Source of the DNA: a virus
Virus record (IMG/VR): IMGVR_UViG_3300044470_000123
Coordinates: 4,106 to 68,105 of that record
DNA length: 64,000 nucleotides
Reading direction: 5' to 3' (one strand)
In this document: piece by piece, positions 1-64,000 of the stretch
How positions within the stretch are numbered: position 1 is the stretch's first letter
Layout: each line of letters starts with the position of its first letter
Translations under genes and position numbers: made by a program
The notes under the pieces: generated by a model
Databases searched by the model: none
Told to the model about the DNA's origin: nothing
The model's input: only the letters and a program-made list of their open reading frames with translations

Positions 1-849
1 TGTCATATAAGAATATGGCAGGAACCCGTATCCAGCATTTCCCCAATTTTTTGACCAACTATTCTTAAAAATAAACCACTGCTTAGAGTCATCAAACCCG
101 ACAGCTAAAAGTGCATGTCCTCCGAGGGTCCTTTCTTTTTTTGAAGGCATAGGTATAATGCCAGTAGAAGTGGCATTAGCACTTTCAAAGCTTGAATAGA
201 CAGTAATACCGAAGATAAAAGGGTATCCTAGGGACAAACAAGTTTTCATGTCCGCTAGTGTTTGAACTCTGTAGTAGCTCTGAATAATATAATTTAATCC
301 ACTTGTATAACAAGTTGAGTTAGGTTTAGTTTCTAGTTTAGCTATATTGTATGGCCACATAGACTCAGCACAACATCCATTAGCTGCCAAAGTTTTTATG
401 CCATCTCTTAAACTAGCACCTGCATCAGATTTCACTGTGTTTTCTAATGCTCTTTCATTATAGTATACAAATAGTTGACTCATAGGTATTAATGATTTTT
501 TATCTTTTAACTCAAGAGCCTCTAATCCACCTGTTAGTGCAAAACTCGTGCAAGACCCAGCTTGACCTTGATCAAGTACTGGAGATTGGAAAGGTCTTAA
601 ATCCACAGATGTAGGTAATTTTGTACTGTTAAGTCCTAAAGATGAGAAAGTAAAATCTCTCTGGTCTGGTAAATCAGGTCTAAACCCATTATAATTTTTG
701 CCAGTCTGTGCTACAGAACTAACATTAGTATGCTCTACTGGTTCTGATTTATTGGGTATAGGCCCATTACTATTATTGGCTATGGTATGATTATTGAAAG
801 ATCCGCCAGTTTTAAGAATTTCAGCTTCTAACCCGCCTAAATTACTCAT
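1..849 (-). CDS. Papain-like C1A cysteine peptidase (3' end runs off the window; absent from the ORF track)
   Basis: Manual translation from ATG 849 (SD AAGGAG upstream) gives LPTSVDLR..DQGQAGSCTSFA (Gln/Cys), GGHALLAVGFDD (His) and KNSWSKNWGNAGY (Asn), a complete catalytic set. Confidence 0.93.
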   Translation of the reverse strand, partial: MSNLGGLEAEILKTGGSFNNHTIANNSNGPIPNKSEPVEHTNVSSVAQTGKNYNGFRPDLPDQRDFTFSSLGLNSTKLPTSVDLRPFQSPVLDQGQAGSCTSFALTGGLEALELKDKKSLIPMSQLFVYYNERALENTVKSDAGASLRDGIKTLAANGCCAESMWPYNIAKLETKPNSTCYTSGLNYIIQSYYRVQTLADMKTCLSLGYPFIFGITVYSSFESANATSTGIIPMPSKKERTLGGHALLAVGFDDSKQWFIFKNSWSKNWGNAGYGFLPYSYMT

Positions 850-926
850 AAAATATCTCCTTTTGGAATAGTCTTAAAATAGTCTTATCCAATAGATAAG
901 ACATACTTACTACGTAATAGGGAAAA

Positions 927-941
927 TATTAAAAGAGTATC
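927..941 (-). promoter_or_regulatory. Putative late promoter motif, variant GATACTCTTTTAATA
   Basis: One of 9 intergenic copies of AATA-N6-TAATA; upstream of the peptidase. Confidence 0.5.
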
Positions 942-953
942 TAAAACTGAGGC

Positions 954-1601
954 TTATTTAAGGTAGTATACAGTGCCTTGTAGGGATCTAAAATAGGAAT
1001 CTAGGTTATCATCAGTACTTCTAATTCTAAGCTCATCTATCTTCATATCTGAATTTTCACATACTAGTGTCTGAAAAGATGTATTCATACCGGTTAAACC
1101 TGCTGTAATAAAAGAGCAAGGAACTTGTATCCTACCATTACCTACAGTAGATATATACATCCTATTTGACCCAGGATGGAACTCTATTAATGTCCATGTA
1201 CCTAGATTTATAACAGGATTATTTGAAATCCATATATTTATACCAGAACTAAAAACTAAATGCATATTAGAGTCTATGTAAAACTTCCAATCCCTGCTAC
1301 CACTATTTTCAAAAGACTCTATAACTATATTCTGAGAGTCTACATAAGTTTGATTAACTGCTATATAGTTATATTTAGTAGTCATATCTTGTGTATAACC
1401 GTCTGAAACTGTAAGCACAGGAGAAAATACTCCTGCTGTATTATAGGTATAAGTAGCACTAGACACATTTTCAGCATACCCTCCATCCCCAAATATCCAT
1501 TTATAATAAGTAGGAGTACCTGATCCTGTAAAATTAAATACTACGGATAGAGGATTATACCCTTGTTGTATAGAAACTGAAAAATTTGCTACTAATGACA
1601 T
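954..1601 (-). CDS. PKD-domain virion protein with LamG-like C-terminus
   Basis: PKD signature YKWIFGDG..ATYTYNTAGVFSPVLTVSDG; C-terminal IDELRI resembles LamG. Confidence 0.7.
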   Translation of the reverse strand: MSLVANFSVSIQQGYNPLSVVFNFTGSGTPTYYKWIFGDGGYAENVSSATYTYNTAGVFSPVLTVSDGYTQDMTTKYNYIAVNQTYVDSQNIVIESFENSGSRDWKFYIDSNMHLVFSSGINIWISNNPVINLGTWTLIEFHPGSNRMYISTVGNGRIQVPCSFITAGLTGMNTSFQTLVCENSDMKIDELRIRSTDDNLDSYFRSLQGTVYYLK

Positions 1602-1617
1602 TTTGAAATACTCTATT

Positions 1618-2751
1618 TTACAGATTAATGAACTTAGCTACATCTGTATACCCATTTGCATTAAATACCCTTAGCTTTACTAGATATTGACCATGTAAGG
1701 GAAAAGTATATATAATATTCTGTATATTATAAACCTCTCCTCGATCATCTCCATAAGACCCATCATAGTTTACCCACCAAGTCCAAGCTATAGGACTGTA
1801 AGTAGAAATATCTTTAAAATGTATAGTGAGAGGATTTAATAGATCTACAGTATATGTAAAATCAGCTTTAGGTTTTTGTGTAAATTTTACCCACGCTGAT
1901 ATAGTTCCTGTATAACCATTCCCAAAATTAAGAAACTCATTCCTTCTATAAGATGATAACCCTCCTCCATATACTACATTATGGCAGTTATCCACAGGTC
2001 CTGGTTCTACTGTAAAATAAGAAGCAGGACTTCCATCAGGATTCATACCAGAGTAGCTATAGAAACAGTCTCTTTCATACATAGAAAAATCAGTTTGATA
2101 TCTAGCATCTGTTTTAAACTTTAAATATAGTAATAGATTACTATCAGGATAAACCCCTGTCTCTCCTTGAGTCCCTGTAATACCTTGGGGACTTATACCC
2201 GTAATACCCTCCAACCCTTGAGCTCCTTGCACTCCTGTATCCCCTTGTGCTCCTACTAAACCTGTGCATCCGAAGGCTCCTGTGCATCCTAGATCCCCCT
2301 TTAGCCCTGTATCACCTTGAGTAAAAGTGTCAGTTATAGTAAAAGTGGACATCTGTGAGTATTCATTATAACTCACTATTTCAAAACTATTTTGTATTTG
2401 ATGTAATATAAATTGGGCTACTGGCAAGGCATTAGGGATAGCATCTGCAGTATATTTTGTTACATACGTGTCAAGGACTACTACGTTATCAAAAACAAAT
2501 TTCCCGTATTCTACATCATAATAAACATTAACTACTGCATATTTATCTAAATCTTCAGGAAGATTAAAAAAAACTTGTCCTTTAAAGGGAATCTGCAGTC
2601 TATTTAGTGCTAAAAATGAGTTATTATATAGGATAGTACCAAAATCTACAGAATATATTTTTTCTCCTGTAATACCTTGATTTATCCCTGTAACTCCTAC
2701 ATTAGTATAAGTTACTGATATAGAATTACTTTTAGAAAGGACTTGATCCAT
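1618..2751 (-). CDS. Collagen-repeat fibre protein with LamG-like and PKD-like C-terminal parts
   Basis: G-X-Y run ([13 protein letters not shown]...GETG), TISAWVK motif, terminal [17 protein letters not shown]. Confidence 0.7.
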
Positions 2752-5700
2752 TAGATTCTCACAGTAGGATAATTAACCAATCTATAAACTGCTATAGCTG
2801 TATTGTCCGTTTCAAAATACCCAGGAGTATACTCTGTATCATCGTCTTCAAACATACCTGACATATTCTCAGTACGAGCAGTAAACATCTTTGAGAAAAT
2901 AATAAGTACTATCTCTCCTCTTACTACAGGACTGATTAGATCGGATCTTACTCTACCTAATACAGGGAAAAATACTTTTCTAGGCACAGGAGATACTAGA
3001 CGCTCTGTTTGATATTTAAAAGTATCATCACAAGCTGTATAATAAGCTCTTCCTAGCCTGTCTCCTATATTATTGGGGCTAGAAAGTGTTATATCTTCTC
3101 CTAACTTCCTAGATAGATATGCTGGTAGCTTTATTAAACCAGTATCTATACTAAAATTAGGGAACTCTAGATCTACTATATTAGTAAAGATATTATCAGT
3201 TACAAAGGTAGTGTCATTCACAGGGATATGATCTATAGGATTTTCATATGGATCCTTCTTAATTTTATTGCTCCCACCTGTACCTAAATTAGAGACATAT
3301 AGAAAATCTGAACTTGTTAACACTTCTACAGTTAATTCTGAAGGAAGATTATCTATAGCCTGATAGGGTCTATATTTATAAAAAACATATGCCTCAGAAG
3401 TAGCAGATGCTCCTGAAAACTGGGTCTGCTTAACTAACATCGGTACATATATAGTGCCATCACTTATAGATACTCTATTATCAAAATATATAAACACAGT
3501 ACTTGTTCCTAGGTTTATAGTATTTTGAACAGGGATAGTATGAAAATATAGATCACTATTGCTCTTATACCACACATATGATTGGTATGTAACTTCTTTA
3601 GTACCATATGAGCTTAATCCTAGTATTATACCGTTAGTTATATCACCGTCATTATTTGGTGTAGGATTAGTTAAGTCTACTTCTATATACTTTGCCCCAG
3701 ATAGAATAGGGGTATTATATAAAACAGACTTATATAGACCTATTATACCTTTTGATCCCACATTAAAATCTGTAACATTAGGAGCTCTATAAGCCTGAAT
3801 ATTGGGTCCTATATTAGCCTGTGTAAAACCTAATATAGTAGCAGTAGTAGATAAAGAAGGAACTACTTCTAGTATAACTTCTATCACAGCATTTTTTGGT
3901 ATAGTAAAAGCTTTGTCTATGTTTATAGTTATGCTACTATTATCGTACCCTCCACCGCTTAAAGGAGACTCGCTCCAGACAGTATTATTGTTAACATAGT
4001 CTGTAGATATTAAGTACTGAGCTCCTGTCTTAGCATCAGTTATACTTTTAACATTAAATACGGTGTAATTATTAACATTTTTTGGTATTTGTAATACATT
4101 TATATAGTCAGTAGCCTGCATAAAATAATGATATTCTATGAGGGAGCCTTTAAATTGCTGTCCTTTGAACTTAATCAAAGATCTAGGATAGTCTAGTGAA
4201 CTTTCTACATAATTATTCGTGCTCTGATACAGATAGATATCATCTTGATTAGTACCTATCTCTATAGCAGAATAGAAATCTGTGTAGTCTTTATACCCAG
4301 GGACTCTTTCTTCTAAATATTCTATAGACAGGTTCTCTGTGTTTTCATTTATACCTCTATAGAAAACACTATTATCCTCTACATCAGGTACATATTTTAT
4401 ACCTAAAGGCTCATTGGGGACTCTACTTAAACCATCTTTAGTATAGTCTATCCTATTAGCATGTATAACATAAGTTTCACCTGGATCTGGAGAATATGAC
4501 CCTATATTAAATATTATAGTGTTAGTCCCTAAACCAGAGAAAGTACCGGGGATAGTTTTAGAGGTCTCTGCTCCGTTTATTTTAGATACCACTTTATGAT
4601 ATGAAGGGTCAGTTAAATATATACTATCTAAAGTAGGTCCTAAAGTAAAATCAGATGTAGCTAAAGGTGTAATACCATTAGGGTCAAGCTCTTTAATATC
4701 CTCTGCTATAACTGCTTCAGAAGTCACTAAACCACTTATAAGATTATTAAGATCGCTGATCCCTATATAAGTATCTGCTAATAGGATAGAAGTACCGTAT
4801 TGAGTACCACTTTCATCTCTTGTGCTTAATTTAGTACCAAGTCTATTTCCTAAAAGCTTATCAAAATTCTTTTCCATTAAAGCCGTATAGGACTGTATAT
4901 TTACTTTTTTTCTAAGGTCTATAACTTCTGAAGCATCTATCTCTTCATAGGTAAGCCCGTCAGGTCTTACCGCATTAAGACTATAGATAGTAGATCCATT
5001 TATATTAGTATTAGGATCGAAAGGAGAAGAGTTCCTACGTGTAACCATAAACATAGGTATAGCCCAGACCCAGCCATCATAAGTATTCCTACAGTGCGCT
5101 TTCCATAGACCGTAGTCACCATTCTCTTGCCCCATATTAGAAAATGTATAAGACCCTGCATCAGTAGTATCATCATTAGGACCTAAACTATAAACATACT
5201 CTGCCCCCATGCCTGCTTCAGGATAAGTAAAAGGGTCTATACCTGTAGCTACTCTTACACTGTACTGGATCTGTACCCTGTCAGATGTTTCTACCCCTAC
5301 CTGAGGATCTATTATATCATCCTCAAGAAAAGTATCTGCCTGTGATAAAATATTACCCTCAGGATATATCCTACCTTTTGTTTTTAAAGGAAGATCTGTA
5401 TCTTGTACTTCAAAATTTGTAGGTATGTCTAAAGGATCATAAAGTAAAATACTACCATCTGATCCTGATATCCAACCATAGTTATCGCTTGTAAAATAGA
5501 TATCATACAAATCAAATCCTAAAGGATTAGTTATAACTTCCCATTTAGACCCACTATTACTAGTTTTAAGTACTAGTCCATCATTACCTACTATCCAGGC
5601 TTTATCTTCTACAGAAAAACTAATATCTGTAGTACCATTATTGGATATTATACCATTACTGGGTCTAAAATCAGAAGGTTGTAAAGCGCTGGCATAAGAG

Positions 5701-7154
5701 ACTGTCATCTGGAACACTCTAATAGTCTTCCTTTGATTTGGAGGAAGACTAACATCATCTGGAGAATAAGGACTATAAATATTGTTGACAGCGGTAGCTA
5801 AATCTTCGGCAGAAGCATAATCATCTAAATCTAATACATAATTATAATTTACTCCATCTAGTGTACCTCTAAACTGTAATACCAGTGAATTAGGATGGTC
5901 ACTTGGAGAGATACTATAAATTATGCTACTGAAAAATCCACTAGAAGATCCTAGAACTCCTATAGTGAATTTATTTATAAACTCTTCTTTAATAAAAATC
6001 CTATTTAAGTCTATGCTACTAGTAGGATATATTTTATTTAAAGTACTATATACGCTACCATTCCATATCCTATCAGACATATCCACAAAGTGATACCCGC
6101 CATCAGGAGTTTTTAATATAGTCCCATTTTTACCTATTACAAGACCATCATTCAGATTAAAAAATGATACAGATGTTAAATCGGTCTTAATAATATTAGA
6201 TGATTTTATATCTAATACTACTTGAGATCTCCAAGTCTGCCCACCATCTATAGATATAAGAAGTGTGCCTGTATCTCCTACTATCCAACCCACTCTATTA
6301 TCAAAAAAATATATACCATTAAAATTAGTAGTTACCCCTGAAGTACTTTCAATAAGCTCAAAAGTACTACCATCTATAGATTTTAAAACAGTTCCATTAT
6401 CACCTATAACTACTATAGTATTTTGGTCTATTACAGATAAATCATTTAAATTATCGTTTACTGGGGTAGACAGTAGAAACCACGTCTCTCCACCATTTAT
6501 AGTCTTTATTATATACCCACCATCTCCTACAGCATACCCTAAATTTTGGTCATAAAAACTTATTCTATTGAACTGTGTAGATACTGGAGGATTTTTCGTA
6601 ACCCATATATCTCCTCCGTTTACTGTTTTAAGGATAGTACCGTTGTCCCCTATAGCCCATCCAAGACTATCATCATACATAAAAATACTGTAAATAGAAC
6701 CTATCTGACTTACATTTTGAGGTTTAGCATAGATATTAGTATCCCCTGGAGTAACTAAAGATCTCCAGACTTCTAAGAATATACCATCTACCCTAGATCC
6801 AGATTTTAATTCAAAATCGGTTAGGTTTATCTTATTTACGTGCTGTATGTCTGTATTAGTGTTGGTTACATATATAGGCCATCCGTTTACTAAAGCTACC
6901 TCAGGTTTAGCACCATCAGGATCTTGAGTATAAAAACTATTGGATAGATCATTAGAAGTATAGATTGGTCTGTAGCTAAGCCAACCAGATGGATAGGCTG
7001 CGGTAGACTTTTGAGTTAATAGCTCCTGATACTCTTGAAGTATATTAAGCTCATTAGCTAGAGGGGGTACTCCAGGATTAAAGGATACCTTATCATATCC
7101 AAACTGGAAATCCTGAAAAATATTTGACACTGTCTTTGATACATTACTTGTCAT
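2751..7154 (-). CDS. Large baseplate/fibre-attachment protein with YCF48/BNR-like beta-propeller
   Basis: Repeated GW-x-x-G-D-x-G-x-I-L-K-T-x-(N/D)-G-G-x-x-W blades; N-terminal [12 protein letters not shown] motif typical of baseplate wedge proteins; position after the J-like gene. Confidence 0.7.
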
Positions 7155-7166
7155 TTTAAAAATCCT

Positions 7167-10100
7167 CTAATTTAAAAACTCTATACCTTTAAAAGTTATA
7201 CTATCAGCTGTTAAATACTCAATCTGACTAGTTTTTATATCTTCTACTTCAGTAACTCCAGTGGGATAAGACACGTAATATGCTGCCATATAATGCTTAG
7301 CTTGAGGAGGCATCCCATCTGTAGTACTTACTATTAAACTTCCATCTGCACTGATGTAAGCTTGTCCTGGTGCACTAGACACTAAAGTAGGATCAGATAC
7401 TAGTGTAAGCTCTACCGTATCTTCATACACTGCTCTAAAAAGATTATCAGGTCCTCCATTAGTGGTAGTAGGATAGGATAAAACAGTAGTAATAGTATTA
7501 TAAGAAGACACTCCTTCTTCTCCTGCTCTCTGATACACTTCAAAAGCTAAGTATCCTAAATCATCTAACGGTATAAAAGACCCTTCTCTTTTCTGCATTA
7601 TTAAAAACGGGGTACTTACTGAAGCTACTCCTTGTACATTTAAAATAGTTTTAACTAAATATCCTTGTGTAAGAGTAGCTCCCATCTTTAGTCCAACTAC
7701 GGCATTATATATAGCTGTTTGTATTTTAGACCTTAGTCTCTTTTCATCATCTGTGGTAGACCCATCATTAGATGCAGCAACACTTAAGTCTCTTTCTATA
7801 TTAAAACTTAAATCGATACTATTTTCTATAGCTTGTTTAGATATAACATCAGCACAAGCGTGCTTCATGATATCTATCTTATCTTGTACCTGTCCTATAA
7901 GACTATTATAAGTGTAAGTTACATATAAATTAGTACTAGCTGTATAGCTCACACCAATTGTATCACCAGATCTTATCATACCATTAGATATTAAGTTTAT
8001 ATAAGTATATTCTGTCTGTGTACCAAGAGTTACTGTGTAGTCTACTCCTAGTCTATAAGTTACCGTAGTATCTGCTGAAGTAACTACTACATCTTCTAAA
8101 ATAACTCCTTTAAAATTTAACTGTGCTGGAGTGTTCAAACGTATTAAATGTTGTTCATTAGTTATTGTTATAGACTCAGGTATATCATTTACTGAGTCAA
8201 ATAGAAACTCTATACCTGCTTTAGCTATAGAAGACATACCTGTTTTTAAAGGATCTTCTATTTGTATAAGTTGATATTTTGTAGGATCTATAACATTTCC
8301 ATCTTTATCTTCTACAGATACTAAACTTAAAACAGGTTGATTCTCTAATATAAGTACATTTGAACTTCTATATCTATAGTCTACTTCTATAACATCCAAA
8401 GTAGCCATACCTATAGATATATTGGTTTGACTTGAACCATTTAATATGATAGTATCTGATAGTAGACTTATATCTGTCAAATCATAGTAAGCATTACGTG
8501 TAACATTTCTTATCTTATTTACAAGGACTATAGGGCTATCTGCAGTAACTTTTGAATTAGTAGTCTTAATCCTAAAATCTCTAGCATCTATAACATAAAA
8601 TCTTTCCCCTATCTGATTACCATAAACATCCGAAGGATACTCAAATTTGAATGCTAGTTGATCTACTGTCTGACTTATATTCATACCTCTGATATATAAA
8701 TCTACATCACCACCTATATGTTGTTTAGTAGTCGGATCCCAGTCGCGGGTCATAAGTGGGTCACCAGCTTCTTGCTCAAGAGCCTCAGCTACTCCAGGTA
8801 CTCCATAAACTGTAAATAGATATCCTGGTTTAGTCCCTGAGTCGAAAGAAGATCTAGCTAATTTTATACGTGTACCAAAAGAAGAGTTAGACTCTTGATC
8901 TGTTCCATAATTAGTTGGTACATCGTTTTCTACTTGTACTCTAGGATCCAAATTTGTTACTACTGTTATTACCCCTGCTGGAAGATTACCTGCAGATCCT
9001 GTAGTAACTGCTACGATATTTGCTTTTATTTCGTATCTTTTTAAAGAAGCATTATAATAGTTATTTATAGTAGAAGCTTCAAAAATATAGGATCCAACAA
9101 CATTAAAATTTACAGGACTAGCATTTAGATTAACATTACCTGGATACTGTGCTAGAGTGTTATTTGGCACAAGTACATCTGAAGTAGGAGCGTTAATCAT
9201 AAAAAGTGTAACTGTGCCTGTTGAAGCAGTAGCAGGCATCCTACTCATATTAAAGTTAGCACCAGATTTATCGAATTGTTGATCTATTAAAGACTGCAAT
9301 AAAGATGGGTCTGATATATTTAAAGCATCTGCTAGTTTCTGTTTAGGTAAACTTGTTGTAGGATCATCGCTTACGCCGTCACCATTTTGATCATCAAATA
9401 ACATTAAACTGTCTATAGACTCACAGGTAAAAATAAAATCTTCTATAGTATAAAATTTTTCAAACATATCTGACACAGGGTCTATTTGGTCTCTAACCAC
9501 CTGTCCCGTAGTTATATTTATTTGATCGTTATTTGCATTCAGTCTCTTTGTCATAGTTAAAAGGATATCAGGTCTTTTTCTAGGTGGTAAACTCATAAAA
9601 TTAGTTTGATATCTTATAAAACTAGCATTAAGTTCTACAGAGTATGGACTTTCTACTACCTGATTAAGAGTATTATCATAAGCTACAGCTGTAGTTATAA
9701 AATAGTATACTATATCATCATTTAAAGTAGAGCCGTCTGATAAAAAAACATTAGGGATAGTACCTGCTATAACCATAGCTTTAAGTACATCTTTAGTTAC
9801 AGTAAAAGTATAATAGTCTACTTCTTTTGCTGTAGTAGCTGTTGTAGTTATAGTTATATCCCCAGCAGTATTCACAAAAGAAGAGTCTATCACATTTGTA
9901 GTCTGAGTCTCAGAAGTATCTGGAGTGCTAACATAAGTATCATTCATGAGCGAGTACCCAGAGGATCCACCACCCACATACAGACTTAGGTAAAAATTAC
10001 ATCCTAAAAACTCACTATTAGAGTTTAGTATTATAGCATCTTTAGGTATTAATATCTTTATCTGATCCCTGAATTCTTTTATAGTTACTCCTGTAGGTAT

Positions 10101-10535
10101 CGATACTGATGCTGATATAGAGTCTACATTCACTATATTTACTACAAGAGTAATAGGAGAACTTTGGTCTACTTGAGTACCTATAGCCCCTATCTGATTA
10201 GCAAACTGGAGAGCCATAAAATTGATCGTTAATATAGAGCCCTCTTGTAGAGATATATAATTTTCAGTATCTAGAGACCAAGCTACTTCTGGAGCCGTAT
10301 TAATAGTAGGTCCTGCTACTACTCCTGCTAAGGTATAGGTTGGAGAATTCGTTATAATGTTGCCATTTTGAACAGAATAGTTATATGCTACCGTAAGTAA
10401 CATATTGGAGGGTAGACTTATAGGTACAGGAATAGAACCAGATATCTGTTGTGATACAGAATTAGTGTAATAAGAATAATTTACACCAGAAATGTAATTC
10501 TTTATAGGCGATAAAATATTTGGGTTCGAAAGCAT
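7167..10535 (-). CDS. Baseplate J-like wedge protein
   Basis: ATASTGTVTL...AVTTGSAGNLPAG..TNYGTDQES...GT..GY...VPGV...GGDVDLYI follows the Baseplate_J pattern. Confidence 0.85.
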   Translation of the reverse strand: MLSNPNILSPIKNYISGVNYSYYTNSVSQQISGSIPVPISLPSNMLLTVAYNYSVQNGNIITNSPTYTLAGVVAGPTINTAPEVAWSLDTENYISLQEGSILTINFMALQFANQIGAIGTQVDQSSPITLVVNIVNVDSISASVSIPTGVTIKEFRDQIKILIPKDAIILNSNSEFLGCNFYLSLYVGGGSSGYSLMNDTYVSTPDTSETQTTNVIDSSFVNTAGDITITTTATTAKEVDYYTFTVTKDVLKAMVIAGTIPNVFLSDGSTLNDDIVYYFITTAVAYDNTLNQVVESPYSVELNASFIRYQTNFMSLPPRKRPDILLTMTKRLNANNDQINITTGQVVRDQIDPVSDMFEKFYTIEDFIFTCESIDSLMLFDDQNGDGVSDDPTTSLPKQKLADALNISDPSLLQSLIDQQFDKSGANFNMSRMPATASTGTVTLFMINAPTSDVLVPNNTLAQYPGNVNLNASPVNFNVVGSYIFEASTINNYYNASLKRYEIKANIVAVTTGSAGNLPAGVITVVTNLDPRVQVENDVPTNYGTDQESNSSFGTRIKLARSSFDSGTKPGYLFTVYGVPGVAEALEQEAGDPLMTRDWDPTTKQHIGGDVDLYIRGMNISQTVDQLAFKFEYPSDVYGNQIGERFYVIDARDFRIKTTNSKVTADSPIVLVNKIRNVTRNAYYDLTDISLLSDTIILNGSSQTNISIGMATLDVIEVDYRYRSSNVLILENQPVLSLVSVEDKDGNVIDPTKYQLIQIEDPLKTGMSSIAKAGIEFLFDSVNDIPESITITNEQHLIRLNTPAQLNFKGVILEDVVVTSADTTVTYRLGVDYTVTLGTQTEYTYINLISNGMIRSGDTIGVSYTASTNLYVTYTYNSLIGQVQDKIDIMKHACADVISKQAIENSIDLSFNIERDLSVAASNDGSTTDDEKRLRSKIQTAIYNAVVGLKMGATLTQGYLVKTILNVQGVASVSTPFLIMQKREGSFIPLDDLGYLAFEVYQRAGEEGVSSYNTITTVLSYPTTTNGGPDNLFRAVYEDTVELTLVSDPTLVSSAPGQAYISADGSLIVSTTDGMPPQAKHYMAAYYVSYPTGVTEVEDIKTSQIEYLTADSITFKGIEFLN

Positions 10536-10550
10536 CTAATGTATACCTTT

Positions 10551-11300
10551 TTAAGAAGCTAGTTTAAGTTGACTAAGATTCGCTTCAGCAAGCTGCTCAA
10601 ACAGTAGAACTCTTCCACTTCTGGCTGAAAATTTTACCATAATATGTACAGTAGACTGATCTGATGGATCAGGAGTAACATCTATAGATATCAAATCTCC
10701 AAAAAGTTCTCCCTGACTAACTGGTCTTCCTAACGACACATATTGAGCTTGCATCTTTTTAAGATCATCTACAGCTTTTTTTACATCGTTGTATATCTTT
10801 GTTTTCAAAAAACTTATATCCGTTACCTTTGTGCCTATTAAAGTGTGTAGTGAAGTCCCTAGCCACGTATGATAAGGATTACTATTTATCTGTGTAACTA
10901 TAAATTTTTCAAGAGTTTGTATAAGTAATATCTCATCCTGTGCTAATACTACATCTTTATCAGGCCCGTACACTATATCGTCTAAGTAATTGGTTCCTGA
11001 GCACTTAGGACAAAAATTTGATAGAGTTGTGTACTGAGCTTCTATTAAAGGATTATATAATCTTATCGAGTTTTTAAAAGTTATATAAGTCTTTGAAAAT
11101 ATGCCATTTTGTACATTAGGTTGAGTAGTTACTATATATAAATTTTCATTTAACACTATATTATTTACTCTAATAGACAAAGATGCTGCTGAACCGAGAG
11201 AATAAGATAAATACAGAGTCTTCCTATCAGACTGTATAGTTATAGCCTCCCAGTTTATAATATGGTCACATCTATTTTGTATTTTATAATCTACGGACAT
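10551..11300 (-). CDS. gp25/GpW-like baseplate wedge (sheath initiator) protein; likely start ATG 11300
   Basis: SNPYHTWLGTSLHTLIG motif; adjacent to the J-like gene; AGAGG SD before ATG 11300. Confidence 0.7.
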   Translation of the reverse strand: MSVDYKIQNRCDHIINWEAITIQSDRKTLYLSYSLGSAASLSIRVNNIVLNENLYIVTTQPNVQNGIFSKTYITFKNSIRLYNPLIEAQYTTLSNFCPKCSGTNYLDDIVYGPDKDVVLAQDEILLIQTLEKFIVTQINSNPYHTWLGTSLHTLIGTKVTDISFLKTKIYNDVKKAVDDLKKMQAQYVSLGRPVSQGELFGDLISIDVTPDPSDQSTVHIMVKFSARSGRVLLFEQLAEANLSQLKLAS

Positions 11301-11321
11301 GATACCTCTATTTACCAATTT

Positions 11322-11336
11322 TATTAATTGAGTATT
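11322..11336 (-). promoter_or_regulatory. Putative late promoter motif AATACTCAATTAATA
   Basis: Copy of AATA-N6-TAATA upstream of the gp25-like gene. Confidence 0.45.
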
Positions 11337-12348
11337 AAGTTTTGCCTTTAAGCATCTTCAATAGTATCTGTTTTTTAGCTATATTTATAGCTGTTACAGA
11401 GGCAGCTTCGTTTTTTAATACCCATTTACCATTTACTTGTGTAGGGTACTCGTCACAAAAAGGAAAATTACCAAACTTTTTTCTAGCTTTCTCTCTCCAC
11501 ATACTTTGTATATCTGCAGTAGCCTGAGTAGTAGGGTCATCAGCTTTCACTATATTTTGACCAGTTAATAGGCTTGAAAATAAAAAATTTACTTTTTTTT
11601 CTAAATCATTTACAGTTTTATTCTGAAAAATATTTTTATTGACCCAGTCGGATACAGATATTGTTGTATTCACTAAAATATTAGCTAAATTTCCTGGATT
11701 AGTCAGGGCATCAGTTATTGGTTTTAAATTTGTCCAGTCCTGAACATATTTTGCTAATTCTGTGGACTCTTGTTGTCTAGTTAACTCTCTAGTTCTATTG
11801 GATATATTAGTAGATGCAGTAGCCGTAGTCATTTGAGTCTTAGATGAGCTATATAAAAATGAGCTATTAGTGTTTAAAGGTTGCTTACTATCAGTAGTAG
11901 TTTGACCTATATCATTGTTAGATAACACTCGTATCTGCTGATTAATAGGTGTTAAAATACCTGTAATTATCGTAGGTCTGACATTCGTAAAATATGTTAT
12001 AAGAGTGCTACTTTGACTCATTATCTTAGTATAAGAATCAACATTCAAAAGAGGTTGCACAGTCTTAGATAGTCCTATTATACTACTCATATCTATAGAA
12101 TAAAGTTTTGCTACATCTGAGTAATTAAATAGTATACTATTATCCTGATTTATTAAGTTTGTATTTATAACATAAAAATTTTTATAGTTATTAGATATTT
12201 GTAATTTTTGAGTATCCGTCATAATGTCATTTTGATTAGGTATATTCTTTAAAAAAACAATAAATCTATCTATCGTAGATATAAGCACAGTTACATCGTT
12301 TTTGAAACTTTTAAGATTATTGTATATTACAGTTGTTACTTGATCCAT
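11335..12348 (-). CDS. Hypothetical protein in baseplate cluster
   Basis: Long ORF tightly packed and co-oriented; no motif recognised. Confidence 0.6.
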   Translation of the reverse strand: MDQVTTVIYNNLKSFKNDVTVLISTIDRFIVFLKNIPNQNDIMTDTQKLQISNNYKNFYVINTNLINQDNSILFNYSDVAKLYSIDMSSIIGLSKTVQPLLNVDSYTKIMSQSSTLITYFTNVRPTIITGILTPINQQIRVLSNNDIGQTTTDSKQPLNTNSSFLYSSSKTQMTTATASTNISNRTRELTRQQESTELAKYVQDWTNLKPITDALTNPGNLANILVNTTISVSDWVNKNIFQNKTVNDLEKKVNFLFSSLLTGQNIVKADDPTTQATADIQSMWREKARKKFGNFPFCDEYPTQVNGKWVLKNEAASVTAINIAKKQILLKMLKGKT

Positions 12349-12353
12349 TATTC

Positions 12354-12863
12354 TTATTGCTCCGTGGATGCGGACTGTGCTGTAGATTCTAACTTAGTAA
12401 GTTGACTAAGATAGTAAACTATCTTCTGTTCTTGTTGAGCTAGTTTAAGTAATTGATAGTCATAATCTCTAAGTCTTATATCCATTTCTGCTACACTTGC
12501 TGTAAAATTTGTTCTAGTATAGTTTAAAATAGGATCTGATGGATTCCTTATCATAGTGTTTTTATTTACCTCTATATCAGACCCCAGTGATGGAGTCCCT
12601 GTATCTAAAGTACTATCATATATAACAGGACTTAAATTTAGTGGGTCATCATCTTCCGTAACTACTTCTATTTTCCTAAGATATGATGATTTCTGAGCTT
12701 TTAAATCTTGGATCCTAGTTACTATTAAACTATGTTCTCTTTTTAAATCATTAACTTTTTCAGCCCTATATGATTCTGTTCGTTGTATAGCATCATATAG
12801 ATCATCTATATTTACTGTATTTTCTTTTTCTATAAATTCTGATTTATGCCTTAAAAATCCCAT
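12354..12863 (-). CDS. Hypothetical coiled-coil protein
   Basis: Two heptad-rich helices; operon packing. Confidence 0.6.
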   Translation of the reverse strand: MGFLRHKSEFIEKENTVNIDDLYDAIQRTESYRAEKVNDLKREHSLIVTRIQDLKAQKSSYLRKIEVVTEDDDPLNLSPVIYDSTLDTGTPSLGSDIEVNKNTMIRNPSDPILNYTRTNFTASVAEMDIRLRDYDYQLLKLAQQEQKIVYYLSQLTKLESTAQSASTEQ

Positions 12864-12867
12864 AATT

Positions 12868-14625
12868 TTATCCTACTAACAATTTAGTTAAGGTACTTAT
12901 TGCTTTCTGATTAGCATTAAGCTGTGCAACTACAGAGTTGTATTCTGCTTTATAGGGCTGTATGAGCTGATTATAGTTACTTGGGTCAGTTACCCCGTAT
13001 ACTATCACCCATCCAAAATAGAAACCTTCTATAGTCTCTAAAGCTGCTCCACCGTTATTTTGATTAGGGTACCCAAATGTATTAGAGTCTACACTAGAAC
13101 TCATAACAGTATTAGTAAAATATTGTATCCCTCCTGTTTTAGCCGGTACATTTAAAAGTAGAACAGAGCCTCTAAGTCTAAAATTAACTAGGATCTCCAC
13201 TATTTGGACTATAGTATTCAATATCGTTATATAACTCTGAATTTTCTTACTAAAAAAACTTAAATAATCATTTACCGCATCACTTGAAGTTGATACCATC
13301 CCTAATAATTTATCTGCAAAAAGATCTATGTTACCAAAAAGTTCTTTATCAAACGTACTACCTAAGAATTTTCTAATAGTCATAAAGTTCCATTTATACT
13401 TAAGATTTTTCTCATCTATAAAATCGCCCTCTTTAGACAGTATCCCTTGAGATATTTCAGATATAGATATACAATTTGAGAAAGCTTTTGTTCCTACAGC
13501 CACAGAAGCTAAGGGACTATCTACCCTAGCGTTGTAAGGATTATCAAAAATAAGAGCTCCTGCTCCTGGTATAGAGAATACTTTATAATAGTAGACCTCT
13601 CCCTCTACAACATCATAGTCTACAATAGAAAAATTTTGTGATGCTGGAGTAGACAGTACAGTAAGAGGATTACCATTATTAAATTTTTTTCCTCCTGTAG
13701 CATATACTTTATCGTTATCATATACTTTTATTTTTGAATATTTATCTATATCTGCTGCATTACCTGGTCTAAAAAAAGAAGTAAATATTTTTTCAAGTTC
13801 ATCGGGTAACAATAAAACCCCATTTTTACTCTGACATCTATAAACTCTATATCCTGTAACAAAGTCAGAGTTAACTTTATTCCAACTTACTTGTATACCT
13901 ATTTTTTTATTGTATATACCAGATACCGCTTTAACTCCTTTAGGAGATCCTGTAACAGAAGCATCAAAATAATCAAATAGTTTACCTAGTAACTGCATAT
14001 TGTATATAAAAGAGTCTACAGCTTTAGGATCATTCTTTCCATATATCCCTCCTATAACTACTCCTCCTACTGTTGTGGCTGCATTTAATCTAGCAGGTGA
14101 CCCTGGATTCTCTATATCCGTACAAGCTGCTGCTATTTTTCTTTTAAACTCTTCAAAACTACCCCAAGTAGGCACAATAAAAGAGTGGTCCTTTTCGTGC
14201 TTATCTGGGGTTACAAGACACCAGTATAAGCCTGAAGAAGAAAATGAGTCTAAAAACTCCTTTAACAATATTACTATAGTTTTTATAGCAAATTTAAAAG
14301 CTGCGGATACTGATTTAAGATCATTAGTTAGTAATCTTATTATTTTTAAAATATCTGTTAATTTCTGTATTACAGTATTTACATTTTTAAGGAAATTATT
14401 GATATTTTTTAAATCTGGTTCTGACAGCATATCCCCTATAGATAGATTCAACGCAAATTCCTGCCATACAGTACCACTGTTTTTAGGAGTATTAGATTTA
14501 GTAGGGTCAGCTGAATATGATAGATTAAAATAGTTAGATACTGCGCTAGATAGACCTATATTAGCTACGTCACCACCTATCTTAGGTTTAACAAAATCAA
14601 ATGTTATTCTAGGTCTAATCGACAT
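12868..14625 (-). CDS. Virion structural protein with FN3-like domain
   Basis: SPKGVKA..IQVSWN..VTGYRVYR...DYDVVEGEVYYYKV is an FN3 pattern, flanked by helical regions. Confidence 0.6.
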   Translation of the reverse strand: MSIRPRITFDFVKPKIGGDVANIGLSSAVSNYFNLSYSADPTKSNTPKNSGTVWQEFALNLSIGDMLSEPDLKNINNFLKNVNTVIQKLTDILKIIRLLTNDLKSVSAAFKFAIKTIVILLKEFLDSFSSSGLYWCLVTPDKHEKDHSFIVPTWGSFEEFKRKIAAACTDIENPGSPARLNAATTVGGVVIGGIYGKNDPKAVDSFIYNMQLLGKLFDYFDASVTGSPKGVKAVSGIYNKKIGIQVSWNKVNSDFVTGYRVYRCQSKNGVLLLPDELEKIFTSFFRPGNAADIDKYSKIKVYDNDKVYATGGKKFNNGNPLTVLSTPASQNFSIVDYDVVEGEVYYYKVFSIPGAGALIFDNPYNARVDSPLASVAVGTKAFSNCISISEISQGILSKEGDFIDEKNLKYKWNFMTIRKFLGSTFDKELFGNIDLFADKLLGMVSTSSDAVNDYLSFFSKKIQSYITILNTIVQIVEILVNFRLRGSVLLLNVPAKTGGIQYFTNTVMSSSVDSNTFGYPNQNNGGAALETIEGFYFGWVIVYGVTDPSNYNQLIQPYKAEYNSVVAQLNANQKAISTLTKLLVG

Positions 14626-14791
14626 GTTTTTTACCCTTCATAATTTTATCAAGTTTTTTCTTATCTTTAACCATTAAACTTTTAAGTTTGGCTATAACAT
14701 CACCAAAATATTCATTGGTTATTTCTCTTATAGATTCTTCTCTGTCTGGGATGTTCACCCTCTTCCAAACTAGAGGCTTATTTTCTTCCAT
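14615..14791 (-). CDS. Small 58-aa protein (MEENKPLVWKRVNIPD...KKHVD) missed by the ORF track
   Basis: ATG abuts the stop of the 3590-aa gene (TAAATG); its TAG overlaps the start of the next gene; it fills the gap exactly. Confidence 0.65.
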   Translation of the reverse strand: MEENKPLVWKRVNIPDREESIREITNEYFGDVIAKLKSLMVKDKKKLDKIMKGKKHVD

Positions 14792-17700
14792 TTAGGATAA
14801 CTCCAAAGCTTTAGTTTTATCCTGGTTGATCCTGTTTTGTATAGCTATAGATTTTTGGTCACAACCTATCTCTCTGTGGAACTTAAGGAATAGCCACATA
14901 TACTTATTATTATATAAATCTTCAGAATTTAAACTGTTTATAATCTCGCTAAATCTTTGATATTTAAGGTAATATAGAAACTTACCGTTTTCTACCAGAT
15001 TTAAGCTATACTCAAAATTTCCAAAACTATAATCGCTGTTTGGCACATAATAATCTGGTAAAAAATTACCATTATTATCTTTATACCAAGGCATACCAAG
15101 TCTTCTTCTTATAAGTATATACTGTTTCCATAAACTATAATCTGATATCTGGTAAAATCTTATATCCCCAAGAAAACCAAAATAGACATGGGTATTTAAA
15201 CCAGCTGATTCGGGATCATTAACACCTAAATTTTTAGATACTGCCTGTAATTTACCAAAAGATACACTACCTGCGGATAATAAAGCTATATCCATATTAA
15301 GGATTCCGTAGGCATAACTAAAATTAGGATACATAGGAAGCTGCTCTAGATATCCGTCTATATTCATAGCATTCATTCTAAACTTATTTATGTTCTTATC
15401 TACTATATTCTGAGTATATGTATTACCTATAAATAGATCATTTTTATGCTTAGTATTTTTAGTGCAAGAAAATATACCAGACTGATCTATTATACAGGTA
15501 GATGCCTCTCCTGAAGGATCTATTACACCATTATTTATATTTACTGTGTGACTCATGTTTAGAACATTTAATCCTACTGTGCTCCTAAAATCAAATCTTA
15601 GTAAAGATGTTCCAGTAAAAGAAATGGGTGAAACCGTAGGGATTAAAAGATTAGCTAATAAACTATTGTAGCCTAAATACTCTGGGGTATCTAAACCTAT
15701 AGCTGAAAATCCAGTCATACTGGTAGTTGAATTAATAGCACTAACTACATCACTAATAAGATACTGATCACTTAAATCATAACTATAAGACCCTAACATA
15801 CGGACAAAAGTCCCACCTATAGAAATATTTATAGTACCATTTATTAATAGTGAGGAGTCATCTGAACCACTTATCCATGTTAAATTAGCATTAAATAAAG
15901 GTTCCCCTAAAATAGGATCATAGCCATTAATATCTGTAATAACTTCATTTATAGTAGTATTTACAGAAAGATCTACGGTATGTGATACATTACTATTTAT
16001 AGTTTGTATGTATCCTAAACTTAATATATTAGCTGGTTTTGAATATTGAGTACCTGTATAGGAAGAAGAAGCCATAGTAAGTATTATAGCGGCTCTTATG
16101 GTGATTCCATCATTAGCATATATAGTACCAGGTAATGACATATTAATAGATTCTACTAAAGTAGTAGCTGACAATGCTCCATTCATGCCTAAAGCTAAAG
16201 ATGCTGAAAAAATTCCACCCCCATTAATAGCGGTTATTAGTGTGTTTATAGTAAAAGTTGTGGTATCATAAGTAGCTGTACCAGAAACAAAAGTTTGATA
16301 TAGTGCATTAAGGATCATAGTTTCTAATACAGTATTAACAGTATAGCTTGAAGAAACTATATCATAATCTACCGTATTAGGAACTATCATAAAAGCTCTT
16401 GTATCGGCCTGTATTGTTAATAAACTGCTCTTATATACTACACTAGGATCTAGTATAGGAGGTAATGGATCTGTTGAAGTTACATAGTATGAAGCATTAT
16501 TACCTTCTGATTGGATAGTAAAAACATTATCTACATCTAAATATAAACTATCTAATTGAGCTTTCTCTATAGATACCCACCCATCCCCTCCTACCCACTG
16601 TACTGTATTAGGAAAATAAGTATATTCATAGTCTGAATTATACTCTCTACCAAATCTTAAATTAGCAAAAAACCATTGATTACATAAACCATTATTATTA
16701 ATTAATCTTATCACATCAATAAGTTTATAGGTTTCTTCGGGATGATCTATGGTAATATCCAAATTTTCTGTTTTATATAATGGTATACTTACTGATAGAT
16801 CACCTGTTTCTGGGATCGAAGCACTTTTTAAATAAAGTATATTATCTTGTATTTTATAAGCTGCACTATTATCCCAGCTATATATATCAAAGGCTAATAT
16901 ATCTTGTTTAATATTTTGTGAAAATAGATTAGCTTCTCTAGAATTTTTAGGATTATTAGGTATAAATCTATAGGTAGTGCCTGGACTGTAGGTTTTTGGA
17001 TCTATCCTAAATTTTATTAATCTATCACCTATTATATCTTGACCTTGTAACATCCATCCAACCTGAAAATTATTACCTGTAGTTGAAGATATAGTCTCTG
17101 TTACAGGTATAAACTGCTGGATAGTTACAGGGCTACTTAGTATATCATAGACTCCTTCAGGCTCGTAGTATAAATGTGAGTCTACCTCTATAGTCTGTTT
17201 AACGTACTGAGAAAATAAATCTATAGTTTTCATACTACCTTGAAGAGTCTTAGTAGCCCCTGTAGGATAATTCACTGTAAAATACTGAGCTCCTGTACTG
17301 GATAAAACAGCTGTATTACTATTAACAGGGATAGTATATCTGTTATTCTCTAAAGCATATTTAAGTTCATCTATAGTAGAATACTGCCTTAAAGTAAAAA
17401 TAAAAGAAATATCTCTAAAATTACCAATATTAGAAACATCTACTCTTAATCTTATACGAAGATATCTTAAAATTTCAGTAGGTGGTGGAGTAGATGAAAC
17501 ACTATTAACTATTTTTAATAGAGCATTGAAATTAGCTTTATTATCTTTATCTGCTGCTTTATCTGAAGTAGAAACATATTGATTAAACTCTGATATATCA
17601 GGCTCTACCTCTGAAATCATTTTGGTTTGATAACTATAACCTAATGCTTCCAAATCTTCAGGACTGGTTTCATAATTAGGATACATTAAAGTATCCTGTA

Positions 17701-20700
17701 CTGATGAGTCTTGACCAGAAGATACCCCTAGGAACTCATAATCTATAACCATATCGTCTGGGGATAAAGGAGTAACTTCTAATACATTTAATTCTGTGGT
17801 ATAGTCTACTGTATCCCCGTTTATTGGGTCTATTATGTCTTCAGCCCATTTACCAGTTACTGGTAGAGGCCCCATTTTATTAGGTCCTAATATTTCTTTT
17901 CCTGTACTTTCCGCATAATTAGGAAAAGCTATGTCTACCTCTCCAGATGAAGTAGACACTATAGTATCAGAGGATATACTTTTTCTGCTTAAAAATAGTA
18001 CTCTAGAATCATAATTCCTGTGGTCAGATACATTTGAAACATATAGTCTATCATCTATAGAAGGGTCTTTACTTAAAATAGTCCAACCACCTGTGCTTAT
18101 ACTGATATCTGGACCATTGCTATCATTGTTATTTAAACTTCTATAGTTCCTAAGAATATATCTTGGAGAATAATCCCTGTACGGAAAATAGTCAAACACC
18201 GAAGCTGCTAGTATATAATTTACACACTGCGTGTTTATAGCATTAACTAAGTCTTGTAAAGTAGGATATACACTTAAAACAAATGATTTTACTATAGGAC
18301 TAATGCTTCCTGAAATTTGATAAGATATAAGTAGTGTAGCATCGTCATACTCATCACTTTCTGAGTTAGAAGTAGCTAATAAATTGTAGGTGACTAAATA
18401 CTTTGCATCTGATACGGTAGTCTGGTCTATTACAGATAACTTTATAGCAGGATAGGTCTCTATACCTACATCAAATGCAGAAGATAAGTCATAAGCCTGT
18501 TTAGCTTGCTTTTGAAATACTGAACCAGCTTCTAAACTTAAAACCCATTTAATAAACTGAGTCTGCCACATACTGTAATAGAAATTATTTAAACTAGAGT
18601 ATAGATTACTTTCTCCTTGAAAATTAGTATAGTTTGAGAAAGCTGCAGCAGCCTGAGTATAAGATTTATGTATAGGGTCAGTATCTGTTGTCCCTCCTAT
18701 TTCCATCATAGTCCTATAAAGAGGACCAGACGTGTTATATATAAGATATTTATGTGAAGTGTCAGAAGAGTCTAACAAAAATCTTAGATGCTCAGCATAT
18801 GAATTTATAGATGTATTTATATTACTTACAGTAGAATCTTCTGAAATCTGCAGTAAATAACTTAAAAATTCTGAAGGACCCGATGTTGTAGCACTAACGC
18901 CACTTAAATTAAAAGCTCTTTTTAGTTTATCACTAGTATCAAATAAATCTTTAACTATATTTAACTCAACAAGCCAATTTTGTTTCTCTATAAGAAGTTT
19001 TAAATATAAATTATTTGGATAATAGAAATTAGTAAATATGCTAGGATCACTAAAGCCGTAGTCTCTTGTTATATTACTAGCATCATCTGCTGTATTAAAT
19101 GTGACCCAACTATTTCTATCTCTAGCTCTAAACACTATACTCTCATAATATCCTAAAGAAGATTCATTGGCTTCATACTTTTTATCAAAACTTATATAAA
19201 ATAACTTATCAGCCCCAGACTGTGCTTTTTTATCCCTTATATTAGATATTTTTATAATAAATGGAGGAAAAGGGACAGGGAGCGAATATCCATCTACCCC
19301 ATATTTTATAGTTTCTAATATCCTTGTAACACTTCTTTCATCAAAATAGTTAAGAGGGGTAGTGACTATGTTTATGGTATCTCTTGCCTGCCATAATCCT
19401 GTAAGATCGTTGTATGTCCCTTCATATACTGTAAAAGTTTTATCATCCCCTACATTTATACCAAGAAAATCTGATAGATCAAATGTCTTTACTATGGTAT
19501 CTGACCCTGTTTTTTGATCCATCAACTTAGAACCTATTGCTTTTACTCCGAGATTATACTCATCATCATAGGCTGGAAATGAAATAGGAAAATCATTACT
19601 GGAAACTCTTTTAACATTTATATTTTGGCCGTCTTTAGGTAGTTCACATTCAAACTCGAATAGTGTTTTAGTATAGGACACTGGAATCCCTATTATATTT
19701 TTCTTTGTATATTCATATATCCAACCATAGTCTGTTCCAGCTACCTTAGTATCCCCACTTTGGTGCATGGCAAATGTTTGTATATTAGGCTCAGTAAAAT
19801 ATTCTCCATTCTTTAATATTAGTTTCTCATATGTGGTAATATTTTCAGGAGTATACCCTAGTCCTATAATAGGGTTAGATGCAGCATTAGGCCCTGATGG
19901 ATTTATTCCAGTATAGCCTTGATCGGACTGTCTTAAAACAGGTACCCCGCCCAATAGTCCTGCTTTAGCTTCAGCAGATGTGACATAAAATCTCTTTGTA
20001 GGATCTTGCTGTTTATATATACCGTAAACTGGACTATAGTTAGGATCATTAGGATCTGATATATTACCATAGAATAAAGGTTGACCAATAAACGTACCTG
20101 TAGCTCCTGACCCAAACATTATTTCTTCTACAGGACCTTCACTTGTTATTAAACTAGTAGGATCTACTTGAGTTACAGTATCTATATCATAAAATGTTTT
20201 AAAACTGTTAAGTTGTACTTGATCCCCTACTGCTATTCTTTCTAAAAACTTAAAATTAGTATCTGTTACTCTAAAATGTTTCTCTTCTTGGTCATAAGGT
20301 ATAGTATATAAAGGATTACCGTTAACATCTTTTATAAAAGATGTATCTTGAGTATAGGGTAACATATCAAAATCTAGACTTGAAAAAGTCGTAGTAGAGT
20401 CCACTATATTCGCCCAATAAGGCTTAATCGAAAGGACTCTTCCTTCATTCCTTATAAACTTTCCAGTAGTGTCTAAATATTGTATATTATAACAAAAAAC
20501 TTGATTATATGACTGGTATGTATCTTCAAATCTAGGATAAGGCTGTGGAGCAGGGTCGTTGTATCCTACAGGAAAAAACTTAGAGAATCCATTATTTATT
20601 TGGGCTATGTCAGATAAAGTAGTCAGAGTATAATTATTATTTTCTACATAGGCATCTTGTAGAGTAAACTGTCCATTAGGTAGTACGCCAACAAAGGTAC

Positions 20701-23700
20701 TGTGCCCATATTTTAACCCAAGGATCAGCTGAGCTTCTGCAGCAAAGTTTCTTAAACGCTGTTTATACCATGCAAATAATTTTAGGTATATAGCTTTTTT
20801 AATCAATTCATCCTTAAGTGCATAATATAAATCTGTTAAACCTCCCTGATATACTGCTGGAGGATTATCACTACCGCTATCATTACCTATACCTGCACTT
20901 TCACCAGCTTGCTGTAATAAATCTTTAATCTGAGGTACTGTAACTATCTCTAAAAAGGCTCTTTCAGTAAGCTTCTGTACATAGTACTGATCTACATTTA
21001 AATAATCCATGTAGACATTAATCTGATATCCTTTAGGAATACTATTGAAATATCTACAAGAGCATGCTATACTTGACCCTGAGTCTTCAGCTAAATCATC
21101 TAAACCTAAATAGCTTAACTCATATCTTTCAGAAATACTTATAGGAGTAACTAGCTCTGCATGTGTCCCTTCAATACTATAATCTTTACCCTCTTTAAGA
21201 AGATTCCTATTCAATATTGGTACTTGGTACCAGAATTCAGGATTAACAATAACTTTAATAGAATAAGGAAAACTCTTAGCAATACTATCTGAAGCTTGTA
21301 CTATAGTATAATAGACTATAGAGCTACTCCCATAAAAGGTATCATAGTCCTTTTGATCTATACTCCAAGGAGTTTGACCAATTATAATGGAAGATAGACT
21401 ACTTATCTCTGTAGTAATTTGATCTAAAGTTTTTCCTGAAAATATTACAGTATGAGCTACTAAAGTATTAGTTTTATCAGATTTTTTCCACTCATTTATA
21501 ACTAGATAGTCTACTCCAGGAGGTAATAATATCTCAGAAGCAACTGTACTATCTGGAGAAGTATAGTTTATCCTAAAAGCACTGATATCTATTTTTATGC
21601 TAGTAGATAGCGGTACAGGTACTACAGTAGGAGCTAACGCTGCTTTATTACCTAAAGCTAAATACTTATCTTCTTGGTCATCTGTTAAACCTACAAATAT
21701 AGAACCCGACACAGTAAGAGATAATCTAGATAAAGCTGAGGCTATCTGAACAAGATTACCATACCTAAACATATCTATCTGTTTTGTTACACTTGTTGAC
21801 CCATCTAAAGTCTCAGTAACAGTTATATATCTATCATCTATGTATATGGTAGCTCCCCCAGATCTTCCTGCTGGTAACGTGTAGTCTATATTAAAATAAT
21901 CTTGAGGAGATACCCCGCTAAGGTAAATAGGCATATCTGAAACCAATACTTTTTCTACGCCTCTTATAAGAGTATTTATAGTCTTGTTAACTGTAATAGT
22001 GACTGAGAAACCACCTACCTCTATATTTTGTATCTGATAAACATATTTACTATCTATTTTTAACAAAGAACCTATACGAAAATATTGGCTATTGACACTA
22101 AAAGTTATAGTATTATCGCTTACAGAAAAACCTACAGAATCTGTATCTATCCAGTTAACACTATCATACTTATAAATGTAAGGATCTATCATATTTTCAG
22201 TAAAACTGTCAGCAAAATTTATCTGCGTATCTGCTGTTATAAGAGTCACAGACCCTATCTCATAAAAACTTAAAGAACCTGTAGCCTTACTTATAAAAGA
22301 TAAAAGCTCTCCTGAAGAAAAATAGCTAGTTACATCCTTTTTCTTTACTAAGAAATTTTGAGCTCCTTGCGTAGTATTTATAAGAATATACTTATACATT
22401 TCCTGACTTATAGTAAATAGATAACCTTCATCGGGGATAACTACAGGCACAGACCCTGTAAAAGGTTGTATAATCTCAGTACCCCAAAATCCTGAACCGA
22501 TATAATACTGTTCTGCTCCTTCTTTAGAAAGAAGTGTAAAAGGTCCTATATTATAAATATACTTAGGATCTATAGTAGATTTAGTAGTTACTATGGCATC
22601 AACCATATCTCTTATACTACCATAGTTTTGAAAATAGAAAATATAAGTAGCTGTAACATCGTCTACTACTTCACTTAAAGTTATTTTTTCAGCATCTATA
22701 AAAATAGTAGCTGTACCGTATATAGCATTAGTAGGAGCTACATACCTTAAAGAAAAAGCTGGATGAGGAGGATCTATTATAACAGGATACTCTGATATAA
22801 GACTAGTATCACCTACTTGGTATATAGAATCAGTGATTTTAATATCACTATACTGCCCTTCTAATAGATTAGGGAATATACCTATCTGGATAGTATCATT
22901 TACTACAGCCTTAGAAATAGCCCTGTATATATTTAAATTATCTAACTGGATCAATGAATTATTTTTAATAAGTTGAGATATTTGTAGTAAGTTACCAGTA
23001 AGTGATAGTGTATTGGACCCAACGCTTACATTACTATCCACTTTTGTACCTGTTGGAAAACTGTGCCACTGTACTATATCATCAAAAAGATAAAAAGATG
23101 GTTTGCGTATATCTTCAGGGAAGGAACCTGTAAGATAAACAGTAGTATTATAACCATCATATATTACATTGGCTACCTTAAAGTAATATGAGTCTTCAGG
23201 ATCAAAATTATCTATCCTAAATATCATACCAGGGACTATAATATCTGTCTTATCGTATCCTTCTATAATGAAACTACTTTCATCCTGATTAAATATAGGA
23301 AAAATAGTTTGTATAGGAGCATAGGGTAGAACATCTGATACAAAACTATATGTGGCTAAAATAAGGTCATTTAAATCTGGTCTAGGGATGTTAATATTAT
23401 ACTTATTATCTAAAGCAAGTATCTTAGTATCATCTTTATATGTATAATTAGTAGTATTGTAATCTAAACTCTTTCCAGGAGTTAGCCCTAACTCTATAAT
23501 ACCTGTAATCCCTATAGCATAAAAAGCATCCACAGTTAAACCTAGTTTAGTATCCAAACCTAAACTCTCTAAACCAGTCATACCTAAATCTATCATCTGA
23601 TTTACAGTAAGATTATTTAAACCATAACCGGGCTCTCCAAAACCTTTTACAGATAAAAGACTATTAGGTAGTATAGACCCAGAATAAGTAGTTGGATTCT

Positions 23701-25564
23701 CTCCAAAAGGATCCTTCACAGGTACTGATACTACTTCGTTCTGTATACTAAATCTAAGATTAAAAGGATCCACCGTACTAAGTATATCATCTATAATAGT
23801 CATCGTATAACTTTTTGGATCCTTAATCACAGGCTGTAGTATACAATTTATCTGTGCAAAAGGAGTATATGATACCTTAAGAGACTGTAAATTCTCTGTA
23901 ACTGATTGATTTAAAAGGGTAACTTTACCTGTCAAATAAGATAAAGTGAAATCTACACCCTCTACTAATATCTTTATTCCAGATCCTGTGCTAGCTCCTG
24001 CTGTGGTCATATAACTCTTAGTTATAGTTACAGAAGACTCTATGACAGGATACTCAGAAGTACGTAGAGTACTTAAATTAAGCTTCTCATCTACTACATC
24101 TTCCCCTTCAACGAAATAAGATACTAACACACACTCGCTTGGCTTAAGAGGCTTAGCAAGTTTGATAGCCCCACTAGTATACTCGATAGTATAATCTGTG
24201 CCGTTTATTAGATCGTTTTGGTCTATATCCTCAAAGAAAATAGGACTATTTATACCTGTTAGCCCTGCTATCCCATAAGGTAGAACTAAGTTACTTTTAT
24301 CTGAAGACTGTATCCCTGTCGTACCTTTAACTACACTTATCCCATCCCACAGTAGATTTTTACTATAAATTATGTTTTGGACTACAGTCTCTAGATTTTG
24401 ATGTTTTATAAAATTTACTATACCATTATCATACTCTACATTATAGTCAAAAAATCTATTTTTTATCTCTTCACCTACTTTAACTTCTAATCCTTTATAC
24501 TCTGTATTACCATCATATAGTATAGCATTAGGGTATATGTTTGTTACAGCCTTGCCTATTGCTGTAGGAGTAATAGGAGTTTCGTGTATATTAAAAAGTC
24601 CTTGAAAATTTTGATCTATACTATTTATCTGTGTAACATTATCTAGCTCACTAAGGAATTTTAAATAGGCTACTGTCCTATCTTTATAAGGAGGCTTAGC
24701 ACTAGTATAATCTGGATCCATTTGGTAGTTTACAGTGTAGTCTATATCCTTAGTTTTCTTGGCTAGGTTATTAGGTGGACCGTAGAAAACTTGAAAATTC
24801 TGATCATCATCAGGATACGGTATAGGTATAAGAGCTAACTCTTCTGTATCTACTACTAATTTAGAAGATAAAATCTTTTGACCGTAAGACTCTTTAGGAT
24901 CGATAGCTGTTGTATCTACAGATGTTATATCTGGAGCTGTTTTAGTAGTAGACTTTAAAAAAGTAAACTCTAGCGGATCACCTAAAATATACTGCTTTTT
25001 TACAGGGGTAGCTACTAGAGGACCACTTGGCTGGATCCCTGTATATCTCCAGTCATTATTATTTTTATCATAATAGAACTTATTAGCTCCTGAAGGACTA
25101 GATATGTACTCAAAATAAGTGCTATTTAACTTGATTTTTCTAGCCTGGAATGTGCAAGTACCTGTCTCACTGGTATTCGGATCTTGAAGATATATAGTAG
25201 ATAGGTCTTTAGACATACCTGTTACATTATAAAATACTTCTGAGCCGTCTGCCCTTATGATATCTCCAAATATTAGGGAGTCAGCTGGCTGTAATCCATT
25301 TAGCCCTGTTACATTGGTTATTTTTCTATCGTTTATAGTATAAGTTCCTGATCCCTCAATAATGCTACCTCGCACAGCTCCTTGTATAAGATAATCAGTA
25401 TTTACATCTCTTTCCCCAGTATAGATGTAACCGTCAGATCCTATCCCTGTGCAACCTATATCTATAGTTCTAGATGTAGGTCTATTCTTAGTGCCAACTC
25501 TTGGGTTTCGGACTACCGTATTCTCTAAATCGATAGATGTGTAATTAAAGAAGTCTAGATTCAT
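14792..25564 (-). CDS. Giant 3590-aa virion (baseplate/fibre) protein
   Basis: Uninterrupted ORF; repeated L-x-E/N-G-x-D-Y-T-I-x-Y..G beta modules and repeated Y-x-T-I-x-D-L..AIN units; baseplate context. Confidence 0.75.
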   Translation of the reverse strand: MNLDFFNYTSIDLENTVVRNPRVGTKNRPTSRTIDIGCTGIGSDGYIYTGERDVNTDYLIQGAVRGSIIEGSGTYTINDRKITNVTGLNGLQPADSLIFGDIIRADGSEVFYNVTGMSKDLSTIYLQDPNTSETGTCTFQARKIKLNSTYFEYISSPSGANKFYYDKNNNDWRYTGIQPSGPLVATPVKKQYILGDPLEFTFLKSTTKTAPDITSVDTTAIDPKESYGQKILSSKLVVDTEELALIPIPYPDDDQNFQVFYGPPNNLAKKTKDIDYTVNYQMDPDYTSAKPPYKDRTVAYLKFLSELDNVTQINSIDQNFQGLFNIHETPITPTAIGKAVTNIYPNAILYDGNTEYKGLEVKVGEEIKNRFFDYNVEYDNGIVNFIKHQNLETVVQNIIYSKNLLWDGISVVKGTTGIQSSDKSNLVLPYGIAGLTGINSPIFFEDIDQNDLINGTDYTIEYTSGAIKLAKPLKPSECVLVSYFVEGEDVVDEKLNLSTLRTSEYPVIESSVTITKSYMTTAGASTGSGIKILVEGVDFTLSYLTGKVTLLNQSVTENLQSLKVSYTPFAQINCILQPVIKDPKSYTMTIIDDILSTVDPFNLRFSIQNEVVSVPVKDPFGENPTTYSGSILPNSLLSVKGFGEPGYGLNNLTVNQMIDLGMTGLESLGLDTKLGLTVDAFYAIGITGIIELGLTPGKSLDYNTTNYTYKDDTKILALDNKYNINIPRPDLNDLILATYSFVSDVLPYAPIQTIFPIFNQDESSFIIEGYDKTDIIVPGMIFRIDNFDPEDSYYFKVANVIYDGYNTTVYLTGSFPEDIRKPSFYLFDDIVQWHSFPTGTKVDSNVSVGSNTLSLTGNLLQISQLIKNNSLIQLDNLNIYRAISKAVVNDTIQIGIFPNLLEGQYSDIKITDSIYQVGDTSLISEYPVIIDPPHPAFSLRYVAPTNAIYGTATIFIDAEKITLSEVVDDVTATYIFYFQNYGSIRDMVDAIVTTKSTIDPKYIYNIGPFTLLSKEGAEQYYIGSGFWGTEIIQPFTGSVPVVIPDEGYLFTISQEMYKYILINTTQGAQNFLVKKKDVTSYFSSGELLSFISKATGSLSFYEIGSVTLITADTQINFADSFTENMIDPYIYKYDSVNWIDTDSVGFSVSDNTITFSVNSQYFRIGSLLKIDSKYVYQIQNIEVGGFSVTITVNKTINTLIRGVEKVLVSDMPIYLSGVSPQDYFNIDYTLPAGRSGGATIYIDDRYITVTETLDGSTSVTKQIDMFRYGNLVQIASALSRLSLTVSGSIFVGLTDDQEDKYLALGNKAALAPTVVPVPLSTSIKIDISAFRINYTSPDSTVASEILLPPGVDYLVINEWKKSDKTNTLVAHTVIFSGKTLDQITTEISSLSSIIIGQTPWSIDQKDYDTFYGSSSIVYYTIVQASDSIAKSFPYSIKVIVNPEFWYQVPILNRNLLKEGKDYSIEGTHAELVTPISISERYELSYLGLDDLAEDSGSSIACSCRYFNSIPKGYQINVYMDYLNVDQYYVQKLTERAFLEIVTVPQIKDLLQQAGESAGIGNDSGSDNPPAVYQGGLTDLYYALKDELIKKAIYLKLFAWYKQRLRNFAAEAQLILGLKYGHSTFVGVLPNGQFTLQDAYVENNNYTLTTLSDIAQINNGFSKFFPVGYNDPAPQPYPRFEDTYQSYNQVFCYNIQYLDTTGKFIRNEGRVLSIKPYWANIVDSTTTFSSLDFDMLPYTQDTSFIKDVNGNPLYTIPYDQEEKHFRVTDTNFKFLERIAVGDQVQLNSFKTFYDIDTVTQVDPTSLITSEGPVEEIMFGSGATGTFIGQPLFYGNISDPNDPNYSPVYGIYKQQDPTKRFYVTSAEAKAGLLGGVPVLRQSDQGYTGINPSGPNAASNPIIGLGYTPENITTYEKLILKNGEYFTEPNIQTFAMHQSGDTKVAGTDYGWIYEYTKKNIIGIPVSYTKTLFEFECELPKDGQNINVKRVSSNDFPISFPAYDDEYNLGVKAIGSKLMDQKTGSDTIVKTFDLSDFLGINVGDDKTFTVYEGTYNDLTGLWQARDTINIVTTPLNYFDERSVTRILETIKYGVDGYSLPVPFPPFIIKISNIRDKKAQSGADKLFYISFDKKYEANESSLGYYESIVFRARDRNSWVTFNTADDASNITRDYGFSDPSIFTNFYYPNNLYLKLLIEKQNWLVELNIVKDLFDTSDKLKRAFNLSGVSATTSGPSEFLSYLLQISEDSTVSNINTSINSYAEHLRFLLDSSDTSHKYLIYNTSGPLYRTMMEIGGTTDTDPIHKSYTQAAAAFSNYTNFQGESNLYSSLNNFYYSMWQTQFIKWVLSLEAGSVFQKQAKQAYDLSSAFDVGIETYPAIKLSVIDQTTVSDAKYLVTYNLLATSNSESDEYDDATLLISYQISGSISPIVKSFVLSVYPTLQDLVNAINTQCVNYILAASVFDYFPYRDYSPRYILRNYRSLNNNDSNGPDISISTGGWTILSKDPSIDDRLYVSNVSDHRNYDSRVLFLSRKSISSDTIVSTSSGEVDIAFPNYAESTGKEILGPNKMGPLPVTGKWAEDIIDPINGDTVDYTTELNVLEVTPLSPDDMVIDYEFLGVSSGQDSSVQDTLMYPNYETSPEDLEALGYSYQTKMISEVEPDISEFNQYVSTSDKAADKDNKANFNALLKIVNSVSSTPPPTEILRYLRIRLRVDVSNIGNFRDISFIFTLRQYSTIDELKYALENNRYTIPVNSNTAVLSSTGAQYFTVNYPTGATKTLQGSMKTIDLFSQYVKQTIEVDSHLYYEPEGVYDILSSPVTIQQFIPVTETISSTTGNNFQVGWMLQGQDIIGDRLIKFRIDPKTYSPGTTYRFIPNNPKNSREANLFSQNIKQDILAFDIYSWDNSAAYKIQDNILYLKSASIPETGDLSVSIPLYKTENLDITIDHPEETYKLIDVIRLINNNGLCNQWFFANLRFGREYNSDYEYTYFPNTVQWVGGDGWVSIEKAQLDSLYLDVDNVFTIQSEGNNASYYVTSTDPLPPILDPSVVYKSSLLTIQADTRAFMIVPNTVDYDIVSSSYTVNTVLETMILNALYQTFVSGTATYDTTTFTINTLITAINGGGIFSASLALGMNGALSATTLVESINMSLPGTIYANDGITIRAAIILTMASSSYTGTQYSKPANILSLGYIQTINSNVSHTVDLSVNTTINEVITDINGYDPILGEPLFNANLTWISGSDDSSLLINGTINISIGGTFVRMLGSYSYDLSDQYLISDVVSAINSTTSMTGFSAIGLDTPEYLGYNSLLANLLIPTVSPISFTGTSLLRFDFRSTVGLNVLNMSHTVNINNGVIDPSGEASTCIIDQSGIFSCTKNTKHKNDLFIGNTYTQNIVDKNINKFRMNAMNIDGYLEQLPMYPNFSYAYGILNMDIALLSAGSVSFGKLQAVSKNLGVNDPESAGLNTHVYFGFLGDIRFYQISDYSLWKQYILIRRRLGMPWYKDNNGNFLPDYYVPNSDYSFGNFEYSLNLVENGKFLYYLKYQRFSEIINSLNSEDLYNNKYMWLFLKFHREIGCDQKSIAIQNRINQDKTKALELS

Positions 25565-25582
25565 TTTATATTTTATCCTTTA

Positions 25583-26200
25583 TTAGCTTATCTTTGAAAA
25601 TACAGTTGGTATAGAAGTAGCTACTAACGGTCCAGTAGGAGGCACAGGGGCTACTGCTCCTACTGCTGTAACAGCAAAAGTAGCTGAAGTTTGTAGATGT
25701 TGCACTATACCTGCTGATACCATATCCGCTAATTTTGACATATCTCTCCCGGTATATCCTACTGAGGCTAGAGATGCTTTTAAAATCGATCCTAGCGCAT
25801 TCTGGTTAATACCAGTCAATGTGGCTGTCCCACCCCCTACGGCTAGACCTACTGTAGTCCCGCTTAAAACCATAGTCAATAACTGCGTAGAAACGCCGTT
25901 AGAGATAGCTTGAGCTAGTTTAGTCATATCACGCCCTGTAAAACCGCTAGAAGCACCCTGAGCAACCATCAAACCCTGCATAACGTTGGGGACTATCCCT
26001 AAAACAGATAAATTAGTAACAGACCCTACAGGTCCTACTGTACCAGTTAAAGTCGCTGTAGCCATATTAGGCACCGACAGGTGCATAAATACGGCTCTTC
26101 CAACAGCATCAGCTAATTTTCCCATATCCCTGCCAGTGAATCCCACTAAAGCCATAAACCCTTTAATAGAAGATGCTATGGATACTGCTGTTATAGGCAT
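25583..26200 (-). CDS. Gly/Ala-rich three-repeat protein next to the spike; likely start ATG 26200 (MPITAVS)
   Basis: Three G(F/Y)TGRDMxKLA repeats; the upstream extension given by the ORF track overlaps the spike gene. Confidence 0.65.
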   Translation of the reverse strand: MPITAVSIASSIKGFMALVGFTGRDMGKLADAVGRAVFMHLSVPNMATATLTGTVGPVGSVTNLSVLGIVPNVMQGLMVAQGASSGFTGRDMTKLAQAISNGVSTQLLTMVLSGTTVGLAVGGGTATLTGINQNALGSILKASLASVGYTGRDMSKLADMVSAGIVQHLQTSATFAVTAVGAVAPVPPTGPLVATSIPTVFSKIS

Positions 26201-26213
26201 AAAAAATAATACC

Positions 26214-28232
26214 TTATGCTGAAACCGTTGGCTGACCAATATGATTAACACCAGTAATATAACAACTTGATGTATTCTTAGTAATAACACTACTAGTAGG
26301 TAATGTAGTTTTTAAATCTATCTTAAGTCCCTCTAAACTTGCTGCAGCATTAGTTTTAATCTGTACTCCTAAACTAGAGTCAGATGTCATTTTACCTGCT
26401 GAAGTCTTCATAGTTATACTGCCTAAATTAGTCTTATGAGATATATTACCTTGAGTCAAAACATTAACTGTAAAATCTCCTTGAGATGTTTGAAAAGATC
26501 TTTTACCCGTAGTAGATATGTTTTCTGTTATATCTCCTAAAGTAATATTAGTAGTTCGGTTACCTTGAACTTGTATGGTCTCTTTTATATTACCTGTAGT
26601 ACTTATAAGTATCTCATGTGACCCTTTAATACAAGATATTTTTTTAGAGCCTAAGTTCTCCTGAGCCTCATTAGATACAGCTAAAGTATAGGTGTCCCCC
26701 ACATTCACATTCCTATTAGTGCCTACGAAAGTACTAAAGAAACCTTCTATCTTCTCTTTCTTCATACCCTTTATATCGAAAGTATCTCCACCTGATATTA
26801 TAGTCTCTCTGGAACCTAGAACTTCTTTTCTTTCATAACCACCTACTTTTTCTATTTTTTTATACTTAGATATATCATCCAATACTTTATCTGGCTGTTC
26901 AAAGTCATAGATAGTACTTTCAGGAGAAGATCCGTATTGGAAATAGGCTCTATCATTAGTCTCTATGTGTATACTTGTAGAGTTTAAAGATCTATTATTG
27001 ATATCAGAATCATTATGATTACCTGATATAACCCACTTTAGACCACCTTTAAGTGTTAGATCCCACGCATTACCTAAAGTATCATCTGCTCCCCATATCT
27101 CTTTTTTATTACCTTCTGCTAAGATAGACATAGATCTACCTTTACCTAAACCTCCACCAGAAGCTCCAGGTATAAACTGGTAGAAATGCCCTTCTTTGTC
27201 GATACCAAAAAATGCTCCTTTACCTTCGTAGTTTTCACGAGTAGGAGCATACATCATTAAAGCCATACCATATTTTTCAGGCTGATCTTTTATAAGTGGT
27301 ACGAAGGAAAAAGACCCATCTGTAGAATCATGTGATCCAAATAGATTTACTCCTAATAGCTTTCCATATGTGTTAGGTTTAGTAGAGTTGTTACCTGCAA
27401 AATTACCCATACAAAATATTGCTACAGGTCTACGCATTTCTGGATTAAAATCATAGTTCATGTCATTTATAGGAAGTTTAGAAGATCCTTGGTCTTCTAC
27501 TTCTATAAGATACTCTGAATAGTACTTGCTAAATTCGCTAGAGTCTTCTGGCTTTAGCTGATAAGCTATCCTACCGTCTCTTAGCGTGTGTTTAAAAGCG
27601 AAGTGATCATCATCTGCATTAGGTTTACCTAAAGAATTCCTTTGGATTATACCAGCATTTAACCATACTCCACTAGAAAATAAAGAGTTGGTTAAAGATG
27701 TAGATATTATAGAGTGATCTGAACTTCTAAGTATTAAAGAGTCTCCGTAGGCGTCTTCTAAAGATGTATCATAACTTAATAGTATCTCAGATCCTTCTCC
27801 TGATCCTAAATTTATTTCCCCTGGGCGTAGTAGTCTATGCCTATAAAAAAGGTCATTATCTACAGATTGTACAGTATCAGGCCATTTTTTAACATGTTGT
27901 TGATCTATAGCATATAGGTGCATTGGTATATATGCTATTGGATATACTGTCTCAAATTCATTGTTTACACCTAATACCACTAAAGACCCTTTTTCTGGCA
28001 TACCTGATATAAAAGATGAAGTACCTGCAAAAGGTTGTGTTATGGGTATATTAAGGATAGTAGTATCTTTAAATCTGGTTTGAACAGACATGGTCTGTCG
28101 TTCTATATCTACATCTACTACTTCAGCTACCCAAATATTGATATCAAGTTTCTGCATAGATGCAGGGGGACGAGCACCTTCAGGTAACTTAAAACCCCTA
28201 TGCTGAAATGCTTGTATTAGTTTTTCGTTCAT
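26214..28232 (-). CDS. Central baseplate spike (gp5/VgrG-like)
   Basis: N-terminal OB-fold-like AEVVDVD...GMPEKGSLVVLG; C-terminal beta-helix-type repeats (VGTNRNVNVGDTYTL, VQGNRTTNITLG). Confidence 0.75.
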   Translation of the reverse strand: MNEKLIQAFQHRGFKLPEGARPPASMQKLDINIWVAEVVDVDIERQTMSVQTRFKDTTILNIPITQPFAGTSSFISGMPEKGSLVVLGVNNEFETVYPIAYIPMHLYAIDQQHVKKWPDTVQSVDNDLFYRHRLLRPGEINLGSGEGSEILLSYDTSLEDAYGDSLILRSSDHSIISTSLTNSLFSSGVWLNAGIIQRNSLGKPNADDDHFAFKHTLRDGRIAYQLKPEDSSEFSKYYSEYLIEVEDQGSSKLPINDMNYDFNPEMRRPVAIFCMGNFAGNNSTKPNTYGKLLGVNLFGSHDSTDGSFSFVPLIKDQPEKYGMALMMYAPTRENYEGKGAFFGIDKEGHFYQFIPGASGGGLGKGRSMSILAEGNKKEIWGADDTLGNAWDLTLKGGLKWVISGNHNDSDINNRSLNSTSIHIETNDRAYFQYGSSPESTIYDFEQPDKVLDDISKYKKIEKVGGYERKEVLGSRETIISGGDTFDIKGMKKEKIEGFFSTFVGTNRNVNVGDTYTLAVSNEAQENLGSKKISCIKGSHEILISTTGNIKETIQVQGNRTTNITLGDITENISTTGKRSFQTSQGDFTVNVLTQGNISHKTNLGSITMKTSAGKMTSDSSLGVQIKTNAAASLEGLKIDLKTTLPTSSVITKNTSSCYITGVNHIGQPTVSA

Positions 28233-30553
28233 GGTTTAGCCTCTAAACTAAAAGAACCCATAGGTATTGATAAATTAATATTTCCAGTACCTGTGCCAGC
28301 AGTAATAGGGTCTGTAAGAAAATTTTTAAGTTTATCATCTGTGATAGTAGCAGTGTTTGTGTTATTAGCCGTACTATCAAATACTGGAGTATCTATATAA
28401 TCTGGTGAAGTATCATCTAATATTACATTACCATCAGAGACAGGGTCCTGTAATACTTTTCTAGCTATACTATCTGCCTGACCTGCTATATCTGAGTCAT
28501 CTTTTAAATCTATTCCATTATTTAATTTTAAATTAGCTCCATAAGGAAAAGCGCCTATGTGTCTATAACCGTTTATATCTGTGTAAGGTATAGTATTATC
28601 TGTTATCATGAGTAACTCATTTGACATTACTGATGCTTTAGAACCTGAAGCATTTGGCATAACATCAGAACTTTGTGTTATATTATTAAAAGTATTTTTT
28701 GATACTTGAGCAGGAGATATTTCATAAAGACCATTAAATTTAGGTCCTGATGTAGCCTGCGTAACTCTTTTATATGCTTCTTTAGCGTTTTGGATATCAA
28801 CATATCCTTGATTATTAAAATCTACAGAATTTGCTGCTAATTTAGTAGTTTGGTTATCTGTAGTATTATTATCACTAAAAATAGTAGCAGTAGTAACAGG
28901 GCCTTCTCTAAATCGATATACAAATCCTCTTAAAACTCTCCCTATGTTAGAATCATTAGAAGTACTTGATCCAACACTATTACCAATAGTTACTGGTATA
29001 CTACTTGTTATTTCACCAGTAGCGTCATATATACGATCTCGTCTCATTTCTAAAGATAAAGTAGTATTAGAAGATGCCCCATAAGAAAAAGTATGAGATA
29101 TCCCACTAACATAGTAATAAGCATCTATATGACTTAAGTATACTGGATACCCCAATCGTAACTCCGGTCTTAAAGGGATCGATACACTACCTGAAGTAGC
29201 TCTACCGTTTATTCTAGCCATCTCTGCTGCAGCTATAAGTCTTAAAGAATTTGCGTCATTACCATAATTTATATGTGCTTGCTGATAGCGCATACCATAT
29301 CTTACCATTAGATCAAAATCTATATGAAAACCTATCATATTTATAGATGTGCCTAGCCTTTGTAAGTTAGGAGCTGTAACCTCTAAATATGTACAGATAC
29401 TATCCGAGTTTGTAGAGGCATTAAAATTTAATACATCTGATGATTCTACAACATAATAAGGTATATCAGCCTTAGTAACATCCATATTATAAAAAGGTGG
29501 TTTAAAAACTACAGTACCATTTAAATCTAAATAAAATTCCATAGAGGTCATTTCACAAACTCTATTAGCTATATCTAATTTTGTTGCTTCTGTAGCTTGT
29601 GCTCCTGCCCCAAAAAGATTGATATCTCCGTAAGGTAGAACTCTGGCTAATAGATTATAATCTAAAGCTATATCTGCTGATACTTTTTCAGCATATTTTT
29701 TACTTATGGCATCTATACCCAAAACCTGTAACTGATCTAAAACATTCATATCATTATCAGTAATAGGCTTAGTAAGACCAAACATTTCTATAGGAACATT
29801 TTCTCCAGTAAAACTGAATCTACCTGCCCAATACTTATTTACTTCTATTGCTAAAGCTCCTATCAGTGATAGGTCCTTATTACCAAGATTAGGTTGTGTA
29901 TAAATATTAGAAAAGTTTACATTACCAAAACTATATGTAGACTTGCCATCAGCAGATTTCCACTGAGTATCTTTTAAAAGTTGATTTATAATCTGCCATG
30001 GATTTTTGTTTTCAAATATAGTAGGAAAATGTTCTATATTAGGGAATCCAGCAAGACTAGAAAATACACTAGGGTTCAAAATAAGTTTTTGATACTTCCA
30101 CCAGGATAGCATATCAGCACACTGAAGAGTAAAAGTAAAAACTCCATCATTATAATCTTCAGTTACATTAGTTATGAATCCCCAGAATGCAGGATAATAT
30201 ACAGGATTATTACGTAGTAAAAAACGACCTTTCATGTATATTTTTACTTCCATCATAGGAAGAAAATAAGATACTCTTACACCACTAGGTACTGTAACAT
30301 AATAATCTTGATGAAGACCTTTATACTTAGGTGCTACTATACTTATAGAAGCTCTTCCTGATCCTGGAGGAGACACAGCCCCATTAACAGATATAGATGT
30401 TATCCCTCCCATAGGATCTAGATTCTGCTGAGAATCTGGCTTAAGAGGTGATACTATTTTAGCGCCTACAGCTCCATTAAACAACACAAAAGCATCTGGT
30501 GCAAGTTTTATAACTTTCCTGTACTCAAAATTATTTAAATCAAAAATAGGCAT
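28229..30553 (-). CDS. Baseplate hub (gp27/GpD-like); likely start ATG 30553 (MPIFDL)
   Basis: FWGFITNVTEDY, EFYLDLNGTVVFKPPFY and LRPELRLGYPV..YYVSGISHTF match hub-family patterns. Confidence 0.75.
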   Translation of the reverse strand: MPIFDLNNFEYRKVIKLAPDAFVLFNGAVGAKIVSPLKPDSQQNLDPMGGITSISVNGAVSPPGSGRASISIVAPKYKGLHQDYYVTVPSGVRVSYFLPMMEVKIYMKGRFLLRNNPVYYPAFWGFITNVTEDYNDGVFTFTLQCADMLSWWKYQKLILNPSVFSSLAGFPNIEHFPTIFENKNPWQIINQLLKDTQWKSADGKSTYSFGNVNFSNIYTQPNLGNKDLSLIGALAIEVNKYWAGRFSFTGENVPIEMFGLTKPITDNDMNVLDQLQVLGIDAISKKYAEKVSADIALDYNLLARVLPYGDINLFGAGAQATEATKLDIANRVCEMTSMEFYLDLNGTVVFKPPFYNMDVTKADIPYYVVESSDVLNFNASTNSDSICTYLEVTAPNLQRLGTSINMIGFHIDFDLMVRYGMRYQQAHINYGNDANSLRLIAAAEMARINGRATSGSVSIPLRPELRLGYPVYLSHIDAYYYVSGISHTFSYGASSNTTLSLEMRRDRIYDATGEITSSIPVTIGNSVGSSTSNDSNIGRVLRGFVYRFREGPVTTATIFSDNNTTDNQTTKLAANSVDFNNQGYVDIQNAKEAYKRVTQATSGPKFNGLYEISPAQVSKNTFNNITQSSDVMPNASGSKASVMSNELLMITDNTIPYTDINGYRHIGAFPYGANLKLNNGIDLKDDSDIAGQADSIARKVLQDPVSDGNVILDDTSPDYIDTPVFDSTANNTNTATITDDKLKNFLTDPITAGTGTGNINLSIPMGSFSLEAKP

Positions 30554-30554
30554 T

Positions 30555-31880
30555 TTATTTTCCTTCAACATGATTAATATAGTCTTGCACAGTATTAATG
30601 CCTGGATTCTGTTTAGCAAATGTAGGATAATTAAGAGCAGGTACAATACTGCTAAATGAAGTATCAGGCGGTACATAACGAGCACTAGGGTAGAATACTG
30701 CCATATAAACAGATTGGTTTGTCGTATATTTCCACTGTGAAAGATATTTTAGCACAGGACCTCGTAACTGACTTTCAGCGTCTGGATATTGTGCAATCAA
30801 AGCATTAGAGTCACTAAATCCTAGTTTCATAGCTGTTGCTTGTGTAAATTGAATCAGACCTCGGGCACTAGATCCTTCTTTATTCTCTGCTTGTGCATCC
30901 CACCCACTTTCAAAATGAATAAGATTTATAAGAGTTTGTTGATTGATGCCTAAAGAAGAAGCAACATCCGTAATCGCCTGTTTAACTTTTTCATCAGCAA
31001 GAACTTTTTTTTCATCGCTTGTGTAATTAGCAACACTGGCAGGAGTAGATGTGGTTTCAGAATTAATGTTAGAGGCCCCATCTGTCTCATTAGTATTTGT
31101 ACTGAATATTTTTTTCAATCCTACCGTATCTAACTGAGCTATCTCATCAAAATTATATTTACCTTGTGTATGTATTGTAATATCTGTAGTATTATTATCT
31201 CCTATTCTTAAATGACCATCTACTGGCTCTCCTCTTAACCCAGATATTATAAATTCAAAATTAAAAGAAAATCTAAAAGGCATCTCTGTAGTTTCATCAA
31301 CAGTAAGATTACTAAATGAACCTAAATAATCAGTATTATCATAACTTATTTTAATTTGATCTAAAACATTAATAACTCTACCGGGGTCACTGTTAAAAAT
31401 ATCAGTATTATCTATACCGTTTTGATGACCGCTAAAAAAATAATAGCCATTGTTTTTAAAAAGACCTATAAAAGATATAAAATTTTTAAAAGATAATGAA
31501 CTTTTTCTATAATATGAGGATAGTCCTATACCATAAACATAAAAAGCTGCTGTAGATAAATTAGTTGTAAAAGTTTGTTGACTTCTTCCCCACAAAGTAG
31601 AAACCCAGCCGCTTCTTGTAAGTGCGTCTGAAGATATAAAAGTTTGACCTATAGTTAAATCAGATGGATTTATTAATAGTGTCATTGAAACACTATCTGT
31701 ATCAGAAGCCTGATTATAGATAGAAACTGTAAAAAGCTTAAAATCTACAGCTCTGGTTACTGCTGTTATATAAGGTAAATCTATAGAAGCTCCAGTAGGT
31801 TGAACAAAAAAACCTCCTCCAGAATGATTTGTTACTAAATCATTAAAAGCTTTTATAGTATTCTGAGTATCTGTAACCAT
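30555..31880 (-). CDS. Tube-initiator-like protein fused to a lytic transglycosylase (SLT) domain
   Basis: C-terminal LIHFESG...SARGLIQF (catalytic Glu plus GLxQ); N-terminus paralogous to the next gene. Confidence 0.75.
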   Translation of the reverse strand: MVTDTQNTIKAFNDLVTNHSGGGFFVQPTGASIDLPYITAVTRAVDFKLFTVSIYNQASDTDSVSMTLLINPSDLTIGQTFISSDALTRSGWVSTLWGRSQQTFTTNLSTAAFYVYGIGLSSYYRKSSLSFKNFISFIGLFKNNGYYFFSGHQNGIDNTDIFNSDPGRVINVLDQIKISYDNTDYLGSFSNLTVDETTEMPFRFSFNFEFIISGLRGEPVDGHLRIGDNNTTDITIHTQGKYNFDEIAQLDTVGLKKIFSTNTNETDGASNINSETTSTPASVANYTSDEKKVLADEKVKQAITDVASSLGINQQTLINLIHFESGWDAQAENKEGSSARGLIQFTQATAMKLGFSDSNALIAQYPDAESQLRGPVLKYLSQWKYTTNQSVYMAVFYPSARYVPPDTSFSSIVPALNYPTFAKQNPGINTVQDYINHVEGK

Positions 31881-31894
31881 TAATAATATCCTAA

Positions 31895-32917
31895 TTAATC
31901 CAATATTGTATCTGGTATTATAATGCTTTGATTAGTATTTCCTGGAGAATTTGTATTTGTACTAGGTGCTTTATCTAGTAAATAAATAGTTTTTTCAGCT
32001 TTAAATATAATATTATATGTTAGTCTATAAGGAGATTTAGAGTCTTCTATTATATCAAAAGAATCAAATCGTCCTATAAGTACTATATAATCATAAAATA
32101 ATTTTAAATATAGTCTTTCTTTTATCATGCCTTTATATGGATGATTATTTACAAAGTCTGGGTTATTGTTTAAAAAATCATTAACTGATAAATAATCTGC
32201 AGAATCATAATCAGAACCATTGTGATATAAACATCCATTAAGCTGAAAAAATTTAACTAACTGTTTTAAATATGCGTAAGCTGCTGTATACTCTCTCCAA
32301 GAATATGTTAATCCTACAAGTGGAATATCTGGCCCTATTCCAAAAAATGAAAAAGTAGTACCAGATAAAGATGCTGTATCTATCTCATCCCCCCAGTGTT
32401 CCTCTACCCACCCAGTCATTGTAGTAGCTCTAGATACCTTTTTTGCTGAGTTTATTGTAAAAGTTTCTGGATTAGGGTTTAATTTTAAAGTGGTTACTAT
32501 ATAGTTTTCATTAAGAACTATACCTTTTCTGTTTTGATCACTATCCATCATTTCTAAATACATCGATATCCCTTGTAGTTTTTTCAAAGGAGGTCTAATC
32601 TCTAAACCATCTATAGGATCTGTTACATTTATTTTTTGCATGTAATATGTATTTAAACTAGCGTCTACAGCCCCTCTTATCGATGGTATATTTTGTGGAA
32701 TATTGGCTACTAGAATAGGTTGTGCTGCAGCATATTGTTCAGAAGTTATATTTAAAGATGAACCAACCGATTTAATAGCAGTAGGATAAAAATCTGTATT
32801 AGCCTCCATAGATATAGCATTATAGTTATCTTCTATTTGACTATTTATTGTAGAATTAGAAGATAAAGACAGCCCGGAAAAAGGAGCATTTTGTATAGTT
32901 AAATCTGTATCAGCCAT
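31895..32917 (-). CDS. Tail tube initiator/baseplate protein (gp48/gp54-like)
   Basis: LNPNPETFTI..TMTGWVEEHWGDE..G.F..F.I.ED..SPY; position after the tape measure. Confidence 0.6.
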   Translation of the reverse strand: MADTDLTIQNAPFSGLSLSSNSTINSQIEDNYNAISMEANTDFYPTAIKSVGSSLNITSEQYAAAQPILVANIPQNIPSIRGAVDASLNTYYMQKINVTDPIDGLEIRPPLKKLQGISMYLEMMDSDQNRKGIVLNENYIVTTLKLNPNPETFTINSAKKVSRATTMTGWVEEHWGDEIDTASLSGTTFSFFGIGPDIPLVGLTYSWREYTAAYAYLKQLVKFFQLNGCLYHNGSDYDSADYLSVNDFLNNNPDFVNNHPYKGMIKERLYLKLFYDYIVLIGRFDSFDIIEDSKSPYRLTYNIIFKAEKTIYLLDKAPSTNTNSPGNTNQSIIIPDTILD

Positions 32918-32922
32918 AGTTT

Positions 32923-35900
32923 TTATTTAACTGTATTTTCTTTAAAGTTTTTTTGGGAATATGCCTGTTGAAGACTTTCTAAAAATACATCCCTAAGCAT
33001 ATTTACAGTTTTTTGGTCTACTGTAGAGTTTCCATTTATTGTTATACCACCTATATTTACAACGGGAGTAGTAGAAGCTCCTCCTGTACCTTTCAATAAA
33101 CTTGGTGGTAAAGGAGTTATACCACTAAATCTTGAATCTATTAAAGATTGAGATTGATCTGTATTATTAGATCTAGATTGAGCAACAGCATCAGAAAATG
33201 CAGTCATACCTTTAGTACCCATATATTCTTGAGAAGATTTATATTTACCTCCTGTTGCTAGTTTTTCAGCTGAACTAAATACGGCATCAGTAAAACCACT
33301 ATAAACTTTTTTCTTATCCTCTATAGGTTGATTTTCTTCTCCAACCTTATCCTCTTCCCCAGGAATCATGTAACCTAAACCATGCATACTATAGGCTGAT
33401 TTTAAATCTGCTAATTCTTGAGTATTACCGTCTAAAGATTTTTTTATAATAGAATATTGTTTTACATCTCCAGCAAAAAGTCCAGATACTTTAGCCCCTT
33501 TGGAAGAAGCTTCCACTAAGGTATTTAAATCTTTAATACCTTGAGATGTTGTATAAGATGCATCTGTAGCTTGTCTTTTTTTAGTAAAGTCATCTACAAC
33601 TATATCCATAGCATCTTGATTATTTTTAATAGCTTTAATAAATTCTGGAATATCTTCTTTATTATATGGCGCTTTTGTGTTTTTTAAGTAATTATCTAGA
33701 TCTTTAAGAGCATCTTTTTCCTTATCCCTAGACATTATGCCTAGATATCCTAACATCCCTACAGCATGTAAATTTAACTCCTTTAAAAATCCATTAGTAG
33801 CGTCTGCTCCTACATATTTAAGAGCTTCCTTACTTATCTCAAAATAATCTTTACTAGATGTAGTTTTATTTATAAGTTTATCTATAACAGTCTGCTCTGT
33901 TTTCATGCTTTTATCACTTAGCTTATTACCTTGTTCAAGAACTTTATAGGTATCTTCATCAGATATACCTTCACCCCCTGTAGCAGTACCTGCTAAAATT
34001 TTGTCTACATAAGATTCAAAAGGTCCTAAAAGTCCTTGATCTATTCCTTTATTAAGAGTGGATACTAAAACACTAGCTCTTTTTCTAGCTTCATCTTCAC
34101 CATACTGTTTTTTAAACATTTCAACCAATTTATCTTGAAACTCATTCCTAAATTCAGCCCCGCTACCACCTTTAGCTCTAGCCTCTAATAAAGCTTTAAA
34201 ATTATCTGCTAAATCTTTATTACCTTTAATCATACCATCTAAAACTTCTTTATTGGAACCAGAAGTTAACTCTTTAAATGTTTTTTGTGTTTCTCTTATA
34301 CTTTCTTTAGTGTGTAATAAAGTCTCTTGAGATACACCTAAAATATTAGATAAAAGTTCTACCTGTGCTGGAGTATAATCCCCGGCTATTTTAAGTATCT
34401 TCATCATGACTTCTACAGGCTTATCCGCTAATCTCCCTAACTGCATACCTAAATCAGAAAAATCCCCTTTATTGGCTTTCATCATAGCCGTATCTAAAGT
34501 AGCTTGTCGAGCTTCTTCTTTTCTTAAATCTTCATTCAATTTTTCTATATTATCAGATATTTTATCTCTAGCATCTCCTTCAGGGGCTTTATATCGTTGT
34601 ATATTAGCGGTATCTATCTGTGTTTTAATGTCTTTTATTCTATCATTAGCTTCTAAAGATACCTGATTAAATAACTCTTTAGTGGTCTTCTCCCCCATAA
34701 CAAGAAAAGCTTTCATACCTTTTTTATAATCTACCCCTGAAAAAGCTTGTACCATATTATTAGCAGCTTTAGCAGCATCATCAAAACCAAGCTCTGCAGA
34801 CTGAGTAAAACTACTTAATAGTGTCCCGGTACTCTTTACATAATTACCAAAATAAGACAAAGACATTACAGAGCTTTCTATAGACCCATAAAATTTATCA
34901 AGAGTAACCCCTGCCTTAGATGCATCATAAGCTATAGATCTAAGCGAAGACTTTGTAACATCAAAACTTGACTTCATGTTTAACATCTGTTTAACTATCA
35001 TATCACCTGTCTTAGTCATAGACTCCCCAAGCTCTAAACTAAGATAACGAACATCTTTTATAGCATCTCCATAAGACCCCATTTTCTGTTTAGCACTAGT
35101 TAAAGACATACCTGCACCTGCTATAGCTGAAAACATATCTTGTATATCTTTAGATTTTATACCTAGTTTAAGATTCCTCTGTAAATCAAATATAGCATCA
35201 TTAAAGTTTTTCATTTCTTTAGGTATGTTACCTATCCCTACTGTAGGACCTGCCATTTTTAAAAAAGACTTATTAAGTTCTGTCATAAAAGATTCTAAAT
35301 CTACCATCCCTTTAATAAGAGATGTCACAGCTGCTGCAACCGCTAAAAAAGGGCCAGCTTTTGATAGTCCACCCAATACTTTTTCTAATCCTTTTGCTTC
35401 TCCTGGTGCCTTACCTAAAATTCCAGCTTTAGCTATCCTTTTCTTTTCTAGCTCTTTAGCTATATCCCCAAACTTACCACCAGCAGACTCTCCTCTAGAA
35501 GCCCAGTCTAACGGATTTATACCTCTTGCCCCAAAAAGATCACCTAAAGCTCCTACAGTTTTTCTAGCTTTATGAGGTCTTTCTTTTTGATCCCATCTAC
35601 TACTTTTTGCCTGTTCTTGATATTTTAGTAATTTTTCTTTTTTCTTGTTAGCTTTAGCTAGTAAACCCATTTCTTTAGTTATAGCTTCTTCTGCTAGTTT
35701 TATTTTTTCTTCCGTAAAAGTTTTTTCTGCTTCAAGCTTAACCTTATCCATTCGTAAATATTGTTTTAATAAATGTTTAATATTATCTTTTTCAAGATTA
35801 CTCATTTTTTTAAGGTCAGCTTTACCTTTTTTACTTCTATAAAATTCCGCTTTCTTTATTTTTTCTAAAAGTTTTTCATCCTTCTCTCTATTTTCTACAC

Positions 35901-36060
35901 TATTTTTAAGAGAAGCATTAACCTTCTCTATAGCTTTAGCCTGCTTATTTAAAACTATTTCATAACCTATACCAGCAGCATTAAGCTGTGTTTGATATTG
36001 ATTAGCTTTTTGAAGCTCTTTCGCTAATTCTTTTGCTATATTTGCTGCATTATCAGCCAT
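32923..36060 (-). CDS. Tape measure protein
   Basis: Long helical K/A/G-rich protein after the chaperone pair; C-terminal VVNIGGITING motif. Confidence 0.8.
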   Translation of the reverse strand: MADNAANIAKELAKELQKANQYQTQLNAAGIGYEIVLNKQAKAIEKVNASLKNSVENREKDEKLLEKIKKAEFYRSKKGKADLKKMSNLEKDNIKHLLKQYLRMDKVKLEAEKTFTEEKIKLAEEAITKEMGLLAKANKKKEKLLKYQEQAKSSRWDQKERPHKARKTVGALGDLFGARGINPLDWASRGESAGGKFGDIAKELEKKRIAKAGILGKAPGEAKGLEKVLGGLSKAGPFLAVAAAVTSLIKGMVDLESFMTELNKSFLKMAGPTVGIGNIPKEMKNFNDAIFDLQRNLKLGIKSKDIQDMFSAIAGAGMSLTSAKQKMGSYGDAIKDVRYLSLELGESMTKTGDMIVKQMLNMKSSFDVTKSSLRSIAYDASKAGVTLDKFYGSIESSVMSLSYFGNYVKSTGTLLSSFTQSAELGFDDAAKAANNMVQAFSGVDYKKGMKAFLVMGEKTTKELFNQVSLEANDRIKDIKTQIDTANIQRYKAPEGDARDKISDNIEKLNEDLRKEEARQATLDTAMMKANKGDFSDLGMQLGRLADKPVEVMMKILKIAGDYTPAQVELLSNILGVSQETLLHTKESIRETQKTFKELTSGSNKEVLDGMIKGNKDLADNFKALLEARAKGGSGAEFRNEFQDKLVEMFKKQYGEDEARKRASVLVSTLNKGIDQGLLGPFESYVDKILAGTATGGEGISDEDTYKVLEQGNKLSDKSMKTEQTVIDKLINKTTSSKDYFEISKEALKYVGADATNGFLKELNLHAVGMLGYLGIMSRDKEKDALKDLDNYLKNTKAPYNKEDIPEFIKAIKNNQDAMDIVVDDFTKKRQATDASYTTSQGIKDLNTLVEASSKGAKVSGLFAGDVKQYSIIKKSLDGNTQELADLKSAYSMHGLGYMIPGEEDKVGEENQPIEDKKKVYSGFTDAVFSSAEKLATGGKYKSSQEYMGTKGMTAFSDAVAQSRSNNTDQSQSLIDSRFSGITPLPPSLLKGTGGASTTPVVNIGGITINGNSTVDQKTVNMLRDVFLESLQQAYSQKNFKENTVK

Positions 36061-36065
36061 TTTAA

Positions 36066-37124
36066 CTAACTCGCCTTCTTAATTTTAGTCTTACCAACTT
36101 TTTTAAGTATACGCTCTTTAGAATTCATACCCTCAAAAGCACTAGAAGCCATAGACCCAGGAAGCTCTTTTTTCTTATCCTTATTAAATAACTCTTTAAT
36201 CTCTTCCGCTGTAGCTATCCTAGACCCCTCCATCTTAGTCAAATCAACATCGTTTTTAAGATTATCTCTAAACTGCTTCTGCTTCTCCGCTGCTGCTGTC
36301 TTAGCATCCTCCGCTCTTCTTCTTTCCCCCTCTATACATTTATCCAAGAACTGATCGTGCTTATCTTTATCACCTGACATCTGCCTATTTAACTCTTTAA
36401 CTAACTCTTCTCTAGTCCTAAGTGGCTGAGCCCATCCATCCTCTTCCTTCTTCTTCTCTATCCTGCGCTTATCATATCCATACTTAGCTATCTCTTCCCT
36501 AAGATCATCTAACTCTTTTTTATGAAAATCAAATCTACTACCTATTTGCTGAGCACCCTTACCATTAAAAGAAGAAGCTACCATCAATGATAGCCTAAAC
36601 TGAGTATTATAGTCTTCTTCCTCGTCTAACTGTTTATTTATTACTATCCAATTCTCTTGAGCATTATTAAGACCTACATTTTTTATACCAGGGATCCCGT
36701 AATAGTAACTAGTATCCGCTACACTAGTATCAAATACTCTCCAAAGTACCCTTGAACTACCTGTATAACAAAATCCTTCTAAAAACTTAAGAGAGTCTAA
36801 ATAGATATTATGTAACTCATCTACGTCCTGTAAAAACTTCAAATAACCTGTTATAGGTATCTTACTGTAAAACTCTAAAAGCTTATTAATAGCCTCTTCC
36901 CTGTTATTTAAACAATTTGATCCGTTTATCATAAACGTTGAAAAAGCTAAACGATATAAAGACCAGTTGTAATCTCCTCCGCTATTATAAAAAGATATCT
37001 GCTTATACTCTTTATCCGATATAGTCTTGAATACAATAACATTATCCTTATAACGCACAGTTGAAGGAAGAAAGCCGTATGTTATAATTTTTTCTAAATA
37101 GTCATATCCTTCTAATACATCCAT
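36066..37124 (-). CDS. Putative tail assembly chaperone 2
   Basis: Position between the chaperone and the tape measure; helical and charged. Confidence 0.5.
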   Translation of the reverse strand: MDVLEGYDYLEKIITYGFLPSTVRYKDNVIVFKTISDKEYKQISFYNSGGDYNWSLYRLAFSTFMINGSNCLNNREEAINKLLEFYSKIPITGYLKFLQDVDELHNIYLDSLKFLEGFCYTGSSRVLWRVFDTSVADTSYYYGIPGIKNVGLNNAQENWIVINKQLDEEEDYNTQFRLSLMVASSFNGKGAQQIGSRFDFHKKELDDLREEIAKYGYDKRRIEKKKEEDGWAQPLRTREELVKELNRQMSGDKDKHDQFLDKCIEGERRRAEDAKTAAAEKQKQFRDNLKNDVDLTKMEGSRIATAEEIKELFNKDKKKELPGSMASSAFEGMNSKERILKKVGKTKIKKAS

Positions 37125-37130
37125 GTTAAG

Positions 37131-37703
37131 TTATGCCGGTACTACAGGTTCTTTAGGCTCTTCAATCTTTTTAAAAGTTACATCTTTTTCCTCAGACTTA
37201 GGCTGTTCTTCTTTAGCCTTAGCTGCCTTCTCCTTTTCATCCTCTAATCTCTGACGCTCATCAGCTTCTTTCTGCCTTTGCTCAGGAGATTTAAACCAAT
37301 CATACTTCATACCTTTTTTAAGCTCTTCCTCAGCCTGCTCTTTAATATCAACATAGGCATCAAATAACTTATCTATAATAGCTGTAGGGTAATCATTAAA
37401 TATCCCTCTAAGAAATATAGCCTTATCCTTATCTACTTCTCTACCTTCTGCATTAGTATCTTTTACAACTTTACCTATAGTTTCTCCGTTTATAGATACT
37501 ACAGCTTCACATAATAGTTCTTTTTTAGTCATCTTATAATAGTCTAATCCTTCTAGGTTATCATCAGAAGATATTAAACTATTAACTTTCTTTTCCTGCT
37601 CAACAGAAAGAACGGACAAACCGTAGGTTATACCGTTAACTGTAACAAGCTTACTGAATTGTAGAGACTTTTGAACCGCTACTAAAACATCTTTAAGAGA
37701 CAT
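37131..37703 (-). CDS. Putative tail assembly chaperone
   Basis: L.EAVVSING...IIDKLFDAY pattern; canonical position after the tube gene; SD AAGGAG. Confidence 0.6.
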   Translation of the reverse strand: MSLKDVLVAVQKSLQFSKLVTVNGITYGLSVLSVEQEKKVNSLISSDDNLEGLDYYKMTKKELLCEAVVSINGETIGKVVKDTNAEGREVDKDKAIFLRGIFNDYPTAIIDKLFDAYVDIKEQAEEELKKGMKYDWFKSPEQRQKEADERQRLEDEKEKAAKAKEEQPKSEEKDVTFKKIEEPKEPVVPA

Positions 37704-37718
37704 ACTAAAAACTCCTTT

Positions 37719-39119
37719 TTATATGATATATTGTATAGATAATTTAAATATTGATTTTGTATGAAATACTTTTTTTACTGATTTTTTAATATTAAAATCA
37801 ATTTTATTTATCCCGTTAAAACAACGAACAGATCTTCCACAATGATGACTACCATTAACCACATATTTTTTACTGTTAATTGTAACTGTATCGTAAGGCT
37901 GTATAGAATATCTATGCCTTCTAATAGATGGTTTAAAACCTTTCCTATTTAACTGTATTATTCTATTATTTTTATGTTTTTGCTTAAAATATGTAGGATT
38001 AATTCTAATCTGATTAGTACCTCCTGCTATAACAAATGCATCATTATAATGGGTCTTTTCTAATCCTAACTCATTCCTATTAACAAAAGTCTCATATCCG
38101 TAAACTATCTTACAGTTTGGTAATATTTTTTTATATATGTGTTGAACTATTGTCATAAACGCAGCGTCTTTATATTGTTTATTCCTCTTAAGAGTGTCAA
38201 ATAATTTATTTTTATGAAGTTTATCATGACATTTTTCATGCAATAAAGCTAAATTATCTTGCTTATTAGGGCCACCTTTAGATCTAGGTATAATGTGATG
38301 TATATGAGAGGAATTACCTTTACTAAACTCTTTATTACATAGCTGGCACTTTCCTTTTTCTCTGGCCATCAAATAAATTCTCATGTTTTGATACTCATAC
38401 ATGGGTCCTTGTTGGTACTCTAATTTAGTTATTTTTTGATTTTCTATTTTCTGGATATCAAAATTTCCTACCTCTATAGTTATATCTTCCTCATTTATAG
38501 GAAATCTTAATCTCAGTTTATTGATAAAATTTATATGAGTGTTAAACTTCCTTTTAATTGATGGGGCTAACCAACCTTTTGTTCTGGCGTTAGATCTATT
38601 GTTGTGTCTAGCCTCTCTATACCACATCTTATCTCTACGTCCACCTCGATACATACTTTTACTTATTAATCTTTCAGGAGTTTTCTGATCCAAATAAACT
38701 TCTCCTGTAATTATCTCTTCATCTTTAGTTATAACAGAAAATCCTATCTTCTTAGAGCCTGAGTCTATTCCAAAAGAATACTTCTTAACAGTTTCTCCTG
38801 TAGCCTTATTAAGTTGAATAGTAAAGAATAACCCGTTTTCTACGACATGTGCCTCTCCTTTTTTAAGTAGCTTTCTAGCCTTGCAGGGACTGCAAGGCTC
38901 AAGAGGTTTACCCCTCTTATTGAGTACACAAACTTTGGCAAATACCCTCAGGTCTTGCCCCTCTTTGTGTTGAGGTGGATCCACTTCGAGATTGTTTAAA
39001 GTCAGTACTTTGCTCGCCACACTGAGACTTTCGTCTCTGTTTAATGGCATGCTTGTAGAGCTACAGACTTGTGGAGCATCCGTAGGTACGTACTTTAACT
39101 TTCCTTTAAACTGCTGCAT
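37719..39119 (-). CDS. iscB: IscB RNA-guided endonuclease (IS200/IS605 OMEGA)
   Basis: PLMP-like KPLEPCSPCKARKLLK; RuvC-I GIDSG; Arg-rich bridge helix; RuvC-II IEVGNFD; HNH CQLC..HIHHIIPRSKGG..NL..H..CH; RuvC-III THYNDA. Confidence 0.95.
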   Translation of the reverse strand: MQQFKGKLKYVPTDAPQVCSSTSMPLNRDESLSVASKVLTLNNLEVDPPQHKEGQDLRVFAKVCVLNKRGKPLEPCSPCKARKLLKKGEAHVVENGLFFTIQLNKATGETVKKYSFGIDSGSKKIGFSVITKDEEIITGEVYLDQKTPERLISKSMYRGGRRDKMWYREARHNNRSNARTKGWLAPSIKRKFNTHINFINKLRLRFPINEEDITIEVGNFDIQKIENQKITKLEYQQGPMYEYQNMRIYLMAREKGKCQLCNKEFSKGNSSHIHHIIPRSKGGPNKQDNLALLHEKCHDKLHKNKLFDTLKRNKQYKDAAFMTIVQHIYKKILPNCKIVYGYETFVNRNELGLEKTHYNDAFVIAGGTNQIRINPTYFKQKHKNNRIIQLNRKGFKPSIRRHRYSIQPYDTVTINSKKYVVNGSHHCGRSVRCFNGINKIDFNIKKSVKKVFHTKSIFKLSIQYII

Positions 39120-39208
39120 AAAAGTTTACCTTTTAAGCCCTCTAATCAACTCTTACCCAGAACCTCACGGTTCTAACCATTTTAGATACTTTTAAAGTGG
39201 CAATTGAC
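38945..39208 (-). ncRNA. IscB omegaRNA (HEARO-like) scaffold
   Basis: Starts GTCAATTGCC, pairing with GGTAAGAGTTGAT; GNRA hairpins AGAACC-GTGA-GGTTCT and GAGAC-GAAA-GTCTC; CTACGGA-TGCTCCACAAG-TCTGTAG hairpin whose loop TCCAC can pair with GTGGA; TAAACAG and AACAATCTCGAAG blocks. 3' end approximate. Confidence 0.85.
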
Positions 39209-39394
39209 ATGGGAGGTGTTGACATTATAAAAAAACTAATAATAAACTAAGAAAGAATAGTTTCCAGAAGAAAATAGAAGATTAAAATTTTATATTTTAT
39301 TATATAAAAAATATAAGATATGATATTTTATATGAATTTTACTGGAAAACTTTTCATTTCACAATACCTAAATTTTCACATTAACTATTAAAAC

Positions 39395-40114
39395 TTAACC
39401 TTGTGAACTTTGTGTTAAATACTTTGAAACAGCAACTGGATTAAATAAATCTGTTCCGTTTATAAGAGGCACAGTTTCGTCATAAACTAATAGCTGCTCA
39501 GCTACTATGTCTGTGACATTTACTGTTACGTCTTCTTGTACAAGAGCAGTATCAGAAGCAAATGAAACGCTCCAGTCTGACATCCAACAAGCTTCATACC
39601 AAGTTACTACAGCCCTAAGATCCATAGGATTCCCTGTTAAATCAATAGAACTGCTGCCGCCTGTAGGAGTACTTACACCACCATCCTGATTGAAAGTAGA
39701 TCCACCACTAGTAAAATCCATAGCTAAAGCACCTACAATAAGTTCTTGTCTAAGATCAAAAGGGTACTTATGATGTCGAAGGGATCTTACTAGCCCATCT
39801 ACCCCTCCACGATAACCAAATACCTGCATAATCATAGACAAGTACTGGGCTGTACGAGTGATAGTAATACTCATAGGATCTGTCATACCAGGAACGAGCT
39901 CCATAACCTTATCGCCATAACCTATCCCTCTAACAGGCTCTATAGTGCGGCCTTCTGAAGGATTAAAGTTAGCAACTACGCCTATCTGCGTACCACCATC
40001 AGAATCATCTCCTGATGTTATAGCATATAATCTATTTCTGGCGCTTACTACTGAAAAAGTTTCAGGAGTCACACCTCTCTGGTTTTCAACATATGTTTGA
40101 CCTACATTAGACAT
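39395..40114 (-). CDS. Tail tube protein
   Basis: IGVVANFNPSEGR.IEPVRGIG..ELVPG...YEACWMSDWSVSF..ALVQEDVTV tube fold; downstream of the sheath. Confidence 0.85.
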   Translation of the reverse strand: MSNVGQTYVENQRGVTPETFSVVSARNRLYAITSGDDSDGGTQIGVVANFNPSEGRTIEPVRGIGYGDKVMELVPGMTDPMSITITRTAQYLSMIMQVFGYRGGVDGLVRSLRHHKYPFDLRQELIVGALAMDFTSGGSTFNQDGGVSTPTGGSSSIDLTGNPMDLRAVVTWYEACWMSDWSVSFASDTALVQEDVTVNVTDIVAEQLLVYDETVPLINGTDLFNPVAVSKYLTQSSQG

Positions 40115-40133
40115 TTTAGTGTCTCCTTAATAA

Positions 40134-41192
40134 TTATCTAGTTGTATCGAAAAGTGAACTTAACTTCATAATTTCAGGATCATTCATATCGGCTTTAAAA
40201 TCAGGAAGAACATCGGGACCAACTTCAAAAGAAATCCCCTCAATACTTGCTTCTACTGACTCACTAGCCTCTGCTTCTTCTTTCTTACCACGAGACTTCT
40301 CTTTAAGCTCTTCCATCTTCTTTGCTTTATCTGCTTTCTCACTCTTTTTCTTAAGATCTGCTACTTCTTTTTCTGTATCAACCTTAGCAGCATCCTTCTC
40401 TTCACCTTGACCAATATCTTTTTCCTTCTCTTCCTTCTCTTTATCTCCACCAACTTCTTTAGCTTTCTCTGCAGTTTCTTCATCTGCATCTTCAGCAGCT
40501 TCTTTTCTAACTGGGCCTTTAGACTTCTTATACATATCTGACTCAAGATTCTTACTCTCATCAGGAACCTGCTCAGGAGTCAAAGCTCTTCCAGTATCCT
40601 GCTCAGTAGGTCTTACACCTTTAAGCTCAGGAGCTTTCTTAGCATCAGGCATCTGTACTTTAGTCTGATGACGACCAGTATCTTCATTAACTGTCTTAGT
40701 CATACCAAGAACATCTCTAACTAGATTCTGTGCAACAGCATCAAACGCTTCCTTAGTCCAAGAATCTTCAGTAGATGCACTCTTTGCAACAGTCTCACTA
40801 GCAGCAACTTCAGCCGCACCAGCAAGATCTGGATAAGCACTAATCATCTTATCCTCAGGGATCCCATGTTTACGAGCAACAGCCTTAAGCTGGTCTGGGG
40901 AAAGTTTACCCTTCATCCCGCCAGCTCCCTGATATCGATCTGTGAGAGGTACTCTATTCTGAAAAGCACCACCAGGCTGACCGTATGGCTGAACACCTAA
41001 CATAGCATCTTTCTCAGCCTTGTCCTCATCCTTCTCTTCTTTATACTCAGCAGAAACCATACTGGCAAACTTCTCCTGAGTCATACCCTTAAGAGCCGTA
41101 GCCATAGCTTTAAGATCTACACTCATGGGATTACTATCTGCAAATATCTCTGAATAACCTTCGAATCTCTTCGCTAATACTAACTTATCCAT
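40134..41192 (-). CDS. Charged low-complexity protein, possibly an internal head/virion protein
   Basis: E/K-rich; internal repeat DTGRxxTxxQxPD twice; several K-x-A(S) motifs. Confidence 0.55.
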   Translation of the reverse strand: MDKLVLAKRFEGYSEIFADSNPMSVDLKAMATALKGMTQEKFASMVSAEYKEEKDEDKAEKDAMLGVQPYGQPGGAFQNRVPLTDRYQGAGGMKGKLSPDQLKAVARKHGIPEDKMISAYPDLAGAAEVAASETVAKSASTEDSWTKEAFDAVAQNLVRDVLGMTKTVNEDTGRHQTKVQMPDAKKAPELKGVRPTEQDTGRALTPEQVPDESKNLESDMYKKSKGPVRKEAAEDADEETAEKAKEVGGDKEKEEKEKDIGQGEEKDAAKVDTEKEVADLKKKSEKADKAKKMEELKEKSRGKKEEAEASESVEASIEGISFEVGPDVLPDFKADMNDPEIMKLSSLFDTTR

Positions 41193-41292
41193 TTGAAACT
41201 ACCTTTCTTTGTAATCTTCTATAAAATGAAGATCGTATGTTGAGTGAATATATTTTCCTATTTATAAAACTACTTACTTCCTGTGTTAAAAA

Positions 41293-44238
41293 TTAAAGAC
41301 TCTGACTAAGATTCAAGGTCACGATGATCCAGTTCAACGGATATACGGGACTATAGAAAACTTCTACATCAAGCGTCGAAGGATCAGCCTGGTCTACCAC
41401 TACCCTGATCCCCTTAAAGTCCACTATAATCTTATTGTTCTTAAGAGACTGAAAATAAGACTTCAAAGTATTAGTAACCTGTGGTATAATACTAGGCAAA
41501 TTCTTCTGACCTATATACTGATCAAGAGCCTGCCTAACACCCTGCTGAACGAAATGCTTAACCTCAACTATACGAGGATCTCTTGTAAGGATATTACTCA
41601 AATCAGAAGTTAGATACATCCTAATCTTAATCGATGTGGCTAAATCCTGAAGAACAGTACATCCTGAGTTCGCTACAAGCGCAGCAGTAACATCATCCAA
41701 CCTACGATATAACCTGTCAAAGCCTACTACGTTTTTATTAGTAAGAGGTGTAGCTATATCATAAACAGGATCACAGTCTAACCCTGCTACAGCCGCCGCT
41801 ATAAATGACCCATCAACAAGATACTGAACATCATTACCAAAAGCATCAGGTATAGTCAATAAAGCAGCCTCAGGATAGATAGGGGTAATCTTCTCTGATC
41901 CTATAGCCTTACACTGCTGGATCGCTGCCTCTGGAGAAGTACCAAAAGCAAATCCTATTACACTTGTACGCTCATTACGATATTTGATGCTACTCTGTAT
42001 CGCATTAGAAGTAGATAGATAACCCTGCACCGCAGGACTTGTAGTCATAGGCTGCATAAGCGAAGGCCTTGTCCCATCAGAAAGAGGCTCATTAAAAGTA
42101 TCTATAGCATCAAAATAACTCTGATCTGGAGCGTCTGTACCACCAGAAGCTCTCTTTACCTGTAGAAGAGCTACTGACCTTGCACCATTAAGGAAAGCTA
42201 GGTTAGCCCCTAGTACTATCTTATTAGTAATATCTAAAGGACCAAAATCTGTAAAAATATCTCTCATGTTATTGTAAGACTTTACTGTGTAGTCTGTCTT
42301 AGTCTTATCAAAAGTTACATAGTAAGTGTCCCCAACATTAGGCTCATTACCTGACTTATTAAAAGTCTGAAGGATAACTGTGTCACCTGTATTATCCTGT
42401 GCACCACCAGCAGTACTATCTATAGTAAGATTGATACCAGGTATCGCTTTTACTACAAAAGAAGTAGCAAACTCCCATGTCTGTGAGATCATAGGATCAA
42501 GAGGAATACCTACAATATAAACTACCTTCTGACCTGTAGTAGGATTATAACCATCTATAGCAGCTTTAAAAGACACTCTGAAACTTGTTACAGAGTCTAT
42601 ATAAGTCTGACCCTGAAAACCAAGATTAGTAGCACCGGTACCCGTCTTACCTGTACCTGTAACAGCAAAACCACCCACACCATCAAAAGTCACTGTTACA
42701 GTCTCAACAGATGCTGTCAAAGGATCTATCTGTACATTCACAGCTCCAGACCCTGCATAAACAGGAGCTACCGTACTACCTGTACCAAGAGTAACATCTA
42801 ACGCTGTCCCACTAAACTTAGAAGTAAGTAAATAACGACCTACCCCAGCAGCACCAGGAAGCTCATTAGTAATAGTCCATGTATCGTCTATGATCAAATT
42901 TTCATAGTAAGTCACATAAACACTATCATGCGAAGCAGTGGTCCCTTGTGCAGGAGCTAATTCTAAAGTTATATTGTTACCGTTTATCTGTGTAACTAGC
43001 ACTGGACCCGCAGAGTAAGCTGCATCCCATGAAGTACCTACATAAGCTACTATATTAGCAGGATCCTCTGTAGGAGTACCTGTACCTACACCATCCACAG
43101 GTGTGGAAGGTAGAGTAAATACTGTGTTACCTGAAGCATTAAGAGGAAAACCATCTGTACCTATAATATTTACATTGCCACTCTGTGCTATAGAATAAGG
43201 AGTAGATATCCTACCATATACCTTAGTATCTGTAAGAGAAGCTATTACATTATTTATAAGAGGCGTAGAACCAGCAGTATAGATACCCGTAGAAGTCTCA
43301 TAAGATGTACCCCAGTGTAACTCATTAGAACCCGCAAGAACTACATCCTGACCTATAGAGTAATCTGAAGTATCTGCACTTAGTCCAACTTTAACTATGT
43401 CATTAACTTCTGCAGCAGGAAGAATATCAAAAGTGTCCTGCCAAGTATTTGTGAAATATGTAACTGTTACCGTGGCTCCATTAACAGGAGGAGTAGCAAA
43501 CGTGAAAATACCGTGTGCTCCATCCAAAGCTATAATGGGAGTAATAACATTGTTAACTTTTACTTGAATAACTGGAACAGTTTTTGTATACTCATTACCT
43601 GGAGTTAGAGGAGTAGGATTATAAAGGATACTTACTGTATTATTTATGTCTGCATCTGTAGCTGACTGACCACCATTATTACCCTTAACTATCCTTAAAC
43701 TTCTAACTTTAAAATTTACTGCATTACCATCAGCCTGAAAAGAAAGATCTTCATTCTCTATGTAAGTATCCATCCTCTTAAAATAATAATTGACTTCAAC
43801 ATCATCTGTTGCAAGAGGGATGTCTACAAGAGTGACCGTACCAAGTAAACCGTTTATAGCGTTCACCGCTACTTGACTACCGTTTACTAAAACTATAACC
43901 TGACTTGGTAGCGTCGCTACTTTGCCTGTGCCTGATCCCGTTACTAGAGGGAAGTTGGCTACTCTAAACTGATTAGAGATACCCTGTAATCCACCGATCC
44001 AACCTGGAGTAGTACTAGTTAAAGACTCTCCTACTACTTCTTCACCAAGAATAATATTGTCAGATATAGCGGAAGATCCACGGATCATACCAAAATTGGA
44101 TATACGGATCTGCTCAAAACCTACTCCAATTATAGCTGGAAAACGAACATTACCTGCAGCTGATGCTCCAGATGTCTGAGAGATGGTCTGTGTAAAAACC
44201 CCAGGGAATACGAAGGATTCTAAAGGTCCTATTGGCAT
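41293..44238 (-). CDS. Contractile tail sheath protein
   Basis: N-terminal FPGVFT...PAIIG; C-terminal FIAAAVAG..PLTNKNVVGF...VEVFYSPVYPLNWIIVT. Confidence 0.92.
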   Translation of the reverse strand: MPIGPLESFVFPGVFTQTISQTSGASAAGNVRFPAIIGVGFEQIRISNFGMIRGSSAISDNIILGEEVVGESLTSTTPGWIGGLQGISNQFRVANFPLVTGSGTGKVATLPSQVIVLVNGSQVAVNAINGLLGTVTLVDIPLATDDVEVNYYFKRMDTYIENEDLSFQADGNAVNFKVRSLRIVKGNNGGQSATDADINNTVSILYNPTPLTPGNEYTKTVPVIQVKVNNVITPIIALDGAHGIFTFATPPVNGATVTVTYFTNTWQDTFDILPAAEVNDIVKVGLSADTSDYSIGQDVVLAGSNELHWGTSYETSTGIYTAGSTPLINNVIASLTDTKVYGRISTPYSIAQSGNVNIIGTDGFPLNASGNTVFTLPSTPVDGVGTGTPTEDPANIVAYVGTSWDAAYSAGPVLVTQINGNNITLELAPAQGTTASHDSVYVTYYENLIIDDTWTITNELPGAAGVGRYLLTSKFSGTALDVTLGTGSTVAPVYAGSGAVNVQIDPLTASVETVTVTFDGVGGFAVTGTGKTGTGATNLGFQGQTYIDSVTSFRVSFKAAIDGYNPTTGQKVVYIVGIPLDPMISQTWEFATSFVVKAIPGINLTIDSTAGGAQDNTGDTVILQTFNKSGNEPNVGDTYYVTFDKTKTDYTVKSYNNMRDIFTDFGPLDITNKIVLGANLAFLNGARSVALLQVKRASGGTDAPDQSYFDAIDTFNEPLSDGTRPSLMQPMTTSPAVQGYLSTSNAIQSSIKYRNERTSVIGFAFGTSPEAAIQQCKAIGSEKITPIYPEAALLTIPDAFGNDVQYLVDGSFIAAAVAGLDCDPVYDIATPLTNKNVVGFDRLYRRLDDVTAALVANSGCTVLQDLATSIKIRMYLTSDLSNILTRDPRIVEVKHFVQQGVRQALDQYIGQKNLPSIIPQVTNTLKSYFQSLKNNKIIVDFKGIRVVVDQADPSTLDVEVFYSPVYPLNWIIVTLNLSQSL

Positions 44239-44374
44239 TTTAAATCTCCTTTATAAGCAATCTTTTTAAAATCTTAAGTTATTTATTTCTTATCTGTATC
44301 TTATATAAGGCCGATTTAACTTACACTTAATGGCCAATGGATTTTATATGATATCTATCATGTTATAAAGATAT

Positions 44375-44389
44375 TATTAAAAGGTTATT
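44375..44389 (-). promoter_or_regulatory. Putative late promoter motif AATAACCTTTTAATA
   Basis: Identical to the copy at 44934-44948; upstream of the sheath gene. Confidence 0.65.
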
Positions 44390-44405
44390 AGATCTTCCTT
44401 TTATT

Positions 44406-44873
44406 TTATAGATTGACCTTCATCTTTACTTGGGTCTTGTCCCCATCTTTACCAGACTTAGTAACTTGACTGTGATACTCATTACCGTACCCTTGTCTAA
44501 ATGTCTGCTCTTTCTTATCACCCAAGTGCTGAAAAGGCCTTACCGTACCATCAGGACCCTTATTTATAACTATCTCTTTTACCCCATCCAACTCTTTAGT
44601 TACCTTGTCACGGCGCTTACTAAACCTGTTGTTATGCCTCTCCCATCCTTTATCCGACGCTGCTCCTACTGCTCGGTCTATCTCCTTAGGAGAAACAAGC
44701 GTATCCTTTCCTATAGTCTGAGGACTGTTTATACCAAATGCTGACATCTTTCTGGTCACTTTATTACTGTCACAAGAAGGACACTGCCTGTCACTATCTG
44801 TCTCTTCTGATTTACTTAATAGATCTTCAAACTCTCTTCCACAGTCATTACAAAAAAATTCAAATAATGGCAT
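44406..44873 (-). CDS. FmdB-family zinc-ribbon protein
   Basis: MPLFEFFCNDCGREFE..CPSCDS...RKMSA signature. Confidence 0.85.
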   Translation of the reverse strand: MPLFEFFCNDCGREFEDLLSKSEETDSDRQCPSCDSNKVTRKMSAFGINSPQTIGKDTLVSPKEIDRAVGAASDKGWERHNNRFSKRRDKVTKELDGVKEIVINKGPDGTVRPFQHLGDKKEQTFRQGYGNEYHSQVTKSGKDGDKTQVKMKVNL

Positions 44874-44933
44874 AAATATATCTCCTTTGAAATTTTATAT
44901 AGGATATGTTGTTCGTGTTCTTATAAGACTTTT

Positions 44934-44948
44934 TATTAAAAGGTTATT
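44934..44948 (-). promoter_or_regulatory. Putative late promoter motif AATAACCTTTTAATA
   Basis: Recurrent motif upstream of the FmdB-like gene. Confidence 0.65.
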
Positions 44949-44988
44949 TGTTTTAGATGTCCGGTTAGGTGCACCTAGTGATAATCTT

Positions 44989-46419
44989 TTAAACATACGG
45001 GACATAACCAGGCTCAGGATATGTTACTTCAAAACTATTGTTCAATGGAGTCAACTGCTGCTCTAATATCCTTCCGTCATTAGTAACTAAATAATTACTC
45101 TGCTTAGGATAAAAATTTATATCCATGTTGTAGTCCATTATCTCTGTAAGATAAGGCTCAAAACGCTTCCATTCCGAGATTAGGGTTATTGGGACTGAGC
45201 AATGATAGTATAAATCACCTGTTTGATCATATTCTTCTTCAAATTCTGAAGAGGGCTCTACAGACTCCAAAGTAATACCCTCGTCTATAAGTTTTAATCT
45301 TTTTCTACTCCATAAATCATTTACTACATGATCTACTAATTCTGGAAGTTGTAAAGTATCTCTACAAAAAACATCAACATCTAGTGTCATATTCCAGTGG
45401 CCGCTATAAACTTTAGCCGATACTTCTCTAGTTGGGTATACTATCACTACATTTTTATCCCCAACTACACGCTCGCTACTAAAAGCTAAAACTATTCCAC
45501 TTATAGCATCATTTCGATACTGAAAATCGTCCTTTGGGAGGTCTAATGGCCCTACTTCTTGTCCAATCCAGCGATAGTTAGCATAGAGAGTGGTTCCAGT
45601 AGGCAGATGATTTAAAAAAGTTATAACTCCTGACGGAAGATATATAGAGTAATCTATACCTCTGACTAAATAGTTTGGAGTAGACTTAGCGTATTTTTTA
45701 GTATATAGAACATCAAAATTAGGTAATAGATTATTATACTCTAGCTGAGCATAAGTTTCTACTCCTGATGTTTTTGTTATGACTTCTTCATTTTTTACTA
45801 TTAAAAGAGGATTAATTACATACTGTGTTGGATTTATTATTTCTAAATAATATCTACCAGGTAAAGCGAGATTACAGGCATAGTAGCTTATCGATATTTT
45901 AGACCCTAAAGAAACTGCTTGGGGTAATATTATAATACCTTTTTTGCCATCTATAAATTCTGCAAATACTCTTGTACCATCTACAGTTATATCTACTTGA
46001 GCAAAATTATCTGCTATTTTAGTATTAAAGGGTCCTGATACTATTGGTTTTTTATCTACTTTAAATACTCGATTTGATCCAGTTACTTGTAAAGATAGAT
46101 CTACGTTTTTTAGATATTTTGTTAAATTTACCTCATCCTCCCACACCCAGCACAAAACTCGTCCATTATTTTTACTGTTCTTTACTGTGGTAAGTGCTGT
46201 ATGACTTTTCAAAACACAGGAAAAATCGTCGCTACTCAATTTTTGCCTTACCGCAGTAGCACCTTTTATCACAATTCCCATCATTGGCTGCTCTGTGTAA
46301 GGAAACTTGTGGTAACATTCAACTTTACGAAAATTAGAGTGTTGTTGCAGAGAATCTGTTATTTCTGCAAAAAATCTTCTTTTAATTACCCGGAGAAGTC
46401 TACTGTCCATGTAATCCAT
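44989..46419 (-). CDS. Putative neck/tail-completion (terminator-like) protein
   Basis: C-terminal MTLDVDVFCRD...ELVD.V pattern; beta modules shared with other virion proteins; upstream of the sheath. Confidence 0.5.
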   Translation of the reverse strand: MDYMDSRLLRVIKRRFFAEITDSLQQHSNFRKVECYHKFPYTEQPMMGIVIKGATAVRQKLSSDDFSCVLKSHTALTTVKNSKNNGRVLCWVWEDEVNLTKYLKNVDLSLQVTGSNRVFKVDKKPIVSGPFNTKIADNFAQVDITVDGTRVFAEFIDGKKGIIILPQAVSLGSKISISYYACNLALPGRYYLEIINPTQYVINPLLIVKNEEVITKTSGVETYAQLEYNNLLPNFDVLYTKKYAKSTPNYLVRGIDYSIYLPSGVITFLNHLPTGTTLYANYRWIGQEVGPLDLPKDDFQYRNDAISGIVLAFSSERVVGDKNVVIVYPTREVSAKVYSGHWNMTLDVDVFCRDTLQLPELVDHVVNDLWSRKRLKLIDEGITLESVEPSSEFEEEYDQTGDLYYHCSVPITLISEWKRFEPYLTEIMDYNMDINFYPKQSNYLVTNDGRILEQQLTPLNNSFEVTYPEPGYVPYV

Positions 46420-46463
46420 GGATTAATTTCCTTTTATAGTGTGTCTATCCTATAAAAAGAAAC

Positions 46464-46478
46464 TATTAGAAGAGTATT
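46464..46478 (-). promoter_or_regulatory. Putative late promoter motif AATACTCTTCTAATA
   Basis: Recurrent motif upstream of 46419. Confidence 0.6.
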
Positions 46479-46486
46479 AAAATAAA

Positions 46487-48637
46487 TTACCGTTTTAGTA
46501 TGTTAGCAGTTAAAATTTCTGTAATATTTTTAATTTCTTTATATGAAATTCTTAATAAAGGTATATTATTCTTTAAACAATATTCGTTTTTTAAAGAATC
46601 GTTATATTTTTGAATTTCAAATGCTTCTACAATTTCTTCTTCAGATAAATCTCTATTAAATCTAGTTGGCTTATAATGTATAATTCCGTCATATTCACAA
46701 AGTAGATTTATACTAGGTATATAAAAATCAAATCTTAAAGGAATCTTTTTTCTAAAACCTTTTAAATCGTGAAATGAATATTGCGGTTTAAATTCAACAT
46801 TATTAAATATTAACCAATCTATTATGGTTATTTCTCCTAAAGAAGAACTGCACATATTACAACCGTACCCTAATAAGTGATATTGCGGGGCTTGCCAAAA
46901 TTCCCCATGCTTTTTACATATTATGCAAATTTTTAATTTACTGCTAACATATTTTACTTTCGTATACTCATATCTGTCTCCATGAGTATCTTTAGATTTT
47001 AAAATAAACTCTTCTGTAGTTGTAGTTCTTTTTTCAAGAGAACTTAGTTTACCACAAACAGGACAACCTGTACCGCGTGTGTGGGTACGGGGTATCTGCC
47101 AAAACTCTCCGTGTATTCTACATATGATACATACTTTTATTTTAGTTTTAATATATTCTACTTTTGAGTAATCGTATCTATCTCCATGAATTACTTTAGC
47201 TTTTATAATAAATTCTTCTTTTATACTAACTCTTTTTTTAGCTGCTTTTAAATGTCCGCAAATAATACATCCATAACCTTGTAAATGTCCTAGTGGTACT
47301 TAGTAAAACTCACCATGCTTTCTACAGATAATACAAACAGGAGTGTGCATATCAATATATTCTACTTTTGAGTAATCATATTCTCCTTTAAAATGTACTT
47401 TTTCAGCTCTGGTAATAAACTCTGAACTAGTAAGACTGTTATTTTCATAAGCACAAGCGTTGCATCCATATTTTTGCAAATGAAGTGTTGGTGTTTGAAA
47501 AAAATCTCCATGTTTTTTACATGTTATACAAACTTTTTTATTTGTTTTAATGTAATCTACTTTTGAATAAATATAGGTATCTTTACCGTGTATAATTTTT
47601 GATTTTTTTATAAACTCCTCTGTATTTGAAGAATTTACAGAAGAAATTATCTCTAAAGCACATTTTTGGCAACCTCTTCCGTTTAGGTGTGAATCTGCTT
47701 TCTGCCAAAATTCACCGTGTTTTTCACATAATATACAAATTTTTGACTTACTGCCAGTATAGTTTGTTTTTAAATAAGTATACCTATTTTTATGTACTTT
47801 TTTTGCTTTTTCTATATACTCTTCTGTAGTTACTGTACTATCTACCCTAACACATACGGGACAATCTTGACCGGACAAATGATTACCAGGAGTTTGCAAA
47901 AACTCTCCGTGAATAAGACATCTTATACAGACTTTCTTATCAGATCCTATATAATTTACTTTACTATATTCATATCTATTACCGTGAACTATTGTAGCTT
48001 TTTTTATAAATTTTTCTTTAGCATCTAAAATCCTTCTATTACTGTATTCCTCTGTAGCACACCTAAAGCATCCATTTTTATTTAAATGACTACTAGGGCA
48101 CTGCATAAATTCTCCATGTACCTTACATATAATACAAACTTTATCTACAGTATTAATATAAACTACTTTATCATAGATATATCTATCTCCGTGCACACTT
48201 ATTGCTTTACTTATAAATTCTCCTGTTGTCATTGTTCTAGTTTTACTACCATCTATAGGACATCCGCTACCATTCAAATGATTTGAAGGAATCTGCATAA
48301 ATTCACCGTGCTTTTTACATACTATACAAACCGGTACAAAACTACCATAATATTTAACTTTTGAATAATCGTACTTATTTCCATGAATAGAAATAGCTTC
48401 CTTTATAAAATCATTTTTTGTCTTCATTTTTTTAATACTTCTATTATTTATATCACATTTTTTACATTTAGAACCTACTAAATGACTGTACGGGGCTTGT
48501 AAAAAATCTCCGTGTATTCTACATGTAATTATTATTTTTATACAGGCTCCTAAATATTCTACTTTATCATAAATATACCTATCCCCGTGTTTAGCTCTTG
48601 CTCTTTCTATAAATTTTTCAGTCGTAAATTTTTGCAT
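46487..48637 (-). pseudogene. Homing-endonuclease-like gene: 9 DUF723-like Zn-finger repeats plus a C-terminal PD-(D/E)XK nuclease, interrupted by one in-frame TAA (47300-47302)
   Basis: ORFs 47300-48637 and 46487-46855 share a frame. The 148 intervening codons are open and finish repeat 7 and encode two more repeats. The TAA sits where all other repeats have Gln (HGEFxQ). Nuclease motif LRFDFYIP..LLCEYDGIIHY. Confidence 0.85.
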
Positions 48638-48665
48638 ACCTTCTTCTCCTACAAAAATAAAAACA

Positions 48666-48808
48666 AGCCAAGTCGATGAGGGAAATCACCTACAAAAACA
48701 ACAGCCTTACGGGTACTGTTACTTTTGACTCTTGGCTCTATTATTCATATTCTTTTTGATCCGTAAGTTAAAAGATAGTACACGAGGTTTCCCTGCCCCG
48801 TATACTAT
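48666..48808 (-). ncRNA. Structured leader RNA with two predicted kissing-loop interactions
   Basis: Four hairpins plus a closing stem; loops GGGAAA/TTTCCC and CTTACGG/CCGTAAG are exactly complementary; stem mismatches are G-U only on the minus strand. Confidence 0.6.
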
Positions 48809-48817
48809 AGGAAATAA

Positions 48818-48832
48818 TATTAGAAGGTTATT
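48818..48832 (-). promoter_or_regulatory. Putative late promoter motif AATAACCTTCTAATA
   Basis: Recurrent motif directly upstream of the structured leader. Confidence 0.65.
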
Positions 48833-48850
48833 ACAGCTGATAGGAATAAC

Positions 48851-48880
48851 AAAAGAACTTTCATTGCTGAAAGTTCTTTT
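48851..48880. terminator. Bidirectional intrinsic terminator
   Basis: Perfect 13-bp stem AAAAGAACTTTCA-TTGC-TGAAAGTTCTTTT downstream of the actin operon. Confidence 0.7.
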
Positions 48881-48972
48881 AAAATATTATATAACTACTA
48901 TATAAATCAATAACTTAATTAAAATATATAATTTTTATCCTTTAAAGACTTAATCTTTTTACTAAATCTCAT

Positions 48973-49725
48973 TTATTCACCCTTTGTTACTTTATACTTG
49001 CAAGTACCGTCGCCCCATATCCCGGTAGCTCCGCATATGGTATTACTACAAGGTACATAGAATTTATAGGTCCAAGGACTTTTGGTAGCCTGCCCTCTAT
49101 AGTTACATATTACTGTACTATCATTATTAGCCCTTTTGGGACAATAAGATATATCTAAACTTGCGGGTAGCTCTGTAGTTCCTGCACAGCACACAGGTCC
49201 TATTGTGCCTCCTATACTAGGAGTAGCTGCACATCCTGTGATCTCTGTTAACTCTTTTTTATCTTCCTTAGCTTTTTTTAATATAGCACAGTCTCTATCG
49301 AACTCTCCGCTTTCTATATATTTATTGTGTTCTGCTATACTGTGTTTTTCTATAGCCTTTTCTAGCTTAACTTGATCTAAATTTAAATTCTTATCTTTAC
49401 CTTTAAACCACATTTTAGTAACTAAAAAATATATTATTTCATTTAGTTTATCCTTATCTAATTCTAATAGAGGATTTAAAAATTCAGGTATATTTCCTTC
49501 TTTTATTTCTAAAGAGGTTTTTTGTAGTATGTACTCTACGATAAATATCATTTCTTTTGGAAAATAGAGTGGTATAGTGTTGCCAGGACACCAGTCTGGT
49601 GCAGAATTTTTTTCTGGATCAACACATCCATCAAAAGAAGCATATTTACATTCTGACCAACGTATACCGCAGGCCCCTGTTTCCATAGGACCATTACATT
49701 CATTACATTTAAAAAGTCCTGACAT
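48973..49725 (-). CDS. Cys-rich hypothetical protein
   Basis: Cys clusters at both ends; shares a 19-aa motif with 50802-51911. Confidence 0.6.
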   Translation of the reverse strand: MSGLFKCNECNGPMETGACGIRWSECKYASFDGCVDPEKNSAPDWCPGNTIPLYFPKEMIFIVEYILQKTSLEIKEGNIPEFLNPLLELDKDKLNEIIYFLVTKMWFKGKDKNLNLDQVKLEKAIEKHSIAEHNKYIESGEFDRDCAILKKAKEDKKELTEITGCAATPSIGGTIGPVCCAGTTELPASLDISYCPKRANNDSTVICNYRGQATKSPWTYKFYVPCSNTICGATGIWGDGTCKYKVTKGE

Positions 49726-49776
49726 GTTTTATCTCTATCTATTTAAATAACTATAACCACCATAAAAATAAATAAC

Positions 49777-50784
49777 TTAATCGTTCATTGCAGCAACAAG
49801 CAATCCTTTAGCTACATCGTTTAAAAGATCCTTTGAAAGCTTAATTTCCGATATCCCTAGGGGAAACGTGTCTTTTACCTTGTCAAATTCCTGCTTAAAT
49901 AATTCAAGGAAATTTCCAGCTTTTGCAGTACCACCAGACAATACCCAGACTACATCTTCAGGAAGTTCAATCTTACTATTATTCTTCTTGAGCTCTTTCT
50001 TAATCTCATTAATAGTATTCCTAATAAGATTTTTATAATAAACTATGATAGCTTCTCTCTCTCTAATATTTTTAGGATCACCAGTAGAAGGGTCAAGCAA
50101 ATCTACCCCTTTCTCTTTAATTGACATAATCTTAGTTGAGGTAGTTCCCGTAGCTTTGGCTGCGCTAGAATCTATCCAGTCGCCACTGTTATTTACTGAG
50201 AAAGCTAAACCGACTACCGTTTTAAATAATAAAGCTGTATTTACTAAGCCTGCTCCAAACGATGTGCTCAAGGCTGTAAAACCCTGCTCCTGACAATTGG
50301 AATATACAATTGCGGATGCTTCGTTCATAGGGACAGCACGAAATTTCATATTCTCGATTATCTTCTTAAAAATCTGTTCATGATATACTACATCAGAGGT
50401 ATCATTTATAGGGGCAGCAGGTACTGAGTAGTATACAACTTCATTCTCTACTCTAGGCTCCTTAAGGACACTCTTAACAAGTATAGATAATATCTTTTCA
50501 GCTTCTAGCTCTCCTGCAGAGATAAGACCCTTACTAAGAGGTCTCCTTACATCTTTCTTAAACATATTAGCAAAATTTAGTGCAGCTTCGCCTATAATGT
50601 AGATGTACTCTTTATCTTGTAGGTATGAAACATTTCCCATCTTAAGCATATTTAATACTGTAGGATCAGATTCAATATCTAAGAAGATATCCCGAACAGA
50701 ATTAATCTGAACCTCAGATTGAGGATTACCTGGGTCTTTTGAAGCACAAACAATGTTGCTTGTGCCGATGTCAAGTCCGATCAT
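49777..50784 (-). CDS. Actin-like ATPase (MreB/MamK/ParM superfamily)
   Basis: Phosphate-1 IGLDIGTSNIV; RRPLSKG; YSVPA; connect-1 MNEASAI; phosphate-2-like SFGAGLVN; adenosine LSGGTA; terminal DVAKGLL. Confidence 0.88.
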   Translation of the reverse strand: MIGLDIGTSNIVCASKDPGNPQSEVQINSVRDIFLDIESDPTVLNMLKMGNVSYLQDKEYIYIIGEAALNFANMFKKDVRRPLSKGLISAGELEAEKILSILVKSVLKEPRVENEVVYYSVPAAPINDTSDVVYHEQIFKKIIENMKFRAVPMNEASAIVYSNCQEQGFTALSTSFGAGLVNTALLFKTVVGLAFSVNNSGDWIDSSAAKATGTTSTKIMSIKEKGVDLLDPSTGDPKNIREREAIIVYYKNLIRNTINEIKKELKKNNSKIELPEDVVWVLSGGTAKAGNFLELFKQEFDKVKDTFPLGISEIKLSKDLLNDVAKGLLVAAMND

Positions 50785-50801
50785 TTTTAAATCTCCTTTA
50801 T

Positions 50802-51911
50802 TTAAATTTTATATGACTCTTTGTAACTCTTTACCTTTTCAATTTTCTCATCTAGTTTTTCTTGTACCTCTTTATATATTATCTTAGGTCTGTCTTTCTC
50901 CCTCACCACTATCTCTTCCTTCCAAGCAGCCTCAGGGTTCTTATTGACTATCTCTCTATACTCCGCAGACTTGACTTCTATTTTACCCGTGTGTTTGCAC
51001 TTAAAACATTTAATCTTAAAAAACCCTAGTTTGATATTCTTCATCCCATCACATAGAGGACATACTATAGGGAAGAGTTCTTTGGAGATGTGTTTATATT
51101 GTCCAATAATATATGGCTTATTTTTATTCTCATCAGCCTTCCGATAATTGGTAATTTCTTCTTCTTCTTTTATAGCTTTTTTAAAAGCTTCTTCCTCTGT
51201 TATTCCTGCTTCAGGATCTATATCAAACTTTTCATTAATAGCCCATAGCTTAGACAAGCCCTCTTGATTAGCTAATTGCTTGTTTATATCTTTTATCTTT
51301 TCAGCATTTTTTAATCTCATGTCATCAGAACGAGTATCTTTTTCTGCTCTAGCCAACATTACTTCATTTAACTCTTTATAATTTTCTTCTGTGATACTAC
51401 TTAAACCATATTTATCTAAATTTTCATCTATACCCTCACAGCTTGGTATATTAGTGTATGGGTTATTATTACTTGTATTAAGATCCTTCTCTATAGCCTT
51501 AACTTCCTCTTCACTAAACAAGTACTTTGATTTTTCTCGGTCTATTTTTATTTTTTCTTTAGGAGGTTCTACTATAACAGGTTCATCTACTTTATTATCT
51601 AACTCTTTAATCATATTTTCTATGATAGATAAATACTGTGATTTATCTTTTCCTTTTAGATGAAATATATGTTCAAAAGTTTCATTATAAGACCCGTTAT
51701 AATTTGGCTCACTTATGTATCTATCTAGTTCTAGAGGATCATAACATAAATCATATTCAGCTTTCTTTATAAATTCTTTAGCTTTATCTAGTATATCACA
51801 ATCTCTATTTAATTCACCACTGTTTACATAATCTGACATATTTTTCATCTGCTCTTCAGTTTTTCCTGTAGTATATACAGGCTGGACTTCTTCTTGCTTT
51901 TTCTCTTCCAT
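50802..51911 (-). CDS. Acidic coiled-coil protein with DnaJ-type zinc finger
   Basis: CPLCDG...CFKCKHTG near the C-terminus; strong SD GGAGG. Confidence 0.6.
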   Translation of the reverse strand: MEEKKQEEVQPVYTTGKTEEQMKNMSDYVNSGELNRDCDILDKAKEFIKKAEYDLCYDPLELDRYISEPNYNGSYNETFEHIFHLKGKDKSQYLSIIENMIKELDNKVDEPVIVEPPKEKIKIDREKSKYLFSEEEVKAIEKDLNTSNNNPYTNIPSCEGIDENLDKYGLSSITEENYKELNEVMLARAEKDTRSDDMRLKNAEKIKDINKQLANQEGLSKLWAINEKFDIDPEAGITEEEAFKKAIKEEEEITNYRKADENKNKPYIIGQYKHISKELFPIVCPLCDGMKNIKLGFFKIKCFKCKHTGKIEVKSAEYREIVNKNPEAAWKEEIVVREKDRPKIIYKEVQEKLDEKIEKVKSYKESYKI

Positions 51912-51934
51912 AAAACACCTCCAAATTTTATATG

Positions 51935-52084
51935 TTATTTAGTCTTCAAAAAATTCTCTATGTTACTCGCCCATAAATATAGTAGTATAGCCACAGGTAA
52001 CTTCCAACCACCTACTTGATACAGTAAAATGCCTCCAGTTATATACAATCCTAGTGTGAATAACATAGCTATAATCTTAGACAT
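51935..52084 (-). CDS. 49-aa two-helix membrane protein (missed by the ORF track)
   Basis: MSKIIAMLFTLGLYITGGILLYQVGGWKLPVAILLYLWASNIENFLKTK; ATG 1 nt after the upstream stop; GAAGG SD. Confidence 0.65.
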   Translation of the reverse strand: MSKIIAMLFTLGLYITGGILLYQVGGWKLPVAILLYLWASNIENFLKTK

Positions 52085-52085
52085 T

Positions 52086-52736
52086 TTACTTACCTTCTTT
52101 AAGTTTTCTTAGTGCTTCACTGGCTGAATCCACGCTTGAAGATTTTTCTATAGTCCTAATCTTCAAATTTATATGTGAGTTCCCATCCTCTACTCTAACA
52201 TTAGGTACATATATCTCCTGCGGAACTATTTCCTCTAACTCTTCTTTAACTTTTTCAGCTGCAGCCCCTGTAGGTATACCATTAGAAAATTTAGCTGATA
52301 TCTCTTCTAATTTTTTAAAAATATTTTCTGTGCTTGCAGGAGTACTGTTTATCTGTATTTTCTTTTCTAAAGCCTCTATTTTTTGTGTAAGTAACTCTAC
52401 TAATCCAGAAGAGGCACTACTATCACTAGGAGCCTTAATCTGGTCTATTTTATCTTCTAAACTTTTTAAATAGTCAAACAAAGATGTGTTATCAGAAGTA
52501 ATTATAGGACTTATAGCAGGACCAGACTGTACACTTACCACAGGTATAACATACCCTGCATCTTTCTCGGGTTTCCTATCAAGGATAAGTACCTGCCCCT
52601 TAACTATAGCACGCTGCAAACTGATACACTTATCATATTCTGCATCAGAGAAGACTTTTTCTTGTCTATAGTAGATAGAGTCTTGGAGTTCAATAAGGAG
52701 GATACGGTCGGGTGACTCACTTCTTACTCGGTACAT
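52086..52736 (-). CDS. Coiled-coil hypothetical protein
   Basis: Repeated L..LE.KI helices; first gene of the actin cluster. Confidence 0.6.
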   Translation of the reverse strand: MYRVRSESPDRILLIELQDSIYYRQEKVFSDAEYDKCISLQRAIVKGQVLILDRKPEKDAGYVIPVVSVQSGPAISPIITSDNTSLFDYLKSLEDKIDQIKAPSDSSASSGLVELLTQKIEALEKKIQINSTPASTENIFKKLEEISAKFSNGIPTGAAAEKVKEELEEIVPQEIYVPNVRVEDGNSHINLKIRTIEKSSSVDSASEALRKLKEGK

Positions 52737-52771
52737 ACTATATACTCTTATTTAAATTTTATATGTATTTT

Positions 52772-52796
52772 GGAGGATATTTTAACAATATCCTCC
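52772..52796. terminator. Intergenic hairpin (possible terminator or processing site)
   Basis: GGAGGATATT-TTAAC-AATATCCTCC, a perfect 10-bp stem just after the stop at 52810; no good U-tail on the minus strand. Confidence 0.4.
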
Positions 52797-52809
52797 TTGT
52801 ATTTTATTA

Positions 52810-53877
52810 CTACTTATTGTATCTATCTAATGCCTTAACAAATCTTTCAGAAGCCTCTTTGCTCTTAAACTTAGGTACATTTTTCTTCTCTAGAAGCTCT
52901 TCTTCTTTTGTTTTAGGAGTCTTCTTAGGTTTCTCTACTTCTTCACCCTCTGGGTCAAGTACAGACTCAGGCTGGTCTTTTAAAGCTGCAGGATCAGGCT
53001 CAGTCTTCTCTGCAGGATTTATCATGGGGTCCTTGTCAGCAGGAGGGAAAGTATCACCTTCACCGTCCCCTTCCTGACCGTCCTCTCTCAGCTCAGCCAA
53101 GTCTTTCTTTGCTTTGTTCTCTAAACGAGCCTCTTCCATATTTTGAACAGTATTCTTTTTCTCTGCCTTCTGCTTTTGATTCTGAGTATCTACATCTTCA
53201 AATAAATTATCGATATCTAACTCGTCCTGATCCTTATTACCATCTTCTGGCTTGATATCACCTTCAGGCTGCTCTGGTTCTGCTGAGATGTCCTCTGGAG
53301 GGGTTTCAGGAGCTACAGGAGGCTTCTCTTGGTTAATACTAGTATCTTGTACCACGCCTTCTTGGGGTGTCTCTACGGGCTCTGCAGGAGCCTTAGGAGG
53401 GACAGGATTCTCAATAGGATTCGCAGGAGGCTCTTGAGCAGGAGCTTCTATAGGAGCACCTTCACCACTATCACCAACATCAGGATTATCTTCAAAAGGA
53501 AGAGTTTTCTTAGCTTTAGGCTTCTCTTCCTTCTTCTCATCAGGATCACTTAAAGTCTCATCGATGTCTAGTATCCCAGGAGTCTCTTCTGCTACTTTAT
53601 CATCTACATAGTACTTCTCAGACTCATCAGATGCTACATAAGCCATCTTACCGTCGCATCCCGGCACGCCGCAAGCGATAGTATCATTCACTGTAACTTT
53701 GTTATTAAGGACTACAGTAGTATCTTGAGCAGCATACTTAGCTCGTCTATCATTGATCTGAGTAAGAGTAGCTGTATGATTACATGAGGAGCAGATAAAA
53801 TATGAGTTATCTGATGCTTCTTTTTCAAGTTTCTCAGCTAACTTTATTAAGTCTTGAGCAGTCTTCTTAAAATCCAT
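52810..53877 (-). CDS. Acidic Pro/Glu-rich protein with N-terminal Zn finger (scaffold/internal-protein-like)
   Basis: CSSC...CGVPGC; long disordered acidic region; KEAS motifs. Confidence 0.55.
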   Translation of the reverse strand: MDFKKTAQDLIKLAEKLEKEASDNSYFICSSCNHTATLTQINDRRAKYAAQDTTVVLNNKVTVNDTIACGVPGCDGKMAYVASDESEKYYVDDKVAEETPGILDIDETLSDPDEKKEEKPKAKKTLPFEDNPDVGDSGEGAPIEAPAQEPPANPIENPVPPKAPAEPVETPQEGVVQDTSINQEKPPVAPETPPEDISAEPEQPEGDIKPEDGNKDQDELDIDNLFEDVDTQNQKQKAEKKNTVQNMEEARLENKAKKDLAELREDGQEGDGEGDTFPPADKDPMINPAEKTEPDPAALKDQPESVLDPEGEEVEKPKKTPKTKEEELLEKKNVPKFKSKEASERFVKALDRYNK

Positions 53878-53935
53878 GGTAAATACTCCTAAAGAGTTTA
53901 AATACTAAATATAATAGTCCCTATTATAGAATAAA

Positions 53936-53950
53936 AATTAAAAGGTTATT
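53936..53950 (-). promoter_or_regulatory. Putative late promoter motif AATAACCTTTTAATT
   Basis: Recurrent motif upstream of 53877. Confidence 0.6.
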
Positions 53951-53972
53951 ACGAATCTACTTTTATTATATA

Positions 53973-55334
53973 TTACATTACAATATTTTCAAACGTAGGG
54001 GTCCTGCCTTTAACCTGGTACTGTTCAGGGATCCCAGGCTTATCATTAATAACAGGACTAGCATCCGTAGGTCTTGGCCCCCTATATGCATTCCATGAGG
54101 GAGGTACCGAAGTCTCTCCACCAGTTATAGGTACAGTATATCTAACATCGTGCTGAGGCAACTGAGCTAGCTCAAAATGCTGCTGATATATAGCCCCTCT
54201 AGACCCTTGTGCATTTATATGATCCACAGAAAATCTATCATTATTTTGACGTACTATAAAATCACGAGATGTGAGAAGAGGGTAAGGTCCAGTCCACGTA
54301 CTCCAATTATAATTTACTCTAAGTCCTACATCTCCAAGATTTACTATCTTGTCTGTTTCAGGAGGTGCTACTATTATATCTATAGGACCTTCATACCCCC
54401 CTACATAGAAAGTTCCTTTACAAACCGTATCATCCTCTTTCCCCTGCCTATACTGCTCATCCCAACAAGTACACCTGATCCCACTCCACTTCCTAACGAA
54501 TAACTTTACCCTTTCTCCACCCTCCTCAAGGATCCACCTATTCCTACGGATAGCCTCAGCCCATATCCAGTCTATCTTCTCTATATCATACGGACTAAAC
54601 GCTTCTACCTGCTCCAAAGGAGTCTCCATAGTAACATCAGTACACCCTGTCTTATAAGCTACCGTAGAAACTTTATAGTATATCTTCCTAAATATGTCAG
54701 TCTGTATCAAATTATTCACATAAGTATAACTTATCCTTATCTCTCCACCTTTAGACAAATCTGGTAGGATAGGATCATCTAACCTATTAGTCTTGTTGTT
54801 GTATATCTTAGAACTTATTAAAAATATCTCTCCATCCTCACCCACCACTCTAAAAGCTGGTACAGTAATAAACTGATCAGCTGCCGTCTTCTTGATGTCT
54901 ACTCTAACATAAGTTGGATTGTTGGCTATAGTCCCATTAGACCCAGGTATAACTATAGGAGTATTATAAGTCTTTGCTACCCATAGTCCATTCGCTGTAG
55001 TACCTGGGATAAGCCTTCCACCCTGCACAGGATCCTCTGTAACATACTGTTCAGTAGTCTGGTCCCTGTAGTATGGGATACCTATAGGGATCGTGTTTAA
55101 CTTGGTGTAAGGACCTTCAGGAGAGTCATAGGACTTATATACATTCACTCCAAGGACATATAGACTGTTATTTTCAGCATACGTAGCAGGATTATCCCAT
55201 CGGACATCGATGATACCTATAAGATAAGGACTTGTCACATTCACATTACGAGGAGCTAATGGTAGCGATGGAGGCGTGTCATCCCCAGACCTGTAAGGTA
55301 AAGGGAAGTCGGGACGATTGTAGTTGTAGATCAT
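53973..55334 (-). CDS. Putative neck/head-closure protein with FN3-like N-terminus
   Basis: APRNVNV..IDVRWD..GVNVYKS (FN3); C-terminal GGERVKLF...RCTCWD...CKGTFYVGGY typical of large-phage neck proteins. Confidence 0.55.
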   Translation of the reverse strand: MIYNYNRPDFPLPYRSGDDTPPSLPLAPRNVNVTSPYLIGIIDVRWDNPATYAENNSLYVLGVNVYKSYDSPEGPYTKLNTIPIGIPYYRDQTTEQYVTEDPVQGGRLIPGTTANGLWVAKTYNTPIVIPGSNGTIANNPTYVRVDIKKTAADQFITVPAFRVVGEDGEIFLISSKIYNNKTNRLDDPILPDLSKGGEIRISYTYVNNLIQTDIFRKIYYKVSTVAYKTGCTDVTMETPLEQVEAFSPYDIEKIDWIWAEAIRRNRWILEEGGERVKLFVRKWSGIRCTCWDEQYRQGKEDDTVCKGTFYVGGYEGPIDIIVAPPETDKIVNLGDVGLRVNYNWSTWTGPYPLLTSRDFIVRQNNDRFSVDHINAQGSRGAIYQQHFELAQLPQHDVRYTVPITGGETSVPPSWNAYRGPRPTDASPVINDKPGIPEQYQVKGRTPTFENIVM

Positions 55335-55382
55335 CTAAAAACTATCCTAGTAAGATTAGATGTTATCCTACTAGGATAGTTT

Positions 55383-55397
55383 TATTAGAAGATTATT
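55383..55397 (-). promoter_or_regulatory. Putative late promoter motif AATAATCTTCTAATA
   Basis: Recurrent motif upstream of 55334. Confidence 0.6.
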
Positions 55398-55409
55398 TTG
55401 GAGAAGGCT

Positions 55410-56120
55410 TTAAACAGCTCCAGGAGAGTTGTCATCTGGGTCGAGTTTTATGTGCTTGGGATATGGAAGTTTATCAAATATATCTTCTTTTACTGTGCTA
55501 GACTCTTGTGCTTTATCTTTATTTTTATATCTTTGTTCTTTAGTTACTAACAATAGTGGATTTTCTACACCATAACGAGCCATATTTGTGTCTTTAGCCT
55601 TTTGAAAAACATCAGGATTTTGCATTGGACTTTTATACCCAAATTTTTCTATGTTCGTCTTTATAATTTTATCTTGTATCTCTTTTGACTTAAAAACATT
55701 ATCTACTCCGTATTTTTCACGTACTGTTTCAGTTACCCTAGCTCTAACAGAAGCGGACTGAGTTGGGTAATCTGTACCTCTATTAGCTCTATTAGTTTTT
55801 TTAGTTTCTTCTTGAACAGCGTCTTCATCCCTAACAAGTCTGAGTACCATATTGGCATGCCACCTAATAGCTTTCCAAGTTTTACCTAGAAATTTAGACA
55901 TGATAAATTCATGGGTATTAGAAGCATATATCTCTTCAAGAAGATTATCTTCTGCTTCAGTCCACCCTCCTTCCCTATCTCTTGATAGCCCTAATAATAT
56001 AGATCGTCTATAAATAGATTTCCATTCTCTATTAGGGAGTTTTGATAGGATAACTTCCTTAATAGAATTTTCATAGACTTCTTTAAGTATTTTGTCTTCT
56101 TCTAGAGTCCAGTGGATCAT
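55410..56120 (-). CDS. DNA-binding repeat protein (Myb-like WT.EED repeats plus T..EKYGV.N repeats) without a nuclease domain
   Basis: WTLEEDKILKE and WTEAEDNLLEE; TVREKYGVDNV, TNIEKFGYKSP, TNMARYGVENP. Confidence 0.65.
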   Translation of the reverse strand: MIHWTLEEDKILKEVYENSIKEVILSKLPNREWKSIYRRSILLGLSRDREGGWTEAEDNLLEEIYASNTHEFIMSKFLGKTWKAIRWHANMVLRLVRDEDAVQEETKKTNRANRGTDYPTQSASVRARVTETVREKYGVDNVFKSKEIQDKIIKTNIEKFGYKSPMQNPDVFQKAKDTNMARYGVENPLLLVTKEQRYKNKDKAQESSTVKEDIFDKLPYPKHIKLDPDDNSPGAV

Positions 56121-56144
56121 ACGATAGCCTCCTTAATGTTATAT

Positions 56145-56173
56145 AATATACTATTTATCTTGTTTAAAATCAA
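56145..56173 (-). promoter_or_regulatory. Sigma70-type promoter TTGATT-17-TATATT
   Basis: Exact 17-bp spacer, followed by SD AAGGAGG. Confidence 0.65.
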
Positions 56174-56180
56174 ATATTTA

Positions 56181-58469
56181 TTAAATTTTCTGCCAGACTA
56201 ATAAAACTTCAGCAGCTGTAATATCTTTTCTTCTTGTTGAAGTGAACCAATACATAGTATCTTTTTCTAATAAAGTAGTCTTAGGAAGATACTCTTTAAG
56301 ATATCTTGGAATATTTAATACAAAATATCCTTTTGATTTTAGTGCCTTTTCAGCATATATAAATATATTTTTTATAAGTGTTTCCCATTGATTTTTATCC
56401 ATTGGCTTTCCATATACTTCTAAATCTATGTATGGCGGTGAAGTCATAATAAGATCACAAGCTACCGGTGCGGTATTTAAATAAAAATCAGAATTTATTA
56501 TATGTGCTTTATCTTTTAAACCATAGTAGTCTATAATACTATTTAATCCTTTAGCAGTTTTATCCCAAGGTTCAAATCCACAATAGTTTCTATTAGCAGA
56601 TACAGTACCTAATAATCTGCCTCCCCAACCTGCACAGGGGTCTACTACAGTATCTCCAACTTTAGAGTATCTTTCTACAATAGCTTTTGCTACACTACAC
56701 GGGAATCCAGTTACTCCCCCATTAAAGTATACCAAACTTTTATATAAAAAATCCGGCAAAATAGTTTTATTAGCTTTATAAGTGTATATTAAAGCTGATC
56801 TTAGTGCTGTAAAATTATTGAATGTGCTAAAAGGTGATACACCTTTATATTTAGATTCTACCATATGAGGCATAAAATTTTTGAATATTTTATTACCTGC
56901 GCTTAGATACCTTATAACATTATTATTTTTCCAGATATAACTAGTATTTAGTTCACACATACTCTCATATTCTTTATTAAGATAATCTTCATTTATATTA
57001 AAATAAGGAAATCCTCTTTTTTGATAATATTCCGTAACTCTATTCCATATATACTCATATTTTTCTGCTATGTAACTATTAATTAAACAAAGATCAAAAT
57101 CATTTTCTACTTTAACATCAAATAACTCTGGTAAATGTTGTTTCCAAAAAGACCCTACTTCAGAAGCATCTGGTACTTTATCAGCCATGCACGGTATAAG
57201 ATACTTTGGATTTATCCCTTCCACTCTTACTGTTGATTCATTTTCTAATTTTAGTTTTTCTCGAAATATGTATCTATTCTCAAATTTAGAGATATATTCC
57301 TTTTTCATACTCATATCAGTACTACTGCCAAAATAGAAACCGTCATCCATATAATAGCAAGCCCATCCTAGTTCAGTTAGTTCTGAAAATATCTTTTCTA
57401 AATTTTTTGTCCCGTTCTCGTTTATGTATTTGTTATAATCTCCTATATTTGGGCAAGATATACCTAGTTGTTCTATACCTCCAAAAATCATGAGTTTTTC
57501 AGTTGATGAAAAATGTGAGGCAGGTACCGTTACAATATTTGAAACACTGTTATATAAAACCTGTCTTTTTAGATATAAATATGATAATTGTTTTAAACTG
57601 TGATTGGTTACAAAACGCCCATATTCATCTAGATGCCCGTCTCCTGCTAGCCAACCAAGAATACATTGATGCCTTTCTTCTTGAGATAATTCAAAACTTG
57701 GTTTAGGTAAATTTAGTAAATAGTCTCTTAAATATTCTAAATTTTTAGACCATAGCCTTCTATCATCTAAAATTTCAAGATTATTTTCTTTAAATTTTCT
57801 TTTAACAACAGTACTAGATATACCTATTTCTTCACACAGTCCTTTCATACTAATTTTTGATTTAATTTTATCATCTAACCAATCTTTATCTATAGTATCA
57901 AATTTATTACTAACCTCATTAACTAGATATTTTCTTAAACTAACAAGACCTATTTTCTTAATATAGGTTAAAATAATATCATCAGATATATAAACTCCTA
58001 ATTCCTTATTTAATATATTACTTATGTCTGATATTCTGTTTCCATCTTCTATCAATTTTTTAGCGTAGTCGTAGGATAGATGACTATAAAGCCACTCTTC
58101 TTTAGAAGGAAACTTACAATCTACTTTATTTATTAGATGATATTCTATGGTATGTGGAAGGGCATCAAAATTATGCTGTTCTTTAAGTACCTTACTAATT
58201 TCTTCAGAATACATTAATTTATTAATTCTTAGATCTACTGCTATTTTAGTCATTTCCTCTGACCAAATTGTCTCTTCTTTGATTTCTCTTTTGTTCTCTA
58301 AAAAACCTTTTTTCTTTAATATACTAATCTGTCTTTTTATCCAACGAGGGGATTCATTTAATTTTGCGGCTAGCTCTGGGCGAGTGAGTGTAGAGAAGTT
58401 GTCTATTATGAATGATAACTTCTCTACAGATTTTCTATCGGCAGTAATTCCTTTTGTGGGACCTGACAT
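56181..58469 (-). CDS. HTH-repeat / LAGLIDADG-like / amino-DNA-methyltransferase fusion protein
   Basis: ILGWLAGDGHL..HS.KQLSYLYLK and LGWACYYMDDG (LAGLIDADG_2 pattern); VVDPCAGWGGRL (SAM motif I); TSPPY (motif IV). Confidence 0.8.
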   Translation of the reverse strand: MSGPTKGITADRKSVEKLSFIIDNFSTLTRPELAAKLNESPRWIKRQISILKKKGFLENKREIKEETIWSEEMTKIAVDLRINKLMYSEEISKVLKEQHNFDALPHTIEYHLINKVDCKFPSKEEWLYSHLSYDYAKKLIEDGNRISDISNILNKELGVYISDDIILTYIKKIGLVSLRKYLVNEVSNKFDTIDKDWLDDKIKSKISMKGLCEEIGISSTVVKRKFKENNLEILDDRRLWSKNLEYLRDYLLNLPKPSFELSQEERHQCILGWLAGDGHLDEYGRFVTNHSLKQLSYLYLKRQVLYNSVSNIVTVPASHFSSTEKLMIFGGIEQLGISCPNIGDYNKYINENGTKNLEKIFSELTELGWACYYMDDGFYFGSSTDMSMKKEYISKFENRYIFREKLKLENESTVRVEGINPKYLIPCMADKVPDASEVGSFWKQHLPELFDVKVENDFDLCLINSYIAEKYEYIWNRVTEYYQKRGFPYFNINEDYLNKEYESMCELNTSYIWKNNNVIRYLSAGNKIFKNFMPHMVESKYKGVSPFSTFNNFTALRSALIYTYKANKTILPDFLYKSLVYFNGGVTGFPCSVAKAIVERYSKVGDTVVDPCAGWGGRLLGTVSANRNYCGFEPWDKTAKGLNSIIDYYGLKDKAHIINSDFYLNTAPVACDLIMTSPPYIDLEVYGKPMDKNQWETLIKNIFIYAEKALKSKGYFVLNIPRYLKEYLPKTTLLEKDTMYWFTSTRRKDITAAEVLLVWQKI

Positions 58470-58498
58470 AGTATCCTCCTTTAAATTGTATACTTATA

Positions 58499-58527
58499 AA
58501 TATACCATGTTTAAAAGGAGATGTCAA
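58499..58527 (-). promoter_or_regulatory. Consensus sigma70 promoter TTGACA-17-TATATT with extended -10 TG
   Basis: TTGACATCTCCTTTTAAACATGGTATATT; SD AAGGAGG follows. Confidence 0.75.
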
Positions 58528-58549
58528 GTACTTTATGAAAATATTTTTA

Positions 58550-60121
58550 TTAAGACCATCCTCCTCTACTTCCGCTTGCGAAATTACGCCTTGACTGAGT
58601 ACCTGGACGTGAAAAAGGGCCAAGTGATGAACTTATGCCTATCCCATAACGTGGCTGATTTAATCCTTTTATTATCTTTATCGAACGTTTAATTAACTCT
58701 CTAGATTTTTCCCATTCCGCTAGAAAATTATCTTTCATTGCTTCATACTTTGAAGATTTCTCTATGTCAAGGGATACTCCAGAAATTGAATAACTATTGT
58801 GGGCTAAAATTCCAGAGTCAAGTACAAAATTTTCTGCAGCAGGTACTGAAAAATCATAGGTTTTATTTTGGGGTTCTATTTCTTCTTTTTGGACTATTTC
58901 TATAGGTTCAAATTTGTCTGAAAATTCTAAACCTACTATTTTATCTCCTACTTTTAAATCTTTAGTCTTAATAGGTTCTTTTGTGTCCCATAAAAATAAA
59001 CTATGATCTTCTGTAACTTCAATTGAGTTAATTTCTGTACTTATTCTAAACATTTTCTTTTGAGAGGTATTATGCTGCATAAAATTAGAAACAGGGACCC
59101 ACTCTAGTTTTTCCGACTTATTAACCATGGCTTGAACTTCAAGTGTTCCGTTAAAAAAAGATTTTTTTATCTTTTCCTTATTAATTTCTCTTATTCTTTC
59201 TTGTAAACTTTTTATAGCTTCTATACCTACATAAGGATCTTTTTTTATGTCATGTTCCTTAATCCTTATAATAGTCCAACCTCTGTTCTTAAGAAAAGTT
59301 TCTTTTCTTTTATCTATCTCTATTATCCTTTTATTTCCTTCAAAACCACAAGATTTACATCCGTGCCAATAACAGCCATCTACCTCTACTGCTATTTTTG
59401 CTAAAGGATCCGCTTCATCTATAGAATAAAATCTATATGTATACTCTGTAACAAAACCAGTCAATCCTCTTTCTTGCATTTTTTCTTTATAGGTTAAATG
59501 TACTGAGCTTGTTTTTTGCATCATTTTTCTTGCCCTTGCTGCTGATTTATCAAGAGCCTCTTTATTATCTTTAACGTATTGTTTGTTTTTTTCTCTAAAC
59601 TCCGGGTCTGACCACATTTTTTTAGATTGTTTCCTATGAAGCTCTATAATTTCAGGTCTGTTTTGATACTCTATAGCCCACTCACTTCTTTTTTTTAAAA
59701 ATTCTGGATCAGAGTTAAGTTTTATACTAGCAATTTTTATTTGTTCTCTAGTTATTTCTCCTTCAGAAGTTTGAAATCTTTTTTTAAGGGTCTCTGATTG
59801 TTTCTGTTTTCTTTTTTCAGAGTGCTTTATTTGTTCATTATATACTCTAGAACAAATTCTTATCCTATCATTATTCTCTAATTTATCACAATAATTATAA
59901 TGTATTACTGTAATACTAGACATTTTTTTACTGCAATAAGGACAAACTACATAATGTTCACCCTCTATTAAATTATTTATAGCATCTTTTTCTATGTATG
60001 ACCTAGTTCCTTTAATCTTTTTAACTTTTTTTATTTTAACTATACCTAACTCTATTAAAGAATCTAACCACTGTGCTTCAAAATTATTAATAATACAAAA
60101 CTGTCTTTTAGATATTTTCAT
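58550..60121 (-). CDS. Vsr-like endonuclease + C-terminal split-intein half + 81-aa C-extein
   Basis: IDEAD..IAVEVDGCYWHG...DKRK..L...GW.IIRIKE nuclease; intein block B VTEDHS, block F TYDFSV..ENF, block G ILAHN/S (Asn codon 58796-58798). Confidence 0.88.
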   Translation of the reverse strand: MKISKRQFCIINNFEAQWLDSLIELGIVKIKKVKKIKGTRSYIEKDAINNLIEGEHYVVCPYCSKKMSSITVIHYNYCDKLENNDRIRICSRVYNEQIKHSEKRKQKQSETLKKRFQTSEGEITREQIKIASIKLNSDPEFLKKRSEWAIEYQNRPEIIELHRKQSKKMWSDPEFREKNKQYVKDNKEALDKSAARARKMMQKTSSVHLTYKEKMQERGLTGFVTEYTYRFYSIDEADPLAKIAVEVDGCYWHGCKSCGFEGNKRIIEIDKRKETFLKNRGWTIIRIKEHDIKKDPYVGIEAIKSLQERIREINKEKIKKSFFNGTLEVQAMVNKSEKLEWVPVSNFMQHNTSQKKMFRISTEINSIEVTEDHSLFLWDTKEPIKTKDLKVGDKIVGLEFSDKFEPIEIVQKEEIEPQNKTYDFSVPAAENFVLDSGILAHNSYSISGVSLDIEKSSKYEAMKDNFLAEWEKSRELIKRSIKIIKGLNQPRYGIGISSSLGPFSRPGTQSRRNFASGSRGGWS

Positions 60122-60932
60122 CAGATATCTCCTTCAATATCTCTTCAAAATCTCTATTAACTTCTTCGTGTATCCTTTTTAACTTGTCCCCATATAAAAT
60201 ATCAAAAAGTTCTTCACAGGTTAAAGTATATCTATTCCCTTCTTCATCTTTTACCATTATATATTCTTTTCCAGAAATACTAAATTCATCACTTATCCAA
60301 TTCATTGTAACAGCACCGCATGCAAAAGCTCCAGCTCTTAATAAAATATTAGTTCTCCACCTATCTGGAATATTATCAAGAGTTACTCCTGTAACAGGAG
60401 GAGATGAGTTTATCTCATCTACTGCCATAAGAAGATATTCATAAAGCTCTTCATCCTCCCATATATAGCCAAAAACTTTAGTTTGAGTCTGCATAAATTT
60501 TTCTGTAGCTGGTTGACGAAAGCGAAAATTTCTATCAGGATTATTGTCCCGTAATATAATTCTCAACCTCTTAACAAGGACATCCTGTTTACTAGTTTGT
60601 GCTATAGCAGTTTGAACATTAGTATCAATAACAGTAAACTCTTGTACTACTTCTATCAGGGGGGTGATAGGAGTCTCATTAAAGTGCCATCTGATTATCC
60701 AGTCGCCTATATTAGCATCTAGGGGTATCGTGGAGTTAGCATAGTACTGCCCCACACCAGATGTGGCGGGGATCATATCAGGAACCCCTATTAGAACCTC
60801 TAAACCAGTAGTATAATCGAAGATAGAGAAGCGGATGTAATAAGGGTCCACCGGGACTCCAGAAGCGTTTCTTATTACGATTTTGAGGTCTGAGGCCTGG
60901 AGCTGATAACCTTTAGGAAAAGTGACAGACAT
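60108..60932 (-). CDS. N-extein of a virion (head-tail adaptor-like) protein + 57-aa N-terminal split-intein half
   Basis: ...WISDEF|SISGKEYIMV..G..TLTCEELFD matches intein block A from codon 60279-60281; Ig-like N-domain and LRIILRD helical domain. Confidence 0.75.
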   Translation of the reverse strand: MSVTFPKGYQLQASDLKIVIRNASGVPVDPYYIRFSIFDYTTGLEVLIGVPDMIPATSGVGQYYANSTIPLDANIGDWIIRWHFNETPITPLIEVVQEFTVIDTNVQTAIAQTSKQDVLVKRLRIILRDNNPDRNFRFRQPATEKFMQTQTKVFGYIWEDEELYEYLLMAVDEINSSPPVTGVTLDNIPDRWRTNILLRAGAFACGAVTMNWISDEFSISGKEYIMVKDEEGNRYTLTCEELFDILYGDKLKRIHEEVNRDFEEILKEISDENI

Positions 60933-60933
60933 G

Positions 60934-61584
60934 TTAGCACTGCTCCTCTGAAAAGTCGAAAGAATCGATATAGTTTAACATTACTTTATGTGAAAACTTA
61001 GCATAGGCCATTTCAGGTGAAAATTTACCACTATATGGAGTAGGCTTAGTATATCTTAACTGTGTGGATTTACTAGGTTTAGGAGCTTCTTGTTTACCAA
61101 AAAATCCTTGATTATTCAAAATGGACATATAGGTGGCTTCTTTTAGAGCTACATTAAGTTCATCGTATAACTCTTGTTCAGTCACAGGTTTACCTTGAAA
61201 GTGACTTACTAGTTTTTTCTTTATTTCTGGGGTAATCTGTCTAAAGACATTTTTAAGCATAGCTATTTTAGCTGTGTCTAGGTCTGGTGGTACATATTTT
61301 CCTTTATCCACAGAGTACAGTAGCCCCAGTATTTTAGGTACAGTTGTAGCCTCTCCTCCGAACAAGCTAAGAATATAGTTTATAACGTTTTTAGAAACTT
61401 CTTCTCTACCTACGAATTTGAATAAGGGTTGATTTCTATTCTCCCATATATCTCTTGCTGCTTCCTCAGTCTTATCTCCGAATCTATCTATAAGCTTCTC
61501 ATAAACTCTCTTAGATTCTTCCAGGAAGCCAGCTAGGACTGTTCTAAGGAAGAGTCGAAAAGTAGGAGAGGATATTGAGGACAT
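60934..61584 (-). CDS. Hypothetical protein
   Basis: 216-aa ORF downstream of a late motif, coupled to the next gene. Confidence 0.55.
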   Translation of the reverse strand: MSSISSPTFRLFLRTVLAGFLEESKRVYEKLIDRFGDKTEEAARDIWENRNQPLFKFVGREEVSKNVINYILSLFGGEATTVPKILGLLYSVDKGKYVPPDLDTAKIAMLKNVFRQITPEIKKKLVSHFQGKPVTEQELYDELNVALKEATYMSILNNQGFFGKQEAPKPSKSTQLRYTKPTPYSGKFSPEMAYAKFSHKVMLNYIDSFDFSEEQC

Positions 61585-61640
61585 AAAAAGTATTCCAAAT
61601 AAAGATAAACTACAGATAGAACTTCTTTTATAGTGGATAT

Positions 61641-61655
61641 TATTAAAAGGATATT
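61641..61655 (-). promoter_or_regulatory. Putative late promoter motif AATATCCTTTTAATA
   Basis: Recurrent motif, back-to-back with the divergent sigma70-type promoter. Confidence 0.6.
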
Positions 61656-61660
61656 AGGAC

Positions 61661-61689
61661 TTGATTTCCCTGTTTCAAAAAAGTATATT
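61661..61689 (+). promoter_or_regulatory. Sigma70-type early promoter TTGATT-17-TATATT
   Basis: TTGATTTCCCTGTTTCAAAAAAGTATATT; near-identical copy at 62364; SD GGAGG follows. Confidence 0.7.
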
Positions 61690-61707
61690 ATAAATGGAGG
61701 ATAATAA

Positions 61708-62013
61708 ATGAAGAAACCTTTAAAATATACTATGGCAGATATTAACAATCTTAAACAAACTATAGAACATAACTATAATCAAATGTTTATGGGACAATGG
61801 TTTAATACATATAGTATCTTAGGCAGCTCAGAAAATCTTTTAGAAATCCATAAAGATATTAAAAACGCCAGGAAAACTACAAAAGAAGATGTTAGAAAAC
61901 ATTTCACTGTATTTTATAATATTGTTTATAGATATAATCTTGAGCAACTTATCCCTTATTTAAATTCAGAGTTTGAGCCTATAATATATTGGAGATACAG
62001 TCTTGGAAAATAA
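61708..62013 (+). CDS. Paralog family member 1 (LExLIPYLNxEFEPIxxWRYSL C-motif)
   Basis: Shared C-terminal motif; SD GGAGG. Confidence 0.8.
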   Translation: MKKPLKYTMADINNLKQTIEHNYNQMFMGQWFNTYSILGSSENLLEIHKDIKNARKTTKEDVRKHFTVFYNIVYRYNLEQLIPYLNSEFEPIIYWRYSLGK

Positions 62014-62350
62014 AGATATATATTTTTCTATTGCAGAACTAACAGATTTAACGAGTCTTCTTTGGAATACTTGGAAAACTATTTATAAATATGAACGCAC
62101 TAAAAGATTTTATGTTCAGCTTCCAACTATATGCAAAGTTTTAAAATTTAGAATAAATTCCTCTAAAACTCCTGAACAGGCTAGAAATAAAATTTTTCGG
62201 ATAAAATATCGTATGAAAACTATAGACGCTATATATGATTATGACCTTATATTCAAGCTAATTTATGAACTATCTCTTGAGCAACTTATCCCCTACCTAA
62301 ACACAGAATTCGAACCTATAGTCTATTGGCGCTACAGTCTTAATAAATAA
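62003..62350 (+). CDS. Paralog family member 2
   Basis: Shared C-terminal motif; TTG start with GGAG 8 nt upstream. Confidence 0.75.
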   Translation: MENKDIYFSIAELTDLTSLLWNTWKTIYKYERTKRFYVQLPTICKVLKFRINSSKTPEQARNKIFRIKYRMKTIDAIYDYDLIFKLIYELSLEQLIPYLNTEFEPIVYWRYSLNK

Positions 62351-62363
62351 TCTTCTTTTATAT

Positions 62364-62392
62364 TTGATTTCCCTGTTTCAAAATAGTATATT
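62364..62392 (+). promoter_or_regulatory. Sigma70-type early promoter, duplicate of 61661
   Basis: TTGATTTCCCTGTTTCAAAATAGTATATT; ATG lies 8 nt after the -10, implying a leaderless mRNA. Confidence 0.7.
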
Positions 62393-62400
62393 ATAAACAT

Positions 62401-62724
62401 ATGAAAATAAACCCTACTATACTATCTACAGCTAAACGCAAAGCTTTGCAGTCCAACTGCAGGTATAAAATATCAGCACTTGGCTTCTCTCGTCGTAATG
62501 AGCTCATAGACTCAACTACTAACTATCACAGGTGGGATGGAAAAGGTAAAGGGCTTCATGCTGAAATGATACTTATGAAGCGGAATCCTCTTTCTCTTAA
62601 GAGTATTATAATTTGTAGGGTGAATCAGAATGGTGAGTTTCTTCCTATAGACCCGTGTCCGGTATGCTCACAGAAGGCTAAAGAGCTAAGTATAAAAATA
62701 TATACTATTAAAAGCAGTGACTAA
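62401..62724 (+). CDS. Zinc-dependent cytidine/dCMP-type deaminase-fold protein
   Basis: LHAEM...PIDPCPVC (HxE...PCxxC). Confidence 0.85.
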   Translation: MKINPTILSTAKRKALQSNCRYKISALGFSRRNELIDSTTNYHRWDGKGKGLHAEMILMKRNPLSLKSIIICRVNQNGEFLPIDPCPVCSQKAKELSIKIYTIKSSD

Positions 62725-62726
62725 CT

Positions 62727-63053
62727 ATGAACACTTATACCACTAAAGAGCTTGAAGATCTTAGACTCTATATGAATTATAATTATGCTTATTTAAATCT
62801 TACTAGAGTTTTTATTAAAAAAGATATTATGACCTATGAATCTCTAAATAATACTAAAGGACTTCTTAATAACTACAAGGATCCTGATATCATTTACAGT
62901 AAAATTCTAGAGTTTTCTAAACTTAGTGAAGCACATAGGCTCATATTTAATATCATCTATTCTAAAACCCTAGAAGAGCTTATACCTTATCTGAATACCG
63001 AATTTGAGCCTATAGTTGTGTGGAGGTACAGTCTAGAAAAGAAACAGATATGA
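62727..63053 (+). CDS. Paralog family member 3
   Basis: YTTKELEDL N-helix; LEELIPYLNTEFEPIVVWRYSL. Confidence 0.8.
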   Translation: MNTYTTKELEDLRLYMNYNYAYLNLTRVFIKKDIMTYESLNNTKGLLNNYKDPDIIYSKILEFSKLSEAHRLIFNIIYSKTLEELIPYLNTEFEPIVVWRYSLEKKQI

Positions 63054-63397
63054 TAGAGCCCACCTTAGAAGAACTTAGAGATCTGGCTTATATTTTGGAA
63101 TCTACTTGTAAATTTGAGCAAGTAAGTAAACAAGCAAGCAGAACTTACTATAAAAATTATTTTTATATTATAGGCAGTATTATAGAAGCAGACGGTGTAT
63201 CTCCTGAAACAATTAATTTCAGGATTAATAGAAAAGCTATTCAATCTTCAGATAACCCTAGAAAACAAAAAATTATTAGAAAAATATATGATTTAATTTA
63301 CGAGTGTTCCTTGGAGCAACTTATCCCTTATCTAAATACAGATTTTGAACCAATAGTCTATTGGAGATATAGTCTTTCAGGAAAATCAAATGAATAA
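63050..63397 (+). CDS. Paralog family member 4 (likely start ATG 63050, ATGA overlap)
   Basis: PTLEELRDL N-helix; LEQLIPYLNTDFEPIVYWRYSL. Confidence 0.78.
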   Translation: MIEPTLEELRDLAYILESTCKFEQVSKQASRTYYKNYFYIIGSIIEADGVSPETINFRINRKAIQSSDNPRKQKIIRKIYDLIYECSLEQLIPYLNTDFEPIVYWRYSLSGKSNE

Positions 63398-63698
63398 CTA
63401 CTCAAAAGAAGAATTAAATGACTTAAAAAACATAATAGCTAATCTAAATGATTTTAAAATTGAGCACTTTTTTTGGAATAATATACATATTATCTTGTCA
63501 CAATTTCAAAAACCAAAAAAAGTTAAACGCGAACTAAACAAATTAAAAAATATAGATCGTAATAGAATTTTTAAAAATAAGCACTATCCAACATTGTTTT
63601 ATAAAATACTATATGTTTATTCTTTAGAAAATCTTATCCCTTATCTTAATACAGAATTCGAACCTATAGTTTATTGGCGCTACAGTCTTAAGCACTAA
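63390..63698 (+). CDS. Paralog family member 5
   Basis: YSKEELNDL N-helix; LENLIPYLNTEFEPIVYWRYSL. Confidence 0.8.
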   Translation: MNNYSKEELNDLKNIIANLNDFKIEHFFWNNIHIILSQFQKPKKVKRELNKLKNIDRNRIFKNKHYPTLFYKILYVYSLENLIPYLNTEFEPIVYWRYSLKH

Positions 63699-64000
63699 GG
63701 AACTATAGTAAATGAAGCAGGCAGGTCAAAAGCCTCTGGTAGTACAGTAAAAGTAGCTGGTAAATCATTATTACAGTAGAAATAAATAAACTGAACAGCC
63801 CTATAACCACTATTAAGAACTTGGAAAGTATTCGTAATAGTTTGCACAGGTCCTGTAAGAGAAGTCTGATAGCTCCAAACGATATTATAATATCCGGTAG
63901 GCCAATCATCACCTACTATAAAATTAGCTCTATATACTCCCTGTGTTACCTTCTCTGGAATCCTGTTAATATTCCCCATAGGGATAAGTTCTGAACCGCT
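63695..64000 (-). CDS. Ig-like virion protein, 5' end beyond the window
   Basis: Frame open to the edge (SGSELIPMGN...); GVYRANF....WPTGYYNIVW resembles GQYYANS....ANIGDWIIRW of 60108-60932. Confidence 0.6.
   Translation of the reverse strand, partial: SGSELIPMGNINRIPEKVTQGVYRANFIVGDDWPTGYYNIVWSYQTSLTGPVQTITNTFQVLNSGYRAVQFIYFYCNNDLPATFTVLPEAFDLPASFTIVP

What the first reader, a model, noticed from the sequence alone, without database searches (positions are those of the whole stretch)
48666..48808. Double kissing-loop RNA leading a multi-Zn-finger endonuclease: candidate new RNA-nuclease system
Seen (minus strand, between the late motif at 48818 and ATG 48637): H1 ATAGTATACGGGG-[CAGGGAAA]-CCTCGTGTACTAT; H2 CTTTT-[AACTTACGGATCA]-AAAAG; then stem AGCCAAG..GTC/GACTTGGCT enclosing H4 AACAGT-[ACCCGTAAG]-GCTGTT and H5 GGTGA-[TTTCCC]-TCATC. 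Loop H1 (GGGAAA) complements loop H5 (TTTCCC), and loop H2 (CTTACGG) complements loop H4 (CCGTAAG). Stem mismatches are G-U only on this strand, which favours RNA over DNA cruciforms. TTTTTGTAGG occurs before H5 and again at the RBS. I recognise no RNA family with this topology. Inference: a compact tertiary RNA acting as a translational switch, ribozyme, oligomerising RNA (pRNA-like hand-in-hand) or nuclease cofactor travelling with this endonuclease family.
Basis: partly seen in the sequence, partly recalled or inferred. Interest (0 to 1): 0.85.

Follow-up and report, generated by a model that had tools for sequence, protein, structure and literature searches.

The report
Double kissing-loop leader of phage endonuclease
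A compact folded RNA with two matching loop pairs sits in front of a selfish DNA-cutting-enzyme gene in this huge peat phage and one related phage, and most likely controls how much enzyme is made rather than working as the enzyme's partner.

Summary
Every helix and both loop-loop complements are at 48666-48808(-). Two such disjoint loop matches arose in 2 of 200,000 random loop sets. No Rfam family matches.

A covariance model of this one sequence found one independent homolog, L211 (L212 is an identical copy), at 74.6 bits, E 2.7e-16. It sits in the same place: after a promoter-like box and before an intact 589-aa DUF723-repeat homing endonuclease. The L2:L4 kiss keeps pairing through two double changes. 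L1:L5 also stays complementary. The three-way-junction core is nearly invariant while the outer stems drift.

"Travels with the endonuclease family" is not supported. Two-sequence model R3 found no further match at E<=0.1 in 160 DUF723-repeat loci, 78 loci of the nearest nuclease domains and five related phage records; single-sequence model R1 found none in two more.

Best reading: a lineage-restricted, cis-acting 5' leader that throttles the endonuclease. RBS sequestration could not be shown. The endonuclease here carries an in-frame TAA.

This scan has noted kissing-loop endonuclease leaders on other DNA; homology to them was not testable.

The parts
48850..48881 (-). Terminator-like hairpin with a U run, ending the upstream Cys-rich gene (48973-49725)
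   Evidence: Terminator scan: 14 pairs plus tail. Sequence read.
48818..48832 (-). Promoter-like box AATAACCTTCTAATA, followed 8 nt later by TATAG, which runs into H1
   Evidence: AATANNCTTYTAATA occurs 6 times in the window against 0.06 expected, all on the minus strand and upstream of co-oriented ORFs. Boxes matching a looser form of the motif lie next to the 476-aa gene in 9 of 16 relatives' loci.
48775..48808 (-). H1: 13-bp hairpin with loop L1, CAGGGAAA (48788-48795)
   Evidence: Eight apical pairs are kept in L211, with one pair changed on both sides at the loop-closing position and three one-sided changes among G-C, G-U and A-U pairs.
48752..48774 (-). H2: weak 5-bp hairpin with 13-nt loop L2; CTTACGG at 48760-48766
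   Evidence: In L211 the helix has 4 of 5 pairs. RNAalifold does not call it.
48738..48751 (-). A-rich 14-nt linker AATATGAATAATAG
   Evidence: 11 of 14 columns identical in L211.
48666..48737 (-). Three-way junction. P3 is 48731-48737 with 48666-48672. H4 is 48715-48727 with 48693-48705, loop L4 at 48706-48714. H5 is 48675-48690, loop L5 at 48680-48685.
   Evidence: MFE and consensus folds. P3 is invariant at 7 of 7 pairs. H4 has 3 pairs changed on both sides.
48652..48665 (-). U-rich tract TGTTTTTATTTTTG directly after P3
   Evidence: L211 has TTATTTTT at the same place.
48635..48650 (-). Shine-Dalgarno-like AGGAG and the ATG (48635-48637) of the endonuclease ORF
46487..48637 (-). Free-standing homing endonuclease gene. 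It has DUF723-type Zn-finger repeats (9 HGxF motifs when read through) and a C-terminal nuclease domain (46490-46834). One in-frame TAA lies at 47300-47302.
   Evidence: PHROG endonuclease families, E 4.7e-89 for the repeats and 1.2e-24 and 1.7e-23 for the nuclease domain. Contigs of runs X2 and X3 cover 47142-47463 and 47111-47359 with 0 differences from the window, so they carry the same TAA.

Best explanation
This is a conserved, compactly folded, cis-acting 5' leader RNA of a free-standing homing endonuclease gene.

Proposed mechanism, with what is shown and what is inferred:
- Transcription starts at the phage's own promoter-like box just upstream (inferred).
- The first ~145 nt fold into a 5' hairpin (H1), a weak hairpin (H2), an A-rich linker and a three-way junction (P3/H4/H5) (supported by covariation).
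- Loop L2 pairs with L4 and loop L1 pairs with L5, locking the 5' hairpins onto the junction domain (L2:L4 shown by covariation; L1:L5 consistent).
- The locked domain ends in the invariant stem P3, followed at once by a U tract and, 21-28 nt later, the start codon.
- My committed reading is that the fold limits how much endonuclease is made. It would do so mainly by making P3 plus the U tract act as an attenuator or terminator, or as a barrier in front of the ribosome-binding site. Only a fraction of late transcripts would then give protein (inferred).
- The nearly invariant junction and linker may be a docking site for a protein or ligand that tunes this (speculative).
For: Position: promoter-like box, then the RNA, then SD/ATG on the gene's strand. 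The leader is 181 nt from box to ATG, against 45-78 nt for four of the other five boxes.

Homolog: L211 (L212 is 100% identical over 13,458 nt) scores 74.6 bits, E 2.7e-16, with the single-sequence model. It lies in the same order: TATTCAT box, 9 nt, then TATAA running into H1, and the RNA ends 21 nt before the ATG of an intact 589-aa endonuclease.

Structure: 97.1% of cells are paired and 8 pairs changed on both sides, against 0-1 when the partner is slid by 1-3 columns; 2 of 500 shuffles reach this.

L2:L4: A-U became G-C and C-G became U-A. Own-partner duplexes are -10.1 and -13.3 kcal/mol; swapped partners give -2.0 and -5.0. L1:L5: GGGAAA/UUUCCC became AGGAAA/UUUCCU.

Conservation: linker, P3 and junctions are 43 of 48 identical, against 47 of 85 in H1, H2 and mid-H4. 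The RNA is 76% identical, against 67-68% for the flanking coding DNA. No reading frame is open in both sequences.

Precedent: T-even homing endonuclease genes are held down by leader hairpins, terminators and late promoters (PMC2988022, passages read).
Against: There are only two independent sequences, so covariation rests on one comparison, and the alignment was fitted to the model.

No expression data exist. The endonuclease in this window is interrupted by a TAA, so the leader here may be a relic.

RBS occlusion is not shown. Pairing of the translation start with the upstream flank or with H2 plus linker is no better than in shuffles (fractions 0.15, 0.52, 0.18, 0.58).

Three endonucleases of the same clade at the same site manage without the RNA.

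A hairpin plus U5 also precedes an ordinary late gene at 55334-55397. This weakens the terminator reading of P3 plus the U tract.
Confidence: 0.6

Rival explanations
1. Sensor leader (riboswitch-like or protein-binding). The invariant three-way-junction core and linker bind a small molecule or a protein, possibly the endonuclease itself as an autoregulator. The kissing loops only scaffold that pocket. Binding switches expression on or off.
For: The core is 43 of 48 identical while the stems drift to 47 of 85. Peripheral loop-loop contacts that organise a junction pocket are known from purine riboswitches (recalled). I-TevI autorepression is described in PMC2988022 (passage seen).
Against: Two sequences cannot separate slow divergence from constraint. 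No alternative conformer scored better than chance. No Rfam riboswitch matches. The distribution is tiny.
Confidence: 0.15
It would be released as a ~165-nt RNA ending at the U tract.
For: P3 plus the U tract could give a discrete small RNA. Complementary loops in one molecule could also pair between molecules. An RNA lies in front of a nuclease elsewhere in this window: HEARO in front of IscB.
Against: Model R3 found no further match at E<=0.1 in 238 other loci of this endonuclease family, including three of the same clade at the same site. The protein has up to 9 Zn-finger repeats, which suit protein-based DNA recognition (inference). No guide-like variable segment is evident.
Confidence: 0.1
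3. Self-cleaving or otherwise catalytic RNA.
For: Compact doubly pseudoknotted topology with an invariant junction.
Against: No match to any Rfam ribozyme, even at E<=10 over 701 nt. The junction strands are only 2-3 nt long.
Confidence: 0.03
4. DNA-level element (operator, cruciform or recombination site) or a chance cluster of inverted repeats.
For: Dense inverted repeats lie next to a mobile gene.
Against: G-U pairs exist only on the sense strand, and the folds are -39.6 against -31.3 kcal/mol. Changes on both sides keep pairing. The chance of the double loop match is about 1e-5.
Confidence: 0.05

Closest known systems
Regulatory leader structures of T-even phage homing endonuclease genes (I-TevI, I-TevII, I-TevIII, segB, Aeh1 mobE); review PMC2988022, passages read
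   Same: An RNA structure lies directly 5' of a free-standing or intron-borne phage homing endonuclease ORF. It is combined with a late-type promoter and terminator-like signals, and its accepted role is to keep nuclease expression low or late.
   Different: Those are single hairpins that bury the RBS. This is a 143-nt, five-helix domain with two loop-loop contacts. It ends 21-28 nt before the ATG, and RBS burial could not be shown.
'Kissing-loop leader RNAs of homing endonucleases' noted earlier in this scan (unpublished AI notes), and the analog I found at L045:1380-1479
   Same: The position is in front of a homing endonuclease gene and there is no Rfam match. The layout is hairpin, A-rich linker of 14-16 nt, long hairpin whose apical loop kisses the first hairpin, then a U tract. 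That layout is seen here in H2, linker, P3/H4 and in L045.
   Different: The notes describe multi-copy leaders in front of unrelated endonucleases, with one loop complementary to the RBS. This one is single-copy per genome, has a second kiss (L1:L5) and an extra branch, and no conserved loop-RBS match. Homology is not shown: model R2, built from L045, scores 9.6 bits (E 2.3) on this element, no better than other background matches in that search. R3 does not hit L045 or L262.
Guanidine-IV (mepA-motif) riboswitch (PMC7736828 and PMC11611296, seen as search listings and abstract starts only)
   Same: Two hairpins in a 5' leader whose loops kiss, next to a terminator-type expression platform.
   Different: As I recall, the loop nucleotides there are conserved and ligand-dependent; here the loops covary freely. 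No Rfam hit.
phi29 pRNA (Rfam family; features recalled)
   Same: A phage RNA with complementary loops in one molecule.
   Different: pRNA loops pair between molecules to build a packaging ring, and the RNA is not an mRNA leader. No Rfam match here.
HEARO / IscB omega-RNA
   Same: A structured RNA immediately 5' of a nuclease gene. A true HEARO lies in this same window at 38975-39223 (91.2 bits).
   Different: This element has no HEARO match. The nuclease is a Zn-finger-repeat homing endonuclease, not IscB or TnpB.

Membership tests
Any Rfam 15 family | Covariance-model match at the gathering score, or at least a suggestive E-value | tested here: not met
   Whole window at gathering score: only HEARO, elsewhere. 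Region 48400-49100 at E<=10: four weak hits, all at 48811-48893 on the terminator hairpin and none on the element.
T-even-type RBS-sequestering endonuclease leader | A stable structure buries the SD or start codon on read-through transcripts | tested here: inconclusive
   In this window the read-through fold lowers mean P(unpaired) of -16..+3 from 0.40 to 0.09. In L211 the change is only 0.42 to 0.34. The duplex energies are not better than shuffles (fractions 0.15 and 0.52).
T-even-type RBS-sequestering endonuclease leader | A late-type promoter placed so that its transcript lacks the 5' arm of the structure | tested here: inconclusive
   A promoter-like box lies 8 nt before TATAG and H1 in both phages. 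No transcription start is mapped.
Scan's 'kissing-loop leader of homing endonucleases' (unpublished notes) | Sits directly 5' of a homing endonuclease ORF with covarying loop-loop pairing | tested here: met
Scan's 'kissing-loop leader of homing endonucleases' (unpublished notes) | One loop complementary to the gene's RBS | tested here: not met
   Read by hand: L5 can form only 5 bp (one G-U) with GGAGA here and 4 bp in L211. There is no conserved match. The only computed tests used the upstream flank and H2 plus linker, not L5.
Scan's 'kissing-loop leader of homing endonucleases' (unpublished notes) | Several copies per genome in front of unrelated endonucleases | tested here: not met
   One copy in the window and one in L211's record. 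None in four related records, one of them 98% complete.
Scan's 'kissing-loop leader of homing endonucleases' (unpublished notes) | Match to that family's covariance model | not testable with these tools
My models do not connect this element to L045 or L262.
   With model R3, no match at E<=0.1 in 160 DUF723-repeat loci or 78 nuclease-domain loci other than the two sequences R3 was built from. Model R1 on the 80 viral loci: best E 0.9.
DUF723-repeat / Vsr-like homing endonuclease (the downstream gene) | Repeated treble-clef Zn-finger modules plus a C-terminal nuclease domain | tested here: met
   phrog_681 at E 4.7e-89. Relatives carry PF05265, PF14311 and some PF04480. The nuclease domain matches phrog_559 and phrog_9084 at E 1e-24 and 2e-23. 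Pfam itself names no domain above threshold in this copy.

The most novel reading that the evidence does not exclude
The element is the founding member of a new class of compact 'two-clasp' RNAs. Two covarying loop-loop contacts would clamp a 5' hairpin pair onto an invariant three-way junction to build a pocket that senses a phage or host signal, or binds the endonuclease itself. That would gate, or form a particle with, a selfish nuclease. This would make it a genuine RNA switch or RNP dedicated to homing-endonuclease control, not a passive structured leader.
Probability: 0.15. Interest if true: 0.8.

Novelty: new variant of a known kind. Interest (0 to 1): 0.5.

Why it matters
Homing endonucleases are dangerous to their carriers and are known to be tightly throttled in T-even phages by simple hairpins. 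This case shows that a huge environmental phage lineage uses a far more elaborate RNA for the same genomic job. It has five helices, two loop-loop clasps and an invariant junction, and covariation already supports one tertiary contact.

If the junction proves to be a sensor or protein dock, it would be a new regulatory RNA class. It would also be a compact natural double-kissing scaffold for RNA structural work.

Its narrow distribution is informative too. Such leaders seem to be invented or swapped locally, not inherited with the nuclease family.

Tried and rejected
1. Loop-sequence scan of IMG/VR (GGGAAA..CTTACGG..CCGTAAG): 19 stretches. None has TTTCCC downstream and local alignment scores are at most 20, so all are chance.

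2. Conserved-core scans: apart from L211/L212's contigs, three stretches each. Models R1 and R3 reject them all.

3. blastn against GenBank phages with this element and with L211's: only a 41-nt hit on the terminator hairpin, and nothing, respectively.

4. Sequencing runs: no RNA holder listed. DNA contigs of X2 and X3 are identical where they cover the stretch, but no depth was recorded at 48662-48748, so no population variants could be read for the RNA.

5. Read-through RBS-sequestration model and an H2/linker-versus-start alternative conformer: not better than shuffles.

6. My idea of two equal pseudo-continuous helices (13+6+5 = 24 and 5+7+13 = 25 bp): not kept in L211, where H1 is 8 bp and H5 is 4 bp.

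7. The TTTTTGTAGG repeat as a functional duplicate of the RBS: the second copy is absent in L211.

8. A small ORF from the AUG in the linker: 9 codons here and 2 in L211, so not conserved. An in-frame UUG in P3 exists in L211 only.

9. General enrichment of kissing hairpin pairs upstream of DUF723-type endonucleases (upstream versus coding control): 2 of 76 versus 0 of 76; 1 of 70 versus 2 of 70; 3 of 69, which is one element in three near-identical contigs, versus 2 of 69. There is no enrichment. Loci without at least about 220-250 nt of upstream sequence in the locus (4, 10 and 9 of them) were dropped before these counts.

10. A strict architecture descriptor found only this element and L045's in about 1 Mb of loci. 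R2, built from L045, does not significantly hit this element.

11. A Pfam or PDB name for the nuclease domain: none above threshold. The Vsr/PD-(D/E)XK label rests on relatives' annotations and on recall of the motif.

12. Paper searches: 'kissing loop' + 'homing endonuclease' + 'leader' gave 1 unrelated paper. I therefore found no published description, within that library only. Supplementary files were not consulted.

Full report
SETTING. The window is most of a 68-kb IMG/VR virus record estimated at 14% complete. It is a fragment of a huge phage. Its neighbours' proteins match 485-595-kb uncultured phage genomes, and near-identical DNA occurs in three peat-metagenome runs. Nearly all genes run on the minus strand.

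The element lies between a terminator-like hairpin (48881-48850) that ends a Cys-rich 250-aa gene and the ATG at 48637 of a 445-codon ORF.

THE OBSERVATION. The minimum-free-energy fold of 48830-48630(-) reproduces H1, H2, the outer stem P3, H4 and H5. Its z-score is -4.0, and 0 of 200 shuffles fold as well. The sense strand folds 8 kcal/mol better than its complement, -39.6 against -31.3. This agrees with G-U pairs that would be A-C mismatches on the other strand.

L1 and L5 share a perfect 6-nt complement and L2 and L4 a perfect 7-nt complement; all other loop pairs share 3 nt or fewer. With loops of these lengths, two disjoint matches of at least 6 and 7 nt arose in 2 of 200,000 random loop sets and in 2 of 200,000 shuffles of the real loop letters. 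A single 6-nt kiss between weak hairpins is common background: 82 raw pairs on the minus strand and 50 on the plus strand of the window, overlapping variants included. The weight therefore lies on the double match between strong hairpins.

No Rfam family matches the element. The only gathering-score hit in the window is HEARO at 38975-39223. At E<=10 the four weak hits all fall on the terminator hairpin. ARAGORN finds no tRNA or tmRNA.

THE GENE BEHIND IT. The ORF encodes repeated treble-clef Zn-finger modules. It matches phrog_681 'endonuclease' at E 4.7e-89, and its relatives carry PF05265/DUF723 and PF14311. It stops at a TAA (47300-47302) that replaces the Q of the repeat motif HGEFxQxP. 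The frame then continues for 270 more codons through more repeats and a C-terminal nuclease domain to 46487. That domain matches PHROG 'homing endonuclease' families at E 1e-24 and 2e-23.

Low-coverage contigs from two other runs cover the place with 0 differences from the window, so the stop is not an assembly error. Large ORFs elsewhere in the window are open in code 11. The TAA is therefore most simply a nonsense mutation in a decaying homing endonuclease gene.

PROMOTER-LIKE BOX. AATANNCTTYTAATA occurs six times in the window against 0.06 expected. All six are on the minus strand, in gaps upstream of co-oriented genes, and each is followed 7-9 nt later by a TATA-like start region. One copy (48832-48818) sits 8 nt before TATAG, which is the start of H1. 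Four of the other five boxes lie 45-78 nt from their start codon; this one lies 181 nt away. The label 'late' and the start site itself are inferences.

DOES THE RNA TRAVEL WITH THE ENDONUCLEASE FAMILY? The family is enormous: more than 7,900 proteins at E<=1e-20, none more than about 50% identical. I collected three sets of loci:
- 80 DUF723-repeat loci from IMG/VR;
- 80 from JGI/ENA metagenomes;
- 78 further loci of the nearest nuclease domains.

The single-sequence model R1 found nothing better than E 0.9 in the 80 viral loci. The two-sequence model R3 found nothing at E<=0.1 in any of the 238 loci apart from the window itself.

A structure-only test for any pair of hairpins with complementary loops in the 200-230 nt upstream of the start gave 2 of 76, 1 of 70 and 3 of 69 (the last being one element in three near-identical contigs). 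Coding controls gave 0 of 76, 2 of 70 and 2 of 69. Kissing leaders are therefore not a property of this endonuclease family.

THE HOMOLOG. The 476-aa gene just downstream has relatives at 36-59% identity in 16 IMG/VR loci. R1 hit two of them, L211 and L212, at 3963-4096 (74.6 bits, E 2.7e-16). The two loci are 100% identical over 13,458 nt, so they count as one independent sequence seen in two metagenomes.

There the RNA follows the actin-like gene's stop by 47 nt. It lies behind a box (TATTCAT, 9 nt, then TATAA) that recurs before that phage's own 476-aa gene. It ends 21 nt before the ATG (4118) of an intact 589-aa DUF723-repeat endonuclease.

The nuclease domain of the window's gene is closest to this one, at 52% over 115 aa. 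Next come endonucleases at the same hotspot in L217, L213 and L214 at 45-49%. All other proteins tested are at 40% or less. The gap between the actin-like gene and the 476-aa gene is thus a homing hotspot. Only the two closest endonucleases carry the RNA. L213, L214 and L217 have short or no leaders and no R3 match.

Whole-record searches found no second copy. R1 was run on two huge GenBank phages and a 178-kb IMG/VR record. R3 was run on five related records, one of them 98% complete.

COVARIATION. On the model-guided alignment A7, 97.1% of cells form standard pairs. Eight pairs changed on both sides, against 0-1 when partners are slid by 1-3 columns, and 2 of 500 column shuffles reach these values. 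The double changes are:
- H1: 2 (one at a doubtful basal column);
- H2: 1;
- H4: 3;
- the L2:L4 kiss: 2 (A-U became G-C and C-G became U-A, so CUUACGG/CCGUAAG becomes CUUGUGG/CCACAAG, extendable to 8 bp).

L1:L5 stays complementary through one change on each side and a one-base shift in register, from GGGAAA/UUUCCC to AGGAAA/UUUCCU. This is weaker evidence, because the swapped partners would still pair almost as well: -5.1 and -4.7 against -6.5 and -5.6 kcal/mol. For L2:L4 the swap costs 5-11 kcal/mol.

RNAalifold on the same alignment independently returns H1 (8 bp), P3, H4 and H5, but not H2. The L2 strand may therefore act more as a pseudoknot partner than as a hairpin loop.

These cautions apply: there are two sequences, one comparison, and an alignment fitted to the model.

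CONSERVATION PATTERN. The linker, P3, the junction strands, the base of H4 and the 5' arm of H5 are 43 of 48 identical. H1, H2 and the middle of H4 are 47 of 85 identical. The RNA as a whole is 76% identical, against 67-68% for the flanking coding DNA. All six frames carry stops in at least one of the two sequences. The core looks constrained in sequence and the periphery in pairing.

MECHANISM. Shown:
- the position in the leader of the endonuclease mRNA strand;
- a fold with at least one covarying tertiary contact;
- an invariant P3 followed directly by a U tract in both phages.

Not shown: how it acts. I tested the T4-style model, in which read-through transcripts bury the RBS and promoter-initiated ones do not. 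In this window the start region is less accessible in the read-through fold (0.09 against 0.40). In L211 the difference is small (0.34 against 0.42), and neither long-range duplex beats shuffles (fractions 0.15 and 0.52). An alternative conformer pairing H2 and the linker with the start region is also at chance level (0.18 and 0.58). The repeat of TTTTTGTAGG at the RBS is not conserved.

I therefore commit, at moderate confidence, to a cis-acting throttle. The clasped domain would present P3 plus the U tract as an attenuator or barrier just ahead of the ribosome-binding site. One point weakens the terminator reading: a plain hairpin plus U5 also precedes an ordinary late gene in this window. 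A sensor role for the invariant junction and a trans role for a released ~165-nt RNA remain open.

COMPARISON WITH KNOWN THINGS. The closest published kind is the set of regulatory hairpins, terminators and late promoters of T-even homing endonuclease genes (PMC2988022, passages read). The genomic job is the same, but the RNA here is much more elaborate and RBS burial is unproven.

Earlier notes of this scan describe kissing-loop, often three-way-junction, leaders in front of homing endonucleases: 78 notes in at least 54 genomes. These are unchecked AI notes. I could not obtain their models. The features they stress, a loop matching the RBS and several copies per genome, are not met here.

Independently, I found one architectural analog in front of another DUF723 endonuclease. 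L045:1380-1479 has a hairpin, a 14-nt A-rich linker, a long hairpin, a 7-nt kiss and a U tract. My models do not connect the two, so I claim analogy, not homology.

Guanidine-IV, pRNA and HEARO share single traits only, and none matches in Rfam.

VERDICT. This is a real, Rfam-absent, structured leader RNA with two loop-loop clasps, one of them backed by compensatory change. It is known from two related huge phages and tied to one small clade of homing endonucleases at one hotspot. It is a new and unusually elaborate variant of the known theme of endonuclease leader control. On present evidence it is not a new RNA-nuclease system.

Noticed in passing
window 37719-39223 (-): A full-length HEARO RNA (RF02033, 91.2 bits against a gathering score of 83) lies at 38975-39223.
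   Followed up: no
window 47300-47302 (-): A single in-frame TAA interrupts the endonuclease, replacing the Q of the HGEFxQxP repeat motif. Contigs of runs X2 and X3 cover the place with 0 differences from the window, and it lies in the contig of X1, the likely source run. It leaves a 445-aa Zn-finger array without its nuclease domain.
   Followed up: partly
L211-L224 (relatives), gap between the actin-like gene and the 476-aa gene: This gap is a homing hotspot. Different DUF723/nuclease endonucleases (385-598 aa) occupy it in L211/L212, L213, L214 and L217. It is empty (terminator plus promoter box only) in L215, L216, L218, L219 and L220. Contigs L209 and L210 begin inside an endonuclease 3' end.
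   Followed up: partly
L221:3779-5878: The actin-like gene is 699 aa here instead of about 336. The insert looks like an intein with a LAGLIDADG-type endonuclease: it begins at a Cys and ends in HN followed by Cys.
   Followed up: no
L045:1380-1479 (+): Another DUF723 endonuclease has its own leader: a 6-bp hairpin, a 14-nt A-rich linker, a long two-part hairpin, a 7-nt loop-loop complement (CATCTAC/GTAGATG) and a U tract. It has no sequence similarity to the window's element.
   Followed up: partly
L262, L264, L265: about 2585-2672 (+): A terminator-like hairpin ahead of an endonuclease ORF has an 8-nt loop stretch (CTCCCTGT) complementary to the gene's SD region (ACAGGGAG). This is the loop-versus-RBS design described in earlier notes of this scan.
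   Followed up: no
window 55334-55397 (-): The leader of an ordinary late gene (453 aa) is a 12-bp hairpin followed by TTTTT and then the ATG 2 nt later, with no obvious SD. Hairpin plus U run may be a general late-leader feature in this phage.
   Followed up: no
window 44238-44389 (-): This is the second unusually long leader: 137 nt from the promoter-like box to the ATG of the 981-aa gene. It has a possible 6-nt loop-loop match (GTGTAA/TTACAC) that may be chance.
   Followed up: no

Follow-up and report, generated by a model that had tools for sequence, protein, structure and literature searches.

A variable array of five small paralogous genes in a partial genome of a very large, uncultured soil myophage

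In polymorphic toxin systems, arrays of immunity-protein genes adjoin deaminase toxins. The T-even phages encode internal proteins (IPI, IPII, IPIII and variants) that are small and highly diverse, share one short conserved module and are specified by a locus that varies between related phages, and at least one of them, IPI*, acts as a counter-defence inhibitor (PMC3012670). In Bacillus phage G a zinc ribbon has been expanded to about 35 copies (PMC7824862).

The locus described here lies in a 64,000-nucleotide window (the whole stretch of DNA analysed) of a 68,105-base record, a 68 kb fragment of a very large uncultured soil myophage estimated to be 14% complete. It consists of six plus-strand genes in two units, P1-M1-M2 and P2-deaminase-M3-M4-M5, in which M1 to M5 are paralogues and P1 and P2 are promoter-like blocks (Table 1). 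This six-gene set is an accessory operon pair, flanked on both sides by conserved minus-strand genes. An earlier note on this DNA had described an island of five paralogous genes; all five ORFs, of 101-115 aa, were found where it placed them and the paralogy is real, but a sixth gene, the deaminase-like one, had been overlooked. The genes are closely packed: the M2 start overlaps the M1 stop by 11 nt, with a GGAG 8 nt upstream that lies inside the M1 codons for WRYSL, and the M5 stop overlaps by 4 nt the stop of a convergent minus-strand fibre-like gene. M4 can also be read as a 125-aa protein from a GTG at 63020, but this is less likely because both its orthologue and the family N-terminus start at the ATG. 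Rfam comparison of 61000-64000 gave one chance-level row (E 0.77), outside the island.

Table 1. Positions of genes, promoter-like blocks and conserved segments in the window.
Feature	Position	Strand	Description
P1	61661-61693	+	TTGATT, 17 nt, TATATT; upstream of M1; promoter scan
M1	61708-62013	+	101 aa, pI 9.3
M1 C-block	61918-62004	+	29 codons
M2	62003-62350	+	115 aa, TTG start, pI 9.4
M2 C-block	62255-62341	+	Equivalent of M1 block
M2/M5 tract, M2 copy	62303-62343	+	40/41 nt identical to M5 copy, including a rare CGC Arg codon
P2	62364-62396	+	Promoter-like block before deaminase gene; promoter scan
Deaminase-like gene	62401-62724	+	107 aa, HAE 53-55, PCxxC 85-89
M3	62727-63053	+	108 aa, pI 6.6
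M3 C-block	62949-63035	+	Equivalent of M1 block
M4	63050-63397	+	115 aa from ATG 63050, pI 5.6
M4 C-block	63290-63376	+	Equivalent of M1 block
M5	63390-63698	+	102 aa, pI 9.6
M5 C-block	63603-63689	+	Equivalent of M1 block
M2/M5 tract, M5 copy	63651-63691	+	40/41 nt identical to M2 copy, including a rare CGC Arg codon
Third promoter copy	56141-56173	-	2 mismatches to degenerate consensus; upstream of 236-aa Myb-like/DUF7487 gene

P1 and P2 form a 48-nt direct repeat that is 88% identical and includes an exact 20-mer, seen twice against 0.02 expected. P1 is followed by GGAGG and then the M1 ATG, 18 nt past its second hexamer; the deaminase ATG stands just 8 nt past the second hexamer of P2, so that a P2 transcript would be leaderless or nearly so. 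The -35-like and -10-like parts of P1 are kept at the same position in the related phage L007, with a different spacer, and a P2-type block also precedes the deaminase gene in the related phage L006, giving four instances from three phages in which the hexamers are conserved and the spacer varies. Three DNA contig runs labelled peat metagenome (X1-X3), of which one may be the source, were also compared, with contigs aligned at >=80% likeness. In X1 and X2 the block also occurs ahead of an unrelated gene start (loose ends at 62357 and 62393). Twin promoters had been proposed to drive the island antisense to the late region. The repeat is real and conserved in relatives, but the type is not island-specific, as the third copy on the minus strand indicates; the putative sigma-70-like promoter is thus of a class in use elsewhere in the phage. 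The orientation is likewise correct, but the neighbouring minus-strand block also encodes a methylase, endonucleases and the Myb-like gene. Because this block is mixed and its Myb-like gene sits behind the same promoter type, the labels early and late can be applied only provisionally. A role for the M proteins as tail-fibre chaperones was set aside on their opposite strand and own promoters, which is a weak argument.

Alignment of the five copies contains 20 invariant columns, 17 of them within the last 30 residues. Identity between paralogues is 13-47% in the N segment, 4-19% in the middle and 69-90% in a C-terminal block of 29 residues (the C-block), so that, as had been noted, a constant first helix and a near-invariant C-terminus bracket a variable middle; the proposed N-helix motif is common to all five, except that M1 carries I where L had been given. 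A natural 65-aa member, P0009, retains just the ends, helix 1 and the C-block. A profile built from the five copies matches exactly M1-M5 in the 68,105-base record (E 3e-43 to 5e-37), and a six-frame scan of the window with the family profile yielded no further member, the next best ORF having E 0.33.

The middles had been called hypervariable and unalignable. This is true between paralogues, but orthologues in related peat-metagenome phages align in the middle at 30-67% identity. The M3 type is richest in orthologues (L006:861-1196, P0012, P0010 and P0011); P0005 is the orthologue of M4 and P0004 that of M5, M1 has a partial orthologue at L006:2-208, and P0001, in a public collection, differs from M1 by one residue. 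In the tree, well-resolved copies cluster by type and not by genome, with clade supports of 97/99 for (M5, P0004), 95/95 for the M3 type and 92/94 for (M4, P0005). As the M3, M4 and M5 types have orthologues in other phages, the paralogues are old, and the middles are by this evidence fast-evolving parts of old paralogues, not a diversifying core. A diversity-generating retroelement was also considered and rejected: the reverse transcriptase family PF00078 is absent from the 68,105-base record (a 14% fragment), and the copy differences are old paralogy. The long direct repeats in 61500-64000 are solely the five C-blocks and the promoter pair.

The M genes evolve faster than their neighbours. 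Compared with L006, identity is 81% for the deaminase and 74% for the fibre end, against 57% for M3 and 52% for M4 (likewise 52% to P0005). Whole-gene dN of the M genes is 0.30-0.54, rising to 0.37-0.72 outside the C-block and falling to 0.13-0.29 within it. For the adjoining deaminase and fibre genes dN is 0.15-0.18, which puts the nonsynonymous divergence of the M genes, whole or in their middles, about two- to fivefold higher. The dN/dS ratios obtained are 0.28-0.54, with synonymous sites saturated (dS >1 or undefined, and infinite for M3); these values indicate constraint, not an arms race.

The C-block is conserved at the level of the protein. Among window copies its nucleotide identity is 57-68/87, and third codon positions agree at only 9-20/29 between copies (9-19/29 among window copies); where two copies share a residue, the codons are identical at 7/20 to 14/21 positions. 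Synonymous sites are thus scrambled, and it is selection on the protein that maintains the block. The scrambled third positions were also the ground for rejecting an RNA element as the reason for conservation of the 3' block.

It had been suggested that the family is shuffled by recombination through this 3' block. The M2/M5 tract was reproduced as described, and in a synonymous-codon simulation the chance that at least one of the 10 pairs shows so long a run is p = 0.018 when codon usage is taken from structural genes and p = 0.007 when it is taken from the island; this tract, with its rare CGC, and the differing content of relatives are what speak for cassette exchange by homologous recombination through the conserved block. 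We give that explanation only a slim chance. With the M2/M5 tract excepted, third-position agreement is such that homologous exchange through the block lacks enough DNA identity; the longest runs with at most one mismatch in the other nine window pairs reach just 13-24 nt; copies in the tree are not grouped by genome; the presence or absence of M5 relative to L006 ends at gene borders, outside the block; and the block of the L006 M4' gene resembles that of window M4, not that of M5. General shuffling finds no support here, and the signal of gene conversion looks to be limited to the M2/M5 tract.

Array content varies among relatives. The L006 order is M1', M2', deaminase, M3', M4' and fibre gene, with M5 absent, and run X1 contains two further arrangements: a 1555-base contig with the deaminase, about 700 nt, the C-end of P0006, an M3-type gene and the fibre gene, and a 6076-base contig in which a P1-like block and the fibre gene are just 563 nt apart. 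The X1 gene orders were inferred from aligned pieces and joints, not from full contig sequences. By these comparisons copy number and types differ between related phages, in agreement with the variation anticipated earlier; neither a fixed content nor membership of a known family, which together had been named as counting against the proposal, was found. One contig has a 61690-to-62381 joint with 21 letters on its shorter side, which may have arisen in assembly or may mark a P1/P2 deletion variant; parts of the island are without cover in runs X2 and X3.

The family has few known members. Among 1,835,955,588 representatives only 11 proteins match at E<=0.001, and 3 of the 11 are the window's own or a near-identical variant. 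M1-M5 have no match to a curated family in Pfam-A, PHROGs v4, NCBIfam 20 or PADLOC-DB 2, defence profiles included: the best Pfam-A result is E 0.0027 (18.2 bits, under the cut-off of 23.9), NCBIfam 20 gives nothing at E<=1, and PADLOC-DB 2 gives E 0.004 or weaker, with a different family each time. Across 17 members no Pfam family is matched by more than one, and the best PHROG is matched by 3/17 (E 0.12). When IMG/VR was scanned with the family profile, P0010, P0006 and P0004, there were pattern matches and zero relatives; the family was not found in GTDB genome contigs, nor in a phage collection by blastn of the island or tblastn with M4, and it is absent from the two whole phage records whose tail sheaths are nearest. 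An Atlas search with M4 had a best score of 0.86, with recognition below the usual mark, and is a lead only. Judged by these searches, M1-M5 are an orphan family confined to a small clade. Tail-sheath identity of 33% points weakly to Acidobacteriota as possible hosts.

An AlphaFold2 prediction from 17 sequences models M3 as one compact six-helix domain (pLDDT 89.2, pTM 0.81) with helices at 6-26, 34-49, 53-63, 68-79, 83-88 and 94-105; a prediction from the five window copies alone reached pLDDT 65 and was kept out of the fold search. The C-block takes in the last part of helix 4 together with helix 5, the N-T-E-F-E-P loop and helix 6. The N- and C-terminal motifs, whose packing into one scaffold the earlier note had put forward for structural prediction, lie in this one predicted domain; helix 1 and the C-block are constant, whereas helices 2-3 and their loops vary in sequence and length and can be absent. 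Foldseek gave no match at E<=0.001 among 47 listed from PDB (best 2.2) or 118 listed from BFVD (best 0.93), and a PDB sequence profile search reached only E 0.46. Against 48,161 chains VIA-align has a best Z of 5.0, in a range common for helical models; the top row is a colicin D inhibitor chain with 64 residues aligned, within noise. The matches listed by these searches include no anti-sigma, DNA-mimic or known anti-defence structure, an absence that is not proof of a different fold. No convincing fold relative of the M domain emerges from these listings.

The sixth gene is a predicted zinc deaminase-like protein of the PF00383 fold. Its zinc and catalytic motifs (HAE and PCPVC, positions as in Table 1) have the usual spacing, and H53, E55, C86 and C89 are invariant across 40 aligned relatives. 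The match to PF00383 itself is sub-threshold (E 0.025, 14.9 bits against a cut-off of 25) and a PDB sequence search was empty at E<=10. Many of its 43 relatives, which are 88-158 aa long, are nevertheless recorded with PF00383. In the Atlas it comes closest to clusters of small viral PF00383 proteins (score 0.96), and PF00383 is present in 43-65% of the members of the three best. Its neighbours could be its partners, the M proteins binding the 107-aa deaminase as regulators, immunity-like inhibitors or substrate adaptors and the conserved block serving as the common contact. M3 starts 2 nt after the deaminase stop, a family gene in L006 directly follows the deaminase and overlaps its end, and one X1 contig has both in the array. 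We consider a partnership of this kind improbable, in that the deaminase family is far wider, some of its 43 relatives lying on contigs as long as 208 kb and its viral Atlas clusters having 50-93 members, compared with 11 representative clusters for M; a 485-kb relative keeps a distant deaminase and has no M gene; and M1-M2 are under their own promoter with no deaminase gene of their own. A complex prediction for the deaminase (40-row alignment) with M3 (17-row alignment) scored 0.08 against a mark of 0.32, was made without controls and is evidence in neither direction.

With confidence somewhat short of even, we favour a reading of the M proteins as protein-binding modules, in which a constant docking scaffold carries variable helices for different targets and the sets are strain-specific and used in host takeover or counter-defence. 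Helix 1 and the C-block would form the scaffold and probably a common docking surface, composed of the invariant polar residues of the N-T-E-F-E-P loop and W-R-Y-S, and the variable helices would give each copy a target of its own. These accessory genes would be expressed from the sigma-70-like promoters, with little or no leader at three of the four sites, either early or on another schedule of their own; each phage strain would have a set of its own for taking over the host or countering its defences. The anti-defence or host-takeover role suggested earlier is plausible on sequence grounds, and strain-variable binders with such a role are our best guess. A fuller version has the M proteins as modular binders of a new fold, with a four-helix scaffold (helix 1 and helices 4-6) whose polar surface docks all paralogues onto a single partner and co-evolves with it in each phage lineage, as the E-to-K changes described below would suggest, a helix 2-3 hairpin replaceable for each target, and different sets in co-occurring strains as arsenals directed against host defences; this version we regard as unlikely.

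Much of the C-block conservation may reflect a fold core rather than a docking surface, and conservation of that core could be all there is: the M genes would then be drifting, dispensable ORFans or small regulators of the phage's own processes, with no docking or arsenal logic. Consistent with this, 17/29 block residues are hydrophobic or aromatic, dN/dS estimates are everywhere below 1, pI across the M family spans 4.5 to 9.6 without a charge pattern common to the copies, and jumbo phages commonly carry small proteins that have expanded in one lineage, the zinc ribbon of phage G being an example (PMC7824862). This explanation appears somewhat unlikely, given that the block is invariant or close to it at seven polar positions (E, N, T/S, E/D, E, R, S) in paralogues whose other helices have diverged to 4-19%, and that array content is strain-specific. 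A further point against it comes from the LE position of the block, which is E in all five window copies and K in 3/4 L006 copies and the L007 copy. Each difference is a single-base change, in different paralogues, and the parallel change from E to K in three L006 paralogues is a hint of a shared partner.

If the binder reading is true, the family would offer a compact scaffold of natural origin, fixed on one face and exchangeable on the other, and its locus would mark strain-level arms races in very large soil phages, a group with hosts that are difficult to work on. With a confident model and no fold match, the family is a sensible candidate for structure determination. At present it is an orphan family, well documented, at an accessory locus of variable content, and this is a common sort of finding in large phage genomes.

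Comparison with the T-even internal proteins bears on one more explanation, that the M proteins are packaged in the virion and ejected, the block acting as a packaging signal and the variable part as the injected inhibitor. A conserved module on diverse small proteins at a polymorphic locus, as in the T-even phages, is present here (L006 is without M5, and run X1 has its two other arrangements), and the island sits among virion genes. We nonetheless hold ejection to be very improbable. The constant part of the T-even proteins is a short N-terminal capsid targeting sequence that directs packaging and is cut off by the prohead protease, whereas that of the M family is helix 1 plus a block at the C-terminus, integral to the modelled domain within helices 4-6; the M genes run on the strand opposite to the virion genes, behind sigma-70-like promoters of their own; and there is no sequence or fold relation between the two. 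In the zinc-ribbon expansion of phage G (PMC7824862) a single very large phage genome likewise holds many copies of one small domain, but the M family is all-helical, without a metal-binding motif, and has five copies in one tandem array of variable content.

The deaminase-like protein resembles small viral cytidine/deoxycytidylate deaminase-fold proteins (PF00383) in its HAE and PCxxC motifs, its length of ~100-110 aa and its viral distribution, but it falls below the Pfam cut-off and stops shortly after the strand that follows PCxxC. As in polymorphic toxin systems, a deaminase-fold gene here has several small paralogous genes behind it, but the deaminase of the island is free-standing, with no domain for delivery, and its family is a broad viral one. 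In having a set of copies that differs from one related phage to another, the array resembles other phage accessory or counter-defence gene arrays.

Nearly all of the long ORFs in the window lie on the minus strand (ORF listing), in a block that is broken between 61661 and 63698 by six plus-strand ORFs. Five of these encode tandem paralogues (M1-M5) with constant ends, as the earlier note described: of the 20 columns that are invariant in their alignment, 17 fall within the C-terminal 30 residues, and a profile built from the five copies matches exactly M1-M5 in the source record (E 3e-43 to 5e-37). Identity between paralogues is 13-47% in the N segment, 4-19% in the middle and 69-90% in the 29-residue C-terminal block (C-block); a six-frame scan of the window found no further copy better than E 0.33. 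The sixth ORF, which that note overlooked, encodes a deaminase-like protein scoring 14.9 bits against Pfam PF00383, below the 25-bit cut-off. The Atlas clusters closest to it, at a score of 0.96, consist of small PF00383 proteins from viruses. Many of its 43 relatives (88-158 aa) carry PF00383 annotation, with some called cytidine deaminase by their source, and H53, E55, C86 and C89 are invariant among 40 aligned sequences.

Features of the island, its surroundings and related contigs (L006, L007)
Feature	Position	Strand	Description
M1	61708-62013	+	paralogue ORF
M2	62003-62350	+	paralogue ORF, TTG start
Deaminase-like ORF, 107 aa	62401-62724	+	directly behind promoter P2; HAE and PCxxC motifs
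M3	62727-63053	+	paralogue ORF
M4	63050-63397	+	paralogue ORF
M5	63390-63698	+	paralogue ORF
Fibre gene 3' end	63695-64000		74% identical to L006
Third promoter copy	56141-56173	-	2 mismatches
Myb-like/DUF7487 gene	55410-56120	-	236 aa
Tail sheath	minus-strand block	-	PHROG 2839, E 1.2e-25
Fibre-like proteins, HNH endonucleases	minus-strand block	-	PHROG search
Free-standing HNH gene	47300-48637	-	PHROG 681, E 4.7e-89
Free-standing HNH gene	37719-39119	-	PHROG 119, E 2.6e-54
Actin-like ORF, 335 aa	49777-50784	-	full-length PF25216 (Volactin, actin-like family), E 5.2e-58
Methylase/LAGLIDADG ORF, 762 aa	56181-58469	-	N6/N4 DNA methylase, LAGLIDADG endonuclease domain, HTH
Long ORF	14792-25564	-	3590 aa
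Virion-block gene, larger intein	58550-60932	-	DUF559/REase-like endonuclease
Virion-block gene, mini-intein	L007:7728-9119	-	intein after '...DRNF'
Glycine-rich proteins	L006:3185-4108, 4127-4279	-	GGxGG runs
C-blocks with K at L-E position	L006:209-490, 861-1196, 2-208; L007:9929-10126		K vs window E

The window covers bases 4106-68105 of its source record in IMG/VR, which is 68,105 bases long with a CheckV completeness of 14%, implying a genome of several hundred kilobases. Two phage records are closest by tail sheath: an uncultured phage of 485 kb, at 33.6% identity, and Tunturi_5, a 308-kb phage of the acidobacterial host Tunturiibacter, at 33.3% (PMC11924767). The sequencing runs containing the island are labelled peat metagenome. 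An actin-like protein sits within the structural-gene block of this very large phage fragment, and two HNH endonuclease genes stand free among the virion genes. Apart from the 3590-aa ORF, the block includes several others (585-1467 aa) without a PHROG match at E<=1e-5. The methylase/LAGLIDADG ORF has a 760-aa counterpart in L007, a metagenome contig of a related phage. One conserved virion-block gene contains inteins at different sites in the two related phages: the mini-intein site of L007 is uninterrupted in the window, where a larger intein lies about 80 residues beyond it, divided over two overlapping ORFs (274 and 523 aa) through a split arrangement or else a frameshift.

The island is ordered P1-M1-M2 and then P2-deaminase-M3-M4-M5, P1 and P2 being promoter-like blocks. 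Genes overlap by 11 nt (M1/M2), 4 nt (M3/M4) and 8 nt (M4/M5), a gap of 2 nt separates the deaminase gene from M3, and a GGAG ahead of the M2 start falls within the W-R-Y-S-L codons of M1; such tight borders would be compatible with co-translation. M5 and the convergent fibre gene have stops that overlap by 4 nt, and a search of 60800-64000 yielded no terminator-like site. The two directions of transcription are likely to be separately timed, judging from this layout.

The twin promoters proposed for the island hold up as a 48-nt repeat with 88% identity, the first 20 bases of which occur twice against 0.02 expected. Four instances were compared (P1, P2, one ahead of the deaminase gene in L006, a second related contig, and one ahead of the first family gene in L007); all have TTGAYTT and AAAAWAGTATATTATAA, and the spacer sequence differs. 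A sigma-70-type promoter under selection would be expected to look like this, with constant hexamers and a variable spacer. The distance from the second hexamer to the ATG is 6-8 nt in three of these instances, and mRNAs from them would have little or no leader. A third copy in the window lies upstream of the Myb-like/DUF7487 gene, and in two sequencing runs (X1 and X2) the block is also found ahead of the start of an unrelated gene; these copies outside the island make it a promoter class of this phage rather than a feature of the island alone.

The M family has no match in any curated library searched or among solved structures; the literature was searched by keyword. Among 1.84 billion representative proteins searched exhaustively with HMMER, 11 match at E<=0.001, in clusters of 1-2 members apiece; three of the 11 are M2, M3 and a variant that differs from M1 at one residue. 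All are 65-128 aa long, so there are no fused forms. No relatives were found in IMG/VR, GTDB genomes or the phage collection, nor in the two complete phage records closest by tail sheath. These proteins form a genuine, carefully delimited orphan family, encoded in an accessory locus whose content varies, in a very large phage from soil.

Both L006 and L007 are syntenic with the island region. In L007 the gene to the left of the island has an orthologue with 55% identity, which is followed by a P1-type promoter, a 65-aa family member (P0009) and then the contig end. L006 has a partial M1-type gene, a gene in the M2 position (P0007), a P2-type promoter, the deaminase gene (81% identical), and M3-type and M4-type genes followed directly by the stop of a minus-strand 534-aa fibre-like gene. 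M5 is missing at this locus, and in the junction alignment the last M gene corresponds to window M4 through the C-block and tail, so the difference is a whole-gene indel ending at gene borders. The beta-helix-like fibre gene is adjoined in L006 by glycine-rich proteins, of which two adjacent copies have nearly the same C-terminal motif. Contigs of runs X1-X3 reveal two more arrangements. One of 1555 bases has the deaminase gene, about 700 nt, a C-block with the tail of P0006 (from a public protein collection, as are the other P-numbered members), 166 nt, an M3-type segment and the fibre gene; the placement of P0006, P0008 and P0012, each on a 1748-base contig, agrees with it, the position of P0008 being inferred. 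In the other, of 6076 bases, 563 nt lie between a P1-like block and the fibre gene, room for perhaps one small gene. Array content is therefore not fixed. That the M proteins are partners of the deaminase, with which M3-M5 share P2, is quite improbable; M1 and M2 have a promoter of their own.

Hypervariable middles, as the earlier note had them, do not survive comparison with orthologues, whose middles do align, at 32-67% identity in five pairs (M5/P0004 67%, M3/L006 M3-type 42%, M4/P0005 41%, M3/P0012 38%, M3/P0010 32%). A maximum-likelihood tree of 16 members, from which P0013 was omitted as almost a duplicate of P0010, gives support of 97/99 to (M5, P0004), 95/95 to the five M3-type proteins and 92/94 to (M4, P0005). 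Bootstrapping did not fully converge, and the tree does not resolve M1, M2, P0006, P0007, P0008, P0009 or the partial M1 of L006. The well-resolved copies cluster by type and not by genome, and the paralogues are thus older than the sampled phage lineages. The M genes change faster than their neighbours: dN against L006 is 0.15 for the deaminase and 0.18 for the fibre end, and for M2, M3 and M4 it is 0.72, 0.43 and 0.37 in the middles and 0.29, 0.19 and 0.13 in the C-blocks, with synonymous sites saturated.

AlphaFold2 gave pLDDT 65 with only the five window copies, and pLDDT 89.2 and pTM 0.81 for M3 with 17 family members. Helices are predicted at residues 6-26, 34-49, 53-63, 68-79, 83-88 and 94-105, with 21-30 the weakest stretch. 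The N-terminal motif of the earlier note is helix 1, and the C-block extends from the last part of helix 4 through helix 5 and an N-T-E-F-E-P loop to helix 6. Because the natural 65-aa member retains helix 1 and the C-block and is missing the middle, we infer a core of helices 1 and 4-6 with helices 2-3 as a putative exchangeable insert. Foldseek found no convincing fold relative of the M3 model (best E 2.2 in PDB, 0.93 in BFVD), and the best VIA-align Z of 5.0 among 48,161 chains is ordinary for helical models; the family thus offers a confident model without a known fold relative.

Ten C-blocks from three phages share 51-70 of 87 nucleotides and agree at just 9-20 of 29 third positions, so DNA homogenisation does not account for their constancy; window copies have identical codons at 7/20 to 14/21 same-residue positions. 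With codons so scrambled, the block is maintained by selection on the protein. Of the shuffling through the 3' block that had been proposed, the 40/41-nt identity of M2 and M5 is exact, and a 41-nt run in any window pair has p = 0.018 or 0.007 in simulations redrawing synonymous codons; this tract probably records one short conversion event. General exchange finds no support in the third positions or in the other nine pairs, whose longest runs (<=1 mismatch) are 13-24 nt. There is a slim chance that such exchange is the main driver of variation, which would be compatible with the other readings.

Conservation of the C-block purely as fold core, with no shared surface, is an unlikely though serious alternative. 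The distant M3-type orthologues P0010 and P0011 are 31-32% identical to M3 in the middle and only 41-45% in the C-block, less alike there than the window paralogues are to each other. The L-E site of the C-block is occupied by E in all five window copies, and by K in the L007 copy and in three of the four from L006. One base differs in each case, every time in another paralogue, and the cause may be parallel change or else co-evolution with a partner common to the copies. Both patterns would fit a surface co-evolving with one shared partner per lineage, only a hint from so few genomes.

Our preferred, still tentative, reading is that the M proteins are small protein-binding modules, in which every paralogue would have a constant scaffold, probably with a common docking surface, and a variable, target-specific part. 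Strain-specific sets, which would be expressed separately from the virion genes, could serve host takeover or counter-defence. The family, its narrow distribution, the predicted fold, protein-level constraint on the C-block, faster change outside it, variable content and promoter conservation are established; binding, docking through the C-block, timing and the biological target belong to the proposed reading. Uniform DNA mimics are ruled out by the wide charge differences between paralogues (pI 4.5 to 9.6).

Jumbo phages are known to have expansions of small domains that are specific to a lineage (PMC7824862). The T-even internal proteins are diverse small defence-countering proteins whose shared part is a targeting sequence only (PMC3012670). 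It is very doubtful that the M proteins are packaged proteins of this type, as the N-terminal cleaved signal that defines the T-even set is absent from them; in logic, however, that set is the closest analogue of the M family.
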